Part shown: in pieces, positions 1 through 64,000 of the stretch | Layout of the letters: each line of letters opens with the position of its first letter | Numbering within the stretch: the first letter of the stretch is position 1 | Source of the DNA: a bacterium | GTDB lineage: Bacteria > Myxococcota_A > UBA9160 > UBA6930 | DNA length: 64,000 bases | Direction of reading: 5' to 3' | Assembly: GCA_024228115.1 (NCBI GenBank) | Contig: JAAETT010000546.1 | Location: 4,109 to 68,108, forward strand | Made by a program: the position numbers and the translations under genes | The notes under the pieces: generated by a model | Told to the model about the DNA's origin: nothing | Database searches by the model: none | Seen by the model: the letters and a program-made list of their open reading frames with translations, nothing else

Positions 1-231
1 GGCGGGCTGGATTTCTTCTTCGGCGTGTGCGTCAAGAATGCCCTTGGCTGTGAGCAGGCGATTGAACGGATCTCTTAGGGGGCCGAGGTTGCCGTCGGAG
101 CCCGCGACCGGCTGCACCCAGCTCCAAGCCTCCCAGAGCTCATCGACCCACTTCCGCAGGGATTCGGCTGAAGGGAAGCTGCGGACGACCTCGTTGCCGA
201 GGTCAAGCGTGACAAGGGGTTCCTTCGCCAA
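1..231 (-). CDS. Hypothetical protein, N-terminal part only (runs off the window edge)
   Basis: Manual translation from TTG at 231 gives MAKEPLVTLDLGNEVVRSFPSAESLRKWVDELWEAWSWV..., with no stop before base 1; in-frame GTGs lie slightly upstream. Not in the supplied ORF track. Confidence 0.5.
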   Translation of the reverse strand, partial: MAKEPLVTLDLGNEVVRSFPSAESLRKWVDELWEAWSWVQPVAGSDGNLGPLRDPFNRLLTAKGILDAHAEEEIQPA

Positions 232-282
232 AGTTTGGCACACCACCGGCACACCTGGGGAAGGTGAGAATCGCGTAAGTAC

Positions 283-359
283 TGGTCGGGCCGGGGAGAT
301 TCGAACTCCCGACCTCCTGAACCCCATTCAGGCGCGCTACCAAGCTGCGCTACGGCCCG
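283..359 (-). tRNA. tRNA-Pro(GGG)
   Basis: Reverse complement CGGGCCGTAGCGCAGCTTGGTAGCGCGCCTGAATGGGGTTCAGGAGGTCGGGAGTTCGAATCTCCCCGGCCCGACCA. Anticodon stem CCTGA/TCAGG, loop ATGGGGT, TTCGAA T-loop, encoded CCA. Confidence 0.97.
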
Positions 360-419
360 ACCGGAGGAGGATTAGCCCGCAGCCCTCCTCCTGTCGACCA
401 GCATCCGGATGACGGCGTC

Positions 420-2216
420 TCAGGGCCTCGGGAGCTTGTTGAAGCGAATCTCCGGGCGGCGATCGTCGATCAGCTTTTCTCTCAGCAGGATGGTGCCGTC
501 GGGGAAGATCACCTCGAAGCGGTGGCGGCCGGAGGCCAGGGTGACCTCTGCGACGGGTGTCTGGCCCAGGTCCCGGCCGTCGACCAGGACGCGTGCGGGC
601 GGATTGGCTTCGACCCGAATGGTCACGGGCGGCCCCGTTGCGGCCACGGGCAGAGGCCTCGGCGCGCTGGGTGGCCTTGCCGCGGGCTCGGGTGGCGATG
701 GCGTGGGCGAGGGCTCTGAAGCGGTGTTGGTGGCGGGCTCGCTGGGCGGCTCTTCCGGTGCGGGCGCCGGAGGTTCGGGCTCGGGGGCTGCGATTTCCTC
801 GGCCTCCGGAGTGGCTTCGGGGAGCGGCTCGGGAGAGATGGGAGGAGTGTCCGTGGCTTCTTCAACGGCGACAGGCGGGGACGGCTCGACCGCTTCAGCG
901 GGTGCGGGCGCTTCCGCTGTGGACGACGGCGGCGTCAGATCATCACTGGGCGCGGGGGGGGCGGGTTCATCGGGCGTTTCGATCTCTGGAGCCGGCTCCG
1001 GTGCAGTCTCCAAGACGTCAACGAGTTCCTCTGTGCCCTCCATCTGTGGCTCGGTGGCGAGGTCGGACGGTTGCTTGGCCGATGGTTCCTGAACTTCCTC
1101 CTCCATCACGGGCTCTGCGACTTGTTCAACGGCCGGCTCGGCCACGCTCTCTTGGCCGACGGGAACATCGATCGAAGCGGCCGGCGTTTCCGTGGGTACG
1201 TCGGTGCGCAGGGCGAAGAAGATTCCCAACGCCATCAACCCGAGGCCCGAAACGAGCAGCAGGTGACTTCGTAGCCAGCCCCGCTCGTCTGACGGCGGCG
1301 GGAGAGGAATGTGAGGAGCCGCGCGCGGAGGCTCCCTTGGCGGCTGTGTTTCGGGCGACTCGGGCTTCGGCGGCTCTTCATCCTCCGCTTCGAGTAGCTC
1401 GGCCTCGGCCGCCGGTTCCGTTTCCGGCTCGTCCTCCGGCGAATCGATTTCCAGCCACTGCTCGCGCCGGGAGAAACGGTCGCGGTCGGCTTCGGGGCGA
1501 TCGCGAAGGAATTGCACGGCCAGGATATGCAGCTCGCGGGGCAGGCCTCCGGACTCCCGGTGAAGCCAGGCCAGTACCTGCTCGGTGAAGCGATCCTGGA
1601 TGGCAGGGCCGACTCCACTCGCCCGCAGGCGCTCGCGAATGTACGCGGCGCTCTCTTCGGCCGACATCGGCGTGTTGAATCGCACGAGCGCCACGTCGGA
1701 GCCCAGCGCGGCGAGGACGCGGCCGGCGCGCGGGTCGTCCACCGGAATCACCAGCAGCTGCAGTTCACCCGGGGCCTGGCGCACGAGAGCCGACAATTCC
1801 CGAGCGGTCTCGATGGGCAGCCCGCTGGCATCGTCGAGGGCCAGGATCAAGCGCCGGCCTGCCGAGGCGCGCCGAGCGGCCGCTTCGAGGAGTGCGCCGC
1901 CCGGATCCGAGAACGGGCCCTGGTCTTCGCCTAGCAATCCCAGCGCCCAGTGGCAGAGATCCGGAAACTCGAGAGCGGCATAGGGTAGAAGGAGAAGTTC
2001 GGTCTCCTCCGCGAGCCGCTCGGCCAACACCCGCATCAGCTGGGTCTTGCCGATCCCGTTCGGGCCGACCAGCGCAATGCACGGGGCCTCGCGACGCACG
2101 GCGGCAAGCAGCTCATCCAGGGCGCGTTCGCACGCCGGGCGGACGACGTAGCCTTCGGCCGCGGTCGTGGAGCCAAACGGATCGGCTCCGATCGGTTCGG
2201 AAGGATCGCTGCTCAT
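420..2216 (-). CDS. ExeA/GspA-like AAA ATPase with TM helix, Pro/Glu-rich linker and C-terminal PEGA-like domain
   Basis: Walker A GPNGIGKT and Walker B LILALDDA; TM segment LLLVSGLGLMALGIFFAL; low-complexity P/E/A linker; PEGA-like end (VEANPPARVLVDGRDLGQTPV...GRHRFEV). Confidence 0.75.
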   Translation of the reverse strand: MSSDPSEPIGADPFGSTTAAEGYVVRPACERALDELLAAVRREAPCIALVGPNGIGKTQLMRVLAERLAEETELLLLPYAALEFPDLCHWALGLLGEDQGPFSDPGGALLEAAARRASAGRRLILALDDASGLPIETARELSALVRQAPGELQLLVIPVDDPRAGRVLAALGSDVALVRFNTPMSAEESAAYIRERLRASGVGPAIQDRFTEQVLAWLHRESGGLPRELHILAVQFLRDRPEADRDRFSRREQWLEIDSPEDEPETEPAAEAELLEAEDEEPPKPESPETQPPREPPRAAPHIPLPPPSDERGWLRSHLLLVSGLGLMALGIFFALRTDVPTETPAASIDVPVGQESVAEPAVEQVAEPVMEEEVQEPSAKQPSDLATEPQMEGTEELVDVLETAPEPAPEIETPDEPAPPAPSDDLTPPSSTAEAPAPAEAVEPSPPVAVEEATDTPPISPEPLPEATPEAEEIAAPEPEPPAPAPEEPPSEPATNTASEPSPTPSPPEPAARPPSAPRPLPVAATGPPVTIRVEANPPARVLVDGRDLGQTPVAEVTLASGRHRFEVIFPDGTILLREKLIDDRRPEIRFNKLPRP

Positions 2217-2237
2217 GGCGAGCGGGTGGCTCTCCTA

Positions 2238-2636
2238 CTAGAGCAGGCCACGAATCTCCTGCAGCTCGTCGCGGATGCTCTTCAGCTGCGCACGCGGATC
2301 GCTCTCCAACGCCATCTCGAGCTGGGGTGCATCCAGCGCACGACCTACGCCGAGTTCGCGCAGCTTCTTCCGGGCACCGGCAATCGTGAAGCGCTCTTCG
2401 TAGAGGAGTCGCTTGATCAGTTGGATGATCTCGATGTCGCGCTGGCGATACAGGCGCTGCTTCGAGCGGGATTTCGCCGGCGCCATCCAACGGAATTCGG
2501 ATTCCCAGTAGCGAAGCACATAGGGCTTCACGTCCGTGATCCGACTGACCTCACCGATCCGGTAATAGAGCTTCCCGGCCGAGTCGCTCTTCTCCGAGTC
2601 GCCGGATTTCGCTCCACGCTTCTTGCGTGCCGCCAC
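2238..2636 (-). CDS. MerR-family transcriptional regulator (ihfA-linked type)
   Basis: YYRIGEVSRITDVKPYVLRYWESEF HTH and KQRLYRQRDI; occupies the usual position downstream of ihfA. Confidence 0.9.
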   Translation of the reverse strand: MAARKKRGAKSGDSEKSDSAGKLYYRIGEVSRITDVKPYVLRYWESEFRWMAPAKSRSKQRLYRQRDIEIIQLIKRLLYEERFTIAGARKKLRELGVGRALDAPQLEMALESDPRAQLKSIRDELQEIRGLL

Positions 2637-2702
2637 GTTGCCCCCCTTCCCTCTCGAACGATGCGAGCCGAACGCTTGCGACGGCTCGGCCAGACGCGAT
2701 CG

Positions 2703-3017
2703 CTAGCGTTCACCGCCGACCTCGGAAGATGCCGAAGTATCCTCCTCGTTCAAGACGGTTTTCAGCACGAGGCTCGGCTTGAAGGTGAGCACGCGACGGG
2801 CTGCGAGACGAATCTCCTCGCCCGTTTGCGGGTTCCGGCCCTTGCGGGCGTTCTTCTGGCGCACCACGAAGTTCCCGAAGCCGGAGATCTTCACTTTCTC
2901 ACCTTCGGAGAGGGTCTCCTTGATGATGTCGAAGACCTTCTCGACCAGCTCCGCGGATTCCTTCTTGGAGAAACCCACCCTCTCGTAGATGTGCTCGACG
3001 ATGTCTGCCTTGGTCAC
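2703..3017 (-). CDS. ihfA: Integration host factor subunit alpha
   Basis: MTKADIVE...VKISGFGNFVVRQKNARKGRNPQTG HU/IHF signature; follows pheT. Confidence 0.93.
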   Translation of the reverse strand: MTKADIVEHIYERVGFSKKESAELVEKVFDIIKETLSEGEKVKISGFGNFVVRQKNARKGRNPQTGEEIRLAARRVLTFKPSLVLKTVLNEEDTSASSEVGGER

Positions 3018-3042
3018 GCCTTCCCCCTTCCCTGCGCCAAGC

Positions 3043-5451
3043 CTACCGGAGCTCTGCCCCGAAGCGCTTGGCGAGAATCTGCACGACTTTTTCAGTGGCT
3101 TCAGCCACCTCCGTATCGGTCAGCGTTCGATCGGTTCGCTGAAAAATCATCCGAAAGGCCAGGCTCAGCTTGCCCTCGGGTACACCGCGGCCCTCGTAGC
3201 GATCGAAGAGATGCACCGATTGGAGCGAGGCGCCGGCCTTCTTGCGCACCGCCTGGAGCAGCTCTCCGGCAGGGGTTCCCGCATCCACCAGCAGTGCCAG
3301 GTCCCGCCGGATCCTCGGATGCCGGGAGACCTCCTTGTAGCGAGGTGTTTCTCCCCCCAAACGGTCCAGGGCATCCAGATCGACCACCAATACGGCGGTC
3401 GGTGCGTCGAGCTCGAAGCGGGCTGCCGTCTCGGGATGCAGCTCGCCAACGCATGCGACGCGCTGGCCCCGCACGAAGAACTCGCCCGCGCCGCCCGGAT
3501 GGAGAAATGGTTCCTCCGAACCGGCCCGGAACTCCGGGGTCTGGCCCAGTTCGGCGAGCATCCGCTCGCCGAACCCCTTCGCCCGAAAGAACGGCGGAAC
3601 GCCGTCTGCACGCCAGAGATCCTCCGCACCGCTCTCAGAAATGGCAGCGACGGCCTGGAGCGGCTCACGCTCCTGCCACGCTTCGGGGCGATCGGTGCCA
3701 CCGTGGAACACCCGGCTCACCTCGAAGACCGCGATCCGATCGACCTGACGGGAGCGGTTGCCGCGGACCGCGCGCAAAACGGAAGGCAGGAGGTGGGTTC
3801 GCAGCACCGAATCCCCGGCTTGGATCGGATTCAGCAGCGGAACGTGGTTTCGCCGCGGGTCGTCGGCCTGCAGGCGCAGGGCGTCGTCGTCCTCGGGCGG
3901 GCAGCCGGAGAAGGTCATGATCTCCGTGAGCCCTGCTCCTACGAGCGCCGTGCGCACGGATTCCCGGATACGGCGACGCGGGGCCAGCTCCACACTGCGA
4001 AGGGGAGCCGTCTGCAGGGTCGGCTCGATGCAGTCGTAGCCGAATACGCGGGCGACCTCTTCGACCAGGTCCACTGTCAGGTGGAGGTCGTTCCGCCAGC
4101 TCGGCGGGTGACAGCGAAGCCGTTCCCCGTCGGCCTCGGAGGGGATGTCCACCCGGGCCAGGAGGGCTGCCACCTCGTCGGCATCGAGAGTCGTTCCGAG
4201 CAGGCGGTTGACCCGTGCGGGATCGAGTTCGATCGTCTCCGTGGCGGGGCCCGGGTCGCCCGTCGCAAACGCTCGCCCGCGGGAGACCTCACCGCCGGCG
4301 AGATCCTGGATCAAGCGGGCCGCACGGTCCGCAGCGCGGTCCTGGCCTTCCGGGTCGACGCCTCGTTCGAAGCGGTAGGAGGCATCGCTGCGCAAGGCCA
4401 GGCGCTTTGCCGTGCGTCGTACGCGGGAGGGATCAAAGTGGGCGCTCTCCAGCAGCAGGTTCGTCGAGGTGTCGTCCACCTCACTCTCCGCGCCACCCAT
4501 CACACCGGCGATGGCGATGGCGCCCTGCTCGTCCGCGATCACCAGATCTTCCCGACGGAGTTCCCGATCCTCCCCATCCAGGGTGAGGATCTTCTCTCCG
4601 TCCTTTGCGGCTCGGACCGTCACCACGCCGCCGCGCAACTTGTCCAGATCGAAGGCATGCAGCGGCTGGCCGAACTCGAGCATCACCAGATTCGTCACGT
4701 CGACTACGTTGTTGACGGAGCGCAGCCCGGCAGCTTCGAGCCTTTGTTGCAACCACTCGGGAGAGGGGCCGACCTCCACACCGCGGATGACGCGACCTAC
4801 ATAACGATGGCAGCCGCCCCGATCGTCGATCTGGATGGAGATCTCGGAAGCAGCATCCCGCTCGGATTCTGCTGGCTCGCAGGGCGGCAGCTTCAGATCG
4901 CCGCCGAAATGGGTCTGCACCTCGCGCGCCATGCCGAGCATCGAGACCCAATCGCCCCGGTTCGGGGTGATCTCGACATCCAGGACGGTCTCGCCGCTGG
5001 GAAGAACAGCGCTGAGCGCTGCACCGAGAGGAGACTCGGGATCCAGCACGAGGATGCCGTCGCTGCCCTCGCCGAGCCCCAATTCGACCTCCGAGCAGAT
5101 CATGCCGTGGGATTTCACGCCGCGGATCTTCGAGCGCTTGATCTTGAGTCCACCGGGAAGCACCACACCATGGGTGGCCACAGCCACCCTTTGGCCGGCC
5201 GCCACGTTGGGCGCACCGCACACGATGTCGAGCGGCTCGCCGTCACCCAGGTCGACACGACAGACCGAGAGCCGATCCGCATCCGGATGCGCCTGGCGCT
5301 CCAGCACCTGCCCGACGCGGATTGCCGAGAGATCAGGCCCTGTCTCGATCACTTCTTCGATCTCGAGTCCGCCGACGGTCAGCCGCTCTTCGAGCGTCGT
5401 GCGATCGGGTAGGTCGATCCATTCCGAGAGCCAGCCGAGCGGGACCCTCAC
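3043..5451 (-). CDS. pheT: Phenylalanine--tRNA ligase beta subunit
   Basis: 802 aa; HPDADRLSVC, VCGAPNV, ITPNRGD, GQPLHAFD, RFERGVD; C-terminal FDX-ACB domain. Confidence 0.98.
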   Translation of the reverse strand: MRVPLGWLSEWIDLPDRTTLEERLTVGGLEIEEVIETGPDLSAIRVGQVLERQAHPDADRLSVCRVDLGDGEPLDIVCGAPNVAAGQRVAVATHGVVLPGGLKIKRSKIRGVKSHGMICSEVELGLGEGSDGILVLDPESPLGAALSAVLPSGETVLDVEITPNRGDWVSMLGMAREVQTHFGGDLKLPPCEPAESERDAASEISIQIDDRGGCHRYVGRVIRGVEVGPSPEWLQQRLEAAGLRSVNNVVDVTNLVMLEFGQPLHAFDLDKLRGGVVTVRAAKDGEKILTLDGEDRELRREDLVIADEQGAIAIAGVMGGAESEVDDTSTNLLLESAHFDPSRVRRTAKRLALRSDASYRFERGVDPEGQDRAADRAARLIQDLAGGEVSRGRAFATGDPGPATETIELDPARVNRLLGTTLDADEVAALLARVDIPSEADGERLRCHPPSWRNDLHLTVDLVEEVARVFGYDCIEPTLQTAPLRSVELAPRRRIRESVRTALVGAGLTEIMTFSGCPPEDDDALRLQADDPRRNHVPLLNPIQAGDSVLRTHLLPSVLRAVRGNRSRQVDRIAVFEVSRVFHGGTDRPEAWQEREPLQAVAAISESGAEDLWRADGVPPFFRAKGFGERMLAELGQTPEFRAGSEEPFLHPGGAGEFFVRGQRVACVGELHPETAARFELDAPTAVLVVDLDALDRLGGETPRYKEVSRHPRIRRDLALLVDAGTPAGELLQAVRKKAGASLQSVHLFDRYEGRGVPEGKLSLAFRMIFQRTDRTLTDTEVAEATEKVVQILAKRFGAELR

Positions 5452-6440
5452 TAGAACTGCTCGCCGGTGCGCACGTCACCGTCGAAGAAGAGCTGGATGT
5501 TCGGGATGTCCCAGCGGATCATGGCCGTGCGATCGATGCCCATGCCGAAGGCGAAGCCCTGGTAGCGCTCGGGGTCGATGCCACAGTTGAGCAGCACCTG
5601 GGGATGGATCATTCCGCAGCCGCCCCACTCGAGCCAACGCCCTCCCCAGCCGATGTCGATCTCGGCCGAGGGCTCGGTGAACGGAAAGAAGTGTGCGCGA
5701 AAGCGCATCTCCGTGCTCTCGCCGAACAGGTGACGGGCGAATGCGAACAGCGTGCCCTTCAGATCGGCGAAGGTCACATGCTCGTCGACACAGACCGCCT
5801 CGATCTGGTGGAACATCGGGTAGTGGGTGCCGTCGAGATCGTGCCGGTACACGCGCCCCGGGGAGATGAACCTGAAGGGAGGCTGCCGGCCGGTCATCGC
5901 TCGGATCTGGACGTTCGAGGTATGGGTCCGCAGCACGTTTCCGCCGGGCACGAAGAAGGTGTCCTGCAGATCCCGAGCGGGATGATCCTCGGGGAAATTC
6001 AGGCCGCCGAAGTTGTTCCAATCGGTCTCGACCTCGGGCCCGTCTTCGATGCCGTAGCCGAGCTCGGCAAAGAAGGCGCACATCTCCCGCTCGATCTGGC
6101 TGGTCGGGTGCAGGTGCCCCCGCGGCGGCGCGTAGCCGGGAAGTGTGACGTCGAGCTTGTACTCGGCGATCTCACGATCCCGATCGGCGCTCTCGAGCGC
6201 TCGCTTGCGGGCAACGGCCAGGGCCTCGATGCACTCCTTGGCCTGGTTCGCAGCCTGGCCTACGGCTGCACGCTCCTCTCCGGAGAGCCCGCCGATCGTC
6301 CGCAACACTGCCGAAACCGAACCCTTCTTGCCGAGGAAGCCCGCGCGGACCTCCGCGAGGGCCTGGACGCTGGCGGCCTCGGCAATCGCCGTCTCGGCGA
6401 GGGCCACGACACGCTCCAGGTTCTCGCTAGCACTCGACAA
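5451..6440 (-). CDS. pheS: Phenylalanine--tRNA ligase alpha subunit
   Basis: HPARDLQDTF, LRTHTS, FHQIE, FPFTEPSAE and GFAFGMGIDR motifs. Confidence 0.98.
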   Translation of the reverse strand: MSSASENLERVVALAETAIAEAASVQALAEVRAGFLGKKGSVSAVLRTIGGLSGEERAAVGQAANQAKECIEALAVARKRALESADRDREIAEYKLDVTLPGYAPPRGHLHPTSQIEREMCAFFAELGYGIEDGPEVETDWNNFGGLNFPEDHPARDLQDTFFVPGGNVLRTHTSNVQIRAMTGRQPPFRFISPGRVYRHDLDGTHYPMFHQIEAVCVDEHVTFADLKGTLFAFARHLFGESTEMRFRAHFFPFTEPSAEIDIGWGGRWLEWGGCGMIHPQVLLNCGIDPERYQGFAFGMGIDRTAMIRWDIPNIQLFFDGDVRTGEQF

Positions 6441-6449
6441 CGAGTGGCC

Positions 6450-6806
6450 CTAGGCAACCTGCGCTTTGGCCAGCTTCGCGAGTTCGGCGAAGGCCGCCGG
6501 ATCCGCGATTGCCAGATCGGCCAGGTTCTTTCGATCGATCTCGACACCGGCCAGGCCGAGCCCGTGGATCAGCCGGCTGTAGGAGAGGTCGTTCTGCCGG
6601 GCCGCGGCGTTGATGCGCGCGATCCACAACGAGCGGAACTCGCGCTTCTTGACCTTGCGGTCGCGGTAGCCGTACTTCCAACCTTTTTCGACGGCCTCTC
6701 GGGCCGTCTTGACCAGCCGGTGGCGAGTTCCCTGGTAACCCTTGGCAGCCCGCAGGATCCGCTTGTGGCGGGCATGCGAGGCGGTGCCTCGTTTGACTCG
6801 GGGCAT
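6450..6806 (-). CDS. rplT: 50S ribosomal protein L20
   Basis: MPRVKRG...AKGYQG...[22 protein letters not shown]...[10 protein letters not shown]. Confidence 0.98.
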
Positions 6807-6833
6807 GGTTCGTCTCCCTCGTTTCGGTCCGTC

Positions 6834-7031
6834 CTAGAGGTACGGAACCAGCTGCTTCACGCGCTTCTTGTCGGCGCTAGAGATTTCGCCCACCTCACGC
6901 AGGTGGCGTTTTCGTTTCGTGGTCATCTTGGTCAGGATGTGGCGCTTGTTGCGCCTCCGGTGCCGGAGCTTTCCGGTCCCGGTCTTCGTGATGCGCTTTG
7001 CAGCGCCCCGGTGGGTCTTCATTTTCGGCAT
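6834..7031 (-). CDS. rpmI: 50S ribosomal protein L35
   Basis: [21 protein letters not shown]...[14 protein letters not shown]. Confidence 0.98.
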
Positions 7032-7744
7032 CAGGCTTCTCCGGCCGGCGGTTGGTTCTCCGGCGTCTTCGTCATTTCAGCCGGCGATTCTGCCTCCGGC
7101 GTTTCAGTCTTCTCGGGCGGGGTCTTGGCCCCGGCTTTCTCGGCACTGGCTTCGGACTGGCCTTCCTCCTCCTTGGCGGCGGCCTCGGCCGCCTCCATTT
7201 CCTTGCGGGCGGCGTCGACCGCCTCCCGGTTCGGAACCAGCACCATGGAAAGGAAGCGCCCGTTCATCTGGGGCGGATTCTCGACCGTCACGAGATCGCC
7301 GAGGAGTTCTTGCACCGTGTCGAGCTTCGCGAAGCCGACCTTGCGGTGCGCCATCTCCCGGCCGCGGAACATGACGGTGATCTTGACCTTGTCGCCATCG
7401 ATCAGGAACCGCCGCGCATTCTTGAGCTTGAAGTCGAGGTCGTGATCGTCCGTGTTCGGACGCATCTTCACTTCCTTCAAGGATGCAGCGCGGCCCTTGC
7501 CTTTGGCTTTGGCCACCGCCGCCTTCTTCTTCTGCTCGTATTTGTACTTGCCGTAGTCCATGATCCGGCAAACCGGCGGCCGAGCATTGGGAGCGACCTC
7601 GACCAGGTCGTACCCCGCTTCCTCAGCCTTCACGAGAGCATCCTCGGCCATATAGACGCCCAGTTGCTCCCCGTCGGCACCGATCAACATGACTTCGCGC
7701 GCGCGAATCCTCTCGTTGATTCGGACAAGGTCTTTTTCAGCGAT
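7031..7744 (-). CDS. infC: Translation initiation factor IF-3 (predicted ATC start; C-terminal extension)
   Basis: IF3 motifs [31 protein letters not shown] and [13 protein letters not shown]. The frame extends upstream of ATG 7690 through [11 protein letters not shown] to an ATC at 7744, 8 nt after GGAGG. Confidence 0.93.
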
Positions 7745-7762
7745 ACGAATACCCTCCCGTTC

Positions 7763-9694
7763 TCAAACCTGACGGCGAGCGACTTGCTCGGTCAGGTCCG
7801 AAACGAATGCATCCACGGTCACCGCCTCCCCGCCCCTCTCGGCGTCACGCCGGAAGCGCGGGGTCACGGTGCCCTGCTCTTGTTCTTGATCGCCCACAAC
7901 GGCCATCACGGGAATCTTCTGCAGCTCAGCGTCGCGGATCTTCCATCCCAGCTTCTCGGAACGGTCATCCAGGAACGGACGCAGCCCTGCGGCCTCGAGA
8001 CCATCCCGAATCTTTCGAGCGTACTCCACATGCCGATCCGTGATCGGCAGCAGCGCCACCTGGACCGGGGCCAGCCAGAGCGGGTAGTCCCCGCCCGTAT
8101 GCTCCGTGTAGATGGCGAGAAAGCGCTCGAGAGAGCCCAGCACGGCCCGATGGAGCATGGCGGGCTGGTGCTCCTGGCCATCCCGGCCGATATAACGGAG
8201 GTCGAAGCGCCCCGGGGCCGCCATGTCGATCTGGATCGTGGCCAGGGTCCAGGTGCGCCCCAGCACGTCATCGAAATCGAACTCGACCTTCGGCGCGTAG
8301 AAGGCGGCCTCGCCCGTCTTGATGCCGCATTCGTAGCCAGCGCTCTTCACCGCATCAATCAGGGCACGCTCGCCCACGTCCCAATCGGCGGAATCGCCCA
8401 GAAAGCTCTCGGGCCGGGTCGAGACGGAAACCTTCACACCGCTGAGGCCGAGATCCCGGTAGACCTCCTGGGTCATCTCGAAGAATCGCTCGAGCTCCTC
8501 GGGCACCTGCTCCGGCTCGCAGTAGATATGCCCGTCGTCCTGGGCCATGGAACGCACCCGGGAGAGCCCGGTCAGGGTGCCGCTGCGCTCGTTGCGATGC
8601 AGGCGTGAGAACTCCGCATAACGAATCGGCAGGTCCCGATAGGAGCGCTTCGTATGCTGCAACAGCCGGCAATGGCCCGGGCAGTTCATCGCCTTGACGC
8701 CAAGTTCCTCGTCCTCGTCGCCTTCGAACCAGAACATGTCGTCGTGGAATTCGTAGTAGTGGCCCGAGGTCTTGTAGACGTCCGCCCGGTAGAGCTGGGG
8801 CGTCATCACCTCCTGATAGCCGTACCTGGGGTAGAGCGAACGCATGTACTCGACGAACCCGTTGTAGAGCACCATCCCCTTCGGGTGGTAGACGGGGGTC
8901 CCCGGCGAGAGCGGGTCGAGATGAAAGAGATCCAGCTGGGCGCCGATGCGCCGATGGTCGCGCTTCTTCGCCTCTTCGATCCGTTCCAGGTGTTCCGCAA
9001 GCTCGGCCTTCGTGGCGAATGCGGTTCCGTAGATGCGCTGGAGCATCGGATTGCTCTCGTCGCCCCGCCAATAGGCGCCGGCGGCCTCGAGCAAGGTCAG
9101 AGCGCCGATCTGCTTGGTCGTCTGGACGTGGGGGCCACGGCAGAGATCGACGAACTGGCCATGGCGGAAGAGCGTGATCGCCTGGCCCTCAGGGATGTCC
9201 GCGAGCCGAGAGAGCTTCAGCTCTTCACCCAACTCCCGGAAGATCCGCTCGGCCTCTTCGCGGCTCACTTCTTCCCGCGTGAACGCGCACTTCTCTTTGA
9301 CGATCTTGCGCATCTCGGCCTCGATGCGCTCGAGGTCTTCGGGGCTGAAAGGCGCATCGACCTTGAAATCGTATTGGAACTTCTCGCCGTGATCCGCCCG
9401 GCCCGCATCCACCTGGGCCTCGGGAAAGAGCCGCTTCACGGCATCCGCCATCACGTGCTCGGCCGAGTGGCGGATGACGTCCGCGCCCTGGGGATCCTTG
9501 GCCGTGACGATCTGGAGCTGATCGACATCCTCGAGAAGAGGCGTGCGAAGATCGACCAGCTCGCCCTTGATGCGGCCCGCCAGGGCAGCACGCGCCAGAC
9601 CGGCCCCGATCTCCTGGGCGACGTCCAACACCGTCGAACCCACAGGCACGGAGAGCGTTCGACCGTCGGGAAGTCCGACTGCCAGGGCGCTCAT
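7763..9694 (-). CDS. thrS: Threonine--tRNA ligase
   Basis: TGS N-terminus (LPDG...), RHSAEH, DLCRGPH, RDHRRIG, KAMNCPGHC, LHRNE, GAFYAPK-like and HRAVLGSLERF. Start trimmed to MSALAVGLPDG. Confidence 0.97.
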   Translation of the reverse strand: MSALAVGLPDGRTLSVPVGSTVLDVAQEIGAGLARAALAGRIKGELVDLRTPLLEDVDQLQIVTAKDPQGADVIRHSAEHVMADAVKRLFPEAQVDAGRADHGEKFQYDFKVDAPFSPEDLERIEAEMRKIVKEKCAFTREEVSREEAERIFRELGEELKLSRLADIPEGQAITLFRHGQFVDLCRGPHVQTTKQIGALTLLEAAGAYWRGDESNPMLQRIYGTAFATKAELAEHLERIEEAKKRDHRRIGAQLDLFHLDPLSPGTPVYHPKGMVLYNGFVEYMRSLYPRYGYQEVMTPQLYRADVYKTSGHYYEFHDDMFWFEGDEDEELGVKAMNCPGHCRLLQHTKRSYRDLPIRYAEFSRLHRNERSGTLTGLSRVRSMAQDDGHIYCEPEQVPEELERFFEMTQEVYRDLGLSGVKVSVSTRPESFLGDSADWDVGERALIDAVKSAGYECGIKTGEAAFYAPKVEFDFDDVLGRTWTLATIQIDMAAPGRFDLRYIGRDGQEHQPAMLHRAVLGSLERFLAIYTEHTGGDYPLWLAPVQVALLPITDRHVEYARKIRDGLEAAGLRPFLDDRSEKLGWKIRDAELQKIPVMAVVGDQEQEQGTVTPRFRRDAERGGEAVTVDAFVSDLTEQVARRQV

Positions 9695-9803
9695 AGGTGC
9701 GGGTTGAAACGGGATTGCATCGTCGATCGCTCGTTCAGGAGTCTTCGAAGCCCGGAGCTTCGAAACCCAGTTCTTGGGGGCCGAAAGGTCCAGGCTCACG
9801 GAA

Positions 9804-9879
9804 TGGTAGGCACGGGCGGGGTCGAACCGCCGACTTCCGCCGTGTCAAGGCGGCGCTCTAGCCACTGAGCTACGTGCCT
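9804..9879 (-). tRNA. tRNA-Val(GAC)
   Basis: Reverse complement AGGCACGTAGCTCAGTGGCTAGAGCGCCGCCTTGACACGGCGGAAGTCGGCGGTTCGACCCCGCCCGTGCCTACCA. Anticodon arm CCGCC-TTGACAC-GGCGG. Confidence 0.97.
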
Positions 9880-9927
9880 ATAGGTTAGCTAACAGCTCGG
9901 AATCAGTACCGATTCGCCGTTTCCGTG

Positions 9928-10686
9928 TCAATTCTCCGGAGCATCGGCTTTGCCGGGCGTGGCACCACGGGCCGGGGCATGCAGCTCGATGCGGAAATGG
10001 AGATCCTCCTCATCGGCCGGAAGCGGAATCAGTTGCAGGGCACCCCGGGGGCCCGCCATCAACCGGTCCATGAGCTCTCGCGGCCGCCCGGGAGCCTCGA
10101 CCTGGAGCAGCACCCGGCCCGCCTCGAAGCGCTCCGGGACGGCCAGGCGTGCTTCGCCCTGCTCGCGAAGAAGCTCCAGGAAGGCCTCGTAGGCGCTCCA
10201 ATCCCTCGTTTCGATCAACACACGGTGGGCCTGGGAGGGAATCTCGCCCGGTACGGTGGTGAGCCAGCCAGCGCTCCGCAGCCCCTGGGCCACCCGATCC
10301 ACATCGATCTGGGCCTCGATCTCGAGGGCGTACTCCAGCGAGATCTGGGGATCCGTCAGCACCCGCGCAGCCCGTTCTCCGCTCTCGGCCAGGACCCGGT
10401 AGCGAACGATGTAGTCGGAGGGCTTGCCCCCAAGGGCACCCAGGACGTCGAGGTCCGCAGGGGCCGGGCCACCGCGATCAGCCTCGACCAGATCCCGACC
10501 CAGCCGGGCCACGGCCGCGCCAAGGCCGTTGCGAAGGGCGGCCTGGCGAAGCGAAACCCCGGCCGGCGCCTGTTTGCCTGCTGGGCTGACGCCTTCGACC
10601 ACGACCCGCGCCGGCGTCACGGCGAGCGCCGCAACCGCCAGCATTCCGGCCAGCCCGGTCATTGCCCAGGAAAGCCCTCGCCTCAT
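9928..10686 (-). CDS. Hypothetical exported protein
   Basis: ATG overlaps the dnaE stop (ATGA); signal-peptide-like MRRGLSWAMTGLAGMLAVAALAVTPA; host-like codon usage. Confidence 0.7.
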   Translation of the reverse strand: MRRGLSWAMTGLAGMLAVAALAVTPARVVVEGVSPAGKQAPAGVSLRQAALRNGLGAAVARLGRDLVEADRGGPAPADLDVLGALGGKPSDYIVRYRVLAESGERAARVLTDPQISLEYALEIEAQIDVDRVAQGLRSAGWLTTVPGEIPSQAHRVLIETRDWSAYEAFLELLREQGEARLAVPERFEAGRVLLQVEAPGRPRELMDRLMAGPRGALQLIPLPADEEDLHFRIELHAPARGATPGKADAPEN

Positions 10687-13600
10687 AGCCCGACCTCCGA
10701 GACCGCACGCCCGAACAGGCCGTCGATCGCCTTGACCAGCTCCTGGGTCGGCTCGACGCCGCGGCTCTCCGGAATCGCCATCACGGTCTCGCTCTCGCCG
10801 GGGATCATCATATGGACCCACACGCTGCAATCGCCGGAGAAGCTGCGCAGCACGTCATCGAGGGCACTCAAGCGGTCGCGGCTCGCTTCATCGGCCAGGA
10901 TTCGAATGTGCACGCAAGCCGCCAGGCGCTCCTCGGCCTCGGCAAGCTCGAAGACGTCACGCAGCAGCAGCTTCGGCGGCTCGGCGCTCTCCAGGCTTCC
11001 CGACACGATGAGAGGGATGGCCGCCTGGGTCGCATCGCTGCCGGATTCGAGCGCCCTGCGCAGGAGATCCCGATGGGTGGCGTAGGGCTCGGCGAAGATC
11101 ACCAGTTCGAAACCACCCTCCAGGTCTTCGATCTTTCCGAAGGCCATCGTCTGGCCTCGGCGCGTGCGGGTCTCGCGCAGCCCCGTGATCAAGCCGCCGA
11201 CGCGCACGTCACGATTCACCCATTCGGCGGCCGTGGTTGCGGTGGCATCCGTGAAGCGAGCCAGCACGGGGAGATGCGCTTCGAGGGGATGGCCGGTGAC
11301 GTAGAAGCCCAGCACCTCCTTCTCGTAACCGAGTCGCTCCTGATCCGTCCACTGCGCGGCCTCGGGAAGCTCCGCGGGCGCGATCGCGTTGTCGGTCGCG
11401 TCGCCGAACAAGCTCTCCTGGCCGATCTCGCGATCACGCTGGGCCGCAGCCCCGGTTTCGAGCGCAGCATCGAGCCCGGCCCACAGGGAGGACCGATTGC
11501 GATGGAACGCATCGAAGGCACCGCACTTCACCAGGCTCTCCGCGACGCGCCGGTTGACCTTGCGCGCGTTCACGCGCCTGGCGAAATCGTAGAGACCCAG
11601 GAACGGGCCCTCTTCTTCTCGTACCGCCAGGATCGATTCGATGGCGCCCTCGCCGACATTCTTCACACCCGCGAGGCCGAAACGGATGCCCTCCGCGACC
11701 GGGGTGAAATCGCGCTTGGATTCGTTGACGTCCGGCGGCAGCACTTCGATCTTGCGTTCTTTCGTGTGGGCGATGTAGCGGGCGAGCTTGTCGTGGTTGC
11801 CCGCTTCGATGGAGAGCACGGAAGCCAGGAACTCGCGTGGGTGGTTCGCCTTGAGGTAGGCGGTTTGATAGGTGAGGTAGGCGTAGGCGGTCGAGTGCGC
11901 CTTCGGAAAGCCATAGCCTGCGAATTCCGCCATCAACGTGAACAGCTCGTCCGCTTTCTTCGGATCGATCCCGTTCTTCTCGGCACCGCTCACGAACTGG
12001 TTGCGATGCTTGGCCATCTCCTCGACCTTCTTCTTGCCCATCGCCCGGCGCAACAAATCGGCTTCGCCCAGGGTGTAGCCACCCAGCTGGTTGGCGATCT
12101 GGAGCACCTGATCCTGATACACGATCACGCCGAGGGTCTCTCGCAGGAGCTCCTCGAGTTCGGGCACCAGGTACTCGACCTTCGTGATGCCGTGCTTTCG
12201 ATCGACGTAGTCATCCACCATCCCGGAGCCCAACGGGCCGGGGCGGTAGAGTGCGATCAGGGGAATCACTTCCTTGAACGTGCGGGGCTTCAGCTTCATG
12301 ACCAGATCGGTCATGCCCGAGGATTCCATCTGGAAGACGCCCTCGGTATCGCCCTGGCAGAGCAGGTCGTAGCTCCCCTCGTCATCGAGGGGGATCGTAT
12401 CGATGGAGAAATCCGGGACGCCTCGGGCCCGGATGTGCTTCTCGGCATCGGCGATGATGGTGAGCGTGCGTAGCCCCAGGAAATCGAACTTGATCAGTCC
12501 GACCTTCTCGACACAGCGCATGTCGTACTGGGTCATCACGTCGCCGGTCTTGGCATCCCGGTAGAGCGGAACCATCTCGATCAGCGGCTGGGTGCCAATC
12601 ACGACGCCGGCGGCATGGGTCGAGGCGTGGCGGGTCAACCCTTCGAGCTTGCGGGCTGTCGTCAGGAGCTTGGCCACCTGCCCGTCCGCATCCATGCGGC
12701 TGCGAAGCTCGGGGCTCTGCTCGAGGGCCTCGTCCAGGTTGATGCCGAGGGTCTCCGGAACCAGCTTGGCGATGCGGTCGACATCGCCGTAGGGCATCCC
12801 GAGCACGCGGCCCACATCACGGATGGCCGCCCGAGCCTGAAGCGTTCCGAAGGTGATGATCTGGGAGACCCGCCGGCCATCATCACCCCGATCCGGTTCG
12901 TCGTATTTGTTGGCGACGTAGCGGATCACCTCGTCCCGTCCGCGCATGCAGAAATCCACGTCGATATCCGGCATCGAGATGCGTTCCGGGTTCAAGAAAC
13001 GCTCGAAGATGATGTCGTACTCGATCGGATCGACACCGGTAATTCCCAGGCTATAGGCGGCCAGACTGCCTGCAGAGGAGCCCCGCCCCGGCCCCACCGG
13101 AATACCGTTGCGTTTCGCGTAGCTGATGAAATCCGCCACGATCAGGAAGTAGCCGGCAAAACCCATCTGCCGGATCACGCCAAGCTCGTACTCCAGCCGG
13201 TTCGTGTATTCCGGATGCCTGCCCTCGAACGGCTGTTCGGGATCCATCCCGAGACTCGTACGAAGGCCGCGCCAGGCATCGCGCTCGAGCACTTCCTCGC
13301 GGGTCATGTTCGCCGGAACCTGGAATTCCGGCATGTGATAGGTGTCCATCGAAAGCTCGAGATTGCAGCGCTCGGCGATCTCCATGGAATTGTGGACGGC
13401 CGAGGGATGGTCGTGAAAGACCTCGAGCATCTCCGCGCCGCTCTTCACGTAGAAGCCGTGGCCGTCGAAGCGAAAGCGCTTCGTGTCGTCCAGGTTCGAC
13501 GCGGTACCGATGCAGAGCAGCGCGTCGTGATGGTCGTGGTCCTCCTCCTCCAGGTAGTGTGCATCGTTGGTCGCGAGGAGCGGCAACCCCAGGTCGGAGT

Positions 13601-14198
13601 GCATCTTCAGAAGCTCGGCGTTCACCCGGTCCTGATCCGGAATGCCGTGGCGTTGGAGCTCCAGGTAGTAACGGTCCTTGAACGTCTCGGACATTTCTTC
13701 GACGAGGCGCCACGCGGTATCGACTTCGCCACCCAGGATCCGTCGGCACACCAGCGAGGAGAGGCAGCCGCTGGTCGTGATCAGCCCTTCGCTGTGCTTG
13801 TTCAGCAGGTCCAGATCGATCCGCGGCTTGTAGTAGAAGCCCTCCAAGTAGGCCTTGGAGATCAGGAACATCAGGTTGTGGTAGCCCGTCTCGTTCATCG
13901 CCAGCAGCAGCTGGTGGCTGATGGCATCGAAACCGCTCGCATCCCGTTCGCGCTTCTCCTTGTCGAATCGCGAGCCCGCAGCGATGTAGGCCTCGCAGCC
14001 GATGATCGGCTTGATGCCGTTGGCGCGGGCTTTCTCGTAGAACTCCACCGCCCCGAACAGGTTGCCGTGATCGGTCATGGCAATCGAGTTCTGCCCGAGG
14101 GCCTTCACCCGCTCGAAGAGTGGGTTGTGCTTGATCGCGCCATCGAGGAGCGAGTACTGGGTGTGGAGATGGAGATGCGAGAAGGGAACGTCCGTCAC
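10683..14198 (-). CDS. dnaE: DNA polymerase III subunit alpha
   Basis: PHP domain HLHLHTQYSLLDG, GPGRGSSAGS, RISMPDIDVDF, GLIKFDFLGL, FPKAH; 1171 aa. Confidence 0.98.
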   Translation of the reverse strand: MTDVPFSHLHLHTQYSLLDGAIKHNPLFERVKALGQNSIAMTDHGNLFGAVEFYEKARANGIKPIIGCEAYIAAGSRFDKEKRERDASGFDAISHQLLLAMNETGYHNLMFLISKAYLEGFYYKPRIDLDLLNKHSEGLITTSGCLSSLVCRRILGGEVDTAWRLVEEMSETFKDRYYLELQRHGIPDQDRVNAELLKMHSDLGLPLLATNDAHYLEEEDHDHHDALLCIGTASNLDDTKRFRFDGHGFYVKSGAEMLEVFHDHPSAVHNSMEIAERCNLELSMDTYHMPEFQVPANMTREEVLERDAWRGLRTSLGMDPEQPFEGRHPEYTNRLEYELGVIRQMGFAGYFLIVADFISYAKRNGIPVGPGRGSSAGSLAAYSLGITGVDPIEYDIIFERFLNPERISMPDIDVDFCMRGRDEVIRYVANKYDEPDRGDDGRRVSQIITFGTLQARAAIRDVGRVLGMPYGDVDRIAKLVPETLGINLDEALEQSPELRSRMDADGQVAKLLTTARKLEGLTRHASTHAAGVVIGTQPLIEMVPLYRDAKTGDVMTQYDMRCVEKVGLIKFDFLGLRTLTIIADAEKHIRARGVPDFSIDTIPLDDEGSYDLLCQGDTEGVFQMESSGMTDLVMKLKPRTFKEVIPLIALYRPGPLGSGMVDDYVDRKHGITKVEYLVPELEELLRETLGVIVYQDQVLQIANQLGGYTLGEADLLRRAMGKKKVEEMAKHRNQFVSGAEKNGIDPKKADELFTLMAEFAGYGFPKAHSTAYAYLTYQTAYLKANHPREFLASVLSIEAGNHDKLARYIAHTKERKIEVLPPDVNESKRDFTPVAEGIRFGLAGVKNVGEGAIESILAVREEEGPFLGLYDFARRVNARKVNRRVAESLVKCGAFDAFHRNRSSLWAGLDAALETGAAAQRDREIGQESLFGDATDNAIAPAELPEAAQWTDQERLGYEKEVLGFYVTGHPLEAHLPVLARFTDATATTAAEWVNRDVRVGGLITGLRETRTRRGQTMAFGKIEDLEGGFELVIFAEPYATHRDLLRRALESGSDATQAAIPLIVSGSLESAEPPKLLLRDVFELAEAEERLAACVHIRILADEASRDRLSALDDVLRSFSGDCSVWVHMMIPGESETVMAIPESRGVEPTQELVKAIDGLFGRAVSEVGL

Positions 14199-14205
14199 GT
14201 CCGCC

Positions 14206-15765
14206 CTACTCCCACTCGATGGTGGCGGGAGGTTTCGAGGAGATGTCGTAGACGACCCGGTTCACCCCGGAAACCTCGTTCGTGATGCGGTTCGAGGCGA
14301 GCGCCAGCACTTCGGGTGGCATGCGCGACCAATCTGCGGTCATTCCGTCGACGGAGCTGACGCAGCGCAGGGCGATGCAATCCTCGTAGGTGCGTGCGTC
14401 ACCCATCACTCCGACACTCTGGATCGGGAGGAAGACGGCGAAGGCCTGCCAGATCTCGTCGTAGAGGCCAGCGCGTCGGATCTCCTCGATCAGGATCGCG
14501 TCCGCCTGGCGCAGGCAAGTCAACCGCTGGGCGGTGACCTCCCCCATGATGCGGATCGCCAGACCGGGGCCCGGGAACGGATGGCGACCGACCATCGCTT
14601 CCGGAAGGTCGAGCGTCCGGCCCGCCTCGCGGACCTCGTCCTTGAAGAGCTCGCGAAGCGGCTCGACCAGTTCCAGACGCATCCGCTCGGGAAGGCCCCC
14701 GACGTTGTGGTGGCTCTTGATCGTCGCCGACGGACCACCCACCGAAACGCTCTCGATGACGTCCGGATAGAGGGTGCCCTGGACGAGGAAATCGGCGCCG
14801 CCCAGCTTCTTGGATTCCTCCTCGAAGATATCGATGAAGAGGTGCCCGATGATGCGCCGCTTGCGTTCCGGATCTTCCACTCCGGCCAGGAGCTTCAAGA
14901 AACGCTCCCGCGCATCCACTGTGATCAGCGGGATCCCCAGGTGTTCGCCGAACGCCCGCTCGACATCCTCGCGTTCGTTTTGTCGGAGCAGACCATGATC
15001 GACGAAGATGCAGGTCTGCCGGTCGCCGATCGCGCGGTGCACGAGCGCCGCGGCGACCGACGAATCGACCCCCCCGGACAGGCCGCAGATCACCCGACCC
15101 GAGCCCACCTGGCTGCGAACCTTCTCGCAGGCGTCGTCGACGAAGGCGTCCATCGTCCAACTGCCTTCACAGCCGCAGATCGTGTGGACGAAGTTGGTGA
15201 GAATGCGCGCGCCATCTTCGGTGTGCACCACCTCCGGGTGGAACTGCAGGCCGTAAACGGGTCGGTCGCGATGGCCCACCGCTGCGAACGGCGAGTTCTC
15301 GCTCGTGGCAAGGATCTCGAAGCCCTCGGGCAGCCGGAGCACGCGGTCGCCGTGGCTCATCCAGACGTGTCGCTCGGCCCGTCCGTCGAGCCCGTTGAAG
15401 AGCGGATGGTCGGCCGCTTTCAGCTTGAGCAGCGCGCGGCCGTACTCATGGTCATCCGCACTTTCGACCAGCCCGCCGAGTTCCCGGGTGAGCAGCTGCA
15501 GGCCGTAACAGATGCCGAGGATCGGCACGTCCAGTCCGAGCACCGCCGGGTCGAGGCTCGGGGCGTCTTCAGCCAGCACACTGGACGGCCCGCCCGAAAG
15601 CACGAGGCCGGCCGGGCGCCAGGCCCGGACCTGCTCCGCCGTCAACGTCGGCGGATGGATCTCGCAGTAGACCTGCTGCTCCCGGATCCTCCGGGCAATC
15701 AGCTGGGTGAACTGGGACCCGAAGTCCAGGATGAGGATACGATCGCGGTGTGCGTCACTCGACAA
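14206..15765 (-). CDS. guaA: GMP synthase (glutamine-hydrolysing)
   Basis: [59 protein letters not shown]. Predicted TTG start. Confidence 0.97.
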
Positions 15766-15841
15766 AGGGGGCGCCCCTGCTGGAGAGGGCCTGGAGGAAG
15801 GCCCAACGGTGGTGCGGGGAATCTGAGGGGTTCTAGCGCGG

Positions 15842-17566
<1,725 letters not shown>

Positions 17567-17655
17567 TTAGCTGAACCTGCAGTCGAGGCCCTCATGAACC
17601 CTTCTCACGCCTGCCTCGGAAGCACCGCCGATCTACCCCAAGGAGAGTCCAACCG

Positions 17656-19011
17656 TTGACGGCCTCGACCACGCCGAGCGACGCCCCCGCCCGCCCCTGG
17701 CGCTCGATCCCGATCGATGGGATCGGGGATACCCTGCGCGCGCTGCCGCGCATCAAGCGCGACATGCTCGGGGTCGTCAGCGAGCGCTGCCAGCGAAATG
17801 GCCTGGTCGTGAGGCAGAACCAGGGCCCGATCCGCGCGGTCAACCTCTTCGGGCCCGATGCGAACCGCTTCGTGCTGCTCGATCGCGACGAGATCTTCTC
17901 GGCGAAGAAGTCGTGGGATCTCATCATGGGTCGCATCTTCACGAACGGCCTGCTGCTTCGGGACGGTGAAGATCACCGTTTCCATCGCCGTCTCCTGCGT
18001 GAGGCGTTCCGTACGCCCGCGCTCCAGTCGTACCTCGACCAGATGAACGAGGCGCTCGTTCCGTGGGCCGAGGGCCTCGCGCTCAAGGGCGGGCACATCC
18101 GCGCCTTCCCGGTGATCAAGCAGATGGCGCTCGACATGGCGTGCCGGATCTTCCTCGGCCTGCCGCCCGGCTCCGACAACACGAAGATGAACCACGCGTT
18201 CGAGGCAACGGTGGCCGCCTCGATGTCGATCCTGCGTCTACCGATCCCCGGCCTCGAGTTCAATCGCGGGCTCGAGGGGCGCAAGTACATGATCCGCCGC
18301 TTCAAGCGCATGATCCAGGAGCGCCGCGGAGGAGAGAGCGGCGGCTCCGACACCTTCACCCGCCTCTGTCATGCCGAGAACGAGAATGGCGAACGCCTCG
18401 CCGACCAGGAGATCATCGATCACATGATCTTCCTGATGATGGCGGCCCACGACACGACGACGAGCGCTCTCACCTCGCTGCTCTACGAACTCGCGGCCAA
18501 CTCCGCGTGGCAAGAGCGCCTGCGAGACGAGGTGCATGCGTTCGACAAGCCGGCGATCGAGTGGGACGACCTGCTCCACGTGAAGGACCACATCCTCGCG
18601 ATCCAGGAGGTGCTGCGCCGCTATCCGCCGCTCTCGACGATCCCGCGCATGGCGACGGCCGACTTCGAGTGGGGGGGCTACCGGATCCCCGCCGGCACGA
18701 TGACGATCATCTACCCGATCCACACGCACCACATGGCCAAGTGGTGGAGCGATCCGTTCCGTTTCGACCCCGATCGCTTCGCGGAGGGCCGCGAGGAACA
18801 CAAGCGACACAGCCACTCGTACGTGCCCTTCGGCGGCGGCAACCACATGTGCCTCGGGCTGCGCTTCGCCGAAACCCAGATCAAGGCCGCGCTCTTCCAG
18901 TTGCTGCAACGCGTGCGCCTCAGCGTGCCCGAGGGCTACGTGATGCCGGTCCAGCAGGCGCCTATCTCGAAGCCGGTGGACGGGCTACCGCTCACGCTAG
19001 AGCCGCTCTAG
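17656..19011 (+). CDS. Cytochrome P450 (resembles the CYP136-like group)
   Basis: I-helix MMAAHDTT, ExxR (EVLR), FRFDPDRF and heme motif FGGGNHMCLG. Confidence 0.93.
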   Translation: MTASTTPSDAPARPWRSIPIDGIGDTLRALPRIKRDMLGVVSERCQRNGLVVRQNQGPIRAVNLFGPDANRFVLLDRDEIFSAKKSWDLIMGRIFTNGLLLRDGEDHRFHRRLLREAFRTPALQSYLDQMNEALVPWAEGLALKGGHIRAFPVIKQMALDMACRIFLGLPPGSDNTKMNHAFEATVAASMSILRLPIPGLEFNRGLEGRKYMIRRFKRMIQERRGGESGGSDTFTRLCHAENENGERLADQEIIDHMIFLMMAAHDTTTSALTSLLYELAANSAWQERLRDEVHAFDKPAIEWDDLLHVKDHILAIQEVLRRYPPLSTIPRMATADFEWGGYRIPAGTMTIIYPIHTHHMAKWWSDPFRFDPDRFAEGREEHKRHSHSYVPFGGGNHMCLGLRFAETQIKAALFQLLQRVRLSVPEGYVMPVQQAPISKPVDGLPLTLEPL

Positions 19012-19166
19012 GAGGCGCATACGGAACAACGCGTCGAACGCGGGCCACCGCGCAAGGCCCCGGATGCGTCTCGATATGCGGGCATGAGTCTGCGAGAATT
19101 GGGCACTCGCAGGAACAGGTGCTCGGTGAGAACGTGCGACTCGAACGGGCAGCAGAGGGATGCAAG

Positions 19167-19472
19167 GTGGCCGATCTCAAGACAGTGACCCACGCCGAGT
19201 TCGAGGAGCGCCTCGAACAGGATTTTCGATTGCACGTCGACGAGTCTCAGATCATCGACCTGAAGCTCACGCGCGTCGATCCGCAGGGTCCGGCCGAGAC
19301 GGAGAGTGGACTCCGCCGGCCCTTCTCGCTGACCTTCGAGGCCCATTCGGCCTCCCTGCTTCCGCAGCGGATCTACCAGGTCGAGCACGCAGCACTGGGT
19401 CGCCTTGAGCTCTTCCTGGTGCCGGTCGGGCGTGAGGGAGAACGCGTCCTCTACGAGGCGGTCTTCAACTGA
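19167..19472 (+). CDS. DUF6916-like small beta protein (cytoplasmic)
   Basis: GTG after AGAGGGA; ...RPFSLTF...LLPQRIYQVEHAALGRLELFLVPVG...YEAVFN, the pattern typical of proteins beside tail-collar triplets. It is the C-terminal part of the 18063..19472 frame. Confidence 0.75.
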   Translation: MADLKTVTHAEFEERLEQDFRLHVDESQIIDLKLTRVDPQGPAETESGLRRPFSLTFEAHSASLLPQRIYQVEHAALGRLELFLVPVGREGERVLYEAVFN

Positions 19473-19487
19473 GTCCGCCCGATCGGG

Positions 19488-20039
19488 CTATCCCGCAGGG
19501 GCTCCCGAAGGCCCGTTCTCCTCGCCTCCCTGGAGGGCGGTGATTTCGTCCAGAGCCCGGTGCATGAGCTTGTAGATGCCGACGTCGTCCACGGGCGCGA
19601 AGCCCATCCGCTGGTAGAGGCGCATGGCGGGGTTCGATTCCTCGACGTGGAGGCTCACCAAGCGCCGGCTCTGCTCCGCCTCGTCGAGCACGTCCTGAAC
19701 GAGGTGGGTCCCGATGCCGCGTCCCCGGCGCTCGGGAAGCAGCGCGATGTCCATGATGCGGATCTCGCGCTTCATCGGCTCCACGTAGTAGCGGCCAATG
19801 GTCCGGCCCCCCTCGCAGACGAGGTCGTATCGCGCATCGGGGTAGTGCTGGTGGTAGTGACGGTGCTGGAGCTCGAACTGACTGCGCAGGAAGGCGCCCT
19901 TCTGAGCATCGCTCCAGGGGACGATCGCCATCTCGTCGGCGCGGGAGGATGAGTACACCCGGTAGAGAAACTCGAGGTCGCCATCGGAAGCCGGGCGCAG
20001 GGTCACGCCGGGGTACGACGTGGTCCGGTCGTGGGGCAT
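19488..20039 (-). CDS. GNAT family N-acetyltransferase
   Basis: LRPASDGDLEFL N-terminus; acetyl-CoA motif A IALLPERRGRGIG; LHVEESNPAMRLYQRMGF. Confidence 0.9.
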   Translation of the reverse strand: MPHDRTTSYPGVTLRPASDGDLEFLYRVYSSSRADEMAIVPWSDAQKGAFLRSQFELQHRHYHQHYPDARYDLVCEGGRTIGRYYVEPMKREIRIMDIALLPERRGRGIGTHLVQDVLDEAEQSRRLVSLHVEESNPAMRLYQRMGFAPVDDVGIYKLMHRALDEITALQGGEENGPSGAPAG

Positions 20040-20055
20040 CGATGGCGCCGGCCCG

Positions 20056-20580
20056 TCAGCTGCGGGAGGGGTAGAGCCCAACCAGCGCAATGATGTAGTT
20101 GAGCGCCAGCAAGGGCTGCACGTTGTTGTGCATCTGACCGCCGCCGACGGGGCTGATCACGTTGACGTCCATGTCGACGACGTCTGCGTCGCCCGCGGCC
20201 ACCGCCGGCGCATACCAACTGGCTCCGCCCAGGCCTCGCGTACCGGTCGGGTTCGCCGCCTCCAGGTTCGAGTAGCCCACCATCGCGTGGCTGTGAGGCG
20301 GGACCTGGGCCTCGCTCAGGGTCTGCGTCTCGGCGCCACCCCTCTCCCCCAGCCGGCGAGAGGTGAGGCCGGGGCCGCGACCCGGGTGCATGGGCGCACG
20401 CCCCTGCAGGTCCGGAAGCGCCGTCGTGGTGCGTCCATCGCCCCCGTAGGTGGTGCCGATGAGGGAGAAGAGCGCCGTATTCTGGGCGATCGGCAGGAGC
20501 TGGCCGTTGCAGAAGGCCCAGCCTCGCGGAGCGAAGTTGCCGGCGAAGATCCTGATCTCGGCGATGAAGGGCTCGGACAT
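20056..20580 (-). CDS. Phage tail-collar domain protein (so-called microcystin-dependent protein), paralogue 3
   Basis: MSEPFIAEIRIFAGNFAPRGWAFCNGQLLPIAQNTALFSLIGTTYGGDGRTT.ALPDLQGR ... HNNVQPLLALNYIIALVGLYPSR. Confidence 0.9.
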   Translation of the reverse strand: MSEPFIAEIRIFAGNFAPRGWAFCNGQLLPIAQNTALFSLIGTTYGGDGRTTTALPDLQGRAPMHPGRGPGLTSRRLGERGGAETQTLSEAQVPPHSHAMVGYSNLEAANPTGTRGLGGASWYAPAVAAGDADVVDMDVNVISPVGGGQMHNNVQPLLALNYIIALVGLYPSRS

Positions 20581-20652
20581 GGCGCGTCCTCTCTATGGGT
20601 TGGCTCTCGCTCTGCTGGCAGTTCGTTCATCGGGTCCTGGTGGCGCTCCGAA

Positions 20653-21171
20653 TCAGTGGCGCGACGGGTAGATCCCAAGGAGTGCGATGATGAAGTGGAT
20701 GCACAGGAAGGGCATGAGGTTCCCGTGGGACTGCCCTCCTCCGGGAGCGGGTGTGATCGCCCGCGTATCCATGGCTCTCGGCCCCGCCGTGCCGTAGAGA
20801 TTGCTTCCGGTGGCTGTTGCCACCGTGTGACCGGCCGGGTCGGAATCCTCGGCGGTTTCGGCCGAGGCGTACCAGGAGTGGCTGTGACTGGGGAGCTGAT
20901 TGGTGGTGACGCTCACCTGCTCCTCCCCGCCCTTCGACCCGAGTTGCCGAGGGCTGAGGCCGGGCCCCGAGCCCTGGTGGTTCGGAATACGACCGCGCAA
21001 GTCCGGAAGGCCGAAGGTGGTGCGTCCGTCGCCCCCGTAGATGGTCCCCAGGAGGCTGAAGAGGGCGTCGTTCTGGGAGACCGCGAGGAGCTGACCGTCG
21101 CAGAACGCCCAGCTGCGCGGCGCGAAGTTACCCGCGAACATTCGGATCTCGCCGACGAAGGGCTCGGACAT
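20653..21171 (-). CDS. Phage tail-collar domain protein, paralogue 2
   Basis: MSEPFVGEIRMFAGNFAPRSWAFCDGQLL...GTIYGGDGRTTFGLPDLRGR ... HGNLMPFLCIHFIIALLGIYPSR. Confidence 0.9.
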   Translation of the reverse strand: MSEPFVGEIRMFAGNFAPRSWAFCDGQLLAVSQNDALFSLLGTIYGGDGRTTFGLPDLRGRIPNHQGSGPGLSPRQLGSKGGEEQVSVTTNQLPSHSHSWYASAETAEDSDPAGHTVATATGSNLYGTAGPRAMDTRAITPAPGGGQSHGNLMPFLCIHFIIALLGIYPSRH

Positions 21172-21203
21172 TTCTCTTCTCCTGGCTCTGGATCTATTTC
21201 CGG

Positions 21204-21731
21204 TCAGATTCGCGAAGGAAAGAGACCCTGAAGTGCAATGCAGTAGCTCAGCGTCAGATAGGGCTGCATGTTGTTGTGCCCCTGCCCTCCGCCGCCGTTC
21301 GCGACCGTGCTGGTGTGCAGGCTCTGCGGGCTGGTGCGGTCGCTGTAGGGGATGATCGAGAAGGGCCCGCCACTCGTGACGGCGAGCAGCTTGCCCTGCG
21401 GATCGGTCGAGCTCACCGTGGCGCTCGTCGCCCTGGCCTCGTGCTCGTGTTGGGGGATCTCTTGGGTCGAGAGTTGGTGATTCTCCTCTCCGGTCTTCTG
21501 TCCCAGCGGGTGCGAGGCCCCGTTCGAGCTTCCGACGTGGATCGGCGTACGGCCCCGAAGGTCAGGGAGAGCGAAGCTGGTCCTCCCGTCGCCGCCGTAC
21601 GTGGTACCGAGCAGCGAGTAGAGCGCCTGGTTCTGGTTGATGGGGAGGATCTGTCCATCACAGAACGCCCAGCCGCGGGGCGGGAAGTTGAAGCCGACGA
21701 TCTTGATCTCGGCGAGAAAGGGCTCGGACAT
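21204..21731 (-). CDS. Phage tail-collar domain protein, paralogue 1
   Basis: MSEPFLAEIKIVGFNFPPRGWAFCDGQILPINQNQALYSLLGTTYGGDGRTSFALPDLRGR ... HNNMQPYLTLSYCIALQGLFPSR. Confidence 0.9.
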   Translation of the reverse strand: MSEPFLAEIKIVGFNFPPRGWAFCDGQILPINQNQALYSLLGTTYGGDGRTSFALPDLRGRTPIHVGSSNGASHPLGQKTGEENHQLSTQEIPQHEHEARATSATVSSTDPQGKLLAVTSGGPFSIIPYSDRTSPQSLHTSTVANGGGGQGHNNMQPYLTLSYCIALQGLFPSRI

Positions 21732-21789
21732 GGAGCATCTCCTGGGCGTTCAGTGCCGTGCCTGGCGCCATCGGCAGGCGATCGAGCGC

Positions 21790-22242
21790 TCACGCAGCGC
21801 CCGCGCAAGAAGGGGTCAGGGGCTTGAGGGAGCTGAAGGACGCCTCGTAGTAGGTCCCGTCCGGGGCTACGCCCGCCGGTTGCAGGTGGAGTTGGAAGCC
21901 AGGGCCATCCGGCGGTGCGACGGCGTAGAGTCCCTCGTCGATCTCCGTGTGGGATGAGCCGCGAAACGTGACCGTGAACTGGTCGAGCCGCGACGAGACG
22001 TCATGGGGAACCACCTCGACCAACTCGAGGGATCGCCAGGCGCCGTCGTCGAAGCCGAACCACTGGCCCATCCGATCGTTGTAGTAGCCCCGCGTGAATT
22101 CGGGGCCCTCGGCCCGTGCCGGATCACCGGCGAACAACACGATCGGACCGAGCGCGGTGGCCGCGACGGTCGCCGTGGTGCCCTGCAAGAAGCGGCGTCT
22201 CGGGATCTTCGGGTCGGTATCTCTTCGTTCCGAGCTTCCCAT
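21790..22242 (-). CDS. Tat-signal DUF6916-like protein
   Basis: Twin-arginine signal PRRRFLQGTTATVAATALG...ARA; then LELVEV...DQFTVTFRG...EGLYAV...FQLHLQP...YYEASF, which aligns by eye with the 19167 protein. Confidence 0.7.
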   Translation of the reverse strand: MGSSERRDTDPKIPRRRFLQGTTATVAATALGPIVLFAGDPARAEGPEFTRGYYNDRMGQWFGFDDGAWRSLELVEVVPHDVSSRLDQFTVTFRGSSHTEIDEGLYAVAPPDGPGFQLHLQPAGVAPDGTYYEASFSSLKPLTPSCAGAA

Positions 22243-22269
22243 CTCTCGACCTCCTCATCTGGCTTCGAC

Positions 22270-23799
22270 TCAGGTCCCGACTCCATTCCGCCGCCGCATC
22301 GCCAGCGCGATCAACCCGAGGCCGAGCAGCGCACCGGTCGCCGGCTCGGGCACCACGATGAAGTGAATCGTAGCGGACACGTAGCTGCTGATGCTCTGAA
22401 GATACAGATCCGCCACGCGCACCTCGAGCGTCGCCATGCCGAGTCCGAAGATCGAGGCGAGGGTTGCGTCGTCGACGAACTCCGCGCCGGCCCCGATCAG
22501 GGCCGCGCCAAAGTCGGTGAAGAGCACGCCGCCATCGTAGAGCCCGATCTCGAGCCCCTCGAAGTCGACGACACTTGCGTTGACGGCCAGGTCCAGGTCA
22601 TCGACGTCGAGCTCGAAGAGGAGGCCGCCCGGCTGGGAGCTGGCCGATGCATCCAGAATCACGGGCAGGGCATTGCCGTAGGACACCGTCATCGTGTCGG
22701 TGCCGCCGTCGAGGCCCGTCAGCTCCTCGTGCACCTCAATCTCCCAGGTCGCCGTATCGAGGGTCGATCGCAGGCCCGAGTCTGCGATGCCGACGGTCTT
22801 GTTGACCATGTCCACGGTGCGGGTTCCGCTGGGCGGGGGCTGCAGCACGAAGGGGCTCTCCGAGGGGATGATGTTGGGCCGGTCCGCATCGGCGTCAGCG
22901 CCTACCAGCGGCACGTCCTGCGCGCCGCCCTGGACGCTTCCCAGATTCGACCAGGTATGCGTCAGGAAGTCCTCCCCATCGCTGCGCGCCGCGCCGAGGT
23001 CGTTGTCCTGCCAGGTGCCGTCGCCGTTGCGGAAGGTGCCGCCATCGGTGGTGATGCTGAGGGTGCTGGCGTCATAGGTCATGTCGGCACCGGCCTCGGC
23101 CACCACAGCCTCGGCAGCGACGATGGCATTCACCGAGCGAATCACCGTGCCGTAGGCCTGGCCTTCGTCCCGGATGTTCACCACGGTCGAGGGCGTCGGA
23201 ACCGGGATGCCATCTCCCGGATCGATGCCGGCCACCTCGGTATTGAGCTGGATGAAGTTCAGGTTGCCACCGGGCCGGTCGACGGCGTTGCCCTCGAGGC
23301 GGTAGCCCAGGAAGTGGGCGGGAGTCGCCGCCGGGGACGTGAAGTAGATCTTCGGGGTCGGGCTGGCGTAGGGGTCGCCCGGCCAGTTCAGGTGGCTCTG
23401 GTCGGTCTGGGTGTAGACGAAGGGCGTTCCGCCGCTGTCGAAGCCCTCCATCGGCACGATCACCTCGACGTTGTTGGCGTTCTCCACGAGCCCGCCGCCG
23501 GTGGGTGGAGCCGATCCTCCAGCCAGCGCGACGCCGTAGACGTCGAGGCCGTTGATGTTCTCCGCCGTGGCGGTGACCGGGTCGTAGGTCGTCTTGATGA
23601 CGAACTTACCGCCCTTGTTGAGCGCGGTGCCCGAGCCGGGCTGGGCGGAGCCGGGGTTCTCGCTCCAGATGCCGATCTGGATGATGTCGATCGGAGCCGC
23701 TTGCGCGGTTCCGGCCCCCAGCGCAAGGGCGAGAAGGATGGACAGGGCCGTGGGGGGGGCGACGATCGCCAGGAGCTGCGGCAGGCACAACCGTCTCAT
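22270..23799 (-). CDS. PEP-CTERM sorting-domain surface protein
   Basis: Signal peptide ending GTAQA; acidic Gly/Thr-rich body; C-terminus VVPEPATGALLGLGLIALAMRRR. ATG 23799 has an AAGGGG RBS. Confidence 0.9.
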   Translation of the reverse strand: MRRLCLPQLLAIVAPPTALSILLALALGAGTAQAAPIDIIQIGIWSENPGSAQPGSGTALNKGGKFVIKTTYDPVTATAENINGLDVYGVALAGGSAPPTGGGLVENANNVEVIVPMEGFDSGGTPFVYTQTDQSHLNWPGDPYASPTPKIYFTSPAATPAHFLGYRLEGNAVDRPGGNLNFIQLNTEVAGIDPGDGIPVPTPSTVVNIRDEGQAYGTVIRSVNAIVAAEAVVAEAGADMTYDASTLSITTDGGTFRNGDGTWQDNDLGAARSDGEDFLTHTWSNLGSVQGGAQDVPLVGADADADRPNIIPSESPFVLQPPPSGTRTVDMVNKTVGIADSGLRSTLDTATWEIEVHEELTGLDGGTDTMTVSYGNALPVILDASASSQPGGLLFELDVDDLDLAVNASVVDFEGLEIGLYDGGVLFTDFGAALIGAGAEFVDDATLASIFGLGMATLEVRVADLYLQSISSYVSATIHFIVVPEPATGALLGLGLIALAMRRRNGVGT

Positions 23800-24000
23800 T
23801 GAGGATCCCCTTCTTAGGCGGAGTCCCCTTCCCGTCTGCACTCTAACCCGATGTGGCGGAGCGGTCGAGTAGCTTGGCATCTTCGGCCCGCGGTCGTACT
23901 CAGTGGCATCGGCGCGGGAGGTCTCGTCTGGCGTCGCGCCAGGATCGGACCGGCGGGGTACCGGAGCTGCCTCCTCAACCGCCGCAGAACAGCCCTTCGG

Positions 24001-24423
24001 CTACAGCAGGCGGTCGAACCCCGAACGGACGGTCGCGGCCAGGTCGCGCAGGATGGCTTCCAGGATACGCGTGGCGGCGCGGGGGGCATCTTCCGAGAGC
24101 CGCAGGAAGGCGCTTCGGGGGAAGAGCAGCAGGAGGGAGGGTTCGCTGGCCACCAATGTCAATTCCCGCCGGCCGAGCGCCGCCAGGGAGGTATCGCCGA
24201 GGTGACGCCCGGCTTCGAGCGTGCCCAGCTCGCCGGCCTGGCTGTTCGACAGCATCAGCGAGCCTTCCGCCAGCAGGATGAGACCGTCGGCTTCGTCACC
24301 TTCGTTCTGGAGCACCTCTCCCTCCACCAGCTCACGTTCTTCGAGGAGGGAGGTCACGAGTTCCAGCTCTTCGTCTGTGAGATCGCTGAAGGGGGCGAAG
24401 ATCTTCGCGCTGGTGGCGCTCAC
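24001..24423 (-). CDS. Stand-alone cyclic-nucleotide-binding domain protein
   Basis: FSDLTDEELE...EGEVLQNEGDEADGLILLAEGSL...HLGDTSL...RRELTLVA; no HTH. Confidence 0.8.
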   Translation of the reverse strand: MSATSAKIFAPFSDLTDEELELVTSLLEERELVEGEVLQNEGDEADGLILLAEGSLMLSNSQAGELGTLEAGRHLGDTSLAALGRRELTLVASEPSLLLLFPRSAFLRLSEDAPRAATRILEAILRDLAATVRSGFDRLL

Positions 24424-25961
24424 GGCAGGATCCTTCCGAAGATCGTCTTGAGCAGCGTGACCGGATCCCGCTCGCCTTCCAAGGGGACCAGGAAGACCGA
24501 AGCCTGATCCAGCAGTCCGAGGCTCGATTCGATTTCGTCCACGGCCAGCTTCTCGCCCTTCGGGAGCATGAAGGCGTGGAAGATCCGGGCGTCATGGCGC
24601 TGGGCGCGAAGCCGCTCGACCAACGGACGCAAGTGCTCCTCACCTTCTCGCTGGGGCGAGTTCATGAGCAACAGAGTGCCGAGTGAGCCCTGGGCAAGGG
24701 CGGGCCAGCAAGCTTCGAAGCGCTTCGCCGTGGGGACGTGGAGCAGTTGGATCCCCACGCCATCGTCCACACCCAGCCGGCCAAGGGTCGCAACATCGTC
24801 CTGGCGGATCTCCCCGCTACGGAAGGCCGGCTCGAGACGGAAGCCCGGTAGCGCGGTCAGCAGCCGCGCAAACTCGCGGGTCATGCCGGGATCCGTCGCG
24901 GCCACGAGCAACTTGGCATCCCGTGCGGGCACCCCGCGCGGCCGGCCACTCTGCAACCACTCCCGCAATCGCTCCTGCTGGGCGGGCTCGAAGAGGACAT
25001 CGACGCGACCTGCTTCACCGTATTCCGGTTCGCGCCGCAACTGCACGATGCCGCGATCGCAAAGCGCCTGCAGTGTGCGGAGCACCTGGTAGTCCGGGAA
25101 CGTCGAGTGGTCCATCAGCTCGCCCACCCGATCGTCATGCTCCAGGAGATCGAGCAATTCCTCGGTGACGGGATGAACGGCATTCGGCAGTTCTTCGCGG
25201 GGCACCAGCAGGCGCACGCGGCCGGAGGGCGGCGGGAGCGAGCCCTTCAGCTGATCCCATTCGTCGAGCTGGCGAAGGGCCTCCATCAGGAGTACTCGCG
25301 TGGGGGTGGTGATCCGGGGTGTCATCGTGACCGTGCCCGGCCTGAAGGCAAAGCCCCCCTCGCGCCAGGCCAACAGCCGGAACAGGGCTTTCTCTCCCTC
25401 CACTCGGCCAACGGTCGCCTGGATGAGATCGCCTTCGCGTAGGATGAGCGCGCCGCGCTCACCGGGTGCGCCCCCCTCCTGCGGGCTGAGTTCGATGGTG
25501 CCCGTACGCCGATTCATGTGAAAGAGCTGCAACAGGTCGGTCAGCGGGATCTGCGAGAGCTTTCCCTGGACCGCCTGCTCGGCCTCTGCTTCCCGGTCCA
25601 CCGCATCGATGCGCTTGCGTTGCGCCAGGATGGCCTCGATCCGCAGGGCGATCTCTTCGCCCGTTGCCTCGGCCGAGAGCGTATCGTCGAAGAAGCCCCC
25701 GGCTGGCTCGCTCCCCAGGAAGAGGAAACGCACACCCTTCGTCCGTGGGTTGGCGCGCAGGATCTCGACCAGGGTTCCCGCGTCGATCAGTTCCAGGTCC
25801 GATACCGCGACCACGACATCCGGAACGTCCGCGAGCGCTGCCTCCAGTGCCGCCGCGCCGTGGCGAGCAACGCTCGTTGCGTAGCCTCTGGCAGCGCAGG
25901 CTTCGGCGAGATCACGCCCACGGCTCGGGTGCAGTTGTGCGACGAGGATGGAGCTAGTCAC
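24420..25961 (-). CDS. Pseudo-receiver + DUF4388 + winged helix + degenerate small-GTPase-like domain protein
   Basis: REC-like N-terminus lacking the acidic pocket; DUF4388 pattern QGKLSQIPLTDLLQLFHMNRRTG...GEKALFRLLAWREGGFAF...LLMEALRQLDE; C-terminus resembles the MglA/CvnD G-domain. Confidence 0.7.
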   Translation of the reverse strand: MTSSILVAQLHPSRGRDLAEACAARGYATSVARHGAAALEAALADVPDVVVAVSDLELIDAGTLVEILRANPRTKGVRFLFLGSEPAGGFFDDTLSAEATGEEIALRIEAILAQRKRIDAVDREAEAEQAVQGKLSQIPLTDLLQLFHMNRRTGTIELSPQEGGAPGERGALILREGDLIQATVGRVEGEKALFRLLAWREGGFAFRPGTVTMTPRITTPTRVLLMEALRQLDEWDQLKGSLPPPSGRVRLLVPREELPNAVHPVTEELLDLLEHDDRVGELMDHSTFPDYQVLRTLQALCDRGIVQLRREPEYGEAGRVDVLFEPAQQERLREWLQSGRPRGVPARDAKLLVAATDPGMTREFARLLTALPGFRLEPAFRSGEIRQDDVATLGRLGVDDGVGIQLLHVPTAKRFEACWPALAQGSLGTLLLMNSPQREGEEHLRPLVERLRAQRHDARIFHAFMLPKGEKLAVDEIESSLGLLDQASVFLVPLEGERDPVTLLKTIFGRILP

Positions 25962-27783
25962 CGATCGGAATCCCCAGATCGTGGCTCAGGCCGAAGGCCA
26001 GCTGCTCGACGACCACCGGGTCGGCGGTGTGAAAGGTGGTGGCGTCCTCTGCGCCGCCATCTTGGACATACGCGTACGAGGCGCCTTCTCCAAGGTAGAC
26101 GAGGAAGGGCTGACCTGCGCCGACACGTTTCGGAGAGACCCAGGTGACCGGCACACCCGGCATCAGCTGCTCATCGCGATCGGCGAACAGCACGACCTCG
26201 GTGCGCGGTGTCGTTCCCCGCAGCTGTTCCAGGGCGGAACGCAGCTTCGCCGTCTGCCCGTCCAGGGGCGCGACGAACAGCAATCCCCGGTGGTGCGGGT
26301 TGCGGCTGACCTCGTCCAGCAGGAAGCCGGCCATCTGGTCGCCGAGACCGGTGGCCCCTTCTTCACCCTCTGCCAGCAGGTTCTCCAGCAGCCCGCGAAA
26401 CGGTGCCTCCTCCAACTCGTAGAGCCGGAGCAGGCTGCGGCGATCCGCGTCGATGCGCCGATCCAGGCATGCGCGCAGCTCTTGGGGATCGCTTCCGTTG
26501 GCAGGGAACGTGGCCATGGCACTCAGCACGGCCGGCCGGTCGTCCGCCAACTGTTGAAACGCGGGGCTGCGCTCGAAGGCCGCCCGGAGGCGTCTCTTGG
26601 CCACGACCGAGCCCAGGTTGTCGCATTCGGGCAGTAGCACCACGTACTCGTGCTCGGTTTCGGTCCCGAGCAGATCCGTCGTCCGCACCGCCCGCTGGAG
26701 ATCGCCGACGACGGCCTGGATCCAGACGTTGAACTCTCCGGGAGAGAGGCGTGCTCGTACGGGCCCGATCGGATCGAGCGCGATGCGCACCACGGAGAGG
26801 CTGCGGCCGAAGCGCTTGGCCTTCTGCAACTCGTACTCCAGGACGTCATCGAAATAGGCCCGCGTGTAGGCGTGGGTCGTCGGATCCTTGAACGAACGTC
26901 GCTCGAGAGAACGGAAGGCAATCGCGTTGGCGAGAGCCTGGCTCGCGAACAATGCGAATCGTTCGGCGACCTCCCGATCGCCATCGTCGAACTCGGAGCC
27001 ATCGACCCGATCGGTGAGCCGGAGCAGACCCAACATCTCGCCATCGTGGCGAATCGGAACGAAGAGCGGCGCCCGCGGCGCGCCCGTGTCCTCTGCCAGC
27101 AGGGACTGGCAGTCGGGCTCGGCCAACGGGCGAAGAACCGCGGGCAGGTCTCCGACCTCGATCTCCTCCACCTCATCCTTGACCCGGATCAACCCGCCGG
27201 CGCCGCACAATCGCAGGCGGCTCGGATGGTCCGGATCAGCGAGCCAGGCCACCCCCGCGTGGGCGTTCGTCTCGAGGCACAGGACTTCGACGATACGGTC
27301 GGCAAGCGGCTCGATGGAAAGCGTTGAGAACAAGCCCAGCGCCCGCTCGTACTGGGCGAAATGGCCCATGAACGAGAGGTTCTCTGCCACCAGCCGGTCG
27401 TGCTCGGCGTGCATGGCGCGGCGCTCGAGAATCCCATCGATGGATCGGAGCAACGCCGTGCGATCGATCGGCTTCAGCAGATAATCCGTCGCACCCAGCC
27501 GCATCGCTTCGACCGCGGTCTTGACGTCGCCCACGCTGGTGACGACGACGACGTCCTGCTCTGGCCAGCGCTCCTTGACCTGTCGCACCAGCTCGCGCCC
27601 GTCCATCTCGGGCATGACCAGATCGGTGAGTACCAGGTCCGGCGGCTCCTCCTCCATCAAGGCGAGGGCTTCGGCACCGCTTCCGGCCGTGACCACCTCG
27701 AAATCCTCGCCTCGCAGCAAGTCCTCGAGGAAGACCCGGAAATAGAGCTGGTCATCGACCGCGAGTATCCGCGCCGAGTTCAC
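25954..27783 (-). CDS. Response regulator with REC, GAF, degenerate GGDEF and C-terminal DICT-like domains
   Basis: ILAVDD...DLVLTDLVMPEMDG...YLLKP (intact REC); GAF VPIRHDGEMLGLLRL; GGDEF fold KDPTTHAYTRAYF...RTTDLLGTETEHEYVVLLP. Confidence 0.8.
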   Translation of the reverse strand: MNSARILAVDDQLYFRVFLEDLLRGEDFEVVTAGSGAEALALMEEEPPDLVLTDLVMPEMDGRELVRQVKERWPEQDVVVVTSVGDVKTAVEAMRLGATDYLLKPIDRTALLRSIDGILERRAMHAEHDRLVAENLSFMGHFAQYERALGLFSTLSIEPLADRIVEVLCLETNAHAGVAWLADPDHPSRLRLCGAGGLIRVKDEVEEIEVGDLPAVLRPLAEPDCQSLLAEDTGAPRAPLFVPIRHDGEMLGLLRLTDRVDGSEFDDGDREVAERFALFASQALANAIAFRSLERRSFKDPTTHAYTRAYFDDVLEYELQKAKRFGRSLSVVRIALDPIGPVRARLSPGEFNVWIQAVVGDLQRAVRTTDLLGTETEHEYVVLLPECDNLGSVVAKRRLRAAFERSPAFQQLADDRPAVLSAMATFPANGSDPQELRACLDRRIDADRRSLLRLYELEEAPFRGLLENLLAEGEEGATGLGDQMAGFLLDEVSRNPHHRGLLFVAPLDGQTAKLRSALEQLRGTTPRTEVVLFADRDEQLMPGVPVTWVSPKRVGAGQPFLVYLGEGASYAYVQDGGAEDATTFHTADPVVVEQLAFGLSHDLGIPIGD

Positions 27784-27876
27784 CGGGCCCCTCCCCTGCT
27801 GATGATCCCCGTCTGGCTCAACCCATCTCCCTGACCTCGATGCCGCCCGGGCGCATTCCGAGCGGATCCATTCCCC

Positions 27877-29316
27877 TCAAGAAGGGGCCGAGAGTCGGCC
27901 CTTTTCATCGGCTATTCGCTCCCCACGCGTGAGTGTGACGCCTTCCGCTGGCACCGGACGCCCGATCAGGGAATGAGGTGTCGCATCGACGATCTCCACC
28001 CGGACCAGACTACCCCCCGGGGCCGAGTGTTCCGCATTCACGAGCCGATGCTGGGGATCCCGTCCCCGGATCTGCACCGGCTGGTCGGGACGCTCCGTGG
28101 CTCGCCGGCTGGGGCCTTCGACCAGAATCTCGGTCGTCTCCCCCACCCGCGCCCGGTGGGCGTCCAGGGTGAGCCGCCGGAGCAAGTCCTGAAGCCGCTC
28201 CAGGCGATCCTGGGCGACATCCGCCGCCACACTCCCCTCCGTCAGCTGAGCGGCGGGGGTTCCTGGACGGGGGGAGTACTTGAACGTGTAGGCATCCACG
28301 AAGGCCAGGGCCTCGACCAGGGCCAGGGTGGCCTGGAAATCAGCTTCGGTCTCGCCGGGGAAGCCGACGATCACATCCGTGGTCAGCACCAGGCCGGGCC
28401 GGGCGGCCTTCAGTGCCTCGGCCCAGCGCATGTATTCCTCGGCGGTGTAGCGCCGGCGCATGGCGTCGAGCATCCGATCCGAGCCGCTCTGGAGCGGCAG
28501 ATGGACGTGGGGACAGAGTTCGGGAACTTCGGCGTGGGCCCGCACCAGAGCCTCGTCAAAGAAGAGCGGATGGGGGCTCGTGTAGCGGATCCGCTCGATT
28601 CCAGGGATCTCGGCCAGGCGCCGCACCAGGGCCGCAAAGCCCATCGTGCCGGCCTCGGCCGTTTGATCCCGTCGCTGATCGTGGCGTCCGTAGGCGTTCA
28701 CGGTCTGCCCGAGGAGGGTCAACTGGCGGACCCCGGCATCGGCCAGGGCTGCGGCTTCGTCGAGGATGCCCTGGGCAGGCCGGCTGATCTCCCGGCCCCG
28801 GGTCGTGGGCACGATGCAGAAGCTGCAGAACATGTCGCAGCCCTCCATCACGGTCAGAAAAGCTCGCCCCGGCGTACTGGCTCGAAACTCCGGATGCCGT
28901 TCCGGCAGATCGAAACGCTCCTGCGAGGCGTTGGTCTCCGTGCGCGCCCCGCGCATGCCTTCGAAGGCCGCCTCGGCCATCTCGGGGACCCAGCGCAGGT
29001 TGTGCGTGCCGAACACGAAATCCAGGTGTCCGAAGCGGCGCAAGATGGCATCGCCTTCCTGCTGAGCCACGCAGCCGCCCACGCCCAGGGCCCGCCCGGG
29101 CACCTCGTCCTTCCATTCCCGCAGGACACCGAGATCGCTGTAGAGCTTGTTCTCGGCCTTCTCGCGGATGGAGCAGGTATTGATGACCAGCAGCTCACAG
29201 GACCCGTCTGATTCCGCCTGGGCCCAACCCGCGTGAAGCAGGAGGTTCGTCAGCTTGTCCGAATCGTGGACGTTCATCTGGCAGCCGTAGGTGCGGATGT
29301 GGAACCGACGCGGCAT
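27877..29316 (-). CDS. miaB: tRNA-2-methylthio-N6-dimethylallyladenosine synthase
   Basis: TYGCQMNVHDS, NTCSIREKAE, GGCVAQ, radical SAM EGCDMFCSFCIVP, HLPLQSGS, IVGFPGETE, C-terminal TRAM domain. Confidence 0.96.
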   Translation of the reverse strand: MPRRFHIRTYGCQMNVHDSDKLTNLLLHAGWAQAESDGSCELLVINTCSIREKAENKLYSDLGVLREWKDEVPGRALGVGGCVAQQEGDAILRRFGHLDFVFGTHNLRWVPEMAEAAFEGMRGARTETNASQERFDLPERHPEFRASTPGRAFLTVMEGCDMFCSFCIVPTTRGREISRPAQGILDEAAALADAGVRQLTLLGQTVNAYGRHDQRRDQTAEAGTMGFAALVRRLAEIPGIERIRYTSPHPLFFDEALVRAHAEVPELCPHVHLPLQSGSDRMLDAMRRRYTAEEYMRWAEALKAARPGLVLTTDVIVGFPGETEADFQATLALVEALAFVDAYTFKYSPRPGTPAAQLTEGSVAADVAQDRLERLQDLLRRLTLDAHRARVGETTEILVEGPSRRATERPDQPVQIRGRDPQHRLVNAEHSAPGGSLVRVEIVDATPHSLIGRPVPAEGVTLTRGERIADEKGRLSAPS

Positions 29317-29461
29317 CGCCGCAGCCTACCCGAGAGCCCGCAGAAGCGTCAAAGTGGGCGAAATCCCAGGCAAAACCTGAAGTAACACTTTGGGATCAGC
29401 GCTCAAACTTCTGTCCTGACTCATCGTTCTGCAGGTTGTTCCCGTCCGCGCAAAATGATGT

Positions 29462-29491
29462 TTGACAATGGCAACGCGGCTGGCACATACT
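29462..29491 (+). promoter_or_regulatory. Candidate sigma70 promoter
   Basis: TTGACA (29462-29467), 18-nt spacer, CATACT (29486-29491), in an AT-richer intergenic stretch. Confidence 0.5.
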
Positions 29492-29497
29492 CGGGGC

Positions 29498-29636
29498 AAC
29501 CGTTCTACCAGGTTCATGGAGCGGCGGTGGATATGGCATTTCTCACCGAAATGTCCAACCTCTCACCCCCCATCATCTATCCACCGTCTCTCCGCCCTGA
29601 CCGAAGCCCCGCCAGGCTCTGCTTGGCGGGGCTTTT
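29498..29636 (+). ncRNA. Candidate small RNA (about 140 nt)
   Basis: Lies between the promoter above and a hairpin+T4. Long stem 29517-29533/29578-29594, inner hairpin 29534-29557 and a C-rich single-stranded loop. No family recognised. Confidence 0.4.
29604..29636. terminator. Intrinsic terminator hairpin (possibly bidirectional)
   Basis: AAGCCCCGCCA-ggctctgct-TGGCGGGGCTT, followed by TT on the + strand; abuts the stop codon of the minus-strand dipeptidase. Confidence 0.7.
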
Positions 29637-30802
29637 CAGTTCGGCAGGACCTCCCGGAACACCCGAAGCGCATTCGCACTGAGGGTGCGCCGGATCTCGT
29701 CGTCGGTGAAGCCCTCGGCGAGGAGCGCATCGATGACGAGCGGGAGCCCTGTGGTGTCGAAATCCGTCGCCACGGCTCCGTCGAAATCCGAGCCCAGGGC
29801 CACGTGATCGGCGCCGGCGAGCTTGCGGACGTGAGCCATGGCGCGAGCGATGTGCTCAGGCGAGGTGCCACAGACGGCGCCTGCGAAGTAGCCGATGCCA
29901 ATCACTCCACCCTTCTCGGCGATGGCTCGAACGTGGTCATCCGAGAGGTTTCGGGGGCCTGGGCAGGTCGCCTGGACGCCGGTGTGGGAGGCCACCATGG
30001 GCGCATCGACGATTTCCAGCATGCCGTCGATCGTGGCGGGCGAGGCGTGGGCCACATCGATCACGATGCCCAGCTCCTGAGCCCGGCGGAGCGCGGCACG
30101 GCCGAGGTCGGTCAGCCCGTATTTCTCGACGCCGGCAGAGGAGCCGGCAATGCGGTTATCAAAGAAGTGCGTGGGCGCCATCATGCGCACCCCCGCCGCG
30201 AAGAGCGCGTCCACCGCCTCCAGCTCGCCATCGAGGGCGTGCATGCCTTCGAGCCCCAGGAGCCCGCCGACCACGCTCTCGCCGCGGGCCCGGGCCTGGA
30301 TCACCTCTTCAAGATCTCCCCGAGTGCGGAGCATGCGAAGCCGGCCCTCGGAATGCTCCGCCAGGGCCGCGAGCTCTTCCGCCTGGTGCTCGGCGCGGGC
30401 GCGACGACTCGTCCAGGTCGACGTCGGCCAGCGTTGCAGAACCGCCAACAAGGTGATCATGTCCGGATCGTCCGCCGGAGTTCGCTCGAAGTTCATCCCC
30501 ATGGGCGTCTGCGTGACGATCCCGAACACCTGGACTGCGACCTTGCCTTCGACGAGGCGCGGCAGATCGACCTGCCCGTGGCGATGCCGCTCGCCGAGAT
30601 CGCGATCCCAAAGCAGCGGATCGGCGTGCAGGTCGATCGCGCCAAATGCACCGAGCAGGGCCTGGGCGTGGGCGCTGCCCTCGAAAGGCGCTTCCATTTC
30701 GACCCGGTTGATGAACTGGTCGAGCCATCCCGGCAACCATGCGAACGCCGCCAGCAGCCCCAGGAGGATCAGTGTGAATGCGCTCGCCAGGAACTTCCGC
30801 AC
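29636..30802 (-). CDS. Membrane dipeptidase (peptidase family M19)
   Basis: N-terminal anchor; DLHAD, GLEG, HF, DVAH, ASH and GSDFDG metal/catalytic motifs. GTG start at 30802 predicted. Confidence 0.88.
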   Translation of the reverse strand: MRKFLASAFTLILLGLLAAFAWLPGWLDQFINRVEMEAPFEGSAHAQALLGAFGAIDLHADPLLWDRDLGERHRHGQVDLPRLVEGKVAVQVFGIVTQTPMGMNFERTPADDPDMITLLAVLQRWPTSTWTSRRARAEHQAEELAALAEHSEGRLRMLRTRGDLEEVIQARARGESVVGGLLGLEGMHALDGELEAVDALFAAGVRMMAPTHFFDNRIAGSSAGVEKYGLTDLGRAALRRAQELGIVIDVAHASPATIDGMLEIVDAPMVASHTGVQATCPGPRNLSDDHVRAIAEKGGVIGIGYFAGAVCGTSPEHIARAMAHVRKLAGADHVALGSDFDGAVATDFDTTGLPLVIDALLAEGFTDDEIRRTLSANALRVFREVLPN

Positions 30803-30810
30803 CTGCTGAC

Positions 30811-32232
30811 CTAGAGCACCAACCGGTCGACGACCCGAGAGAGCTGCTTCAAGTTGCGGCATTCCTCTGCGACATCCGTGTAGGGCAGGTATTTGTCCAT
30901 CACGCTATCGCCGAAACCCCAGGCCGAGGGGCTCTCGGGGTTGAGCCAGACCACGTCCTTGGCCTTGTTGTGCATCTCGCGCAGGCACCAGGCCCGTGGG
31001 TCGTTGTAGTTGTTCCGAGCGTCACCGAGGATGAGAACGGTGGTCTTGTTGTCGATCGACGACAGGAAGTTCTGCCAGAAGTGATGGAAGGCGAAGCCGA
31101 AGTTGGAGCGCGTGTAGACATTGATCACGTCACCCCCATCGAGCGCCTTCTCGATGGCATCGTTGATGTCCTTGTCCTTGAAGATCGGGGTCACCTCACC
31201 CAGTTCCGAGACGAATACGAACGCCCGGATCTTCGTGAAGCACTCCTGCAGGCTGTAGACGAACTGCAGCATGAACCGCGAGACGTTCGCCACCGAACTC
31301 GACACATCGCAGAGGATCACGAGCTTCGGTCGCTCCTTCCTGCGCTGCTTGAAGATCAGGTCGAAGGGCACGCCGCCGTGGGCCATGTTGCGGCGCAACA
31401 TCGTATGCAGGTCGAGCTTGCCCTTCTTGAGCCGGCGCTTGCGAATCGAGAGGACATTCTTGATGCGTTGGGCCAGGCGGACGACCACCTCGCGCATCTT
31501 CTTGATTTCGTCCTCGGTGAGGTTGTAGAAGCTCTTCTCGAGCAGGCTCTCGCGGCGGAACTTCTCCATGTAATCGAAGTTCTGCTGTTGCAGCTGACGC
31601 TCGGTGTAGTTCCGAACGCTCTTGCGAAGCGCCTCCAGGAACTTGTCGATCAGCTCGAGGAGGGCGTCCGCTTCCGCGTCGCCCATGCCCGCTTCGCGAA
31701 GCTGCTGGGCCAGGCTCCGAAGCTGATCCCCGGCGCCTTCTGCATCCATCTGCTCCATGGTGCGCCGGGTGAAGAAGCCCAGCTGGAGCATGTTCTCGAT
31801 CCGCTCGACGCCGGCGTTCTCGGCCGCGTCCCGAATCAACTGCTCGAGCTTGTCCAGATCCTGAGTCAACAGCGCCTTTGCGAGCTCGGAGAGATCCAGT
31901 TCCTGGTCTCCCCCCATGTTCTGCATGCCCTCCTGGAGAGCCTGCATCATCTGGTCGAGATCGAAATCGCCTTCCATGTCGCCGGAGGCCTTGTCGAACG
32001 AATCCCGCAGCCCGTCATAGAAGGCCGACCAGTAGAGGTCGAACATCTGATCGAAGGTGGCGATGTCCTCGGAGCGCTTCACCATCGTGGTGCGCAGGGC
32101 GTCCTTGAAGACCTCCCGATCCGCGAGCGAGAGCTCGTCGAGGGCGGTGAAGGCATCGATCGATTCCGCAACCGAGACGCGGATCCCACTCTTGCGCAGC
32201 AGGTTCGTGAAATCGACGATCTTCTGCTGCAT
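30811..32232 (-). CDS. VWA domain protein, CoxE-like
   Basis: N-terminus FTNLLRKSGIRVSVAE; MIDAS LCDVSSSV; ILGDARNN; WLNPE. Confidence 0.88.
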   Translation of the reverse strand: MQQKIVDFTNLLRKSGIRVSVAESIDAFTALDELSLADREVFKDALRTTMVKRSEDIATFDQMFDLYWSAFYDGLRDSFDKASGDMEGDFDLDQMMQALQEGMQNMGGDQELDLSELAKALLTQDLDKLEQLIRDAAENAGVERIENMLQLGFFTRRTMEQMDAEGAGDQLRSLAQQLREAGMGDAEADALLELIDKFLEALRKSVRNYTERQLQQQNFDYMEKFRRESLLEKSFYNLTEDEIKKMREVVVRLAQRIKNVLSIRKRRLKKGKLDLHTMLRRNMAHGGVPFDLIFKQRRKERPKLVILCDVSSSVANVSRFMLQFVYSLQECFTKIRAFVFVSELGEVTPIFKDKDINDAIEKALDGGDVINVYTRSNFGFAFHHFWQNFLSSIDNKTTVLILGDARNNYNDPRAWCLREMHNKAKDVVWLNPESPSAWGFGDSVMDKYLPYTDVAEECRNLKQLSRVVDRLVL

Positions 32233-33228
32233 CTAGTGGAGCACGCCCTTCTTGGCCGGCTTCGCCTCCTCGGGAGCCTTGGCCTCGCCGCTCGCTTTGG
32301 CCGAGTCGCCCTCTTCCACCTTGCGGGTGATCAGCCGGCCAAGCTCTGCCTGGGTCTTCTTGATGTCGCCCTCGTACTTCAGGATGACGTTCAAGGTGTC
32401 TCGCACGACATCTTCGTCGAGTTCACTGGCGTTCAGGGCCAGCAGTGCCCTGGCCCAATCGAGGGTCTCGCTGATGGACGGCGTCTTCTTGAGATCCAGC
32501 TTGCGCAGGCGCTGCATCACGCCGACCAGCTCCTCGGCCAGGCGCTGCTCGACGCCCTCGATCTTCTTGTTGAGGATCCGCACTTCGAGCTCTTCGCCCG
32601 GGAAATCGATGTAGAGGTGCAGACAGCGGCGCTTCAGGGCGTCGCTCATCTCTCGGGCATCGTTGGAGGTGAGGAAGACGATGGGCTTGTGAACGGCGTC
32701 GAGGGTTCCCACTTCCGGCACGGTCACCTGAAAATCCGAGAGGATTTCGAGCAGGAAGGCCTCGAACTCCGGATCGCTCTTGTCGACCTCATCGATCAGC
32801 AGAAGCGTCGGCTGCTCGGCGCGGATCGCTCGCAGCAGCGGCCGCGGAACGATGAACCGCTCCGAGAAGAACACGCTGTCCTCCCGGCCGACCCGCTCAG
32901 CGGCATCCTTCACCGTGGTGGCCCCAGCCATGGCCTCGGCGAACTTCTCTTTCAGGATCTGCGTGTAGAGGAGCTGCTTCGAGTATTCCCACTCGTAGAG
33001 CGCCTTGGCCTCATCGAGGCCCTCGTAGCACTGAAGCCGGATCATCGGGCGCCCGGTGGCAGCCGATACGACCTTCGCAAGTTCTGTCTTGCCAACACCC
33101 GCGGGCCCTTCGACCAGTACGGGTTTGTCCAGCTTCGTCGCCAGGAAGACCACGGTCGCGATGTTCTTGTCGCAGATGTAGTCCTGGGCGTCGAGCTGCT
33201 CGATCACATCCTCGGGGGATTCGAACAT
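32233..33228 (-). CDS. MoxR-family AAA+ ATPase, CoxD-like
   Basis: VEGPAGVGKT, RLQCYEGLD, LLIDEVDK, TSN, DALKRRC. Confidence 0.9.
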   Translation of the reverse strand: MFESPEDVIEQLDAQDYICDKNIATVVFLATKLDKPVLVEGPAGVGKTELAKVVSAATGRPMIRLQCYEGLDEAKALYEWEYSKQLLYTQILKEKFAEAMAGATTVKDAAERVGREDSVFFSERFIVPRPLLRAIRAEQPTLLLIDEVDKSDPEFEAFLLEILSDFQVTVPEVGTLDAVHKPIVFLTSNDAREMSDALKRRCLHLYIDFPGEELEVRILNKKIEGVEQRLAEELVGVMQRLRKLDLKKTPSISETLDWARALLALNASELDEDVVRDTLNVILKYEGDIKKTQAELGRLITRKVEEGDSAKASGEAKAPEEAKPAKKGVLH

Positions 33229-33238
33229 TCGGTTCCTC

Positions 33239-34558
33239 TCAGCTCATCAGGTGCAAGACGTGCCCGAGCTTTTCCTTCTTCGTACGCAGATACGCGAAGT
33301 TCTTCTCGTTGGGCTCGATCTCGAGGGGCACCCGTTCGACGATCGTGAGCCGGTAACCCTCGATGCCGGCGCGTTTGCCCGGGTTGTTGGTAATGATGCG
33401 CATCCGGCGAACACCCAGGTCGTAGAGAACCTGGGCGCCAACGCCGTAGTCGCGGAGATCGGCCGCGAACCCGAGGCGCTCGTTGGCCTCGACCGTATCG
33501 AGACCTTCCGAATCCTGGAGACCGTAGGCCTTGATCTTGTTCTTCAGACCGATCCCGCGGCCTTCCTGACGCATGTAGAGAACGACGCCCTTGCCTTCGT
33601 TCTCGATCATCTTCATCGCCGCGTCGAGTTGCTCGCCGCAATCGCAGCGCAAGGAGCCGAAGGCATCCCCCGTCAGGCATTCGCTGTGGACCCTGACGAG
33701 GACCTCGTCCTCCTCGTGGATCTCGCCCTTCACCAACGCGATGTGGTCGACGTGATCGATGTCGTTCTCGTAGACGATTGCCCGGAAATCGCCGCCGCTG
33801 GCGGTCGGCAGCGTGCACTCCCCGGCAGGCCGAACCAGCTTCTCGTGGCGCAGTCGGTACTCGATCAGGTCGGCCACGGTGACGATCTTCAGCTGATGCG
33901 TGCGCGCAAAGTTCATGAGATCCGGCATGCGCGCCATCGTGCCGTCGTCGTTCATGATCTCGCAGATCACGCCGGCGGGTTTCATCCCGGCCAGGCGAGC
34001 CAGATCGACGGAGCCTTCGGTTTGCCCGGCGCGGCGCAGCACGCCTCCTTCGCGGGCGCGCAGCGGGAAGATGTGGCCCGGGCGCACGATATCCCGGGGC
34101 CGAGCGTCCTCGGCAATCGCCGTCGAGATCGTATGCGCCCGATCGAATGCCGAGATGCCGGTCGTCACGCCTTCACGGGCCTCGATCGAGATCGTGAAGG
34201 CGGTGCCGAAGCCGGAGGAGTTCTCGGCATCCGGCACCATCATCGTCAGGTTGATCCGATCGAGCTGATGCTCGGTCATCGGCAGGCAGATCAGGCCCCG
34301 GCCGTAGGTGGCCATGAAGTTGATGGCCTCGGGTGTGACCGCTTCGGCGGCCATGCACAGATCGCCCTCGTTCTCCCGATCCTCGTCATCCACGAGGATG
34401 ACCATGCGCCCCGCGCGGATCTCATCGATCGCGTCGGTGACGGTGACGACGGGGCTACTCGCATCGGTCAAGGGTGAATCGGGCCCGGGGCCGGCGGTCG
34501 CCGCCGTGTCTTGGGGCCGGCGGTCGCCGCCGGTGGACTGCGGACGGGGGTCTCTCAT
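33239..34558 (-). CDS. ribBA: Bifunctional DHBP synthase / GTP cyclohydrolase II
   Basis: [32 protein letters not shown]; [23 protein letters not shown]. Start is either ATG 34558 (GGAG RBS) or TTG 34471. Confidence 0.96.
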
Positions 34559-34613
34559 CGGTGTTCTCCGTACGGACTCTAGTGCAGTTCCGTCGGGCGC
34601 TGGGTTGCAGGCC

Positions 34614-34642
34614 ACGCTACCAGCAGTTGACACCGGTGTCAA
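34614..34642 (-). promoter_or_regulatory. sigma70 promoter of ribBA overlapped by a perfect 16-bp palindrome
   Basis: Minus strand TTGACA-17 nt-TAGCGT; TTGACACCGGTGTCAA at 34627-34642 is self-complementary. Confidence 0.6.
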
Positions 34643-34712
34643 TTTTCGAGCTACCGCAAGTCCTCGAACCCAAAGGAGTTTCGGGTAGAGTGCGCGGGCC
34701 TGCCCGGGCCGC

Positions 34713-35363
34713 TCAGCTGGTCAGATTCTTCAGTACGCCCTTGAGGAAGTCGTCCTCGGATACGGCGAACTTCTCCTGGAAGTCGTGGCGGGCGTCGAGG
34801 AAGCGGTAGACCTTTCGCAGCAGCTCGCGGAAGGTTTCGATGACACCCTCGCCTCGCATGGCTACAGCCGGATAGGTCGGGATGTCGCCCCAGGCTTTGC
34901 GAACTTCTTCGAGGGGTTTCACGTCGGGCAGGTCGCGCTTGTTGAACTGCACGACCTTCGGAATGGCGTCGAAATCGATGCCATTCGATTTGAGGTTCGC
35001 TTCCATGTCGCGCCAGCTGTAGGCGTTGGCACTGGCGGAGGAACGCTGGGAATCGGCGACGAAGACCACGCCGTCGGCCCCTGCGAGGACGACCTTGCGG
35101 GTCGATTTGTGCATCACCTGACCCGGTACCGTGAAGAGCTTCAGCTTCATCATGAAGCCCGCCTGGGTGCCGAACGAGACCGGCAGGAAATCGAAGTAGA
35201 GCGTGCGGTCATCGGCGGTATCGAGGGTGACCATCTTGCCGCGGGTGCTCGGATCGAGAAGCTCGTGGAGCTTCTGCAGGTTCGTGGTCTTCCCCGAAAG
35301 CGCCGGCCCGTAGTACACGAGCTTCAGCACGATCTCTCGGCCGGCCATGTTGATCTGCACCAT
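34713..35363 (-). CDS. mglA: MglA-family small GTPase (orphan, no mglB adjacent)
   Basis: LKLVYYGPALSGKTTNL, DRTLYFDF, FTVPGQV, GADGVVFVADSQ, FNKRDL. Confidence 0.85.
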   Translation of the reverse strand: MVQINMAGREIVLKLVYYGPALSGKTTNLQKLHELLDPSTRGKMVTLDTADDRTLYFDFLPVSFGTQAGFMMKLKLFTVPGQVMHKSTRKVVLAGADGVVFVADSQRSSASANAYSWRDMEANLKSNGIDFDAIPKVVQFNKRDLPDVKPLEEVRKAWGDIPTYPAVAMRGEGVIETFRELLRKVYRFLDARHDFQEKFAVSEDDFLKGVLKNLTS

Positions 35364-35487
35364 CTGTCACACCCCATCGGGCAGAAGCCCGTGACTCTCG
35401 TTTCATCGGCAGGTAGGACCCGCAAATGAAGGGCTCGAAAGGGAGAGCCGGTTTCGGCGCCGGCCTGCAGACAGGGGCCGAGGGGCC

Positions 35488-36461
35488 TCAGGAGCGCCGA
35501 AAGGCCTCTAGAAGCGCCCGGGCGGCGGCTGCGGGGGTTGCTCGCTGGGCTTCCACGTCGGCCTCCCAGCGGGCGATCTGGTCGGCGACCGCCGGATGGG
35601 CTCGGAAGGCCTGACTGAGGCCCTCGTCCACCAGCCTCCACATCCACTCGCTGGCCTGGGCTCGGCGCCTCACCTCCAGCTCTCCGCTGGCCTGGAGCGC
35701 CTCCCGGTGGGCCTCGACCGTCTCCCAGACCTCGGGCAGGCCGACCCCCTCGAGGGAGCTGACGGAGAGGACGCGGGGCTTCCAACCGCTCGTCGTCGGG
35801 CGGAGGAGCGAGAGCGCGCCCTCGTGCTGGCCCCGGGTGCGCTCGGCGATCGCCTTCTGCTCACCATCCGCCTTGTTCACGACCAATGCGTCGGCCAGCT
35901 CCAGCACGCCCTTCTTGATGCCCTGCAGCTCGTCGCCGGAGCCCGGCTGGAGCATCACCAGGAACGTATCGACGAGCGAGCGCACGGCGAACTCGGATTG
36001 GCCGATCCCCACGGTCTCGACGATCACGACATCGAAACCAGCCGCCTCGCATAGCAACAGGACTTCACGGGTACGATGGGCCACACCTCCGAGGGCACCG
36101 CCGGAAGGCGACGGACGGATGAACGCGCGCTCGTCCTGGGCAAGCTGTTCCATGCGGGTCTTGTCGCCGAGAATGCTCCCGCCTGTGACCGGGCTCGAAG
36201 GGTCCACGGCCAGCACAGCCACGCGATGGCCCAGCGAGAGCAGGTGCAGACCGAAGCTCTCGATGAACGTGCTCTTGCCGACACCGGGCGGGCCGGTGAG
36301 CCCCACCCGAATGGCGCGGCCCGTCTCGGCGACCAACGCCTCCAGGATGCCCTGGGCCAGGGCCTGGTGTTCGGGGCGCGTGCTCTCGATCCAGGTGATG
36401 GCCCGAGCCAGGCTGCGGCGGTCGCCCCCGCGGATGGCGGCGGCGTGCTGCTCGGCCTCGT

Positions 36462-36465
<4 letters not shown>
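35488..36465 (-). CDS. meaB: Methylmalonyl-CoA mutase-associated GTPase
   Basis: [28 protein letters not shown]...[25 protein letters not shown]. Confidence 0.95.
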
Positions 36466-38594
<2,129 letters not shown>

Positions 38595-38667
38595 GTCCGC
38601 TCCTTCCGCCTGTCGAGCTTGGAGCCCCGAGGGGTCTCCGGCCCGAGCGGCCAGACCTTAGCCCCTG

Positions 38668-41600
38668 TCACATGGAGCGCCGATAGCGCCCTCCCACCAG
38701 GAACAGGGCCTCGGAGATCTGGCCCAGGCTGGCAACCTTGACCGTCTCCATCAGTTCCTCGAACAGGTTTCCACCGCTCCGAGCCGTTTCTTGAAGCCGC
38801 GCCAACGCCGGGCCGCATTCGGCCTGGTGTTGCGCATGAAAAGCTGCCAGGCCTCCGATCTGGTCGAGTTTCTCCTGCTCGCTGGCGCGCATCAGGGCCA
38901 TCGGTTCGCCGGCCTCCTCGGATTCCGGGTTGACGAAGGTGTTGACGCCGACGATCGGCAGCTCGCCCGAGTGCTTCAGGGATTCGTAGTGCATGCTTTC
39001 GTCCTGGATCTTGCCGCGCTGGTAGTGCGTCTCCATGGCGCCCAGCACACCCCCGCGCTGGGAGAGGCGCTCGAATTCCTGGAGCACGGCCTCTTCCACG
39101 GCTTCGGTCAGCCACTCGGTGAGGTAGGAGCCTTGCAAGGCGTTCTCGTTCTTGGCGACGCCGAGCTCGCGGTTGATCACCAGCTGGATTGCGAGGGCCC
39201 GGCGAACGGACTCCGGCGTGGGCGTGGTGACGGCCTCATCGTAGGCATTGGTGTGAAGGCTGTTGCAATGGTCCTGGATCGCGGTGAGAGCCTGAAGCGT
39301 GGTGCGAATATCGTTGAACGCCATCTCCTGGGCGTGGAGCGATCGACCGGACGTCTGGATGTGATACTTGAGTTTCTGGCTTCGTTCCGAGACCCCGTAG
39401 AGATCGCGCATCGCGACCGCCCAGATGCGCCGGGCGACCCGTCCGATCACGTTGTACTCGGCATCGAGACCATTGCTGAAGAAGAAGCTGAAGTTCGAGG
39501 CGAACTCATCCACGTCCATCCCGCGCGCGCGGTAGGCCTCGACGTAGGTGAAGCCGTTGGCCAACGTGAAAGCGAGTTGGGTGATCGGGTTCGCTCCGGC
39601 CTCGGCGATGTGGTAGCCGGAGATCGAGACCGAATAGAAGTTCCGGATCTTCTCGGCGATGAAGAACGCCTGGATATCGCCCATCACCTTGAGCGCGAAT
39701 GCGGTGGAGAAGATGCAGGTGTTCTGGGCCTGGTCTTCTTTCAGGATGTCCGCCTGGACCGTGCCTCGGACCCGGGTCAGGACTTCGGAACGAATGCGGG
39801 CATAGGTCTCCGGATCGACGGCATCGGCCCCCGAGATCCCGAGCAGTCCCAGGCCCAGGCCGTCGTGGCCCGGGGGAAGCTCGGCGCGGTAGGTCGGCGG
39901 CTCGTCGCCGCCCAGCCTCGCACGCACCGCTTCGAGTTCGCCCGTCTCGCGCAGATGCTTCTCGACGCCTTGATCGATGGCGGCGTTCAAGAAGAGCGCC
40001 AGGACCATCGGCGCCGGGCCGTTGATCGTCATCGAAACCGACGTCGTCGGATCGCAGAGATCGAAACCCGAGTAGAGGCGCTTGGCGTCGTCGAGCGTGC
40101 AGACGGAAACGCCGCTGGTACCCACCTTGCCGTAGACGTCCAGGCGTTCGGCCGGATCGCGACCGTAGAGCGTGACGCTGTCGAACGCCGTGGAGAGGCG
40201 TGTGGCGGGCTGCCCGGCGGAGACGAGATGGAAACGTCGGTTCGTACGCTCGGGGCCGCCCTCCCCTGCGAACATTCGCGCCGGATCCTCTTCAGCTCGT
40301 TTGAACGGGAACACCCCCGCGGTGAAGGGGAAATGCCCAGGCAGGTTCTCCTGGCGCAGGTAGCGAGCCAGCTCTCCCCAATCCTCGGTACGCGGTACGG
40401 CCACGCGCGGGAGTTGCGTGCCGGAAAGGGTCTCGGCCCGGTTCTCGACGTGGATCGCGCGACCGCGCACCTCGTAGGATTGCTCGGCGGCCTCGTAACG
40501 TGCGCGCGTTTCGGGCCAGGCCTCGAGGGCCGCCCGAAGTGCCGGATCGAGGGCTTCGCTACGGGTCGCTTGTTCCGACGCCACTGCAGCGCGAGCGTCG
40601 GCGGCCTGCTCCGGGAGCGCGTCGTGGGCGAGGTCGAGGGCGCGCGTGGTCCGGGCCACCTGGGCGAGCGCTTCGGTCTGCTCTCGGTAGCCCCGCACGG
40701 AGGCGGCGATCTCTTCCAGGTAGCGCTCCCGGCCCGAAGGGATCAACGGCGGCGGCACCGCAGCACCCGGCGCTTCGTGTTGGCCCCCTGCGGAGAACGC
40801 GGTGTTGCCTTCCTCCACCAGCTTCTCGCGCAACAACGCGTAGATCTTGTCGATCCCCGGGTCGTCCCATTGGCTCGCCGTCGAGGCGACCACGGGAATC
40901 GCCTCGTCCTCCGCTTCGAAGGCCGTGTGATTGCGACGCCATTGTTTGCGCACGTCACGCAGCGCATCGAGTGCGCCGCGTCGATCGGCCTTGTTGAGCA
41001 CGATCAGGTCGGCCAGTTCCAGCATGTCGATCTTCTCGAGCTGGGAAGGTGCGCCGTATTCCGGTGTCATGACGTAGACCGACGTATCCGCCAGGTCGAC
41101 GATTTCCGAGTCGCTCTGGCCAATGCCCGCCGTCTCGACCAGGACGAGGTCGAAATCTGCCGCCTGCAGCACCAGAACCGCATCCCGAATGGCCTGGGAG
41201 AGCGCGAGGTGAGCCTGGCGTGTCGCCATGGAGCGCACGTAGATGCCTTCGCCCGCGATGGCGTTCATGCGGATCCGATCGCCGAGCAGCGCACCTCCTG
41301 TGCGCCGACGCGATGGATCCACCAACAAGAGGCCGATTTGCAGCTCCGGGAAGTCCAACCGGAAGCGCCTCACCAACTCGTCCACGACGCTCGATTTGCC
41401 GGCGCCTCCCGTACCGGTGAAGCCCACCACGGGTGCGGCGGAGCCGGAACGTCGGGTCCCGAGCTCCGTTCGCAACGCCTTCAGCGAAGCACCGTCGGTC
41501 GATGCCTCCAGCCATGAAATCACCCGGGCGACATGGCCGGATCGATCCGCTGAAAGCCCAGCGAGAGCGTCGCCCAGCTGCGGCGCGGGCAGCGCCAGGC

Positions 41601-42039
41601 ACTCGTCGACGATGCAGCGTATCATTCCCTCCAAGCCGAGGGTGCGACCATCTTCGGGGCTGAAGATCCGCGCGACTCCATGGGCGTGAAGCTCGGCGAT
41701 CTCGTCGGGAACGATCGTCCCGCCACCCCCGCCATACACGCGGATGTGTCCAGCACCACGCGCCGTCAGCTCGTCGACCAGGTAGCGGAAGAACTCCACG
41801 TGGCCACCCTGATAGGACGAGATCGCGATGGCGTGGGCATCTTCCTCGACCGCCGCTTCCACGATGTCCGCGACCGATCGGTCGTGCCCTAGATGGATGA
41901 CCTCCGCGCCCTGCGATTGCAGGATGCGGCGCATGATGTTGATCGCCGCATCATGCCCATCGAAGAGCGACGCTGCAGTTACGACGCGCACCCGCTCCGG
42001 ACCGGGGTGGATCGGTGTCACTTCCGCGCTCGCGTTCAT
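38668..42039 (-). CDS. icmF: Fused isobutyryl-CoA mutase/GTPase
   Basis: N-terminal B12 domain FDGHDAAINIMRR; MeaI GTPase GTGGAGKSS and ETAGIGQSD; mutase EDPARMFAGEG (Phe) and QADILKEDQAQNTCIFS; 1123 aa. Confidence 0.96.
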   Translation of the reverse strand: MNASAEVTPIHPGPERVRVVTAASLFDGHDAAINIMRRILQSQGAEVIHLGHDRSVADIVEAAVEEDAHAIAISSYQGGHVEFFRYLVDELTARGAGHIRVYGGGGGTIVPDEIAELHAHGVARIFSPEDGRTLGLEGMIRCIVDECLALPAPQLGDALAGLSADRSGHVARVISWLEASTDGASLKALRTELGTRRSGSAAPVVGFTGTGGAGKSSVVDELVRRFRLDFPELQIGLLLVDPSRRRTGGALLGDRIRMNAIAGEGIYVRSMATRQAHLALSQAIRDAVLVLQAADFDLVLVETAGIGQSDSEIVDLADTSVYVMTPEYGAPSQLEKIDMLELADLIVLNKADRRGALDALRDVRKQWRRNHTAFEAEDEAIPVVASTASQWDDPGIDKIYALLREKLVEEGNTAFSAGGQHEAPGAAVPPPLIPSGRERYLEEIAASVRGYREQTEALAQVARTTRALDLAHDALPEQAADARAAVASEQATRSEALDPALRAALEAWPETRARYEAAEQSYEVRGRAIHVENRAETLSGTQLPRVAVPRTEDWGELARYLRQENLPGHFPFTAGVFPFKRAEEDPARMFAGEGGPERTNRRFHLVSAGQPATRLSTAFDSVTLYGRDPAERLDVYGKVGTSGVSVCTLDDAKRLYSGFDLCDPTTSVSMTINGPAPMVLALFLNAAIDQGVEKHLRETGELEAVRARLGGDEPPTYRAELPPGHDGLGLGLLGISGADAVDPETYARIRSEVLTRVRGTVQADILKEDQAQNTCIFSTAFALKVMGDIQAFFIAEKIRNFYSVSISGYHIAEAGANPITQLAFTLANGFTYVEAYRARGMDVDEFASNFSFFFSNGLDAEYNVIGRVARRIWAVAMRDLYGVSERSQKLKYHIQTSGRSLHAQEMAFNDIRTTLQALTAIQDHCNSLHTNAYDEAVTTPTPESVRRALAIQLVINRELGVAKNENALQGSYLTEWLTEAVEEAVLQEFERLSQRGGVLGAMETHYQRGKIQDESMHYESLKHSGELPIVGVNTFVNPESEEAGEPMALMRASEQEKLDQIGGLAAFHAQHQAECGPALARLQETARSGGNLFEELMETVKVASLGQISEALFLVGGRYRRSM

Positions 42040-42440
42040 TCCGCTCTCTCCTGGGCCAACGCGCCAACGCGGGCTTCGACATGATCCTGGTACTTCTGGA
42101 TGTCGTCTCGCAAGCCACTCAGCTCCTCGATGCGCTGGGCGAGCCCGGCGAGGTGTCGGCCGAGGAGTTCATCGAGGTGCTCCAGCATGGCGCGGGTGGA
42201 ACCGTCGATGGCGTAGACCGCGTTCAGCTCACCGATTTCCGCGAGCGAGAGCCCCAGTGTCTTGAGCCGCTGGATGAAATGGAGACGCTCGATCTCATCC
42301 TCGCCATACACGCGGCGAGCCCCTTCCCGGCGCCGGACACCCGGGAGCAAGCCGAGTTCCTCCCAGTACCGAACCGTGCGGGCTGAGAGGCCGGTCGAGC
42401 GGCACACGGAGCCGATCGAGAATTGGGGTGCTTGGGTCAT
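42036..42440 (-). CDS. MerR-family regulator (LiuR-like)
   Basis: FSIGSVCRSTGLSARTVRYWEELGLL, RRVY, RLKTLGLSLAEI and a coiled-coil C-terminus; stop overlaps the icmF start. Confidence 0.88.
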   Translation of the reverse strand: MTQAPQFSIGSVCRSTGLSARTVRYWEELGLLPGVRRREGARRVYGEDEIERLHFIQRLKTLGLSLAEIGELNAVYAIDGSTRAMLEHLDELLGRHLAGLAQRIEELSGLRDDIQKYQDHVEARVGALAQERAE

Positions 42441-42459
42441 CGAAGATCCATCGGTAGAT

Positions 42460-42483
42460 TTGCCAGTTAACGTTAGATGGCAA
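42460..42483. promoter_or_regulatory. Inverted repeat, candidate operator of the MerR regulator
   Basis: TTGCCA-GT-TAACGTTA-GA-TGGCAA; 10 of 12 positions per arm are complementary; 20 nt upstream of the regulator ATG. Confidence 0.65.
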
Positions 42484-42580
42484 CCTTAGCAAAGGACTCA
42501 GAGTCACCAACCCCGCCACGCCCTCTCCTGCCCTGCTTCGGCTCGTCCACCAGATGCCCGGAAACGCCTAGTTTGAGCCT

Positions 42581-43477
42581 GTGTTGCGAAATCCTGCTGC
42601 CCTGGCCAAGCGCGCCCTCGTGGGCGCAGGCATGGAGCCCGATACCCCGCTCGAACCCGCCTCGAGCATGGCCAACGATGCCTGGCTCGGGCCCGGTTTT
42701 GTGTTGCGGGTGAACTGGCGCGGCGATCTTGGCCGGCTGGCTCGTGAGGCCCAGATCGCCGAAGCCCTGGCTCCGGAGGCTCGATACCCCGGCGTGTTGA
42801 CCCATGGGAACGACGGAGAGATCGAGTGGATCGTGACGAAGCGGGTCGCGGGTGCCCAACTGGCTCGCGCCTGGCTGGAGTTGACTGCCGAGGAGCGCAA
42901 GCGAGCGATTCGCGCCCTCGTCTCAGCGCTGCGGGCGCTGCACCAGACCCGAGCGCCTCACCTTCCCGGCGATCGCGATCTATCGCCCCCGCATGTGCTT
43001 CCCCTCGACCGCTTGCTGGATCTGCTGCGGCGCGCCGCCAGCACCGCTCCCCTGGATGCTGGCTTTGCCGAAGAGATCGAAGCGTTTCTGGTAGACCGCT
43101 GGCCAGCCTTCGACGACCGCGGGCGGGGGCTCGTCCACGGTGACCCGCACCTGGAGAACGTGCTCTGGGATGGCACCGACGTGTGGCTGTTGGATCTCGA
43201 ATGGTCGCGCCGCTCTTGGCTCGAAGTCGACCTGGAGATCCTGCTCTCGGTATGCGACCACCCCGCGCTCTTCGTTTCCGACGAGTACGCGGCCCTCGCG
43301 CGGGCTGAGGACTACCGCGAAGTACCCGACTGGCTGCGCGATGCCTACCCCGAACTCTTCTCCCACCCTCGGCGAGAAGACCGGCTGGCGGTGCTGCACA
43401 TCGCGCGCACGCTCACGCACAACCCGCTCAGCTCCCTGCGCCTGCAGCATCTGCGCAACGTCCTGGAGAAGCGCTGA
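42581..43477 (+). CDS. Aminoglycoside phosphotransferase/choline kinase-like protein
   Basis: Brenner motif LVHGDPHLENVLW and Mg-binding LLDLEW; start uncertain (GTG 42581 or ATG 42632). Confidence 0.8.
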   Translation: MLRNPAALAKRALVGAGMEPDTPLEPASSMANDAWLGPGFVLRVNWRGDLGRLAREAQIAEALAPEARYPGVLTHGNDGEIEWIVTKRVAGAQLARAWLELTAEERKRAIRALVSALRALHQTRAPHLPGDRDLSPPHVLPLDRLLDLLRRAASTAPLDAGFAEEIEAFLVDRWPAFDDRGRGLVHGDPHLENVLWDGTDVWLLDLEWSRRSWLEVDLEILLSVCDHPALFVSDEYAALARAEDYREVPDWLRDAYPELFSHPRREDRLAVLHIARTLTHNPLSSLRLQHLRNVLEKR

Positions 43478-43501
43478 CGGTTGGCCGCACTTGCCCGCTG
43501 T

Positions 43502-44404
43502 CTAGCTCTTCTCCGCCCGCCCGCCGCCGAGCGCCCGAAACACGCGACCGGGCAACGGGCGCCCGAGTTGCTCCTCGATCCAACTCGTGGCTTCGACCAG
43601 CGCTCGAAGGTCGATCCCGGTGTCGATGCCTTCGCGCTCGAGGAGATCGACCACGTCCTCGGTTGCGACATTCCCCGAGGCTCCCGGGGCGTAGGGGCAC
43701 CCACCGAGGCCACCTAACGACGTATCGAAGATGCGGATGCCTTCTTCGAGCCCGGCCTGCAGGTTGGCGAGGGCCCGGCCGTAGGTATCGTGGGGATGGA
43801 GCGCGATTCGCTCGAGGGGCACGACCTCACGCACGGCTCGGATCACCCGCCGCACCTGATCGGGCGTGCCGATTCCGATCGTATCTCCCAGGGAGATCTC
43901 CTCGGCACCCATCGCATCGAGCCGCCGAACCAGTTCGACCACCGCCTCGGCCGCGACGTCTCCCTCGTAGGGACATCCACAAACCGTGCTGACGTAGCAG
44001 CGCAGGCCCGCACCGGACGCGAGGATCTGTTCTGCGACCGGCTTGAAGCGCTCCAGGTGCTCCTCGACCCCCCGGTTCACGTTCTTGCGGTTGTGGGTCT
44101 CGCTCGCGGAGACGAAAAAGGCAGCGTCATCCAGCGCGGTCCCCTGGAAGCGTTCGAAGCCACTGGCGTTGGGAACCAGCGCCGAGTAACGGACGCCCGG
44201 TCTCCGGACGAGCCCGGCAACGACCTCGTCTGCATCCGCGAGTTGCGGAATCCACTTCGGGGACACGAAGGAAGTGACCTCGATCGACGTGAGCCCGGCC
44301 TCCGCCAGCCGGGCCAACAACTCCAACTTCGCGGCCGTGGCCAACGTGCCGGGCTCATTCTGGAGCCCGTCACGCGCCCCGACCTCGTGGATCCGGACCT
44401 GCAG
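43502..44404 (-). CDS. hmgL: Hydroxymethylglutaryl-CoA lyase
   Basis: EVGARDGLQNE, SFVSPKWIPQ, SLGDTIG, LHPHDTYG, GCPYAPGASGNVATED. The start appears to be CTG at 44404. Confidence 0.92.
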   Translation of the reverse strand: MQVRIHEVGARDGLQNEPGTLATAAKLELLARLAEAGLTSIEVTSFVSPKWIPQLADADEVVAGLVRRPGVRYSALVPNASGFERFQGTALDDAAFFVSASETHNRKNVNRGVEEHLERFKPVAEQILASGAGLRCYVSTVCGCPYEGDVAAEAVVELVRRLDAMGAEEISLGDTIGIGTPDQVRRVIRAVREVVPLERIALHPHDTYGRALANLQAGLEEGIRIFDTSLGGLGGCPYAPGASGNVATEDVVDLLEREGIDTGIDLRALVEATSWIEEQLGRPLPGRVFRALGGGRAEKS

Positions 44405-44415
44405 GGGTTGGCGCC

Positions 44416-45651
44416 CTAGACGCCGACGATGAAGCTGACGCTCGTCGTCCCGCTGCCGCCGATGTTGAGGGTCTGGATGTTCTTCGCGCCCTCGACCTGA
44501 TAGTCGCCGGCCGCATCCGTCACCTGGAGGGTGGCATCGAGAAGCTGGCGGACGCCCGTGGCACCCACCGGGTGCCCGGCGCCAATCAGGCCGCCGCTCG
44601 GGTTGATCGGAATCTTGCCGTCGATCTCGAGCCAGCCGGCCTCGACGGCCTTCCAGCTCTCGCCCGGCTCGGTGATCCCGAAGTGGTCGATCGCCATGTA
44701 CTCGGAGGTCGTGAAGCAATCGTGGGTCTCGATGGCGTCGATCCCGCTGACGTCCGGAACCCCGGCACGCTCCATCGCGCTGGTGATCGTGCTGCGAACG
44801 TGGGGCAGCACGTATCGATCGCCGGCGCTCTCGGCGACCTTGTCGTCGAAACGCAGGCGGGCGGTGTTGTGGCCCCAGCCCTTGATGCGCGGGATGTCCT
44901 CGAGCTTCTTGCCCATGCCCTTGGCGTATTTCTCCGCGTACTCGCGGGAAGCCAGGAACATGCAGACGGCGCCGTCGGTCACCTGGGAGCAGTCCGCAAT
45001 CCGGATGCGTCCACCGACCGACGCGTTGTCATCGGTGCGGCAGAGAGCGTGCTCCTTGTTCATGTACCAGGTGCGCGTCTGTGCGTTCGGGTTGAGCTTG
45101 GCGTTGTCGTAGTTCAGCCGGCTGATCTCGGCCAGGTGCTCATCCTTCAGCCCGTAGCGCTTGTCGTACTCATCGCCGAGCCGTCCGAAGAGCTTCGGGA
45201 ACGGGAATTCGATGCCCTTCGCCTCGTCCTCGTACCAGGCGGCGGTTCCCAGATAGGCTCCGCCTTCGGCCGCGCTGACCGTCTTCATCTGCTCGATGCC
45301 GACGACGGCCTGGAGGTCGTAGCGCCCCGCTTCGATCTCGGCTGCAGCGGCGAGCAGCGCGATGCTGCCCGATGCGCAGGCGGCCTCGTGGCGCCCGGTC
45401 GGAAGGCCGCTGAAGGCCGGATGGACCTCGGTGAAGAACGCGCCGAGGTGGCCCTGCATACAGTAGAGCCCTGCGGCGAAGTTGCCGACGTGAGCGCTCT
45501 CGATCTCTTCCGGAGCGATTTCCGTGCGTTCCAGTGCGCCCAGAACGGACTCACGCATCAGCGCAGAGAAGTGTTTGTTCTCCTTGGTCCAATTCCGACC
45601 GAAATCGGTCTGGTAGCCGCCAATCACATAGACTTCGGAACCCGCTGCCAT
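44416..45651 (-). CDS. Acetyl-CoA acyltransferase (SCP2-type thiolase-like)
   Basis: [10 protein letters not shown] catalytic Cys, [24 protein letters not shown]. Confidence 0.9.
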
Positions 45652-45670
45652 GGAAACCTCCTGCTCGCGC

Positions 45671-47017
45671 CTAGCTGGCGACGAAGAATCGTCCGGGATT
45701 GATGTGGTTATGCTGGAAGAACCGCTCCGGGGAGCCGCTGCGCGCCGCTTCCTCCAGGATCTTCGGCACCGGCAACCCGGCGTTGGCGATCATGTCGACC
45801 GCGGCCTGCTTGCCCATGGTATCGACGAGCACCGAGGGCGGCGCCCAGTTGAAGCCCATGCCCATGATCCGGTCGACACCGTTGATCGTTGCGGTCACCT
45901 CGCCGACCCGATGGAAGGCGTAGCTGATGTAGCCGGCGATCACCTTGCGAGCGAGCGCGGCGTACTCGCCTTCGGCATCCAGGAAGATCTGGACACCTTC
46001 TTCGTAACGCCCCTGGGAATACATGGCCGAGACATCGTCGATGTACGAGAGGTTCGGCAGCTTGACCTCCGCCTCCGGCTTGTAGTCACCGCTCACGGGA
46101 TCGAGGACGTGGCGAACCTTGTCCTCCTTCCAGAAGAAGCCGCGGCCGGTCTTGTTGCCGAGCACACCGCGCTCCATGAGCTTGTCCATGAACGCAGGCA
46201 GCTTGTTCGTCTCGTGGGCCTCGTCCCGGGTCTTCTCGTAGACGTTGTCGACGATCGCCCGGTGGATGTCCCAGCCGACCAGATCGATGGTCGCGAGCGG
46301 AGTCATCGCGCGGCCGGTGTACGGCCCGATGAGCCGATCGATGAGCACCGGACCGTGCTCTTCCGCCAACTGCGCGGCCTCGTTGAGCACCTTGAAGCCC
46401 ACCCGATTACCGGCGAAGGCCGGAGTATCGGCCGTGCGGATGATCTCGCGGCCGAGGCGAGCCCTGGAGTAGGCCTCTATGAAATCGACGAGCTCCGGAT
46501 CCGTATCGTCGCCGGGGATCAGCTCCGTCCCGACGATCACGTTCGGCGGATTGAAGAAGTGGAGGCCCATGAAGTTCTTCCGGAACGAATCACCGCGGCC
46601 TTCGCAGAGCGCGTTGATCGAGAGGCCGGAAGTCACGGTGGCCACGATCGAATCGTCCCGGCGGACCTTCTCCACCTTGTCGAAGATCGCCTTCTTGACG
46701 TCGAAGTCCTCGGTGAGGGCCTCGAAGATCAGGTCCGCGCTGCCCACGGCACCGTCGAACTCATGGTCGTAGTCGCCGACCTCGACCCGAGAGGCCACGG
46801 TGGGCGAGCGCACCTGCTTGACGGCTGCGCCCAGGCCTTCTTCGGCTTTGGCCTTGGTACGCGCAAGAAAGGTGACCTTGGGCACGGCCTGGGTGAACAA
46901 GGCGCCACTGCCGTAGCCCATGGTTCCGTTGGCCCCCAGAACGACGACGTGCTCGATCTTTCGGCTGCGGACGAGCTTGCGGACCTCGGCGTAGGTGAGT
47001 TGCTGGCTGGCGGACAT
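45671..47017 (-). CDS. 3-hydroxyacyl-CoA dehydrogenase family protein
   Basis: Rossmann [49 protein letters not shown]. Confidence 0.88.
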
Positions 47018-47213
47018 GAACGGGTGCTCCTAGCGGGGCCTCGGGCCCAGAACGTTGGGTCCGCGCTGCCACCGGCGTCACATCCCCGGGGGCACCCTAC
47101 AGTGCAAGAACGGGGGGAGATCCGGACGGAACACGGCCGAAACGGGCCAACCCTAACCCACGGGGGAGAGTGGCGTCAAATGTGCCAATAGTCTGGCGAC
47201 GCGTGACTCCTAG

Positions 47214-48071
47214 TCAATGATATCCCAGGGATTTCAAGCGGTTGGGCCGTTTCGTCCAGCGCGGCTCGACCTTCACCCAGAGCTCCAGATGGACCCGGGT
47301 TTCGAGCATTTCGGCCAGGGCATGACGCGCTGCGGTGCCGATCCGCCGGATCATCTGACCGCCCTTCCCGACCACCATTCCCTTCTGGGATTTCTTCTCC
47401 ACGAGAAGTGTGGCCTGAATCCGGGTCAAGGTCGGGTCGCTCTCATCGAAGGCTTCGATCTCGACCGCCGTCTCGTAGGGCAGCTCCTGCTCGAGCGCTT
47501 CGAACACGGCCTCGCGGATCAGTTCCGCCGCCAGGAAGCGCATGGAGCGATCCGTCACCGATTCGGCGTCATAGTAGGCGGGGCCTTCTGGAAGATGGCC
47601 TACCAACGCCTCGACGAACGCCTCGATGCCGTCCCCCGTCTTCGCGGAGATCTGGAAGTCGGCGGGCACGCGTTCCGACGGCGGGCCGAGATCGCATTGG
47701 GTGGCCACCACGACCACCTCGGCTTTGCGTGCCTTCAAGCGTTCGAGAAGGGCCGCATGCCCCTCGTCCCAACCTCGTCGGGCTTCGACCAGGATCACCG
47801 CGACGTCGCAATCTTCGGCCACTTCATCGACGACTTCGTTGAGGAGACGGTTCAGAGCTTTCGGGCTCTCGTGGAAGCCCGGTGTATCGAGAAGCAAGAG
47901 CTGGGCATCATCGCGGGTGAGAATGCCGAGAATTCGGCTGCGGGTGGTCTGGGGCTTGGACGTGACGATCGCCAGCTTCTGACCAAGCAGGCGGTTCAGC
48001 AGTGTCGACTTCCCTGCGTTCGGGCGACCTAGCAAGGCCACCACACCAGACCGATGAGGTCGTTCAGCCAT
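47214..48071 (-). CDS. era: GTPase Era
   Basis: GRPNAGKSTLLN, QTTR, DTPG, ISAK; C-terminal KH domain (ELPY...KGMVVGKGGQMIRRIG...LELWVKV). Confidence 0.96.
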   Translation of the reverse strand: MAERPHRSGVVALLGRPNAGKSTLLNRLLGQKLAIVTSKPQTTRSRILGILTRDDAQLLLLDTPGFHESPKALNRLLNEVVDEVAEDCDVAVILVEARRGWDEGHAALLERLKARKAEVVVVATQCDLGPPSERVPADFQISAKTGDGIEAFVEALVGHLPEGPAYYDAESVTDRSMRFLAAELIREAVFEALEQELPYETAVEIEAFDESDPTLTRIQATLLVEKKSQKGMVVGKGGQMIRRIGTAARHALAEMLETRVHLELWVKVEPRWTKRPNRLKSLGYH

Positions 48072-48777
48072 CGGCGGCATCCCGCCCTGCGGCTCGATCC
48101 AGGGCGGCACTCGCCGCCGCCCGTTCCGCCGCCCGCTTCGTTCGCCCCTTGCCTTCCCCCCAGCACTCCTCGCCGACGAGGGCCGCTACCAGGAAGCGAT
48201 CCTCGGAATGCTCTTCACCACTATCGGCGAGGGGCTCGTAACGCGGAGTCTCCCGCAGAACGGCGTGGGCCCATTCCTGGAAGCGGGTCTTCGGATCCTG
48301 CTCCAACACCGCACGTCCCGAAGCCAGGGGTTCCGCGAAGGCCCGTTTCGTAAAACTGAAGACCTTCTCGATGCCCGCATCCAGGTAGAGACCGCCGATC
48401 ACCGCCTCCAGGAGATTGGCGAGAACACGGCTCTTCTCTGCACCGCCGGACTGGAGTTCGGTTCGCCCGAGGCGGATGTACTCGCCGAGCCCGAGTTCTC
48501 GCGCCCGGGTGGCCAGGGATTCCGTGTTGACCATGGCCGCTCTCGCGCGGGTGAGATCCCCTTCCCGCCAATCCGGGTTCGCCTCGTAGAGCAGCCGGGC
48601 CACCACCAGATCGAGCACCGCATCGCCCAGGAATTCGAGGCGTTCGTTTCCACGCGAGCCGTCCCGCTCGTAGGCAGACGAGGGGTGGGTAAGGGCACAC
48701 TCGAGGAGTTCCTCGTCGGAGAACGTGTGCCCCAGGAGCTTCTCGAGCTCGGCGTCCGGGGCCTTTCGCGCGGTCAC
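48064..48777 (-). CDS. rnc: Ribonuclease III
   Basis: ALTHPS, NERLEFLGDAVL, EAVIGGLYLD; dsRBD DPKTRFQEW...GRTKRAAE. Confidence 0.96.
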   Translation of the reverse strand: MTARKAPDAELEKLLGHTFSDEELLECALTHPSSAYERDGSRGNERLEFLGDAVLDLVVARLLYEANPDWREGDLTRARAAMVNTESLATRARELGLGEYIRLGRTELQSGGAEKSRVLANLLEAVIGGLYLDAGIEKVFSFTKRAFAEPLASGRAVLEQDPKTRFQEWAHAVLRETPRYEPLADSGEEHSEDRFLVAALVGEECWGEGKGRTKRAAERAAASAALDRAAGRDAADG

Positions 48778-49844
48778 GGGAGTGGCCCTTCGATCCATCC
48801 GCCTCCGAGGATCTCCTCGCCGACGATGAAGACGGCGGCCTGCCCCGGCGCCAGAGCGCGCACCGGATGGTCGAAGTTCACCTCGACCGCGCCACCCTCC
48901 TGGGGCATGAGCTTTGCCGCCGCCGGTTCGTCGCGATAGCGGATCTTCACATCCGCCAGCTGGCCAGGGGGCGGTGGTTGCCCGCAGGTCCATGAGACGC
49001 CGCCCACCCGGGCTCCGGAGCTGCCGAGCTCCTCCACCGGGCCGACCACCACGCGGTTGTTCTCAGGATCGAGCGCCTGCACATAACGAGGCTCCGGCGC
49101 GGTCACGCCGAGGCCCCTGCGCTGGCCGACCGTGAAATGGTGAATGCCCGAGTGCCGCCCCAGCACCTTCCCCTTGGCGTCCACGACCTCGCCCTCCCCG
49201 GGAAGACTTCCAGGCCGAAGCTCTTCGACCACCCTCGCATAGTCGCCGTCGGGCACGAAACAGATTTCCTGGCTCTCGGGCTTCTCGGCCGTCGCGAGGC
49301 CCATCGCCCTGGCCTTCTCGCGTACTTCCTCCTTACGCAGGGCTCCAAGCGGGAAGCGGATGCGCGCAAGCTGCTCCGGAACGAGATCGAAAAGGAAGTA
49401 GGACTGGTCTTTCGCAGGATCCACACCCCGGAGCAATTTCGGGGGGCCGCCGGCGGGATCCGTTTCCACCCGCGCGTAGTGACCCGTCGCAACGGAATCG
49501 GCACCCAATGCCCGAGCCCGCTCCATCAGGTGATGGAACTTGAAGCGCCGATTGCAGATCACGCACGGAATCGGCGTGCGACCCTCGAGGTAGGCATCTG
49601 CGAAGGGCAGGATGACCTCTTCTCGAAAGCGATCCTTGAAGTTGGCGACGTAGAAGCGGATCCCCAGCTTGTCGGCCACGCGCCGCGCATCGTCGGCATC
49701 GTCGAGGGAGCAGCATCGACTCTCGCTGCCCGCGAGATGCATGGTCACACCGATCACTTCGTGGCCGGCCTCGACCAGCAGGGCTGCCGCGACGGAGGAA
49801 TCAACCCCACCGCTCATACCGACGACGATCCGGCCTGGGCTCAC
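48774..49844 (-). CDS. mnmA: tRNA-specific 2-thiouridylase
   Basis: MSGGVDS, CCSLDD, PCVICN, ATGHYAR, KDQSYFL, SQEICF, TVGQRRG, PGQAAV. Confidence 0.96.
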   Translation of the reverse strand: MSPGRIVVGMSGGVDSSVAAALLVEAGHEVIGVTMHLAGSESRCCSLDDADDARRVADKLGIRFYVANFKDRFREEVILPFADAYLEGRTPIPCVICNRRFKFHHLMERARALGADSVATGHYARVETDPAGGPPKLLRGVDPAKDQSYFLFDLVPEQLARIRFPLGALRKEEVREKARAMGLATAEKPESQEICFVPDGDYARVVEELRPGSLPGEGEVVDAKGKVLGRHSGIHHFTVGQRRGLGVTAPEPRYVQALDPENNRVVVGPVEELGSSGARVGGVSWTCGQPPPPGQLADVKIRYRDEPAAAKLMPQEGGAVEVNFDHPVRALAPGQAAVFIVGEEILGGGWIEGPLP

Positions 49845-50980
49845 GCCGCCACCTCGCGAGCGCGGCCTACGAGCTCGGGGAGCAAGGCGAGGACCCGATC
49901 GATTTGCGCTTCGTTCGTCCCGAGCCCGGTACTGAACCTCAACGTGCCTCGCGCCTCCTGCGGAGTTCGTCCGAGAGCCGACAATACGTGCGAAGGCTCG
50001 ATCGAACCGGATGCGCAGGCTGCGCCGGCCGAGACCGCAACGCCCTCCCCGTCCAGCATCTCCAGGAGGAGATCGCCCGCGGCACCTTCGAACTCGATGT
50101 TCAGGGTGTTCGGAAGCACATGCTCCGCCGAGCCATTGCGTCGCACGCCGGGAACGCCCGCCACGATGCCTTCCCAGAGTCGATCCCGATGCCGTGCACA
50201 CTCCGCCGCGCGAATGCCCAGATCGCGGCGCGCCAGCTCGGCGGCGCAGCCGAGGCCAACGATTCCCGCCGTGTTCTCCGTCCCACCTCGGCGCCGTTTC
50301 TCCTGGGGGCCGCCGCGGATCCAGGGCGCCAGGGGCACCCCGGAGCGAGCCCAGAGAAAGCCCGCGCCCTTCGGGCCGTAGAACTTGTGGGCCGACCCCA
50401 CGAGGCTGTCCGCGCCCAACGTCGAAACGTCCACCGGGATCTTCCCGAGGGCCTGGGTCGCATCGACATGCAGGTGCGCTCCGACACGATGGGCAATCTC
50501 GGCAATGGTGGGAATGTCTTGCACCACACCGATCTCGTTGTTGGCGAGGATCACGGCCACCAGGGCGGTGCGATCATCGACCTGCAGCCGGAGGGCGGTC
50601 AAATCGAGGCGGCCCGCCTCGTCGACGCCAATCTGCACGATCGTGGAGTCATGCTCGCCCAGAAGAGCCAGCGGCTCATCGACGGAAGGATGCTCGATCG
50701 TCGAGCTCAGGAACCGCGTGCGATCGTTGGCTCTTGCAATCGAGTGGATGGCCGTGTTGTTCGCTTCGGTGGCACTGCCCGTGAACAGGATCTCATCGAA
50801 ATCGGCTCCAACCAGTGCAGCCACCTGCTCTCGCGCGCCTTCGATGGCACGGCGGGCCCTTGCGCCTTCGATGTAGGTGCTCGAGGGGTTGCCCCAGTTT
50901 TCCCGGAGCATCTCCTGCATGGCTTCGCAGACCTCCGGATGAACCGGAGTGGTTGCATTGAAATCGAGGTAGATCCTCAC
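49841..50980 (-). CDS. iscS: Cysteine desulfurase (IscS/NifS group I)
   Basis: YLDFNATTP, NPSS, HVDATQ, SAHKFYGPKG (PLP Lys), RGGTEN, SAGAACASGS. Confidence 0.92.
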   Translation of the reverse strand: MRIYLDFNATTPVHPEVCEAMQEMLRENWGNPSSTYIEGARARRAIEGAREQVAALVGADFDEILFTGSATEANNTAIHSIARANDRTRFLSSTIEHPSVDEPLALLGEHDSTIVQIGVDEAGRLDLTALRLQVDDRTALVAVILANNEIGVVQDIPTIAEIAHRVGAHLHVDATQALGKIPVDVSTLGADSLVGSAHKFYGPKGAGFLWARSGVPLAPWIRGGPQEKRRRGGTENTAGIVGLGCAAELARRDLGIRAAECARHRDRLWEGIVAGVPGVRRNGSAEHVLPNTLNIEFEGAAGDLLLEMLDGEGVAVSAGAACASGSIEPSHVLSALGRTPQEARGTLRFSTGLGTNEAQIDRVLALLPELVGRAREVAA

Positions 50981-52323
50981 TTGCCGGATGCCAGCTGGGT
51001 GGGCTCTCCCGGGCCGCCTAGATCGAAGACGAGATCCCGCAGGCTCTTGCCCTCGGCGGCGGGCGCTGCGGCCTGATCGATCTCGGTGAGGACCGCGTTC
51101 ACCTCACGAGCCACTTCGGGGGTGCCCAACGCGACGTGGCGCTCCCCTTGAAGCGCCGTCAAGACGTCCGCGACGCGCACGTGCTCTGCCGGACGGCCCA
51201 ACTGGAAGGCACCGTGCTGATCGGCTCCGCATGGGCTCAGGATGCCATCGGCTTCGAGATCGCCAAGGATCTCACGGACCGAGCGCAGCGGAACATCCAA
51301 CGTGTCGGACAACGTGTCCGCGGTCCAGGGTTCACTCCCCTCCTCGAAGGCCTTGGCGCATTGGACGGCGATCGCGAGCCCGATCGTCTCCCGAGCCGCG
51401 GCGCCCGGGGCTTGCCCGCGCACCTCCCGGCGGTAGAGATTGAGCGTCTGATGGGCGTAGGCGACTTCGGCGCCGAAGAGCACGACGTTCCACGACCAAT
51501 AGACCCAGATCATGAAGAGCGCGACACCCGCCAGCGCACCCAGGGCGGCACCGTAACGCGATGAACCCCTGACCGTCGCGACGAACGCCACCTGGGCCAG
51601 GCCGAACAGGATCGCGGCGACACCACCACCCAGAAGCGCGGAGCGGGGCCGCACTCTCGTGTTCGGCAGGAACCAATACAGGAACGCAAACGCCAGCAGT
51701 GAGAGGAGGAGCGGTGCGTACTCGATCCCGGATGCGAGGAGCGCATTGACCCAGGGCACGTCGCGCATCCGCTGCACCAGCCATTGGCTCTCGATCGTCG
51801 TCCGCAGCGGAATGGCGACGCCCATCAAGATGGGCGCCACGAAGATGACCGCCATGTAGTCCGGGATCCGGCGCACCCAGGGACGCTGCTCCGGCACGCC
51901 CCAGATGGCGTTCAGGCCCTTCTCCACGCCCCCGATCTGCAGGATCGTCGTGAACAACACGACGCCGCCCGAGACGCCGCCGAGGGCCTTGAAGTTGAAC
52001 TCGCCGACCTGTTTCAGCAGGAAATCCTGCGCCTCGGGCGTCACCGCAGCAAATTTCCCGAGGAGCTGCTGCACCACTTCCGGCCCGCCGCCGATCAAGT
52101 CCACCATGGCGACGGCGATCGCCAACAAAGGCACGATCGAGATCATCGTCAGGAAGGTCAGATGATAGGCCCGCAGTGTCAGGTGGTCCTTGACGAAACC
52201 CTCGGCGATCAGGAAGCCCAATTGCACGACAGAACGGAGCCAACCAAGAGGCGCGGGTAGCGGCTCCCGGCTCCACAGGTCGTCGCGGAAGAAGGCTCGT
52301 ACGCGTTCGAAAATGGAATCCAC
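50977..52323 (-). CDS. YihY/BrkB family membrane protein with C-terminal Rrf2-like winged helix
   Basis: Multiple TM helices, LYWFLPNT, YGAALG...WVYWSWNVVLFGAE; C-terminal wHTH ending GAFQLGRPAEHVRVADVL. Confidence 0.85.
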   Translation of the reverse strand: MDSIFERVRAFFRDDLWSREPLPAPLGWLRSVVQLGFLIAEGFVKDHLTLRAYHLTFLTMISIVPLLAIAVAMVDLIGGGPEVVQQLLGKFAAVTPEAQDFLLKQVGEFNFKALGGVSGGVVLFTTILQIGGVEKGLNAIWGVPEQRPWVRRIPDYMAVIFVAPILMGVAIPLRTTIESQWLVQRMRDVPWVNALLASGIEYAPLLLSLLAFAFLYWFLPNTRVRPRSALLGGGVAAILFGLAQVAFVATVRGSSRYGAALGALAGVALFMIWVYWSWNVVLFGAEVAYAHQTLNLYRREVRGQAPGAAARETIGLAIAVQCAKAFEEGSEPWTADTLSDTLDVPLRSVREILGDLEADGILSPCGADQHGAFQLGRPAEHVRVADVLTALQGERHVALGTPEVAREVNAVLTEIDQAAAPAAEGKSLRDLVFDLGGPGEPTQLASGK

Positions 52324-52335
52324 CGCGGGAAAAGC

Positions 52336-52710
52336 CTAGCCCTTGCTCGGCCCAGGGCACCCAGGCGCCCCGGGATCGATGGCCAGCCAGTCGCGCAGGC
52401 GGGCGACCGTGCGTGGGCCGAGCCCCGGCACGCGCTCCAGATCGGTGGGGCGGCAGAACGGTGTGCGCCCTCGATGCGCCACGATCGCATCCGCCCGGGC
52501 CGGACCAATCCCAGGCAGGACCGTCAATTCCAGCGCCGAAGCGCCGTTTGGATCGAGGCCCTCTCCAAAGAGCAGTCCCTCCACGGCCGTTACGTCGCCT
52601 CGAGGCCCCTCGGCCCAGGTCGGTCGGGTCTGGCGGCTTGCCTCTCGGGCCAACGGCACCGCGAGCAGGAACGCGGCCAATGCGAGTGCCGCCCCGCCCC
52701 GGCGGCTCAC
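52336..52710 (-). CDS. ComEA-like helix-hairpin-helix DNA-binding protein
   Basis: N-terminal anchor; LDPNGAS..EL..LPGIGPARADAI and LERVPGLGPRT HhH pair. Confidence 0.8.
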   Translation of the reverse strand: MSRRGGAALALAAFLLAVPLAREASRQTRPTWAEGPRGDVTAVEGLLFGEGLDPNGASALELTVLPGIGPARADAIVAHRGRTPFCRPTDLERVPGLGPRTVARLRDWLAIDPGAPGCPGPSKG

Positions 52711-52711
52711 C

Positions 52712-53953
52712 TCAAACCTCGGCAACCGGCTCTGCTGCACCGGCCTCGACGAACGCGGCGTGCAACGTGCGCACGGCAAGCTCGGTGTATTTCTCCTCGA
52801 TCACGACCGAGATCTTGATCTCGCTCGTCGTGATGAGTTGGATGTTGATGCCTTCCGCCGCAAGCGCCTCGAACATCTGGGCCGCCACGCCGGCATGGTC
52901 CTTCATCCCCAGGCCCACGACCGAGACCTTGGCGATCTCCTGGTCGCCCTCTACTTGTTCGGCGCCGACCGAGGCGGCGTGATCCTTCATCAACTCAAGC
53001 GCGCCGTCGTAGTCATCGCGGGGCACCGTGAAGGTCATGTCAGTCGTGCCGTCCTGGGACATGTTCTGGATGATCATGTCGACGACGGTACCCGCGCGAG
53101 ACAACGGCCCGAACAACGCGGCGGCCACGCCGGGGTTGTCCTTCACGCCCAGGACTCGGATCTTGGCCTCGCTTCGATTGTAGGTCACACCGGAAACCAC
53201 CAGGCGTTCCATCACATCCTCCTCGCGCACCACCCATGTGCCCTCTCCTTCGTGGAAGGAGGAGCGGACGTGAATGGGAATGCCATCTGCCATTGCAAAC
53301 TTCACCGACCGGATCTGCAGGACCTTCGCGCCCAGACTGGCCATCTCGAGCATCTCCTCGTAGGAAATGCGATCGAGCTTTCGAGCCGCCGGTACCATGT
53401 TCGGATCGGTCGTGAAGACGCCGTCCACATCGGTGTAGATCTCGCAGACATCCGCTTTCAGGGCGCAGGCAACGGCCACGGCGGAGGTATCGGTGCCACC
53501 ACGACCCAGGGTCGTGATGTTGCCGTTGTCATCGGTGCCCTGGAAACCCGCGATCACGGGAACCTCACCGGAGGAGATGGCGCTTCGGATGCGCTCGGCA
53601 TCGATGCTCAGGATGCGCGCGCGGCTGTGGTCGCCATCGGTTCGCATGCCGATCTGCGCTCCGGTAAAGGAGCGTGCCTCGTGGCCCAGTTGATGAATGG
53701 CCATCACCAGGAGGGCGATCGTCTTCTGTTCACCGGTCGAGACGAGGACATCGTATTCGCGCGGGCTCGGCACTTGACCACCGAGCTCCTTGGCCAGTGC
53801 CACGAGCTGGTTGGTCTCACCGGACATGGCCGAGACGACGACGGCGACGTCATGGCCAGCCTGCTTCGTAGCCACGACCCTGCGCGCGACGTTCCGAATC
53901 CGTTCCGGATCGCCCACGCTGGTGCCGCCGAATTTCTGGACGATCAAGGACAT
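52712..53953 (-). CDS. lysC: Aspartate kinase
   Basis: VQKFGGTSVG, VVVSAMSG, TTLGRGGTDTSA, YTDVDGV, two ACT domains ending TSEIKIS. Confidence 0.96.
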   Translation of the reverse strand: MSLIVQKFGGTSVGDPERIRNVARRVVATKQAGHDVAVVVSAMSGETNQLVALAKELGGQVPSPREYDVLVSTGEQKTIALLVMAIHQLGHEARSFTGAQIGMRTDGDHSRARILSIDAERIRSAISSGEVPVIAGFQGTDDNGNITTLGRGGTDTSAVAVACALKADVCEIYTDVDGVFTTDPNMVPAARKLDRISYEEMLEMASLGAKVLQIRSVKFAMADGIPIHVRSSFHEGEGTWVVREEDVMERLVVSGVTYNRSEAKIRVLGVKDNPGVAAALFGPLSRAGTVVDMIIQNMSQDGTTDMTFTVPRDDYDGALELMKDHAASVGAEQVEGDQEIAKVSVVGLGMKDHAGVAAQMFEALAAEGINIQLITTSEIKISVVIEEKYTELAVRTLHAAFVEAGAAEPVAEV

Positions 53954-54435
53954 GCTGCGCTCCAACGCTCGAGCGTGGCTCGGGAAGCAGGCCCCAACGC
54001 CGCGACACACACATGCCGATCCTCGACACCGCCCCCCGGGCGGAGCTCGATTTCGAGGCGATCCTGGGGAAGCGCTTCAGGGAAGCGATCGCCCCATTCC
54101 ACCACCAGCCCCACGCCCGGCGCGAGCCAATCGTGGAGACCCGACGCCATGAGCTCATCCTCGCTCTCGACGCGATACCAATCTGCATGCACCAGGCGAA
54201 GCTCCGGCGGTGCCCCGTATTCGTTGGCGATCACGAAGGTCGGGCTCGAAACGCCGGACGGATCGATGCCCAGGCCTTCGGCCAGCGCCTTCGCGAAGAG
54301 CGTCTTTCCCGCTCCGAGCGGTCCGTTCAAGCTCACGACCCATCCTTTGCCATTGCCCACCTGGAGCAATGCGGTTGCCAATGCGCGCGCCAGCGCGCTC
54401 GTTTCAGTGGGACTCTTGGAAGGCCAGTTGCGCAT
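53944..54435 (-). CDS. tsaE: tRNA threonylcarbamoyladenosine biosynthesis ATPase
   Basis: LNGPLGAGKT, SSPTF, HADWYR, VEWGD. Confidence 0.92.
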   Translation of the reverse strand: MRNWPSKSPTETSALARALATALLQVGNGKGWVVSLNGPLGAGKTLFAKALAEGLGIDPSGVSSPTFVIANEYGAPPELRLVHADWYRVESEDELMASGLHDWLAPGVGLVVEWGDRFPEALPQDRLEIELRPGGGVEDRHVCVAALGPASRATLERWSAACP

Positions 54436-56023
54436 CGGCCGGCTCCGGGAATCCCAGGACATCGCCCTCCGGCGCTGCTTCTTCTTCTGCGGTTCTGCGA
54501 TAGGCCTCGAGCACCTCGGGCAGGAGATCGACCAGCTCGCCCGCCAACAGACCCACGTCTCCGCGGCGGGAGGCGAAGAGTTCTCCGGCAGCGCCGTGCA
54601 CGGCTGGTCCCGCAATTCCGGCCTGAAATGCAGAAAGGCCCTGGGCGATGAATCCACCCACCACGCCGGCCAGCACATCGCCTGTGCCGCCCGTTCCCAG
54701 GACGGGCCCGCCCGTGGGATTCACGGCCAGTTGGCCTGTGGGTTCTGCTGTCACCGTTCCCGCTCCCTTCAACACCACGACGGCACCACTCGCCCGCGCC
54801 AAGGCACGAGCGGCCTTGGGCCGGTCGGCGAGTACCTCGGCGGTCGTCTGATCGAGCAGCGCCGCGGCTTCTCCCGGGTGGGGCGTCACGATAGTGACCG
54901 GCTGTCGGGCCTTCAACACGTCGAGCTGGCCGCGGAACGCCAGTAGGCCATCGGCATCCAGGATCAGCGGAACCGCCAGCTGCTCGGCAAGGCGGCGGAT
55001 CAAATCGAGGGTCTCTCCGCCTCGGCCGACACCCGGGCCCAGCACCACCGCATCTCGGCTCGCCGCCAGCTCGAGAATCGCCTTCTGGGCCGAGAGCGCG
55101 AGCGCGTGCTCGGCCGTCTCGGCAACCGGCGACGTCATGGCTTCGGTGCACTTCACCTCGAGGATCGGGTTCGTGCTCGCCGGGCAGGCGATCGTCACCA
55201 ATCCGGCGCCGCTCCGGCTCGCGCCATGCGCGGCCAAGGCCGCTGCGCCGGTCATGCCTTCGGAGCCGGCCACCACCAGTACATGGCCGAAGGTCCCCTT
55301 GTGGCCATGTACGGGCCGCCCCGGCAGCAGTTCGCCCACCGCACGCCGAGTCCAGAGCTCGGCTTGTGGATGGATGCCCGGAGCCGCGTCGAGAATGCCG
55401 ATGCGGCCCACACGAATCTGGCCCGCATGTCGTCGCCCGGGCTCCAGGGCCAACCCGAGTTTCGGAAGGCCCAGCGTGAGCGTGGCGTCTGCCTCCACGG
55501 CAACGCCCAATACCTGCCCCGTATCTGCATCGAGCCCCGACGGGAGATCGACCGAGAGAACCCGGACGCCCGCCGGCCGCTCGACGAGCTTCCGAATCCA
55601 ACGCGCAAGCTCGCCCTCGACGGGTCGACGAAGGCCGGTTCCGAACAGGGCATCGACGATCACATCGCCAGCCCGCGCTCGTAGCCGGGTGCCGGTGGGC
55701 ACGCCGACGCGCTCGGCGCGAGCGGCATTCGCAGCGGCATCGCCCTGTAGCTCGGCCGGAGGCAGCGCAGGAAGAATCTGAACCGGAACGCCCCGCGCAT
55801 GAAGGTGCCGCCCCGCCACCCAGCCATCGCCACCATTGTTGCCGGCGCCGCAGAGGATCCAGACCCGCCCGCCTGGAGAAAGCAGGGCCTCGGCCTCTCG
55901 CGCCACAAGCTGGCCCGCGCACTCCATCAACAGCTCGCCGGCGATGCCGAGTGTCTCGATCGTATGGCGATCGAGCGCACGCATCTCTTCGGCAGTCAGG
56001 AGTGGCCAACGAGGAATAGGCAT
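54404..56023 (-). CDS. nnr: Bifunctional NAD(P)H-hydrate epimerase/dehydratase
   Basis: CGAGNNGGDG, DALFGTG, DLPSG; HKGTFG, GPGVG, LDADG, TPHPGE, LKG, GTGGTGDVLAG. Confidence 0.95.
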   Translation of the reverse strand: MPIPRWPLLTAEEMRALDRHTIETLGIAGELLMECAGQLVAREAEALLSPGGRVWILCGAGNNGGDGWVAGRHLHARGVPVQILPALPPAELQGDAAANAARAERVGVPTGTRLRARAGDVIVDALFGTGLRRPVEGELARWIRKLVERPAGVRVLSVDLPSGLDADTGQVLGVAVEADATLTLGLPKLGLALEPGRRHAGQIRVGRIGILDAAPGIHPQAELWTRRAVGELLPGRPVHGHKGTFGHVLVVAGSEGMTGAAALAAHGASRSGAGLVTIACPASTNPILEVKCTEAMTSPVAETAEHALALSAQKAILELAASRDAVVLGPGVGRGGETLDLIRRLAEQLAVPLILDADGLLAFRGQLDVLKARQPVTIVTPHPGEAAALLDQTTAEVLADRPKAARALARASGAVVVLKGAGTVTAEPTGQLAVNPTGGPVLGTGGTGDVLAGVVGGFIAQGLSAFQAGIAGPAVHGAAGELFASRRGDVGLLAGELVDLLPEVLEAYRRTAEEEAAPEGDVLGFPEPADAQLAFQESH

Positions 56024-56054
56024 GGGTCCAGGTTAGCGGAGGGCGCGGAGCTTC

Positions 56055-56765
56055 TTAGGAGATCCGGCCTCGCAGGTCCCGGGTCGCCTGGTCGATGCCC
56101 GAGAGCAGGCCCCGGCCGACCCATTCACGGCCAACGGCCACCCACTCGCACACCGGCGCCACCTCCAACAAGCGAGCCGAGGATCGCTCGTCGAGGCGGC
56201 CTCCCAGGCCCACACGCAGGCCGAGCTTGGCGGCGAGACGAGTGGCGTCGGCAAGTCCGCCAAGCGCGGGCTCGGCCTCGCTTTCCGGCAGATCGACGAG
56301 CTGGTGGGTATCGAGCTCCACCGCGCGAATATCCGCATGGCGGGCCGCCTTGACGGCTTCCGGGTGCGGCGCGATACGCGCTATCACGCCGATCCCCGCC
56401 TCCTGGAGCGTGCGCACCACCGGGGAGAGCGCACTCCCCCAGGCCTGAAAATCGAGCGGCCCGGCAGCACGGCCGGCCGAGCGTGTCTCGGCGGCCAGAA
56501 GCACCCGCTCGGGCCTGGCTTCGAGCGCACTCTTCACGAGGGTCGGCATGGGCGCCATGCGTAGCTCGAGCTGTCGCGCCGCACGACGGACATCGAGCAC
56601 ATCGCTTTCCGTGACGGGCCGATGCTCTTCGAGGAGCCCAATGCGCACCGCATCGGAACCTCCAAGCTCCGCCAGAACAGCGGCCGCACCTAGCGTGGCC
56701 GTGCGTTGCAGCACCTGATCGCGAAGCACCGCGATCGAGTCGAGACCGGTGATGAGTTTTCGCAT
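56055..56765 (-). CDS. pdxJ: PdxJ (pyridoxine 5'-phosphate synthase) homologue with degenerate active site
   Basis: Full-length by-eye alignment to PdxJ (LDSIAVLR, AELGGSDA, VELDT, AKLGLRV) at the syntenic position after glmM; catalytic residues substituted. Confidence 0.75.
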   Translation of the reverse strand: MRKLITGLDSIAVLRDQVLQRTATLGAAAVLAELGGSDAVRIGLLEEHRPVTESDVLDVRRAARQLELRMAPMPTLVKSALEARPERVLLAAETRSAGRAAGPLDFQAWGSALSPVVRTLQEAGIGVIARIAPHPEAVKAARHADIRAVELDTHQLVDLPESEAEPALGGLADATRLAAKLGLRVGLGGRLDERSSARLLEVAPVCEWVAVGREWVGRGLLSGIDQATRDLRGRIS

Positions 56766-56767
56766 GG

Positions 56768-58144
56768 TCAGCTCGCGTCTCCGACGGCTCGGCTCAAGGC
56801 ATCCGCCAGATCCTGGGCGTAGCCGGCGACCCGTTCTTCATCTTCGCCTTCGACCATCACGCGCGCCTTCGGCTCGGTGCCCGAGTATCGGATCAGGACA
56901 CGCCCGGAGCTGCCGAGTTCGCTTTCCACCTGAGCCAGGCGCTCCAGGAACGTTGGCAGCTCTTCGATCGGCGTCTTCTCGCCCACCTCCACGTTGATCA
57001 GCGCCTGGGGGAAGCGTTCGAAATCCGCCACCAGCTCCGAGAGCGGCTTCTGCTGCTTGCACATCACCGCTAGTGCCTGAAGGCCGGTCAGCAGCCCGTC
57101 TCCCGTGGTGTTGTGATCCAGGAAGACGATATGACCACTCTGCTCGCCGCCTAGGTTGTAGCCGCCCTCTCGCATCCCCTCGACGACATAGCGATCACCG
57201 ACCTTGGTGCGAATCAACCGAAGGCCGAGCTTCTCGACGGCCTTCTCGAGACCGATGTTGCTGTAGGCCGTCGCGACCATTCCGCCGCCGCGAAGTTTCC
57301 CGCGCTGCTGGAAGTCCTTTGCAAAGAGGGCCAACAATGCGTCACCGTCGACGACCTGGCCCTTTTCATCGACCAACATCACACGATCGGCGTCGCCGTC
57401 CACCGCGATACCGATATCGGCGCGCAGCTCTCTCACCTTGGCAGAGAGGCGTTCGGGGTGGAGTGAGCCTGCCTTCTCGTTGATGTTGGTGCCGTTCGGT
57501 TCCACACCGATGGTGAAGAGCTCGGCGCCAAGCTCCTGGAGCATGGTGGGGCCGACTTTGTAGGCGGCGCCATTGGCGCAATCGAGAACGACCCGCAGGC
57601 CCTCGAGATCCCGATCAAAGGGGAAGCACTTCTTCAGGAAGACGACGTAACGGCCCTCCGCATCATCGATTCTCTTCGCCCGCCCGATGGCATCGGGCAT
57701 CGCGCGATGGCCGAGCAGCTCGTCGGAGGCAATCAACGCCTCGATCCGCTGTTCGACCGAATCGGGCAGCTTGAAGCCGTCATGAGCGAAGAACTTGATC
57801 CCGTTGTCGTGATAGGGATTGTGGCTCGCGGAGATCATGGCGCCTGCATCGCAGCGCATATCCCGCGTAAGGAATGCCATGGCCGGTGTCGGCATCGGGC
57901 CGACCTGGATCACGTTGCCGCCCATCGAGCAGATGCCCGCGGCCAACGCGTCCTCGAACATGTAGCCGGAGAGCCTCGTATCCTTGCCGATCAGGAACCG
58001 GTGCAGGCCGTCGCCGTCCCTCCGGAACACGTGGGCGATCGCCTGGCCGAGCTTCAATGCGACCTCGACCGTCATGGGAAAGACATTCGCCTTGCCCCGC
58101 ACCCCGTCGGTTCCGAACAGCGCGTGAGGCCGCTCGTCGCTCAT
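56768..58144 (-). CDS. glmM: Phosphoglucosamine mutase
   Basis: FGTDGVRG, GKDTRLSG, MISASHNP, DGDADR, GGEQSGH, RYSGTEP. Confidence 0.97.
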   Translation of the reverse strand: MSDERPHALFGTDGVRGKANVFPMTVEVALKLGQAIAHVFRRDGDGLHRFLIGKDTRLSGYMFEDALAAGICSMGGNVIQVGPMPTPAMAFLTRDMRCDAGAMISASHNPYHDNGIKFFAHDGFKLPDSVEQRIEALIASDELLGHRAMPDAIGRAKRIDDAEGRYVVFLKKCFPFDRDLEGLRVVLDCANGAAYKVGPTMLQELGAELFTIGVEPNGTNINEKAGSLHPERLSAKVRELRADIGIAVDGDADRVMLVDEKGQVVDGDALLALFAKDFQQRGKLRGGGMVATAYSNIGLEKAVEKLGLRLIRTKVGDRYVVEGMREGGYNLGGEQSGHIVFLDHNTTGDGLLTGLQALAVMCKQQKPLSELVADFERFPQALINVEVGEKTPIEELPTFLERLAQVESELGSSGRVLIRYSGTEPKARVMVEGEDEERVAGYAQDLADALSRAVGDAS

Positions 58145-58815
58145 CCCGTCTCCTCCACTTCCACTTCGGGCTCCTCAGCGATGGGGGCCACCTGTACGCG
58201 GACGGTCACGTCCTGTTCCTTCTCGACCCAGACGTGGCGCCCAACCAGGGCCGGCTTCACACTCCGCTCCAGCGGCGCATCGAGGCCGTTCACATCAATC
58301 GTTTCGGTCATTACCTCCGCCAACCGAAGCACTTCGCTACGAGCGCCGGTAATCCAGATCCGGGCCGGCTCGACCTGGACCCCTTCGATGGCGAAGCCAG
58401 GCGCAGGGTCTCCAGCGACATCCGGGCGCAGGGGAACGGCCTTTCGGCCTCTCTGGGTGAGGGTGAACTCGATTCCGCCCGGAGAGCGACTGACGACCTG
58501 CAGGCCCCGGGGCAGCTCGAGCTCCTGGGTTTCGACGGTATGGGCCGTCACCCCGCGCTGGGCGCCAGAAAGATCGACGCCGTAGACCATGTCCCCGACC
58601 GAGAGCCTCCGCAGTGCGGCCCGACTCCCCCGCACCCGGACGTTGACCGTATCCGTGGATTGCTCGGTGACGACCAGTTTGTCCGGAACCCCCACCAGCG
58701 CCACGGGAAGATCGAAGCCCCGCTCGATCGACGAGGTGCTGTGGGAGAGCCCCCAGAGCAGGAACGCCGCGATCAGGGCCATCAACTTGAACCCGAGGTT
58801 CTTGAAGATTCTCAT
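58141..58815 (-). CDS. cdaR: YbbR-like domain protein (CdaR)
   Basis: N-terminal TM (FKLMALIAAFLLW) plus YbbR-type repeats (VNVRVRG, VEPARIWITG); lies between cdaA and glmM. Confidence 0.85.
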   Translation of the reverse strand: MRIFKNLGFKLMALIAAFLLWGLSHSTSSIERGFDLPVALVGVPDKLVVTEQSTDTVNVRVRGSRAALRRLSVGDMVYGVDLSGAQRGVTAHTVETQELELPRGLQVVSRSPGGIEFTLTQRGRKAVPLRPDVAGDPAPGFAIEGVQVEPARIWITGARSEVLRLAEVMTETIDVNGLDAPLERSVKPALVGRHVWVEKEQDVTVRVQVAPIAEEPEVEVEETG

Positions 58816-59717
58816 CGCGTGTGCACCGCATCCGAGGGACCCGTGGCGGAGCCGCCGCTCTCGGCCGGTTCCTCGATGCCCGCGACGATCTCCTCGATCG
58901 GTGCATCGAGGATCGAATCCCGCGAGAAGAGATCACGCAAGACCACCCGCAACTGCGGAGCACCCAGATTGCGCGTGAGCGTGCCGCCGACGACGACCGA
59001 GATCCCGCCCGTCTCTTCCGACACGACGATGACCACGGCGTCGGTTTCCTCGGTGATGCCCACCGCCGCCCTGTGCCGGGTGCCCATGCCCTCCGGCAGA
59101 TCCCCGCTCAAGGTGAGCGGCAGGATGCAGCCTGCGTGGGTGACCCGGCCCTCCGTGATGATCACTGCGCCGTCGTGGATCGGGGAATAGGGCAAGAAGA
59201 TCGAGGTCAGAAGCTCTTTGCTCACGACGCCATCGATCGGCGTGCCCGCTTCGACCAGATCCTCGAGTCCGCTATCGCGCTCTAGCACGATCAGTGCGCC
59301 GACTCGCTTTTCCGCCAGGCTCTGCCCGGCGCGCACCACCTCCTCGAGGATCTGCGATTCCTGGCGCTCGCTGATGCGGGGAAACACGCCGCGGCCCACC
59401 CGGGCCAGCACCCGCCGGATATCCGCCTGGAACAACACGATGATGATCAGCACGGCGGAGGCCAGGAAATTCTCGAGGATCCAGGAGAGGGTCACGAGAT
59501 CGAAGAGATCCGAGACCAGCCGTAGGGCGAGCAGCGCCAACAGGCCCAGCAGGATCTGGATGGCCCGGGTGCCCTTCAACAGGAGGAGCAACCAGTAGAT
59601 GCCCAGGCTGACGACCAGGATGTCGAGGGTGTCGCGGACTGGATCGAACGTCGTGGACAGGAACAACCAGAGTTCGGAGCTCTCCGCTCGCAGCCACTCG
59701 ACCAGGAACTCGATCAC
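58812..59717 (-). CDS. cdaA: Diadenylate cyclase (membrane-bound)
   Basis: Three TM helices; DAC motifs IHDGA and GTRHRAA; VVSEETG. Confidence 0.95.
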   Translation of the reverse strand: MIEFLVEWLRAESSELWLFLSTTFDPVRDTLDILVVSLGIYWLLLLLKGTRAIQILLGLLALLALRLVSDLFDLVTLSWILENFLASAVLIIIVLFQADIRRVLARVGRGVFPRISERQESQILEEVVRAGQSLAEKRVGALIVLERDSGLEDLVEAGTPIDGVVSKELLTSIFLPYSPIHDGAVIITEGRVTHAGCILPLTLSGDLPEGMGTRHRAAVGITEETDAVVIVVSEETGGISVVVGGTLTRNLGAPQLRVVLRDLFSRDSILDAPIEEIVAGIEEPAESGGSATGPSDAVHTR

Positions 59718-60565
59718 GCCCTGGCCTCCCGCAGTGCCCGTGCAACCTGGACGGCACGACGTGCGCCGGCAACCTCGTGCACTCGAACCGCGTCCGCACC
59801 CGCAAACACCGCCACCGCACAGGCCGCTTGGCTGGCGGTATCTCGCGTGGCCGGCGCTTCATCGCCCGTGATGTGGGCGAGGAAGGATTTGCGAGAGGGT
59901 CCCACCATCACAGGTCGTCCGACTCGCTCGCGTAGCTCGCCGACACGGGCCAGCAGCGCCAGGTTGTGTCGGAGTTCCTTGCCGAAACCGATTCCCGGGT
60001 CGATCGCGATCTGTTCGGAGGCCACGCCCGCGGCTTCTGCAGCCGCCACCGCAGCGCGAAGCTCACCCGCCACCTCGGCCAGGACATCCTCGAACTGCAC
60101 AGCGTCCTGCATGTCGGCGGGCACACCGCGCAGATGGCCAACGACCAGGCCCGCATCATGACGTGCGACCACCTGTGCGAGTGCGGGATCGAAGGCGAGC
60201 CCCGAGACATCGTTCACGATCGTAGCCCCGGCCTCGAGCGCAGCGGATGCGACCTCGGCCTTGCGCGTATCGATCGATAGAGGGATGTCCAGATGCTTGG
60301 CGAGAGCCTCGATCACCGGCCGCGTACGCAGGATCTCCTCCCTGGCCGGCACTTCTTCCGCACCCGGTCGGGTCGATTCTCCGCCCACATCGATCCAATG
60401 CGCACCGGCCTCGACCATCGCCCGGGCCTCTCGCAGCGCGGATTCCACATCCACGCTTTCGCCACGGCGCAGGAAGCGACCGCCGTCCGAGAAGGAATCG
60501 GGAGTCGCGTTCAGCACCCCGACGATCGTCACGCGTTCCGGCGGGAGGATCGTCGTCCTGGTCAT
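59714..60565 (-). CDS. folP: Dihydropteroate synthase
   Basis: LNATPDSFSDGG, DVGGESTRPG, SIDT, DPGIGFGK, GPSRKSF, VRVHEV. Confidence 0.96.
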   Translation of the reverse strand: MTRTTILPPERVTIVGVLNATPDSFSDGGRFLRRGESVDVESALREARAMVEAGAHWIDVGGESTRPGAEEVPAREEILRTRPVIEALAKHLDIPLSIDTRKAEVASAALEAGATIVNDVSGLAFDPALAQVVARHDAGLVVGHLRGVPADMQDAVQFEDVLAEVAGELRAAVAAAEAAGVASEQIAIDPGIGFGKELRHNLALLARVGELRERVGRPVMVGPSRKSFLAHITGDEAPATRDTASQAACAVAVFAGADAVRVHEVAGARRAVQVARALREARA

Positions 60566-60596
60566 CCGCCAACCTCTCTGGGGGGAGGTGATTCGA

Positions 60597-62511
<1,915 letters not shown>

Positions 62512-62534
<23 letters not shown>

Positions 62535-62569
62535 GTTCGCTTCTTGTAGAACTGTTGGTTCACGTTCGC
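62512..62569. repeat. Perfect 29-bp tandem duplication spanning the ftsH start
   Basis: TTCTTGTAGAACTGTTGGTTCACGTTCGC occurs at 62512-62540 and again at 62541-62569. Confidence 0.95.
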
Positions 62570-62805
62570 TCCCGGCCCGATATCGCCCGGGCCTCTCGGC
62601 GGTACTGGTACTCGTTGCAATACAGGTGCGCGCGCACACTAAACCGAGGGGCTGTGTGGAAAAGGCCCCTCGTGCGAGATTGCCAATGGTTCCCGCAGTT
62701 TAGCATCCGTCCCCTCTCATGCCCGATGGCCCCTTCTGGTTTGTCGGCAGACGTCACGTCGCGCCTGAGCCACGCCACTCCTCGGTCACACCGCCGGGGT
62801 CGGCC

Positions 62806-63846
62806 TCATGTCCCGGTTGGACCCCCGTCGGAACCACTTCGTTCTCTGGAAGCAAGGCTGAAGCCGGCGGGGTCGTTCTGAAGGATCAACCCGCCCGGAA
62901 GCTCCAGCCGAGCCCCGGGTGACGATTGCACCAGGAAACGCAGCGCGCGCTCGAGATGCTGGCGGCTCACGTCCCGTCCACCCCCGAGCCGATGCCAGGC
63001 GAGGCGGATGAGCCGCCGGGCCAGGGCCGGAGGCAGCGTCTCCCAGCCTTTCTTCGCGAACCGCGCCACCTCGCCGTCGCCTCCTAGCCACTGCGGCGCC
63101 GCCTCCCGGGTGAGGGCATCCAGCCACTCGTTCTCGTCGCGCTGGGCATCGGCCAGATCCGCCAGCGCGCGTTGCCAGCCCGGGTTCAAGCTTTCGGCCA
63201 GGGCCCGAAGCTGCTGGCGAAGCCGGGCCCGGGCGAAACGCGGATCCCGATTGGATGCGTCTTCCCGCCAGACGAGGGCCTCACTCCCCGCCCAGGCCTC
63301 GATCGCCTCGCGGTCGACGCCCAGCAGCGGTCGCACGATTCGACCATCCGCACTTGCCGGCGGGATGCCCGCGAGGCCGTCGGGGCCGGTTCCGCGGAAC
63401 AGACGCAGCAGCAGGGTCTCGGCCTGATCGTCCCGTTGATGGGCGGTGGCGATGTGTTGAGATCCGAGTTCGGCGGCGATCGCATCGAGTGCGTCGTAGC
63501 GGACTCGGCGCGCCGCCTCTTGCAGGCTGGGCCGGCTGCGGCTCGGACCCTCGGTGCGAAGACTCTCTGGCTCCACCCGAGCCAGCCGGAACACGAGCCC
63601 GTATTCGGCCGCGGCCTCCTCGACACAACGCGCGTCCGCATCGGCCTCGGCGCCCCGCAGGCCATGGTGGACATGGGCCACGGCGAGCCCCAGCCCGAAC
63701 TCCTCGCGCAGCCCAGCAAGCGCGTGCAGCAGGACCATCGAATCGACGCCGCCCGAAACGGCGACGAGCACGCTACGCCCCACCAGGCCCAGGGCCTGGA
63801 TGGCCCGCGCAACCTCCGCCGGAACCTGAGCGAGAGGAGCCCCCAC
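62806..63846 (-). CDS. tilS: tRNA(Ile)-lysidine synthase
   Basis: PP-loop AVSGGVDS, HVHHGLR, QEAARRVRY, TAHQRDDQAET, RPLL, WREDASN, R(A)RLR. GTG start at 63846 estimated. Confidence 0.93.
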   Translation of the reverse strand: MGAPLAQVPAEVARAIQALGLVGRSVLVAVSGGVDSMVLLHALAGLREEFGLGLAVAHVHHGLRGAEADADARCVEEAAAEYGLVFRLARVEPESLRTEGPSRSRPSLQEAARRVRYDALDAIAAELGSQHIATAHQRDDQAETLLLRLFRGTGPDGLAGIPPASADGRIVRPLLGVDREAIEAWAGSEALVWREDASNRDPRFARARLRQQLRALAESLNPGWQRALADLADAQRDENEWLDALTREAAPQWLGGDGEVARFAKKGWETLPPALARRLIRLAWHRLGGGRDVSRQHLERALRFLVQSSPGARLELPGGLILQNDPAGFSLASRERSGSDGGPTGT

Positions 63847-63851
63847 GGCGA

Positions 63852-63998
63852 CTAGCGAAGGGCGCTGGCATCGCCGATCAGAACACGCGAGCCGTCGTCT
63901 TTTTCGACCCACACGTCGCAGGCCACGCGGGTGCGCGTACCTTCGGGCCACTCTTCGCGGATGCGGCCATAAGCGGTCACACGCTCGTCGACCCACAA
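63852..63998 (-). CDS. C-terminal end of a probable hotdog-fold (MaoC-like) protein, truncated by the window edge
   Basis: Manual translation ...LWVDERVTAYGRIREEWPEGTRTRVACDVWVEKDDGSRVLIGDASALR*, with a beta-rich MaoC-like pattern. Confidence 0.45.
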   Translation of the reverse strand: MWVDERVTAYGRIREEWPEGTRTRVACDVWVEKDDGSRVLIGDASALR

Positions 63999-64000
63999 TA

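What the first reader, a model, noticed from the sequence alone, without database searches (positions are those of the whole stretch)
19167..23799. Phage-free tail-collar module with a PEP-CTERM anchor: candidate uncharacterised surface-assembly system
Seen: one minus-strand run of PEP-CTERM protein, Tat-signal DUF6916-like protein, three tail-collar paralogues and a GNAT, facing a second DUF6916-like gene. There are no capsid, terminase, sheath, tube, baseplate or integrase genes anywhere in the window. Established: collar domains come from phage tail fibres; collar-triplet/GNAT/DUF6916 cassettes recur in annotations ('microcystin-dependent protein') with no demonstrated mechanism that I know of; PEP-CTERM marks exosortase-processed surface proteins. 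Inference: a domesticated fibre-like complex that is modified by the GNAT, chaperoned by the DUF6916 proteins and displayed with or on the PEP-CTERM protein (adhesion, receptor binding or defence). This is the best candidate for an undescribed system in the window.
Basis: partly seen in the sequence, partly recalled or inferred. Interest (0 to 1): 0.8.

Follow-up and report, generated by a model that had tools for sequence, protein, structure and literature searches.

The report
Non-phage fibre-tip cassette with PEP-CTERM partner
This is a real seven-gene bacterial cassette, not part of any phage. Three proteins that resemble the receptor-binding tip of a phage tail fibre travel with their own acetyltransferase, two small DUF6916 proteins and an exosortase-anchored surface protein, and they most likely build a cell-surface binding device that nobody has studied.

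Summary

**The PEP-CTERM protein is a true cassette member, not a chance neighbour.**
- All seven relatives (35-86% identical) whose neighbourhoods I could read lie in the same cassette, each with different flanking genes.
- Two genomes of the same order pair the cassette with other PEP-CTERM proteins.

**The core cassette is widespread and almost entirely cellular.**
- The core is three Collar genes in fixed A-B-C order, a GNAT and DUF6916.
- At least 598 matches turned up in species genomes across many phyla, against 15 in 2.9 million viral contigs.
- It usually sits beside a giant Ig/cadherin-like exported protein. Here a 509-aa Ig-like protein with a PEP-CTERM tail takes that place.

**In this genome it lies on a 6.57-kb stretch absent from a same-genus genome.**

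**One refutation condition is partly met.** The genome does carry a contractile injection system on another contig. However, five of 14 cassette genomes in the phylum lack one, and none of the 80 loci has injection-system genes within 10 kb.

**Best reading (about 0.5):** a domesticated, metal-centred three-chain binding knob working with an anchored stalk. Two steps are my own untested inferences: acetylation of the invariant Ser/Ala N-termini by the GNAT, and export by riding on the Tat-signal DUF6916.

No paper describing the cassette was found. This scan has flagged the same cassette in at least 12 other genomes.

The parts
22270..23799 (-). 509-aa exported protein: Sec signal peptide, all-beta Ig/cadherin-like domains, C-terminal PEP-CTERM sorting tail (VPEP, then a membrane-spanning stretch, then RRR)
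   Evidence: PF07589 27.2 bits and TIGR02595. The alignment of 23 relatives keeps the VPEP...RRR tail and an invariant DNDLGA.R.D.EDFL..W motif. AlphaFold2 model has pLDDT 76.5. Foldseek matches: RTX-adhesin tandem Ig repeats 6xi1 at E = 1e-6, and cadherin ectodomains. Seven of seven relatives are in the cassette.
21790..22242 (-). 150-aa DUF6916 protein with a twin-arginine (Tat) signal (RRRFLQG...)
   Evidence: PF21880 E = 1.1e-12. TAT_signal scores 22.3 bits, just under its cut-off. TIGR01409 is above its cut-off. The AF2 model is a six-stranded beta-barrel with pLDDT about 95 over residues 50-140. TatC is present in the genome.
21204..21731 (-). Collar paralogue A (175 aa), homologous to a phage tail-fibre tip; no signal peptide
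   Evidence: PF07484 E = 6.7e-29, plus Gp10_C. phrog_9116 'tail protein' matches residues 7-167. It belongs to orthologous group A.
20653..21171 (-). Collar paralogue B (172 aa)
   Evidence: PF07484 E = 1.7e-29. Orthologous group B.
20056..20580 (-). Collar paralogue C (174 aa)
   Evidence: PF07484 E = 5.1e-29. Orthologous group C.
19488..20039 (-). GNAT acetyltransferase (183 aa). Its nearest characterised relatives are N-terminal acetyltransferases.
   Evidence: PF00583 E = 1.8e-14. Best NCBIfam match is RimI at 1.4e-11, below its cut-off. Best PDB sequence matches are Naa50 (6yzz) and 'N-terminal acetyltransferase' (6wqb). A GNAT is present in 76 of 80 loci.
19167..19472 (+). 101-aa DUF6916 protein without a signal peptide, convergent with the GNAT (15 nt between the two stop codons)
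   Evidence: PF21880 E = 4.8e-27. The same convergent position is seen in relatives. DUF6916 is present in 69 of 80 loci.
17428..23999 (.). 6.57-kb stretch (a cytochrome P450 gene plus the cassette) that is absent from a same-genus genome
   Evidence: blastn places window 15001-17427 on G123 11861-14331, and window 24000-26574 on G123 14384-16995. The two flanks are therefore 52 bp apart in G123. An independent Logan contig spans 17400-24400 without any difference.
17656..19011 (+). Cytochrome P450 gene that shares the inserted stretch; it does not travel with the cassette elsewhere
   Evidence: PF00067 E = 8.9e-63. No P450 lies next to the cassette in the relatives' loci.

Best explanation
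The locus is a cellular, horizontally mobile cassette that has domesticated the receptor-binding tip of a phage tail fibre.

**Proposed mechanism**
1. The three Collar paralogues (A, B, C) assemble 1:1:1 into one asymmetric trimer. Its axis is held by a metal bound to the invariant His-x-His of each chain. Its conserved base carries a hypervariable distal head that binds a ligand, most likely a surface glycan.
2. The GNAT, which resembles RimI/Naa50-type enzymes, acetylates the invariant Ser/Ala N-termini of the three chains in the cytoplasm.
3. The knob has no signal peptide. It leaves the cytoplasm already folded by riding on the Tat-signal DUF6916 protein. The signal-less DUF6916 copy acts as a cytoplasmic assembly or holding factor.
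4. Outside, the knob works with the Ig/cadherin-like protein, which the exosortase system fixes to the cell surface through its PEP-CTERM tail. In most other phyla a giant Ig/cadherin/beta-helix exoprotein plays this part.

**What is shown**
- Gene content, and homology of the Collar proteins to fibre tips.
- Three ancient orthologous groups in a fixed order.
- A conserved scaffold with a variable head.
- Strict linkage to the PEP-CTERM protein.
- Independence from phage genes.
- Accessory status in this genome.

**What is inferred**
- The heterotrimer and its metal.
- The acetylation target.
- Tat hitch-hiking.
- Docking to the anchored protein.
- The ligand.
For: **The Collar proteins are fibre-tip homologues**
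- They match tail-fibre PHROG families over residues 7-167.
- They match solved fibre tips: 8kec, and T4 gp12 (1ocy, 1pdi, 5iv5).
- P.H.H is invariant in the three paralogues and present in 198 of 206 Collar proteins from 80 loci.

**Three ancient orthologous groups in fixed order**
- Orthologues are 55-90% identical; paralogues are at most 55% identical.
- The order is A-B-C in 72 of 80 loci, two of which carry it twice.

**Conserved scaffold, variable head**
- Across phyla, residues 1-60 and 150-175 are 80-95% conserved.
- Residues 100-140 are only 19-47% conserved.

**Precedent for a heterotrimer**
Three consecutive Collar proteins of virophage DSLV2 co-purify as a 1:1:1 heterotrimer that binds Synechococcus cells. 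Docking and modelling point to lipopolysaccharide as the receptor (PMC12724248).

**N-termini and the GNAT**
- The N-termini read M-[S/A]-[E/D/Q]-P-[F/Y] in nearly all Collar proteins, and there is never room for a signal peptide.
- The GNAT's closest characterised relatives are N-terminal acetyltransferases.

**The Tat partner**
- The RR signal is detected by Pfam and NCBIfam, and TatC is in the genome.
- Every one of the seven related cassettes has the longer, upstream DUF6916 copy. The Tat signal itself was on record for one of them; I did not read the signals in the others.
- About 20 of the 80 loci have a Tat-type DUF6916, as do both same-order genomes.

**The PEP-CTERM partner**
- Its fold is Ig/cadherin-like.
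- Its linkage to the cassette is strict.
- The genome has two exosortases and 37 PEP-CTERM signals.
- Partners elsewhere are exported Ig/cadherin proteins carrying the sorting tag usual for their lineage.

**Not phage, not defence**
- 15 viral contigs hold a relative, against at least 598 matches in species genomes.
- No PADLOC match.

**Accessory in this genome**
Against: - Nothing here shows that the Collar proteins leave the cell. They, the GNAT and one DUF6916 copy look cytoplasmic.
- No multimer model could be run, so the heterotrimer and every proposed contact are inferences.
- The 509-aa protein has no detectable sequence homology to the giant partners (hhalign probability 0.15%). It may therefore not play the same part.
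- The DUF6916 fold matches nothing informative: best E = 0.25 in the PDB and 0.018 in the viral library.
- The GNAT's resemblance to N-terminal acetyltransferases is weak and below curated cut-offs.
- The genome has a contractile injection system. In the phylum sample the cassette is mildly enriched in genomes that have one: 9 of 14 against 66 of 187, odds ratio 3.3, p = 0.043.
- There is no expression evidence. The RNA runs from the same samples gave no contigs on the locus.
Confidence: 0.5

Rival explanations
1. The three Collar proteins are tail fibres used in trans by the extracellular contractile injection system encoded elsewhere in the genome. The first reader named this as a refuter.
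For: - The genome carries a full injection-system locus on contig C612: sheath, gp19-type tube, Pvc16, AAA ATPase, VgrG-like spike, two baseplate-J proteins and an eCIS_core protein.
- In 201 genomes of the phylum, 9 of 14 cassette genomes have Pvc16 against 66 of 187 others (odds ratio 3.3, p = 0.043).
- The same-genus genome G123 lacks both the cassette and the injection system.
Against: - Five cassette genomes of at least 92% completeness have no Pvc16: G103, G148, G173, G066 and G082.
- The enrichment is driven by one family, f33, where both features are common.
- The two loci are always on different contigs or more than 150 kb apart.
- No sheath, tube, baseplate or spike homologue lies within 10 kb of any of the 80 cassette loci.
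- The injection-system locus has its own 1154-aa DUF6519/beta-helix candidate fibre.
- This reading explains neither the PEP-CTERM protein, nor the Tat-DUF6916, nor the GNAT.
Confidence: 0.1
2. The knob is released as a free soluble lectin, or as a bacteriocin-like or matrix component. The PEP-CTERM protein and the giant proteins are co-regulated surface partners or targets, not its physical carrier.
For: - The partner is not one conserved family. It varies from 197 to more than 3000 aa.
- COG4675 proteins are detected in soil metaproteomes (PMC5579227).
Against: - There is no toxin or enzyme domain anywhere in the cassette.
- The tight linkage to an anchored or exported protein in most loci is easier to explain by physical cooperation.
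Confidence: 0.15
3. The Collar trimer acts inside the cell, for example as a sensor or a regulator of the export or glycosylation of the neighbouring surface protein. Only the Tat-DUF6916 and the PEP-CTERM protein are exported.
For: - The Collar proteins, the GNAT and one DUF6916 copy have no signal peptides.
- A GNAT needs acetyl-CoA and so works in the cytoplasm.
Against: - Every characterised relative of this fold is an extracellular receptor-binding tip.
- A hypervariable distal head is the signature of an outward-facing ligand-binding surface.
- There are no matches to defence-system models.
Confidence: 0.15
4. The PEP-CTERM gene is a chance neighbour of a Collar/GNAT/DUF6916 module.
For: - Most cassettes in other phyla have no PEP-CTERM protein.
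- Distant relatives that share only its C-terminal module lie outside cassettes.
Against: - Seven of seven relatives with E at or below 1e-30 lie in the same cassette, each with different flanks.
- Two same-order genomes have other PEP-CTERM proteins in the same position.
Confidence: 0.03

Closest known systems
Tripartite tail proteins of virophage DSLV2 (J Virol 2025, PMC12724248)
   Same: Three consecutive genes for Collar-domain (PF07484) proteins of about 170-200 aa. In DSLV2 they were shown biochemically to form one 1:1:1 heterotrimeric fibre tip that binds Synechococcus cells, with lipopolysaccharide proposed as the receptor from modelling and docking.
   Different: - The DSLV2 proteins are virion proteins that sit on a capsid.
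- Here there is no virus. The cassette adds a GNAT, two DUF6916 proteins and an anchored surface protein.
- The A-B-C groups here are conserved across many bacterial phyla.
- Triplets found in viral contigs (L106-L108) do not sort into the A-B-C order.
Receptor-binding tips of phage T4 short and long tail fibres (gp12: PDB 1OCY, 1PDI, 5IV5; gp37 tip)
   Same: The Collar domain plus head domain, and a His-x-His motif. From my own knowledge of the published structures, that motif binds Zn or Fe on the trimer axis in gp12 and gp37.
   Different: - The T4 tips are the C-terminal ends of long homotrimeric fibres, and they are encoded among phage structural genes.
- Here the tip is a free-standing protein of about 175 aa that starts at the Collar domain, comes in three paralogous forms, and has no shaft.
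PEP-CTERM/exosortase surface proteins (Haft et al. 2006, from my own knowledge; TIGR02595, PF07589)
   Same: An N-terminal signal peptide, a C-terminal VPEP motif followed by a membrane-spanning stretch and a basic cluster, with exosortase genes in the same genome.
   Different: PEP-CTERM proteins are usually tied to exopolysaccharide loci. Linkage to fibre-tip homologues was not found in the literature searched.
Tat 'hitch-hiker' co-export, e.g. E. coli hydrogenase-2 HybO/HybC (Rodrigue et al. 1999, from my own knowledge)
   Same: A folded, metal-containing partner without a signal peptide, encoded next to a small subunit that carries the only twin-arginine signal.
   Different: This is purely an analogy. 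No contact between the Collar proteins and DUF6916 has been shown, and DUF6916 has no known cofactor or relative.
Shufflon PilV-Collar fusion protein (NAR 2023, PMC9881135)
   Same: Another case in which a phage Collar domain has been taken over by a cellular surface organelle as a probable tip adhesin.
   Different: It is a single fused pilin whose specificity is varied by DNA inversion. It is not a three-gene set with a GNAT and DUF6916.

Membership tests
Collar-triplet / GNAT / DUF6916 cassette (no paper describing it was found; seen repeatedly in this scan) | Three Collar paralogues of about 170 aa in fixed A-B-C order, each belonging to its own orthologous group | tested here: met
   Orthologues are 55-90% identical and paralogues at most 55%. 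The order is A-B-C in 72 of 80 loci, and the window has the same order.
Collar-triplet / GNAT / DUF6916 cassette (no paper describing it was found; seen repeatedly in this scan) | A dedicated GNAT and a signal-less DUF6916 gene next to the triplet | tested here: met
   Window. A GNAT is present in 76 of 80 loci and DUF6916 in 69 of 80.
Collar-triplet / GNAT / DUF6916 cassette (no paper describing it was found; seen repeatedly in this scan) | An adjacent giant Ig/cadherin/beta-helix exoprotein homologous to those of other cassettes | tested here: not met
   The window's partner is 509 aa. hhalign against 22 giant partners gives a probability of 0.15%. Only the fold class (Ig/cadherin-like) and the export signals are shared. 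The window is therefore a partner-swapped variant.
Prophage or phage tail-fibre locus | Collar genes embedded among phage structural, packaging or integration genes | tested here: not met
   The inserted stretch holds only a P450 gene and the cassette. Both flanks are collinear with a same-genus genome. The genome has only these three Collar domains.
Tail fibres of an extracellular contractile injection system (Afp13/Pvc13 role) | Encoded within or beside the injection-system operon | tested here: not met
   The injection system is on contig C612 and the cassette on C546. No injection-system homologue lies within 10 kb of any of the 80 cassette loci.
Tail fibres of an extracellular contractile injection system (Afp13/Pvc13 role) | The cassette occurs only in genomes that have an injection system | tested here: not met
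   Five of 14 cassette genomes lack Pvc16. There is a weak enrichment (odds ratio 3.3, p = 0.043) that is confounded by phylogeny.
PEP-CTERM / exosortase substrates | A signal peptide, a C-terminal PEP motif with a membrane-spanning stretch and basic residues, and an exosortase in the genome | tested here: met
   PF07589 scores 27.2 bits and TIGR02595 22.7 bits. The genome has two exosortase genes and 37 PEP-CTERM signals. Processing itself cannot be tested with these tools.
Tat substrates | A twin-arginine signal peptide, and TatC in the genome | tested here: met
   The signal reads RRRFLQG followed by a hydrophobic stretch. TIGR01409 scores 19.9 bits against a cut-off of 16.7. Pfam TAT_signal scores 22.3 bits, just under its 22.7 cut-off. 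TatC scores 234.9 bits.
Heterotrimeric Collar fibre tip (virophage DSLV2 type) | The three proteins form one 1:1:1 trimer | not testable with these tools
   Only single-chain prediction is available. The support is indirect: three fixed orthologous groups and an invariant His-x-His motif.
Known anti-phage defence systems (PADLOC) | A match to any defence-system protein model | tested here: not met
   None of the seven proteins has a match at E up to 0.01.
N-terminal acetyltransferases (RimI / Naa50 type) | A score above the curated family cut-off, or shown N-alpha-acetylation of a defined substrate | tested here: inconclusive
   RimI (TIGR01575) scores 44.7 bits against a cut-off of 86.4. The best PDB matches are Naa50 at 1.7e-5 and 6wqb at 7e-5, followed closely by spermidine acetyltransferases.

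The most novel reading that the evidence does not exclude
The cassette is a self-contained way for bacteria to put a phage-derived binding head on their own surface.

1. A three-chain, metal-centred knob is built in the cytoplasm.
2. A dedicated acetyltransferase caps its three invariant N-termini.
3. It is carried out fully folded through the Tat pathway by a small DUF6916 adaptor that bears the only signal peptide. A signal-less paralogue of that adaptor holds or checks the knob beforehand.
4. It then plugs onto whichever anchored stalk the lineage uses: PEP-CTERM here; giant adhesins, IPTL-CTERM or T9SS-tagged proteins elsewhere.

If this is right, DUF6916 is a new class of Tat adaptor, and the asymmetric A-B-C trimer exists because it docks onto a single-chain partner rather than a three-fold symmetric one.
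Probability: 0.2. Interest if true: 0.8.

Novelty: new variant of a known kind. Interest (0 to 1): 0.6.

Why it matters
- **Spread.** Proteins labelled "phage tail collar" or "microcystin-dependent protein" occur in hundreds of bacterial species from many phyla and appear in soil metaproteomes, yet none has an assigned cellular role.
- **What this locus shows.** The core cassette is a fixed unit that swaps its surface partner between lineages. The partner is an exosortase-anchored protein here and a giant adhesin elsewhere. That makes it a likely general, exchangeable surface-recognition device taken over from phages.
- **What the compact version offers.** At seven genes and 4.6 kb, this version is a convenient construct for testing four things:
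  - whether the heterotrimer forms;
  - what the dedicated acetyltransferase acts on;
  - whether Tat carries a phage-type fibre tip out of the cell;
  - what the variable head binds.
- **Practical use.** It also warns annotators not to read such triplets as prophage remnants.

Tried and rejected
1. **Chance neighbour.** Rejected by the synteny of relatives.
2. **The 509-aa protein as a shortened homologue of the giant partners.** Rejected. HMM and profile-profile comparisons are negative. Only the fold class is shared.
3. **Prophage remnant.** Rejected.
4. **Defence system.** No PADLOC match.
5. **Function of DUF6916 from its fold.** The model is confident, but nothing significant matched in the PDB or the viral structure library.
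6. **DUF6916 in viral contigs.** The alignment was too divergent for the scan.
7. **Expression and operon evidence.** The RNA runs from the same samples held no contigs on the locus. This is uninformative.
8. **Promoter and terminator scan.** Nothing found, which is uninformative in a 66% G+C genome.
9. **Terminal repeats at the edges of the 6.57-kb stretch.** None beyond chance. The mechanism of gain or loss is unknown.
10. **Literature.**
    - No paper mentions DUF6916.
    - None links PEP-CTERM with tail collar.
    - The COG4675/MdpB search returned only noise.
11. **Distant relatives sharing only the C-terminal Ig-like plus PEP-CTERM module.** They are not in cassettes. The cassette-specific part of the protein is therefore roughly residues 35-315.

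Full report

Yes. ORF listing and Pfam/NCBIfam scans confirm a minus-strand run of six genes.
- A 509-aa protein, 22270-23799. It has a Sec-type signal peptide. PEP-CTERM PF07589 scores 27.2 bits against a cut-off of 20.7.
- A 150-aa DUF6916 protein with a twin-arginine signal, 21790-22242.
- Three Collar proteins of 172-175 aa: 21204-21731, 20653-21171 and 20056-20580. PF07484 E is about 1e-29, and they are 48-49% identical to each other.
- A GNAT. Reading the sequence puts its start at the ATG at 20039, giving 183 aa. That is 16 nt after Collar C, not overlapping it.

A 101-aa signal-less DUF6916 gene, 19167-19472 on the plus strand, converges on the GNAT with 15 nt between the two stop codons. 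The gaps in the minus-strand run are 27, 58, 32, 72 and 16 nt, which fits one operon. Simple promoter and terminator scans found nothing. That is uninformative at 66% G+C.

**2. Is the PEP-CTERM protein part of the module?**

This was the new element in the finding, so I tested it first.
- A search of 5.8 billion proteins found only 30 relatives.
- A full profile search of 1.84 billion cluster representatives found 173, of which 46 have E at or below 1e-30. The family is small.
- Nearly all members keep the VPEP, membrane-spanning stretch and RRR tail, and an invariant central motif DNDLGA.R.D.EDFL..W.
- I looked up the contigs of seven relatives that are 35-86% identical or share most of the profile. 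In all seven the gene sits directly beside a longer DUF6916 gene upstream of three Collar genes. Where the contig continues, a GNAT and a convergent small DUF6916 follow. The surrounding genes differ every time. A Tat signal is on record for the DUF6916 gene in one of the seven; I did not read the others' signals.
- Two more distant proteins that share only the C-terminal Ig-like plus PEP-CTERM module are not next to Collar genes. The cassette-specific part is therefore the N-terminal and central region.
- Two genomes of the same order carry the cassette with other PEP-CTERM proteins in the same position: one of 197 aa, above the Pfam cut-off, and one of 282 aa, below it but with a visible VPEP tail. 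Each of those cassettes also has one Tat-type and one plain DUF6916.
- The host can process such proteins. It has two exosortase genes, 37 PEP-CTERM signals and TatC.

**3. What is the 509-aa protein?**

The AlphaFold2 model built on 23 sequences has a mean pLDDT of 76.5, and above 90 over residues 330-480. It is all-beta, with tandem Ig-like domains and a C-terminal helix. Foldseek places it with the tandem Ig repeats of an RTX adhesin (6xi1, E = 1e-6) and with cadherin ectodomains. It has no phage relative in PHROGs.

**4. How general is the cassette?**

The 80 best loci come from these groups:
- Acidobacteriota
- Gamma-, Alpha- and Betaproteobacteria
- Chloroflexota
- Gemmatimonadota
- Bacteroidota
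- Planctomycetota
- Calditrichia
- Actinomycetota
- Methylomirabilota

I built HMMs from the window and its close relatives and classified all ORFs in these loci.
- The three Collar proteins fall into three orthologous groups. Orthologues are 55-90% identical and paralogues at most 55%.
- The order is A-B-C in 72 of 80 loci (two carry it twice). A GNAT is present in 76 and DUF6916 in 69.
- 56 of 80 loci have an ORF of at least 800 aa within two genes of the cassette, and in 48 of these it is on the same strand.
- Of the 22 giant proteins scanned, 17 have Big_9, 17 have Cadherin_5 and 16 have Cadherin_4. Three end in IPTL-CTERM and two in a T9SS sorting domain.
- Those lying upstream of Collar A commonly end in a C-P-x-P tail.
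- The window's protein is not detectably homologous to these giants.

So the cassette keeps its core and changes its exported, Ig/cadherin-like partner between lineages.

Earlier AI notes from this scan describe the same general cassette in at least 12 other genomes. I treated them as leads and repeated the key counts myself.

**5. Is it phage or injection-system equipment?**

- The genome has only these three Collar domains.
- It does have one extracellular contractile injection system on contig C612: sheath, gp19-type tube, Pvc16, AAA ATPase, VgrG-type spike, two baseplate-J proteins, a 1154-aa DUF6519/beta-helix protein and an eCIS_core protein.
- In 201 genomes of the phylum, 14 have at least two adjacent cassette-type Collar genes. 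Nine of those have Pvc16 and five do not. Among the other 187 genomes, 66 have it. The odds ratio is 3.3 and p = 0.043.
- That enrichment comes mostly from one family where both features are common.
- The two loci are never close together.
- None of the 80 loci has a sheath, tube, baseplate or spike homologue within 10 kb.
- In 2.9 million viral contigs only 15 hold a relative. One has A-B-C plus a GNAT at a contig end. Three have triplets of about 200-aa proteins that do not sort as A-B-C.
- No protein matches a defence-system model.

I conclude that the cassette is cellular and does not depend on an injection system. Use in trans in this particular genome cannot be excluded.

**6. Status in this genome**

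- No genome of the same genus or family in the sample has a Collar domain.
- In the complete same-genus genome, the IMPDH gene and the cNMP-binding gene that flank the locus are 52 bp apart. In the window they are separated by 6,572 bp (17428-23999), which holds a P450 gene and the cassette.
- An independently assembled contig from the source reads spans both junctions without any difference.
- No terminal repeats, integrase or shift in base composition mark the edges.
- The cassette is therefore accessory, gained here or lost in the relative.

**7. How does it probably work?**

*The knob.*
- The Collar proteins align with phage tail-fibre families over nearly their whole length, and with solved fibre tips including T4 gp12.
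- The motif P.H.H is invariant in the three paralogues and present in 198 of 206 Collar proteins.
- From my own knowledge of the published structures, the His-x-His motifs of three chains bind a metal on the trimer axis in gp12 and gp37.
- Across phyla, residues 1-60 and 150-175 are 80-95% conserved, while residues 100-140 are 19-47% conserved. This is the pattern of a fixed scaffold with a variable binding head.
- Three consecutive Collar proteins of virophage DSLV2 were shown biochemically to form a 1:1:1 heterotrimer that binds Synechococcus cells, with lipopolysaccharide proposed as the receptor (PMC12724248).
- Three ancient orthologous groups in fixed order are best explained the same way.

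*The GNAT.*
- The N-termini read M-[S/A]-[E/D/Q]-P-[F/Y] in almost every Collar protein of all three groups, with no room for a signal peptide.
- The GNAT's nearest characterised relatives are RimI, Naa50 and a bacterial "N-terminal acetyltransferase", though all at weak scores.
- My inference: after the first Met is removed, the GNAT acetylates the Ser/Ala N-termini.

*Export.*
- The knob lacks a signal peptide. The only small exported protein is the Tat-signal DUF6916, and Tat moves folded, cofactor-bearing complexes.
- My second inference: the knob is co-exported by riding on the Tat-DUF6916, with the signal-less paralogue acting in the cytoplasm.
- Tat-type DUF6916 copies recur in about 20 of the 80 loci and in both same-order genomes. 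The longer upstream DUF6916 copy is in all seven relatives of this subtype.
- The DUF6916 model is a confident six-stranded beta-barrel with no informative structural relative.

*Display.* Docking onto the PEP-CTERM protein rests on linkage only.

**8. Comparison with what is known, and novelty**

- The closest known system is the DSLV2 tripartite tail. The closest structures are the T4 gp12 and gp37 tips.
- The locus fails the tests for a prophage, for injection-system fibres and for known defence systems.
- It meets the sequence criteria for a PEP-CTERM substrate and a Tat substrate.
- No paper in the library mentions DUF6916, links PEP-CTERM with tail collar, or describes bacterial Collar triplets.
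- The only cellular precedents found are a PilV-Collar fusion pilin and detection of COG4675 proteins in soil metaproteomes.
- I rate it a new variant of a known kind: a domesticated fibre-tip heterotrimer in a previously undescribed cellular setting with a swapped, exosortase-anchored partner. The mechanism is untested.

Noticed in passing
own genome, contig C612:7131-35334 (loci L007, L008); outside the window: A complete extracellular contractile injection system locus: 776-aa sheath, gp19-type tube, Pvc16_N protein, AAA ATPase, VgrG-like spike, two baseplate-J proteins, a 1154-aa DUF6519/beta-helix protein and a 1634-aa eCIS_core protein. The same-genus genome G123 has no Pvc16.
   Followed up: partly
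window 17428-23999: A clean 6.57-kb insertion or deletion relative to the same-genus genome. It carries a cytochrome P450 gene (17656-19011) as well as the cassette. There are no terminal repeats or integrase, so the mechanism of gain or loss is unknown.
   Followed up: partly
L012:6998-8517, L013:5478-6997, L016:4775-6291, L120:10905-12428, L121:6727-8250: In several relatives of this cassette subtype, a gene of about 200 aa (PG_binding_1 in three of the five loci; no Pfam hit on record in L120 and L121) and a PRMT5/PrmA-like methyltransferase gene of about 303 aa follow directly after the convergent DUF6916 gene. The pair is absent from the window.
   Followed up: no
L021, L022, L026, L028, L037, L045, L066, L071, L078 and others: the last 50 or so residues of the giant ORF upstream of Collar A: Giant partner proteins from different phyla share a conserved C-terminal tail. 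It has an ...A.VEAFL..RN... stretch and commonly ends in Cys-Pro-x-Pro just before the Collar A gene. This could be a docking or processing element.
   Followed up: no
L045:13134-13988, L067:11587-12282, L075:11549-12322, L078:11550-12281, L094:5713-6570, L096:5437-6285: Proteins of 230-285 aa with twin-arginine signals and no Pfam family lie between Collar C and the GNAT. Smaller Tat-DUF6916 genes occupy this position in other loci. They may be very divergent DUF6916 proteins or a replacement for them.
   Followed up: partly
L106:2099-3968, L107:1148-3018, L108:198-2037 (IMG/VR contigs): Viral contigs with three tandem Collar genes of 183-206 aa that do not sort into the A-B-C order. They may be the virophage or phage type of tripartite tail.
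   Followed up: no
window 24001-27783, minus strand: A cNMP-binding protein (140 aa), a DUF4388 protein (513 aa) and a 609-aa ORF with a receiver-like N-terminus form a run that is collinear with the same-genus genome (71-77% identical). It is a conserved regulatory cluster next to the insertion point. The 609-aa ORF was not analysed.
   Followed up: no
L032:3429-7769, L049:7477-11679: Two loci carry the A-B-C triplet twice in tandem.
   Followed up: no

Follow-up and report, generated by a model that had tools for sequence, protein, structure and literature searches.

A putative pseudoGTPase of the MglA/CvnD branch, fused to a pseudo-receiver and a PATAN domain, in a class of uncultured Myxococcota

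Organisation of the locus

The window, i.e. the whole stretch of DNA that was analysed, is 64,000 nucleotides long, and all its features that are given with coordinates below lie on the reverse strand. The gene under study occupies positions 24420–25961, exactly where the initial annotation placed the open reading frame, which starts with GTG and translates into 513 residues followed by a stop codon. The protein is made up of a pseudo-receiver, a PATAN domain (DUF4388), a winged-helix-like module and a C-terminal domain that we read as a pseudoGTPase. Pfam has PATAN as its sole match.

The gene upstream (25954–27783) codes for a protein of 609 residues in which Pfam scans identify an intact receiver (REC), a GAF domain and a degenerate GGDEF domain. 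The A-site of the latter reads TEHEY and the I-site position is occupied by RTTD (the pattern used for the I-site undercounts RxxD), while GG[DE]EF is found in 0/66 orthologues. The stop codon of this gene overlaps the start of the target by 8 nt (GTGACTAG), and the two genes adjoin each other in all 77 of the 77 loci. The partner also ends in a conserved domain of about 170 residues, for which a profile search against the PDB came back empty. Pfam scans of 21 members lent no support to a concealed Roadblock/MglB or DICT domain here, giving nothing above noise (DUF2201 at E 0.009). On the other side, a 140-residue protein matching the cNMP-binding domain (PF00027, E 4.9e-12) is encoded at 24001–24423; the start of its gene overlaps the target stop by 4 nt (GTGA), and it adjoins the target in 69 of 79 loci according to tblastn. 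The trio is kept in relatives at 47% and 71% identity. The target is translationally coupled to the upstream partner and usually also to the small cNMP-binding-like protein, and no Roadblock/MglB gene was found in its operon or in those of two relatives.

The modules preceding the C-terminal domain

Residues 1–128 (25578–25961) were delimited from AF2 secondary structure, Foldseek and hhalign, and have a receiver fold, with a Foldseek TM of 0.85 to 3nhm and further matches to CheY4 and the FrzS receiver. Pfam Response_reg (PF00072) does not match anywhere in the target protein. When this domain was aligned with the intact receiver of the upstream neighbour using hhalign, the position of the acidic DD pair corresponded to Q9-L10 and that of the phospho-accepting aspartate (D54 in the neighbour) to V53; the position of K109, read by eye from the alignment, is not a lysine either. 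The absence of the DD pair and of the phospho-Asp, already pointed out in the initial annotation, is thereby confirmed, and because the acceptor aspartate is missing, the receiver cannot be phosphorylated.

The PATAN domain (residues 131–238; 25248–25571) is matched by PF14332 over residues 132–235 with an E value of 3.3e-23 and 82.5 bits against a cut-off of 25, covering model positions 1–121 of 122. It is the best-conserved module of the protein, with a mean pairwise identity of 0.64 and a dN/dS of 0.03–0.06. The following region (residues 248–310; 25032–25220) is modelled by AF2 as a strand (248–251), three helices (264–272, 279–285 and 290–302) and a second strand (306–309), and this secondary structure suggests a winged-helix-like module. 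The sequence itself gives weak hints, namely Sta1 (E 0.16) and, in the homologue P0257, DnaD_N (E 0.009).

Between this module and the C-terminal domain lie a disordered linker (residues 311–325) and a helix preceding the G domain (residues 326–347), together spanning 24921–25031; according to the AF2 models and the alignments, the helix contains the invariant residues R331 and W335. The pLDDT of linker residues 312–320 is below 50 in the full-length AF2 model, whose pTM of 0.45 is so low that no confident arrangement of the domains can be derived from it.

Fold and ancestry of the C-terminal domain

The AF2 model of residues 318–513 has a pLDDT of 87 and a pTM of 0.85. It contains the pre-G helix (residues 9–20 of this model) and the C-terminal domain proper (residues 348–513; 24423–24920), which was delimited from AF2, Foldseek, hhalign and HMM results. 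The topology of the latter is complete, with six strands and five helices in the order b1-a1-b2-b3-a2-b4-a3-b5-a4-b6-a5. The initial annotation had likened the last ~170 residues to MglA/CvnD-type GTPases, and a Foldseek search of the PDB with the AF2 model agrees with this: Arf, MglA and Rab came out best, with E values of 1.7e-6 to 3e-5 and TM values of 0.5–0.63, and all 50 of the matches listed were small GTPases, none of them a receiver. The MglA entries 3t1t, 6h17, 3t1q and 6izw were among the best matches, with E values of 3.5e-6 to 2e-5 and TM values of 0.53–0.59. Sequence identity to the solved GTPases in these matches is 9–19% (about 15% for MglA).

The comparison of profiles is more specific as to ancestry. 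Using hhalign, the domain profile matches that of actinobacterial CvnD-type GTPases over 141 columns with a probability of 96.5% and an E value of 7e-10, and beta1, the P-loop, beta2–beta3, G3, the conserved Trp, beta4 and G4 all fall in register; the segment VATLGRLGV...GTLLL (residues 390–432) pairs with the CvnD block column by column. The parallel first drawn by eye is thus borne out, over a G-domain fold of ~165 residues. A search of 1.84 billion representative proteins with the domain HMM also reached CvnD-like PF03029 proteins at E ~1e-7. Two such proteins are among the 150 hits listed, both stand-alone and ~180–190 residues long, and P0256, one of the two, has relatives that carry the annotation of ATP/GTP-binding proteins of Actinomycetota. 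Against the PDB, the family HMM gave IFT22 (E 0.0098) and Rab11 (E 1.5), while a single-sequence phmmer search gave weak receiver matches and nothing for the C-terminal region. No hhalign signal was obtained with the MglA of the window itself, for which a single sequence and a 15-sequence alignment of very low diversity were used, so that this negative result carries little weight. The domain is linked to the MglA family through the profile match to the CvnD branch. The similarity greatly exceeds what chance would produce, and these results support the descent of its ~165 residues from bacterial Ras-like GTPases of the MglA/CvnD branch.

Loss of the nucleotide-binding motifs

The initial annotation had read the P-loop equivalent as AATDPGMTRE and the G3 equivalent as HVPTA, and had seen no NKxD; these readings are correct and correspond to residues 354–363 (24873–24902) and 408–412 (24726–24740), placed by the hhalign register together with column frequencies and column counts, respectively. 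The losses extend to the whole family. Within the last 200 residues of the homologues, Walker A, [NT]KxD and xxPGQ/DxxGQ each occur in 0/62 members, which supports the view of a dead GTPase. The P-loop equivalent has no GxxxxGK[ST]; the position of the lysine is taken by T361 (Thr in 56/62) and that of the Mg-binding threonine by R362, and an acidic residue, D357, lies inside the remnant in 47/62 members. In the AF2 model only two non-helical residues separate b1 from a1, and there is no anion-hole loop. The G3 equivalent keeps the MglA/CvnD-type proline (P410), which is invariant, as is the Trp after switch II, and has lost the glycine, replaced by A, T, S or V across the family, and the glutamine, whose position is variable. 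At the G4 equivalent (residues 467–470; 24552–24563, from column counts), the target reads PKGE and most members RKGE, i.e. the asparagine is lost and the aspartate replaced by glutamate. Members at the margins of the family were also considered as possible intermediates with live motifs, and the two distant in-class ones (L100 and L101) and the out-of-class one (L099) are all devoid of a P-loop.

Conservation is retained elsewhere. Among the loops of the domain, the G4 equivalent is conserved best, with a score of 0.81 for segment 467–471 (K468 in 56/62, G469 in 51/62 and E470 in 50/62 members), and the beta5/beta6 edge scores 0.75 and 0.76. T361-R362-D/E363 is conserved in the family, and what remains of switch II (HVP...W...GALG) is well preserved, in contrast to the poor conservation of the switch-I equivalent (0.50). 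The protein ends in the tail R-I-L-P-COOH (24423–24434), in which, judging from the family alignments, R510 and P513 are invariant; the tail is also present in L100 and L101 and is missing from L099.

Given the family-wide loss of the P-loop Gly/Lys, the switch-II Gly/Gln and NKxD, the domain most likely neither binds nor hydrolyses GTP, as judged from the alignments and the predicted structure, and its combination of a G-domain fold with lost G motifs lets it be read as a class-i-like pseudoGTPase. The conservation of the G4 loop and of T361-R362-D/E363 leaves some room for the binding of a ligand or nucleotide at a site of a non-canonical kind. Unusual G4 and G5 motifs are also seen in CvnD-type GTPases, which nonetheless hydrolyse GTP (PMC4316618).

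Distribution of the family and selection

More than 583 full-length homologues of the target were collected. The family is restricted to one class of uncultured Myxococcota, with a single relative found beyond it (L099). A sample of 243 genomes from outside the class gave 1 hit, and Myxococcus xanthus appears to have no orthologue. It is also single-copy, as the pseudo-G profile matched this gene alone in the 6.4-Mb assembly of the host. In codon alignments with the relatives L004 and L005, the whole gene has a dN/dS of 0.11–0.12 and the pseudoGTPase domain one of 0.13–0.14, and the mean pairwise identity of the latter (0.51) is similar to that of the pseudo-receiver. Both the gene and its pseudo-G domain are under purifying selection.

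MglA, MglB and motility genes of the host

The window contains a further MglA-family gene at 34713–35363, coding for a protein of 216 residues with a C-terminal extension and PF03029/Arf matches. Its motifs are intact (GPALSGKT, TVPGQ and NKRD), and its earlier designation as an MglA can be retained in the sense of a real MglA-family GTPase. In 45 of 47 genomes the pseudo-G gene is accompanied by an orthologue of this paralogue, and in 34 the two are found on the same contig, 6–21 kb apart; the pseudo-G gene is present without the paralogue in the remaining two genomes (G102 and G222). The syntenic link to the operon, at about 10 kb, extends over the class as a whole. The ~10 kb between the operon and the paralogue are taken up by the housekeeping genes ribBA, AAA/VWA, dipeptidase and miaB, and the linkage may thus be no more than synteny.

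The inventory of the whole host genome comprises one mglB-mglA pair and two additional MglA paralogues, together with eight PATAN genes and five ATPases of the PilT family. Its sole Roadblock gene (PF03259) adjoins the canonical mglA on contig C315, away from the operon. Four other PATAN paralogues of the host were inspected by eye, with no evident GTPase-like sequence in their C-terminal regions. PATAN genes are known to lie in the neighbourhood of mglA and mglB, and 390 of the 449 members of the MglA family (groups 1–5) are genomically coupled to an MglB/Roadblock partner (PMC4316618). An interaction of PATAN regulators with the type IV pilus motor is reported in a preprint (10.1101/2021.06.11.447907).

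Proposed role and alternatives

The best explanation for the target is a four-module adaptor protein without enzyme activity. The reading that we favour, with a probability of roughly 70%, is that its frozen G domain serves as a docking module within an operon-encoded complex that receives its input through the upstream partner and acts on the motility machinery through PATAN. The domain would offer a constitutive protein-docking surface, for which the RKGE loop, the beta5/beta6 edge, the HVP...W remnant of switch II and the invariant R-x-x-P C-terminus are candidates, and would in this way hold it together with the co-translated proteins in one complex. The real inputs would come from the partner, by phosphorylation of its intact receiver and probably by c-di-GMP at the retained RxxD site, and PATAN may tie the complex to the motility or polarity machinery, for example to type IV pilus ATPases, as in cyanobacteria. 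Docking inside such a complex is indicated by the invariable presence of the REC-GAF-GGDEF* partner, and is likelier than a competition for the effectors or the GAP of MglA.

The latter possibility, in which the dead G domain mimics MglA and biases the polarity switch by competing for MglB (its GAP) or for MglA effectors, had been put forward in the initial annotation and seems unlikely to us. It would fit with the MglA-family descent seen by hhalign against CvnD, the presence of MglA structures among the best Foldseek matches and the good conservation of HVP...W...GALG, as well as with a host that has one MglB and three MglA-family GTPases, the known neighbourhood of PATAN genes with mglA and mglB (PMC4316618), and the co-occurring paralogue ~10 kb away in conserved synteny. 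However, the homology is to the CvnD branch and none was seen to the host MglA (with a low-diversity alignment), the Foldseek identity is ~15%, and the switch-I equivalent is poorly conserved. The operon and its surroundings also lack a Roadblock gene, the only one of the genome being paired with the canonical mglA elsewhere, and the link to the paralogue is weakened both by the housekeeping genes in between and by the two genomes that carry the pseudo-G gene without it. A related and similarly doubtful variant is that the domain is a permanent "on-like" or "off-like" copy of MglA/CvnD docking the single MglB/Roadblock or an MglA paralogue, possibly that at 34713–35363, which would transmit the phosphorylation or c-di-GMP state of the partner to the MglA polarity module and, via PATAN, to the type IV pilus motor.

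The conservation pattern could instead mean that the domain is still a ligand switch, binding GTP/GDP non-canonically, or c-di-GMP or a cyclic mononucleotide, by the RKGE / SLFL-P-LE face. The guanine-side G4 loop and the beta5/beta6 edge are indeed its most conserved parts, K468 is nearly invariant, the rest of the operon is of second-messenger type (GGDEF with I-site, GAF, cNMP-binding), and the CvnD GTPases, the closest relatives, function with deviant G4 and G5 motifs (PMC4316618). We nevertheless find this improbable, since none of the 62 members checked has the Walker A Lys or Gly, the P-loop remnant mostly contains the acidic D357, the modelled structure lacks an anion-hole loop, and in class-i pseudoGTPases such as AAGAB the conserved loops act as protein-binding pincers (PMC12490416). 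The least probable reading, which we consider largely refuted, is that of a generic Rossmann-like alpha/beta fold (a degenerate receiver or flavodoxin-like domain) of no MglA/CvnD ancestry. The low identity to solved GTPases, the moderate TM values and the empty single-sequence search of the PDB would agree with it, but not the profile–profile match at E 7e-10 with its motifs in register one by one, the E values of ~1e-7 to PF03029 proteins in the database-wide HMM search, the Foldseek matches listed, every one a small GTPase, or the invariance of both the MglA/CvnD-specific G3 Pro and the Trp after switch II.

Comparison with known systems

PseudoGTPases are an emerging class of pseudo-enzymes which has been studied almost only in eukaryotes, and a full-text literature search for a bacterial Ras-like pseudoGTPase or a PATAN-GTPase fusion found no description of either. 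To our knowledge, the link of PATAN to MglA/MglB, which genome context has suggested since 2006, has never been explained. The PatA-type PATAN response regulators of cyanobacteria were reportedly treated by Makarova et al. in 2006. These regulators (PatA, PixG, PixE and TaxP1) also combine PATAN with a receiver and are involved in type IV pili and polarity signalling; however, their order is PATAN-REC, their receiver is phosphorylatable and they have no G domain, whereas the target has a dead N-terminal receiver and an appended pseudoGTPase.

The CvnD GTPases (MglA group 2, PMC4316618) are the only family with significant sequence-profile similarity to the pseudo-G domain, with which they share the GRhxhD of beta2, the h-h-x-x-P of G3, F-x-x-W, the G-x-h-G-h-h-h-h of beta4 and a Ras-like fold. 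CvnD is, however, a stand-alone GTPase of ~190 residues that carries GPxxxGKT and GTPGQ, hydrolyses GTP and works with the Roadblock protein CvnB, CvnC and a kinase-like sensor, while the domain of the target is fused behind REC*-PATAN-wH, has lost its nucleotide motifs and is encoded in an operon devoid of Roadblock. MglA of Myxococcus xanthus and Thermus thermophilus has T/G-x-P-G-Q at G3, of which the proline is common to the pseudo-G domain; MglA genes likewise occur in association with PATAN genes, and the host has real MglA copies. In contrast to the pseudo-G domain, which gives no profile signal to the host MglA, MglA is an active nucleotide switch under the control of MglB, RomR and RomX. 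The building blocks of the target (receiver-like, winged helix and MglA-type) are the same as those of MglA group 3, in which they are separate proteins from beta- and gamma-proteobacteria and the GTPase is active and accompanied by one or two MglB (PMC4316618); in the target the modules are fused, PATAN is inserted, the GTPase appears dead and MglB is missing. A further parallel would be found in the eukaryotic class-i pseudoGTPases (AAGAB psGD, p190RhoGAP pG1/pG2 and CENP-M; PMC12490416, PMC5593906), in which a G fold devoid of motifs is a constitutive interaction module, and in AAGAB conserved loops stand in place of the nucleotide pocket (PMC12490416). These proteins differ in having an independent origin and other domain contexts, and in that their failure to bind nucleotide was shown experimentally, whereas that of the target is deduced from sequence and model.

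The family offers a clear natural case of a small GTPase, most likely dead, that is joined to PATAN and has been kept under purifying selection over the whole history of one bacterial class, with an obligate partner resembling a reader of c-di-GMP and phosphorylation. Should the domain dock components of the polarity or pilus machinery, this would be a case of a bacterial switch turned into a scaffold and give PATAN a concrete biochemical context; if it were to dock MglB or MglA, it would constitute a new layer of polarity regulation built entirely from pseudo-enzymes.

As regards database records, the public annotation of the family ("DUF4388 domain-containing protein" or "CheY-like chemotaxis protein") overlooks the dead receiver as well as the dead GTPase.

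The pseudo-G gene and its domain architecture

The 513-residue protein studied here (the pseudo-G protein) is encoded at window positions 24420-25961 (-), by 513 codons and a stop, with a GTG start. Its third-position GC of 0.80 in a window of 66% GC fits a real gene. Its start codon lies in the region of the upstream gene's stop (8-nt overlap, GTGACTAG), and its own stop and the downstream gene's start share the sequence GTGA, so that all three genes (the trio) look translationally coupled. A word-indexed protein search returned 583 homologues; the 120 listed are all 468-524 aa long (most about 510-520 aa) with 91-100% query coverage, and the mean column identity in an alignment of 62 family sequences (A1) is 64%. 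The only Pfam match in the protein is DUF4388/PATAN (residues 132-235), and a search of NCBIfam gave no match.

All structural statements on this protein rest on predicted structures. The full-length AlphaFold2 model has a pLDDT of 87 and a pTM of 0.45, which indicates that the domains are predicted with confidence but their mutual arrangement is not. It consists of a receiver fold (residues 1-128), PATAN (131-238), a disordered linker (312-320), a helix carrying the invariant residues R331 and W335 (326-338) and an alpha/beta domain of the order b1-a1-b2-b3-a2-b4-a3-b5-a4-b6-a5 (348-513, the pseudo-G domain), while residues 248-310 were assigned from secondary structure only as a winged-helix-like three-helix bundle with flanking strands. 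The N-terminal domain matches true receivers in Foldseek (3nhm with a TM-score of 0.85, CheY4 and the FrzS receiver). In a profile alignment, the acidic pair DD of the upstream neighbour's intact receiver aligns to Q9-L10 and its phospho-acceptor D54 to V53, where the family mostly has Pro. The receiver is thus dead; the initial annotation had already noted that the DD pair and the phospho-Asp are missing.

Fold and kinship of the C-terminal domain

Residues 318-513 were modelled separately with a 38-sequence alignment (A2), giving a pLDDT of 87 and a pTM of 0.85. Foldseek returned 576 PDB matches at E <= 0.001, and the best 50 of these are all small Ras-superfamily GTPases. Those listed include an Asgard Arf (8oum, E 1.7e-6), MglA from Thermus and Myxococcus (3t1t, 6h17, 3t1q, 6izw, 3t12, 5ymx), as well as Rab5, Rab6, Rab11, Rab27, Arl and Rap, with TM-scores of 0.5-0.63 and identities of 9-19%. 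The domain is therefore predicted to have a G-domain fold, the outcome expected by the initial annotation, which had suggested a comparison with MglA and Arf folds. By structure alone, the model does not favour MglA over Rab or Arf.

When the A2 profile was searched against all PDB sequences, the atypical Rab-like GTPase IFT22 (E 0.0098) and Rab11 (E 1.5) were found, both in the expected register. A HMMER search with the same profile against 1.84 billion representative proteins gave only 254 matches at E <= 0.001; among the best 150, most of the long ones (about 475-570 aa) have the pseudo-G domain at the C-terminus, and the others are mostly short, fragment-like proteins. Two stand-alone proteins among those listed were inspected (P0251 and P0256, about 180-190 aa, E about 1e-7), and both match Pfam PF03029 above the cut-off, as does the window's own MglA. 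P0256 is related to actinobacterial "ATP/GTP-binding proteins", which are the CvnD-type conservon GTPases. In both P0251 and P0256, Thr replaces the Walker A Lys (GPPHAGTTT and GPSAAGTST), a substitution identical to that of the pseudo-G family, although it is probably an independent loss.

Compared profile to profile, A2 and an alignment of CvnD-type proteins (A3) match with a probability of 96.5% (E 7e-10) over 141 columns. The aligned blocks (pseudo-G family and CvnD-type, respectively) are KLLl and KIVV in beta1, sxdpxaTr and GPfaAGkT at the P-loop, GRLxVD and GRItID in beta2, HVPxx and GtPgQ at G3, FAPxW and FdFMW after switch II, and hGALGtLlLl and EGmlGyVll in beta4, with the G4 region also in register. 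This comparison places the domain in the MglA/CvnD lineage, and since these blocks align, the parallel to an MglA/CvnD segment previously drawn by eye was correct. No signal came from comparing the domain profile to that of the host's own MglA family, for which the alignment is of very little diversity.

Loss of the nucleotide-binding motifs and conserved surface

Column counts over the 62 sequences show Thr at the Walker A Lys position in 56 and Lys in none. Ser/Ala and Ala/Val occupy the two Walker Gly positions, and 47 of the 62 carry an Asp in the P-loop remnant. Only the MglA/CvnD-type Pro (P410, invariant) is kept of G3, and the G4-equivalent reads [R/P]-K-G-E. GxxxxGK[ST], [NT]KxD and xxPGQ/DxxGQ were found in the last 200 residues of none of the 62 members, which extends to the whole family the earlier remark that the P-loop, G3 and NKxD motifs are missing here. 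In the AlphaFold2 model, only two non-helical residues separate b1 from a1, and an anion-hole loop is therefore predicted to be absent; distant in-class members and one out-of-class relative are likewise P-loop-less. In the usual classification (PMC12490416), the domain looks like a class-i pseudoGTPase, and we infer that it does not bind nucleotide.

Selection maintains the dead domain. For residues 348-513, dN/dS is 0.136 against the relative at locus L004 (dS 0.47) and 0.133 against that at L005 (dS 0.88), similar to the pseudo-receiver (0.12-0.21) and above PATAN (0.03-0.06). The most conserved stretches are the G4-equivalent loop (mean majority frequency 0.81), b4 (0.78), b1, b5 and b6 (0.75-0.76), a1 and the C-terminal helix; conservation is lowest in the P-loop remnant (0.56) and in the switch-I equivalent (0.50). 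Within the C-terminal R-x-x-P-COOH, neither R510 nor P513 varies in the family; this tail is kept in distant class members and absent from the out-of-class relative. From this pattern, we read the former base-binding face and the C-terminal tail as a putative interaction surface.

Operon partners and gene order

The upstream gene (25954-27783 (-)) encodes a 609-aa protein with an intact receiver, a GAF domain, a GGDEF domain and a conserved C-terminal domain. Its GGDEF domain has TEHEY at the A-site and RTTD at the I-site position; GG[DE]EF occurs in none of 66 orthologues, and RxxD in at least 38 of them by an imperfect pattern. The C-terminal domain (residues 425-609, window 25957-26511 (-), about 170-185 aa) has the consensus ...RGLLFVAPG...PVTWVSP...FHTxDRxLVEHLAFQLQRDLGIP; searches of PDB and Pfam assigned it to no family, and an identity as DICT was not supported by Pfam. 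The downstream gene (24001-24423 (-)) encodes a 140-aa cNMP-binding-domain protein, whose phosphate-binding cassette is GDTSLAALGRRELTLVA, compared with G-E-x-A-L...R-[ST]-A in canonical domains. As judged by eye, Asp stands in place of the key Glu and no Ser/Thr follows the Arg, which suggests that this domain too may be degenerate.

Across 80 loci of species-level genomes, the upstream partner adjoins the pseudo-G gene wherever there is room for it (77/77), and the cNMP-binding gene does so in 69 of 79. The trio and the wider gene order (MM-CoA mutase, MeaB, MglA paralogue, ribBA, AAA, VWA, (dipeptidase), miaB, trio, guaB, guaA, dnaE) recur in relatives at 71% and 47% identity. In the window, about 6.4 kb (17656-23880) holding a cytochrome P450 (17656-19011, +) and a GNAT / collar / DUF6916 / PEP-CTERM cassette separate guaB from the cNMP-binding gene. 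This cassette appears to have been inserted where the gene order is otherwise conserved, since guaB directly follows the cNMP-binding gene at two related loci (L001 and L002).

MglA and PATAN genes of the host

The gene at 34713-35363 (-) encodes a genuine MglA-family GTPase of 216 aa (motifs GPALSGKT, TVPGQ, NKRD), with a C-terminal extension of about 25 aa and without an adjacent mglB. It is 63-98% identical across the class, far above the pseudo-G protein at equal distances, and other families of the phylum have copies of 50-53% identity. Elsewhere in the host, contig C315 carries a canonical Roadblock/mglB gene with mglA directly after it, and C62 a third MglA-like gene. Of 47 genomes with the pseudo-G gene, 45 also have an orthologue of the 216-aa paralogue (>= 63% identity), and in 34 the two genes share a contig at a distance of 6-21 kb; the intervening genes being housekeeping ones, this linkage is weak evidence for a functional tie.

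The host assembly has five PilT-family ATPases and eight PATAN genes. Seven PATAN/DUF4388 genes lie outside the trio (contigs C249, C167, C700, C578, C151 and C321), and the expansion typical of the phylum is therefore present. The C-terminal regions differ among four of these proteins (C249:75917-76318, C167, C151, C321), in which no G-like C-terminal domain was seen by eye.

Proposed role

The best-supported reading is that of an enzyme-less adaptor complex. Plausible inputs would enter only through the 609-aa partner, by way of its phosphorylatable Asp and, probably, of c-di-GMP bound at its I-site. Besides PATAN and a small helical module, the pseudo-G protein would contribute two dead domains, the receiver and a frozen GTPase acting as a docking surface. 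PATAN genes adjoin mglA/mglB (PMC4316618), and PATAN regulators are reported to bind the type IV pilus motor in Synechocystis (preprint 10.1101/2021.06.11.447907); going by this published context only, PATAN could join the complex to the machinery of motility or polarity. The initial annotation had instead regarded the domain as a mimic competing for the GAP or effectors of MglA. We consider this unlikely, as the homology is to the CvnD branch and not to the MglA of the host, conservation of the switch-I equivalent is poor, no Roadblock gene lies in the operon, and the invariable partner is the operon neighbour. Somewhat less likely still is that the conserved RKGE face holds a ligand site, whether residual or novel. 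Each of the building blocks (MglA/CvnD GTPases, PATAN, pseudo-receivers, pseudoGTPases) is already known; a full-text literature search found no bacterial Ras-like pseudoGTPase fused to PATAN.

Distribution

Of 301 genomes sampled evenly across the phylum, 58 belong to the window's class; the pseudo-G profile matches 47 of these, each a single time, and 1 of the 243 others. The gene is thus a class-level, single-copy invention, and model myxobacteria appear to lack it. The 80 genome records with the gene are all MAGs of uncultured bacteria, whose labels are Myxococcota or Deltaproteobacteria and, in a few cases, Spirochaetales. The Spirochaetales/Spirochaetaceae labels (loci L011, L022, L023, L034, L052, L058, L060, L063, L064, L072, L076 and L078) are probably taxonomic mislabels in public records; one of these MAGs has the isolate name HK-STAS-MYXO-51. 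Outside the class, a single relative was found (L099, 730-2262, from genome G003 of another class of the phylum). Its G domain is already P-loop-less, and it has no R-x-x-P C-terminus. Its receiver, in our own reading, retains the Lys-Pro (LLKPY) and, at the acceptor position, Asp (LLVFDD); on that reading, the GTPase would have died before the receiver.

What the first reader, a model, noticed from the sequence alone, without database searches (positions are those of the whole stretch)
56055..56765. Full-length PdxJ pseudoenzyme retained in a core operon
Seen versus E. coli PdxJ as I recall it: VNIDH becomes TGLDS (N9G, H12S); R20 becomes V; VHLREDRRH becomes IGLLEEHRP (H45G, R47L, H52P); NLEM becomes ELRM (E72R); AGHG becomes LGGR (H193G); IGH becomes VGR. 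E153 is kept. The catalytic His45, Glu72 and His193 and most phosphate ligands are gone, yet the 236-aa frame is intact and syntenic. Inference: not a PNP synthase. It may be a repurposed TIM-barrel scaffold or ligand sensor, and the organism would need another source of vitamin B6.
Basis: partly seen in the sequence, partly recalled or inferred. Interest (0 to 1): 0.7.

Follow-up and report, generated by a model that had tools for sequence, protein, structure and literature searches.

The report
Catalytically dead PdxJ kept under selection
A Myxococcota bacterium that makes vitamin B6 by the PdxS/PdxT route still keeps, under strong purifying selection, the positional ortholog of the other route's key enzyme PdxJ with its catalytic residues replaced by a new conserved set, so public annotation as PNP synthase is almost certainly wrong and the protein must do something else.

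Summary
ORF 56055-56765 (-) is a 236-aa PdxJ-fold TIM barrel (Pfam 114 bits; AF2 pLDDT 92.8; TM 0.9 to PdxJ structures). It scores far below every NCBIfam pdxJ equivalog cut-off. 16 of 23 catalytic or ligand positions that are invariant in 36 canonical PdxJ are replaced.

This is not private decay. All PdxJ homologues in the window's order carry a new near-invariant signature: D11, P52, E70, R72, P106, E153, T156, G193, G215, R216 (E. coli numbering). The gene sits in the ancestral slot folP-cdaA-ybbR-glmM-pdxJ-[acpS]-nnr. dN/dS is 0.07-0.14, like glmM.

The genome has pdxR-pdxS-pdxT and no pdxA. Across the order, PdxS is in 47/47 genomes and PdxA in 0/47 at canonical strength. The sister order has canonical PdxJ plus PdxA, often with PdxS as well.

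The gene was cleanly deleted at least 6-9 times in the order, and one genome holds an in-frame remnant. So it is useful but dispensable.

Best reading: a PdxJ-derived pseudoenzyme or re-specified barrel that no longer makes PNP. Its present function is unproven. The leading guess is a one-phosphate ligand-binding or interaction module. I found no description of a PdxJ-derived pseudoenzyme in the two literature searches run.

The parts
56055..56765 (-). PdxJ-like protein (236 aa): PdxJ-fold (beta/alpha)8 barrel with a re-specified pocket. E. coli numbering, query residue in brackets: D11 (D9), E48 (E46), P52 (P50), E70 (E67), R72 (R69), P106 (P103), E153 (E150), T156 (T153), G193 (G189), G215 (G212), R216 (R213).
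56768..58144 (-). glmM (phosphoglucosamine mutase). Its stop lies 2 nt before the pdxJ-like start, so translational coupling is likely.
   Evidence: Pfam PGM_PMM I-IV; sequence
54404..56023 (-). nnr/yjeF (fused NAD(P)HX epimerase-dehydratase), 31 nt downstream of the pdxJ-like stop
   Evidence: Pfam YjeF_N + Carb_kinase
58141..58815 (-). ybbR/cdaR-like protein
   Evidence: Pfam YbbR
58812..59717 (-). cdaA (diadenylate cyclase with N-terminal TM domain)
   Evidence: Pfam DAC + CdaA_N
59714..60646 (-). folP-like pterin-binding enzyme, first gene of the conserved string
   Evidence: Pfam Pterin_bind 266 bits
53944..54678 (-). tsaE. The listed ORF is over-extended at its N-terminus and overlaps the end of nnr; the TsaE domain is residues 88-214.
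   Evidence: Pfam TsaE
52712..54010 (-). aspartokinase, last conserved member of the string
   Evidence: Pfam AA_kinase + ACT

Best explanation
This is the positional ortholog of pdxJ in a Myxococcota order that switched vitamin B6 synthesis to PdxS/PdxT and lost pdxA. Once PNP synthesis was no longer needed, the protein lost the second phosphate site (R20, R47, H52), the mobile lid (loop 95-106) and the acid/base residues (H45, E72, H193). It kept the barrel and the beta7/beta8 glycine cradle, and it fixed a new pocket set (E70, R72, R216 beside the retained D11, E48, E153, T156). It also tightened constraint on helices alpha3-alpha6 and a DLP loop after beta6. Shown here: it is not a canonical PNP synthase, it is orthologous, it is under purifying selection, it is order-wide, and it is dispensable (repeated clean losses). 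Inferred: it now works as a non-catalytic, pseudoenzyme-type module. It would bind one anionic or phosphorylated ligand in the remodelled pocket and/or a protein partner on the newly constrained helical face. The most plausible ligand is a B6 vitamer phosphate or DXP. It is co-translated with GlmM and Nnr/YjeF, whose epimerase domain has a reported B6-linked second role.
For: Fold and homology: Pfam PdxJ 114 bits; AF2 pLDDT 92.8, pTM 0.90; Foldseek top 16 hits are all PdxJ, TM 0.88-0.92 (one truncated chain 0.80), 21-27% identity. Loss of the catalytic set: 16/23 invariant sites changed, and NCBIfam equivalog cut-offs are missed by about 90-270 bits. Family-wide new signature: E70 121/121, R72 120/121, G193 121/121, R216 121/121, P106 120/121. 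Site classes: 6 re-specified, 31 lost, 18 gained. Orthology: the folP-cdaA-ybbR-glmM-pdxJ(L)-[acpS]-nnr-ask order is the same in the order, in the sister order with canonical PdxJ, and in family f34. Selection: dN/dS 0.07-0.14 against glmM 0.065-0.09 and nnr 0.10-0.15. Pathway logic: own genome has one PdxJ hit, no PdxA, PdxS at 340 bits with PdxT and a MocR-type PdxR beside it. In the order, PdxS is in 47/47 and PdxA in 0/47 at canonical strength. PdxH is patchy and uncoupled. The sister order has canonical PdxJ 10/10, PdxA 9/10, PdxS 6/10, a plausible transitional state. Retained glycine cradle (G192-G193, G215) plus new R216, with loop 4 unconstrained and low pLDDT (67 for residues 91-100). 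A second lineage (f34: PdxS present, PdxA absent) also keeps a degenerate PdxJ under dN/dS 0.03-0.11. The pdxJ-acpS-yjeF clustering and a B6-linked second function of the YjeF epimerase domain are published (PMC5938422).
Against: No biochemical or expression evidence: the RNA runs from the same samples held nothing from this organism. Former active-site positions are only marginally enriched for conservation in the new family (9/23 against 42/212, p = 0.058), and most newly constrained positions lie on helices. A purely interaction-based role, or a new catalytic role, fits about as well. At least 6-9 independent clean deletions in the order show the function is not essential. f34 lacks E48/E153, so the two dead lineages do not share a pocket signature beyond D11/G193/G215. 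No candidate ligand or partner was tested.
Confidence: 0.6

Rival explanations
1. Neo-functionalised enzyme. The barrel catalyses a different reaction on a mono-phosphorylated substrate, using the new invariant polar set (D11, E48, E70, R72, E153, T156, R216), possibly with a metal held by the acid cluster.
For: Seven polar residues at the C-terminal ends of the strands are at least 90% conserved across an order at about 47% overall identity. TIM barrels often change chemistry while keeping the beta7/beta8 phosphate cradle, which is retained here. dN/dS resembles that of a housekeeping enzyme. Dxs is present, so DXP exists in the cell.
Against: The lid loop needed for closed-state catalysis in PdxJ is unconstrained and gap-prone (PMC10471632). 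Most newly constrained positions are on surface helices, not in the pocket. The protein evolves about 1.7 times faster than canonical PdxJ relative to GlmM. Repeated loss occurs without loss of any neighbouring gene. No pathway partner was identified.
Confidence: 0.22
2. Pure scaffold or oligomeric partner. The pocket is dead and plugged by R72/R216 salt bridges. The selected feature is a protein-protein interface on helices alpha3-alpha6, perhaps an ancestral non-catalytic role of PdxJ in the glmM-acpS-nnr module.
For: 18 gained-constraint positions are mostly charged residues on helices alpha3-alpha6 and the DLP loop. Many have the same majority residue as canonical PdxJ (R121, E125, K142, D177, R180, L181, L185, R229, R232), as if a pre-existing surface became more constrained. 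Two lineages with different pockets both keep the protein under selection. The gene is tightly coupled to glmM.
Against: No partner was identified. A column scan of GlmM for residues tracking presence or absence of the gene gave only weak, phylogeny-confounded signals, and the Nnr and Ask scans crashed before giving output. The interface could simply be the homo-octamer interface. The pocket signature is still invariant in the order.
Confidence: 0.12
3. Slowly dying relic. The protein has no function of its own. The frame is kept only because it sits between glmM and nnr (translational coupling, operon polarity) and because misfolded product would be costly.
For: At least 6-9 independent clean deletions and one in-frame remnant exist in the order. 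The protein evolves faster than canonical PdxJ relative to GlmM. It is absent from the smallest genomes of the order.
Against: dN/dS of 0.07-0.14 equals that of glmM. Six re-specified and 18 newly constrained positions, including surface charges, are invariant across an order, which coupling or anti-misfolding selection would not produce. The 18 'none' genomes whose locus is fully assembled show the operon works with glmM directly joined to nnr, so no spacer gene is needed.
Confidence: 0.04
4. Still a PNP synthase, with an alternative catalytic solution.
For: PdxJ fold, D11 and E153 retained, Dxs and PdxH present in this genome. Public sources name it so.
Against: No PdxA in this genome or in 45 of 47 order genomes; the other two have only weak 217-224 bit PdxA-family hits. 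PdxS/T is present everywhere. About half of the carriers lack PdxH. 16/23 invariant sites are gone, including both Arg of the second phosphate site and the three proposed acid/base residues.
Confidence: 0.02

Closest known systems
Pyridoxine 5'-phosphate synthase PdxJ (EC 2.6.99.2; Pfam PF03740; E. coli 1HO1/1M5W)
   Same: Same fold (TM about 0.9), same length, same genomic slot (glmM-pdxJ-[acpS]-nnr). Retained D11, E48, E153, T156, G215 and several core or helix residues.
   Different: 25-27% identity to the E. coli and Burkholderia PdxJ structures. H45, E72, H193, H216, N9, H12, R20, R47 and H52 are all replaced. Lid loop 95-106 is unconstrained. It fails all NCBIfam equivalog cut-offs. There is no PdxA partner, and B6 is made by PdxS/T.
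PDX1.2 of plants (pseudoenzyme paralog of PdxS/PDX1)
   Same: A catalytically disabled homologue of a vitamin B6 synthase, retained under selection.
   Different: Different fold family (PdxS, not PdxJ). PDX1.2 is a paralog that co-assembles with active PDX1. Here no active PdxJ remains, the protein is the ortholog itself, and there is no evidence of interaction with PdxS. This comparison rests on my own knowledge; PDX1.2 appeared only in an abstract listed.
YggS/PLPBP (COG0325) PLP-binding TIM-barrel homeostasis protein
   Same: A non-enzymatic TIM barrel that binds a B6 vitamer phosphate. It is a functional analogy for the proposed ligand-binding role.
   Different: No sequence relationship was tested or claimed. 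YggS binds PLP through a Schiff-base lysine, and no equivalent conserved lysine sits in this pocket signature.
pdxJ-acpS-yjeF gene clustering (Niehaus et al. 2018, PMC5938422)
   Same: The same neighbourhood. The paper takes the clustering as evidence that the YjeF epimerase domain has a B6-linked second function.
   Different: That work assumed catalytically active PdxJ. Here the clustered gene is catalytically degenerate, yet the clustering persists.

Membership tests
PdxJ family (homology/fold, Pfam PF03740) | Significant match to the family profile over the full length; (beta/alpha)8 PdxJ fold | tested here: met
   114.5 bits against a 24.5 cut-off, residues 7-232 on profile 5-231; Foldseek TM 0.9 to PdxJ structures
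PNP synthase (functional equivalog, EC 2.6.99.2) | Score above the NCBIfam/TIGRFAM equivalog cut-off | tested here: not met
   Best 102.5 bits against 190; TIGR00559 72.5 against 192.75
PNP synthase (functional equivalog, EC 2.6.99.2) | Catalytic and substrate-binding residues N9, D11, H12, R20, H45, R47, H52, E72, T102/T103, E153, H193, G194, G215, H216 | tested here: not met
   Only D11, E153 and G215 of these are kept; 16 of 23 invariant positions are replaced. Residue roles come from the E. coli structural literature as I recall it. Invariance in 36 canonical sequences was measured here.
PNP synthase (functional equivalog, EC 2.6.99.2) | Pathway context: PdxA supplies 3-amino-1-hydroxyacetone phosphate and PdxH oxidises PNP | tested here: not met
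   PdxA is absent from the genome and from 45/47 genomes of the order; the other 2 have only weak PdxA-family hits. PdxH is present here but absent from about half of the carriers.
PNP synthase (functional equivalog, EC 2.6.99.2) | Enzymatic activity / complementation of delta-pdxJ | not testable with these tools
   Needs a bench assay
Pseudoenzyme (catalytically disabled homologue retained by selection) | Clear homology to an enzyme, with loss of residues essential for its chemistry | tested here: met
Pseudoenzyme (catalytically disabled homologue retained by selection) | Purifying selection and conservation across species (not a pseudogene) | tested here: met
   dN/dS 0.07-0.14; intact in 26 full-length orthologues of the order and 120 metagenomic relatives; new invariant signature
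Pseudoenzyme (catalytically disabled homologue retained by selection) | Absence of any catalytic activity | not testable with these tools
   A new activity cannot be excluded by sequence

The most novel reading that the evidence does not exclude
PdxJ has an ancestral second, non-catalytic role tied to the conserved glmM-pdxJ-acpS-yjeF module, for example binding a B6 vitamer phosphate or partnering with the YjeF epimerase domain. The dead PdxJ lineages are natural separation-of-function alleles that preserve only that role after PdxS/T took over synthesis. Those lineages are this order, family f34, and many other degenerate clusters in metagenomes.
Probability: 0.2. Interest if true: 0.8.

Novelty: new variant of a known kind. 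Interest (0 to 1): 0.55.

Why it matters
PdxJ is treated as a well-annotated signature gene for the DXP-dependent B6 pathway in comparative genomics (PMC9997740). NCBI and JGI name these proteins 'pyridoxine 5'-phosphate synthase'. An order-wide, selected, catalytically degenerate PdxJ would give false pathway calls in MAG-based vitamin and auxotrophy predictions. Many other degenerate PdxJ clusters exist in metagenomes and would have the same effect.

In evolutionary terms, the data capture a pathway replacement in stages. The sister order has PdxA/J with PdxS/T in part of its genomes. This order has PdxS/T only, with a re-specified PdxJ. After that come repeated deletions.

Functionally, the case bears on the unexplained pdxJ-acpS-yjeF clustering and on the proposed B6-linked moonlighting of NAD(P)HX epimerase. 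The clustering persists even though the PdxJ chemistry is gone. To my knowledge, and within the two literature searches run here, this would be the first pseudoenzyme described for the PdxJ family.

Tried and rejected
1. A second pdxJ or a pdxA in the genome: none found.

2. Decaying pseudogene: rejected by dN/dS and by the order-wide signature.

3. Paralog rather than ortholog: rejected by synteny identical to that of canonical PdxJ in the sister order.

4. Coupling to PdxH: none.

5. RNA evidence: three RNA runs from the same samples contained nothing from this organism.

6. Column-wise association of GlmM residues with presence or absence of the gene: only weak signals (maximum frequency difference 0.6), confounded by phylogeny.

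7. Single or multiple origin of the degenerate lineages: unresolved. The PdxJ tree groups the order with f34/f26 (SH-aLRT 96). An AU test does not reject order + sister order as one clade (p = 0.376), so long-branch attraction cannot be excluded. The order and f34 do share some derived residues (R90, D177, G193, D233).

8. Genomic context of other degenerate clusters: the one contig looked up was too short to help.

9. Pocket geometry: the model's coordinates are not exposed to the scripting box, so no distance or cavity analysis was possible.

10. Literature: searches for a PdxJ pseudoenzyme found none.

Full report
**Observation**

The ORF at 56055-56765 (-) is real: 236 aa, with an ATG start 2 nt after the glmM stop codon. 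It is a full-length member of the PdxJ family by profile (Pfam PF03740, 114.5 bits against a 24.5 cut-off). It falls far below all six NCBIfam equivalog models for PNP synthase (57-102 bits against cut-offs of 190-347). Its best solved relatives are PdxJ of E. coli and others (E about 4e-17).

I compared 23 catalytic or ligand positions. These positions are invariant in 36 canonical PdxJ: 34 from the same phylum, one from an uncultured bacterium, and E. coli. The window's protein keeps 7 of them and changes 16.

**Not a private decay, but a family**

A search of the large protein collection found 388 relatives, and the best 120 are 50-91% identical. In these, the replacements are themselves conserved:
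- E70 in 121/121
- R72 in 120/121
- P106 in 120/121
- G193 in 121/121
- R216 in 121/121
- D11 in 115/121
- E153 in 119/121

I compared non-redundant sets of 56 family members and 31 canonical proteins. The positions fall into four classes:
- 14 positions are conserved and identical in both sets.
- 6 are conserved in both but re-specified: H52P, E72R, G106P, H193G, H216R, E233D.
- 31 were conserved only in canonical PdxJ and have lost constraint. These include N9, H12, R20, R47, R51, E96, E100, T102, T103, E104, G105, F133, H155 and G194, which is most of the substrate contacts and the whole lid loop.
- 18 have gained constraint. These are mostly charged residues on helices alpha3-alpha6 and a D-L-P motif after strand 6.

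Former active-site positions are still somewhat more conserved than the rest in the new family (9/23 against 42/212). The difference is marginal (p = 0.058).

An AlphaFold2 model built on a 61-sequence alignment is confident (pLDDT 92.8, pTM 0.90). It is an eight-stranded barrel, and the only weak stretch is residues 91-100, the former lid. Its top 16 structural neighbours are all PdxJ, with TM 0.88-0.92 (one truncated chain 0.80) at 21-27% identity.

**Orthology and context**

The gene order folP-cdaA-ybbR-glmM-pdxJ(like)-[acpS]-nnr-[tsaE]-aspartokinase is found in three groups:
- the window
- all relatives from the same order whose contigs span the locus
- the sister order of the same class, where the pdxJ slot holds a canonical PdxJ

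The window's protein is therefore the positional ortholog of PdxJ, not a paralog. The organism is an uncultured member of Myxococcota, judging by the record titles of the closest genomes.

**Pathway logic**

The window's genome is 97% complete. It has a single PdxJ-family hit, which is this gene. It has no PdxA. It has PdxS at 340 bits, flanked by PdxT and a MocR/GntR-type PdxR regulator. Dxs is present, and PdxH is just above its cut-off.

I surveyed 301 genomes of the phylum and made targeted searches in 80 of them. The picture by lineage:

| Lineage | PdxS | PdxA | PdxJ |
|---|---|---|---|
| Window's order (47 sampled) | 47/47 | none at canonical strength; two weak 217-224 bit PdxA-family hits | degenerate form in 26, an in-frame remnant in 1, none in 20 |
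| Sister order | 6/10 | 9/10 | canonical in 10/10 |
| Six typical genomes elsewhere in the phylum | 0/6 | 6/6 | canonical |
| f34 | 8/8 | 0/8 | degenerate |
| f26 and f19 | present | present | partly degenerate |
| f59 (one genome) | no hit | no hit | degenerate |

In the sister order both routes coexist in part of the genomes. The degenerate pockets in f34, f26/f19 and f59 differ from the one in the window's order.

PdxH is present in roughly half of the order's genomes, whether or not they carry the PdxJ-like gene. A PNP product would therefore be a dead end in many carriers.

**Selection**

Within the window's genus, pairwise Nei-Gojobori dN/dS for the PdxJ-like gene is 0.07-0.14. In the same genome pairs glmM gives 0.065-0.09 and nnr gives 0.10-0.15. 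Other genera in the order give 0.05-0.37, again close to the neighbouring genes. The degenerate PdxJ of f34 gives 0.03-0.11.

Over deeper divergence the protein evolves faster than canonical PdxJ. At a GlmM identity of 0.69, its identity is 0.47, against 0.69 for canonical PdxJ. Fewer sites are constrained, but those that remain are strongly held.

**Dispensability**

The 20 genomes of the order without any PdxJ hit all have glmM. In 18 of them glmM is followed directly by nnr or by acpS(-nnr) within about 30-230 bp. The remaining two contigs end too soon to tell. These absences are therefore clean deletions, not assembly gaps.

One genome (G087) keeps an in-frame remnant. About 33 N-terminal residues are fused to about 73 C-terminal residues, with strands 2-6 deleted. 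A congener (G167) has the full gene and two others have none.

On a GlmM+Nnr tree, presence or absence needs 8-9 changes, of which at least 6 are forced by well-supported branches. Genomes without the gene tend to be smaller.

**Origin**

On a PdxJ tree the order's proteins form one clade (SH-aLRT 100) on a long stem (0.68). That clade groups with the other degenerate lineages (SH-aLRT 96). An AU test does not reject the vertical expectation that the order and its sister order form one clade (p = 0.376). Long-branch attraction is possible.

The order and f34 share a few derived residues: R90, D177, G193 and D233. One origin or several therefore remains open.

Among 105 full-length 50%-identity cluster representatives nearest the query in a 1.8-billion-protein library, the H45/E72/H193/H216 tetrad is distributed as follows:
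- 30 carry the canonical tetrad.
- 10 are of the strict order type, with several near variants.
- More than 50 carry other degenerate combinations.

Degenerate PdxJ homologues are therefore common in metagenomes. The sample is biased towards divergent sequences.

**How it most likely works**

Shown:
- The protein cannot be filed as a PNP synthase.
- It is the ortholog of one.
- It is kept by purifying selection across an order that makes B6 with PdxS/T.
- It can be lost.

Inferred from alignment to the E. coli enzyme:
- The second phosphate site (R20', R47, H52) and the lid (95-105/106; PMC10471632) are gone.
- The beta7/beta8 glycine cradle is kept, with an added arginine (R216).
- A second arginine (R72) and a glutamate (E70) now sit where the catalytic Glu72 and Asn70 were, beside the retained D11, E48, E153 and T156.

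This pattern fits a pocket for one anionic or phosphorylated ligand without lid closure. It also fits a pocket plugged by salt bridges. The newly constrained helical face points to a protein interface.

I commit to a non-catalytic ligand-binding or interaction module as the most likely reading (about 0.35-0.4 for that mechanism, 0.6 for the overall 'functional pseudoenzyme' statement). A B6 vitamer phosphate or DXP is the first ligand to test. Two things suggest this: the protein's ancestry, and the published, still unexplained, pdxJ-acpS-yjeF clustering with the B6-linked second role of the YjeF epimerase domain (PMC5938422).

Rivals are a new enzyme activity (0.22), a pure scaffold (0.12), a slowly dying relic (0.04) and a still-active PNP synthase (0.02).

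**Comparison with what is known**

The comparative-genomics survey of PLP synthesis uses PdxJ as the signature of the DXP-dependent route and calls it well annotated. It lists ten genomes with both routes, among them the myxobacterium Minicystis rosea. It remarks only that their DXP-dependent route may be incomplete (PMC9997740).

My literature searches found no description of a PdxJ pseudoenzyme. The known B6-synthase pseudoenzyme, plant PDX1.2, belongs to the PdxS family. Public sources name the present family 'pyridoxine 5'-phosphate synthase'.

An earlier first-stage note in this scan recorded the same kind of protein in another genome. It adds no independent evidence.

**Verdict**

I classify it as a new variant of a known kind: the first PdxJ-derived pseudoenzyme or re-specified family, with a clear evolutionary setting. 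Interest is moderate to fairly high (0.55). The function itself remains to be shown at the bench.

Noticed in passing
G000 contig C150 (locus L086:3664-6701, minus strand): The genome's actual B6 synthesis locus: a MocR/GntR-type regulator (PdxR-like, 497 aa), then pdxS (301 aa, 340 bits), then pdxT (SNO, 156 bits). Ribosomal protein genes S6 and S18 lie downstream.
   Followed up: partly
L062:3286-3600 (genome G087, same family as the window): An in-frame internal deletion remnant of the PdxJ-like gene. About 33 N-terminal residues are fused to about 73 C-terminal residues, between glmM and nnr. A congener has the full gene and two others have none, so loss is caught in progress.
   Followed up: yes
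Loci L069-L080 (family f34), L064-L068 (f26), L081 (f19), L063 (f59): Other Myxococcota lineages also carry PdxJ homologues with degenerate but different catalytic sites. All but the single f59 genome have PdxS. f34 lacks PdxA and keeps the gene at dN/dS 0.03-0.11. f26 and f19 keep PdxA, H45, N70 and E72 but have lost R20, H52 and H193, and in f26 also E153.
   Followed up: partly
Proteins P0121-P0270: Of 105 full-length cluster representatives nearest the query in the 1.8-billion-protein library, only 30 have the canonical H45/E72/H193/H216 tetrad. More than 50 carry other degenerate combinations; E72R with H193G recurs, for example the 'HRGH' type. Their taxa and context are unknown, and the one contig looked up was 1.2 kb.
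   Followed up: partly
Sister order f9 (loci L082-L085; genomes G033, G045, G192, G252, G257, G287): Genomes with canonical PdxJ and a full PdxS, five of the six also with PdxA, so both de novo B6 routes coexist there. This is rare according to PMC9997740, which found ten such genomes among about 21,000.
   Followed up: partly
window 56768-60646 (-): folP-cdaA-ybbR(cdaR)-glmM. The c-di-AMP cyclase module known from Firmicutes (CdaA-CdaR-GlmM) is conserved as one string with folP and the pdxJ slot across several Myxococcota lineages.
   Followed up: no
Genomes G167:C1:46457-47293 and G147:C14:37571-38404: These are the only two PdxA-family hits in the order. They are weak (217-224 bits, against 260-347 for canonical PdxA elsewhere), so they may be PdxA2-type paralogs rather than PdxA.
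   Followed up: no
window 53944-54678 (-): The tsaE ORF as listed starts 275 nt inside the 3' end of nnr, and the TsaE domain begins only at residue 88. The real start is probably further downstream.
   Followed up: no
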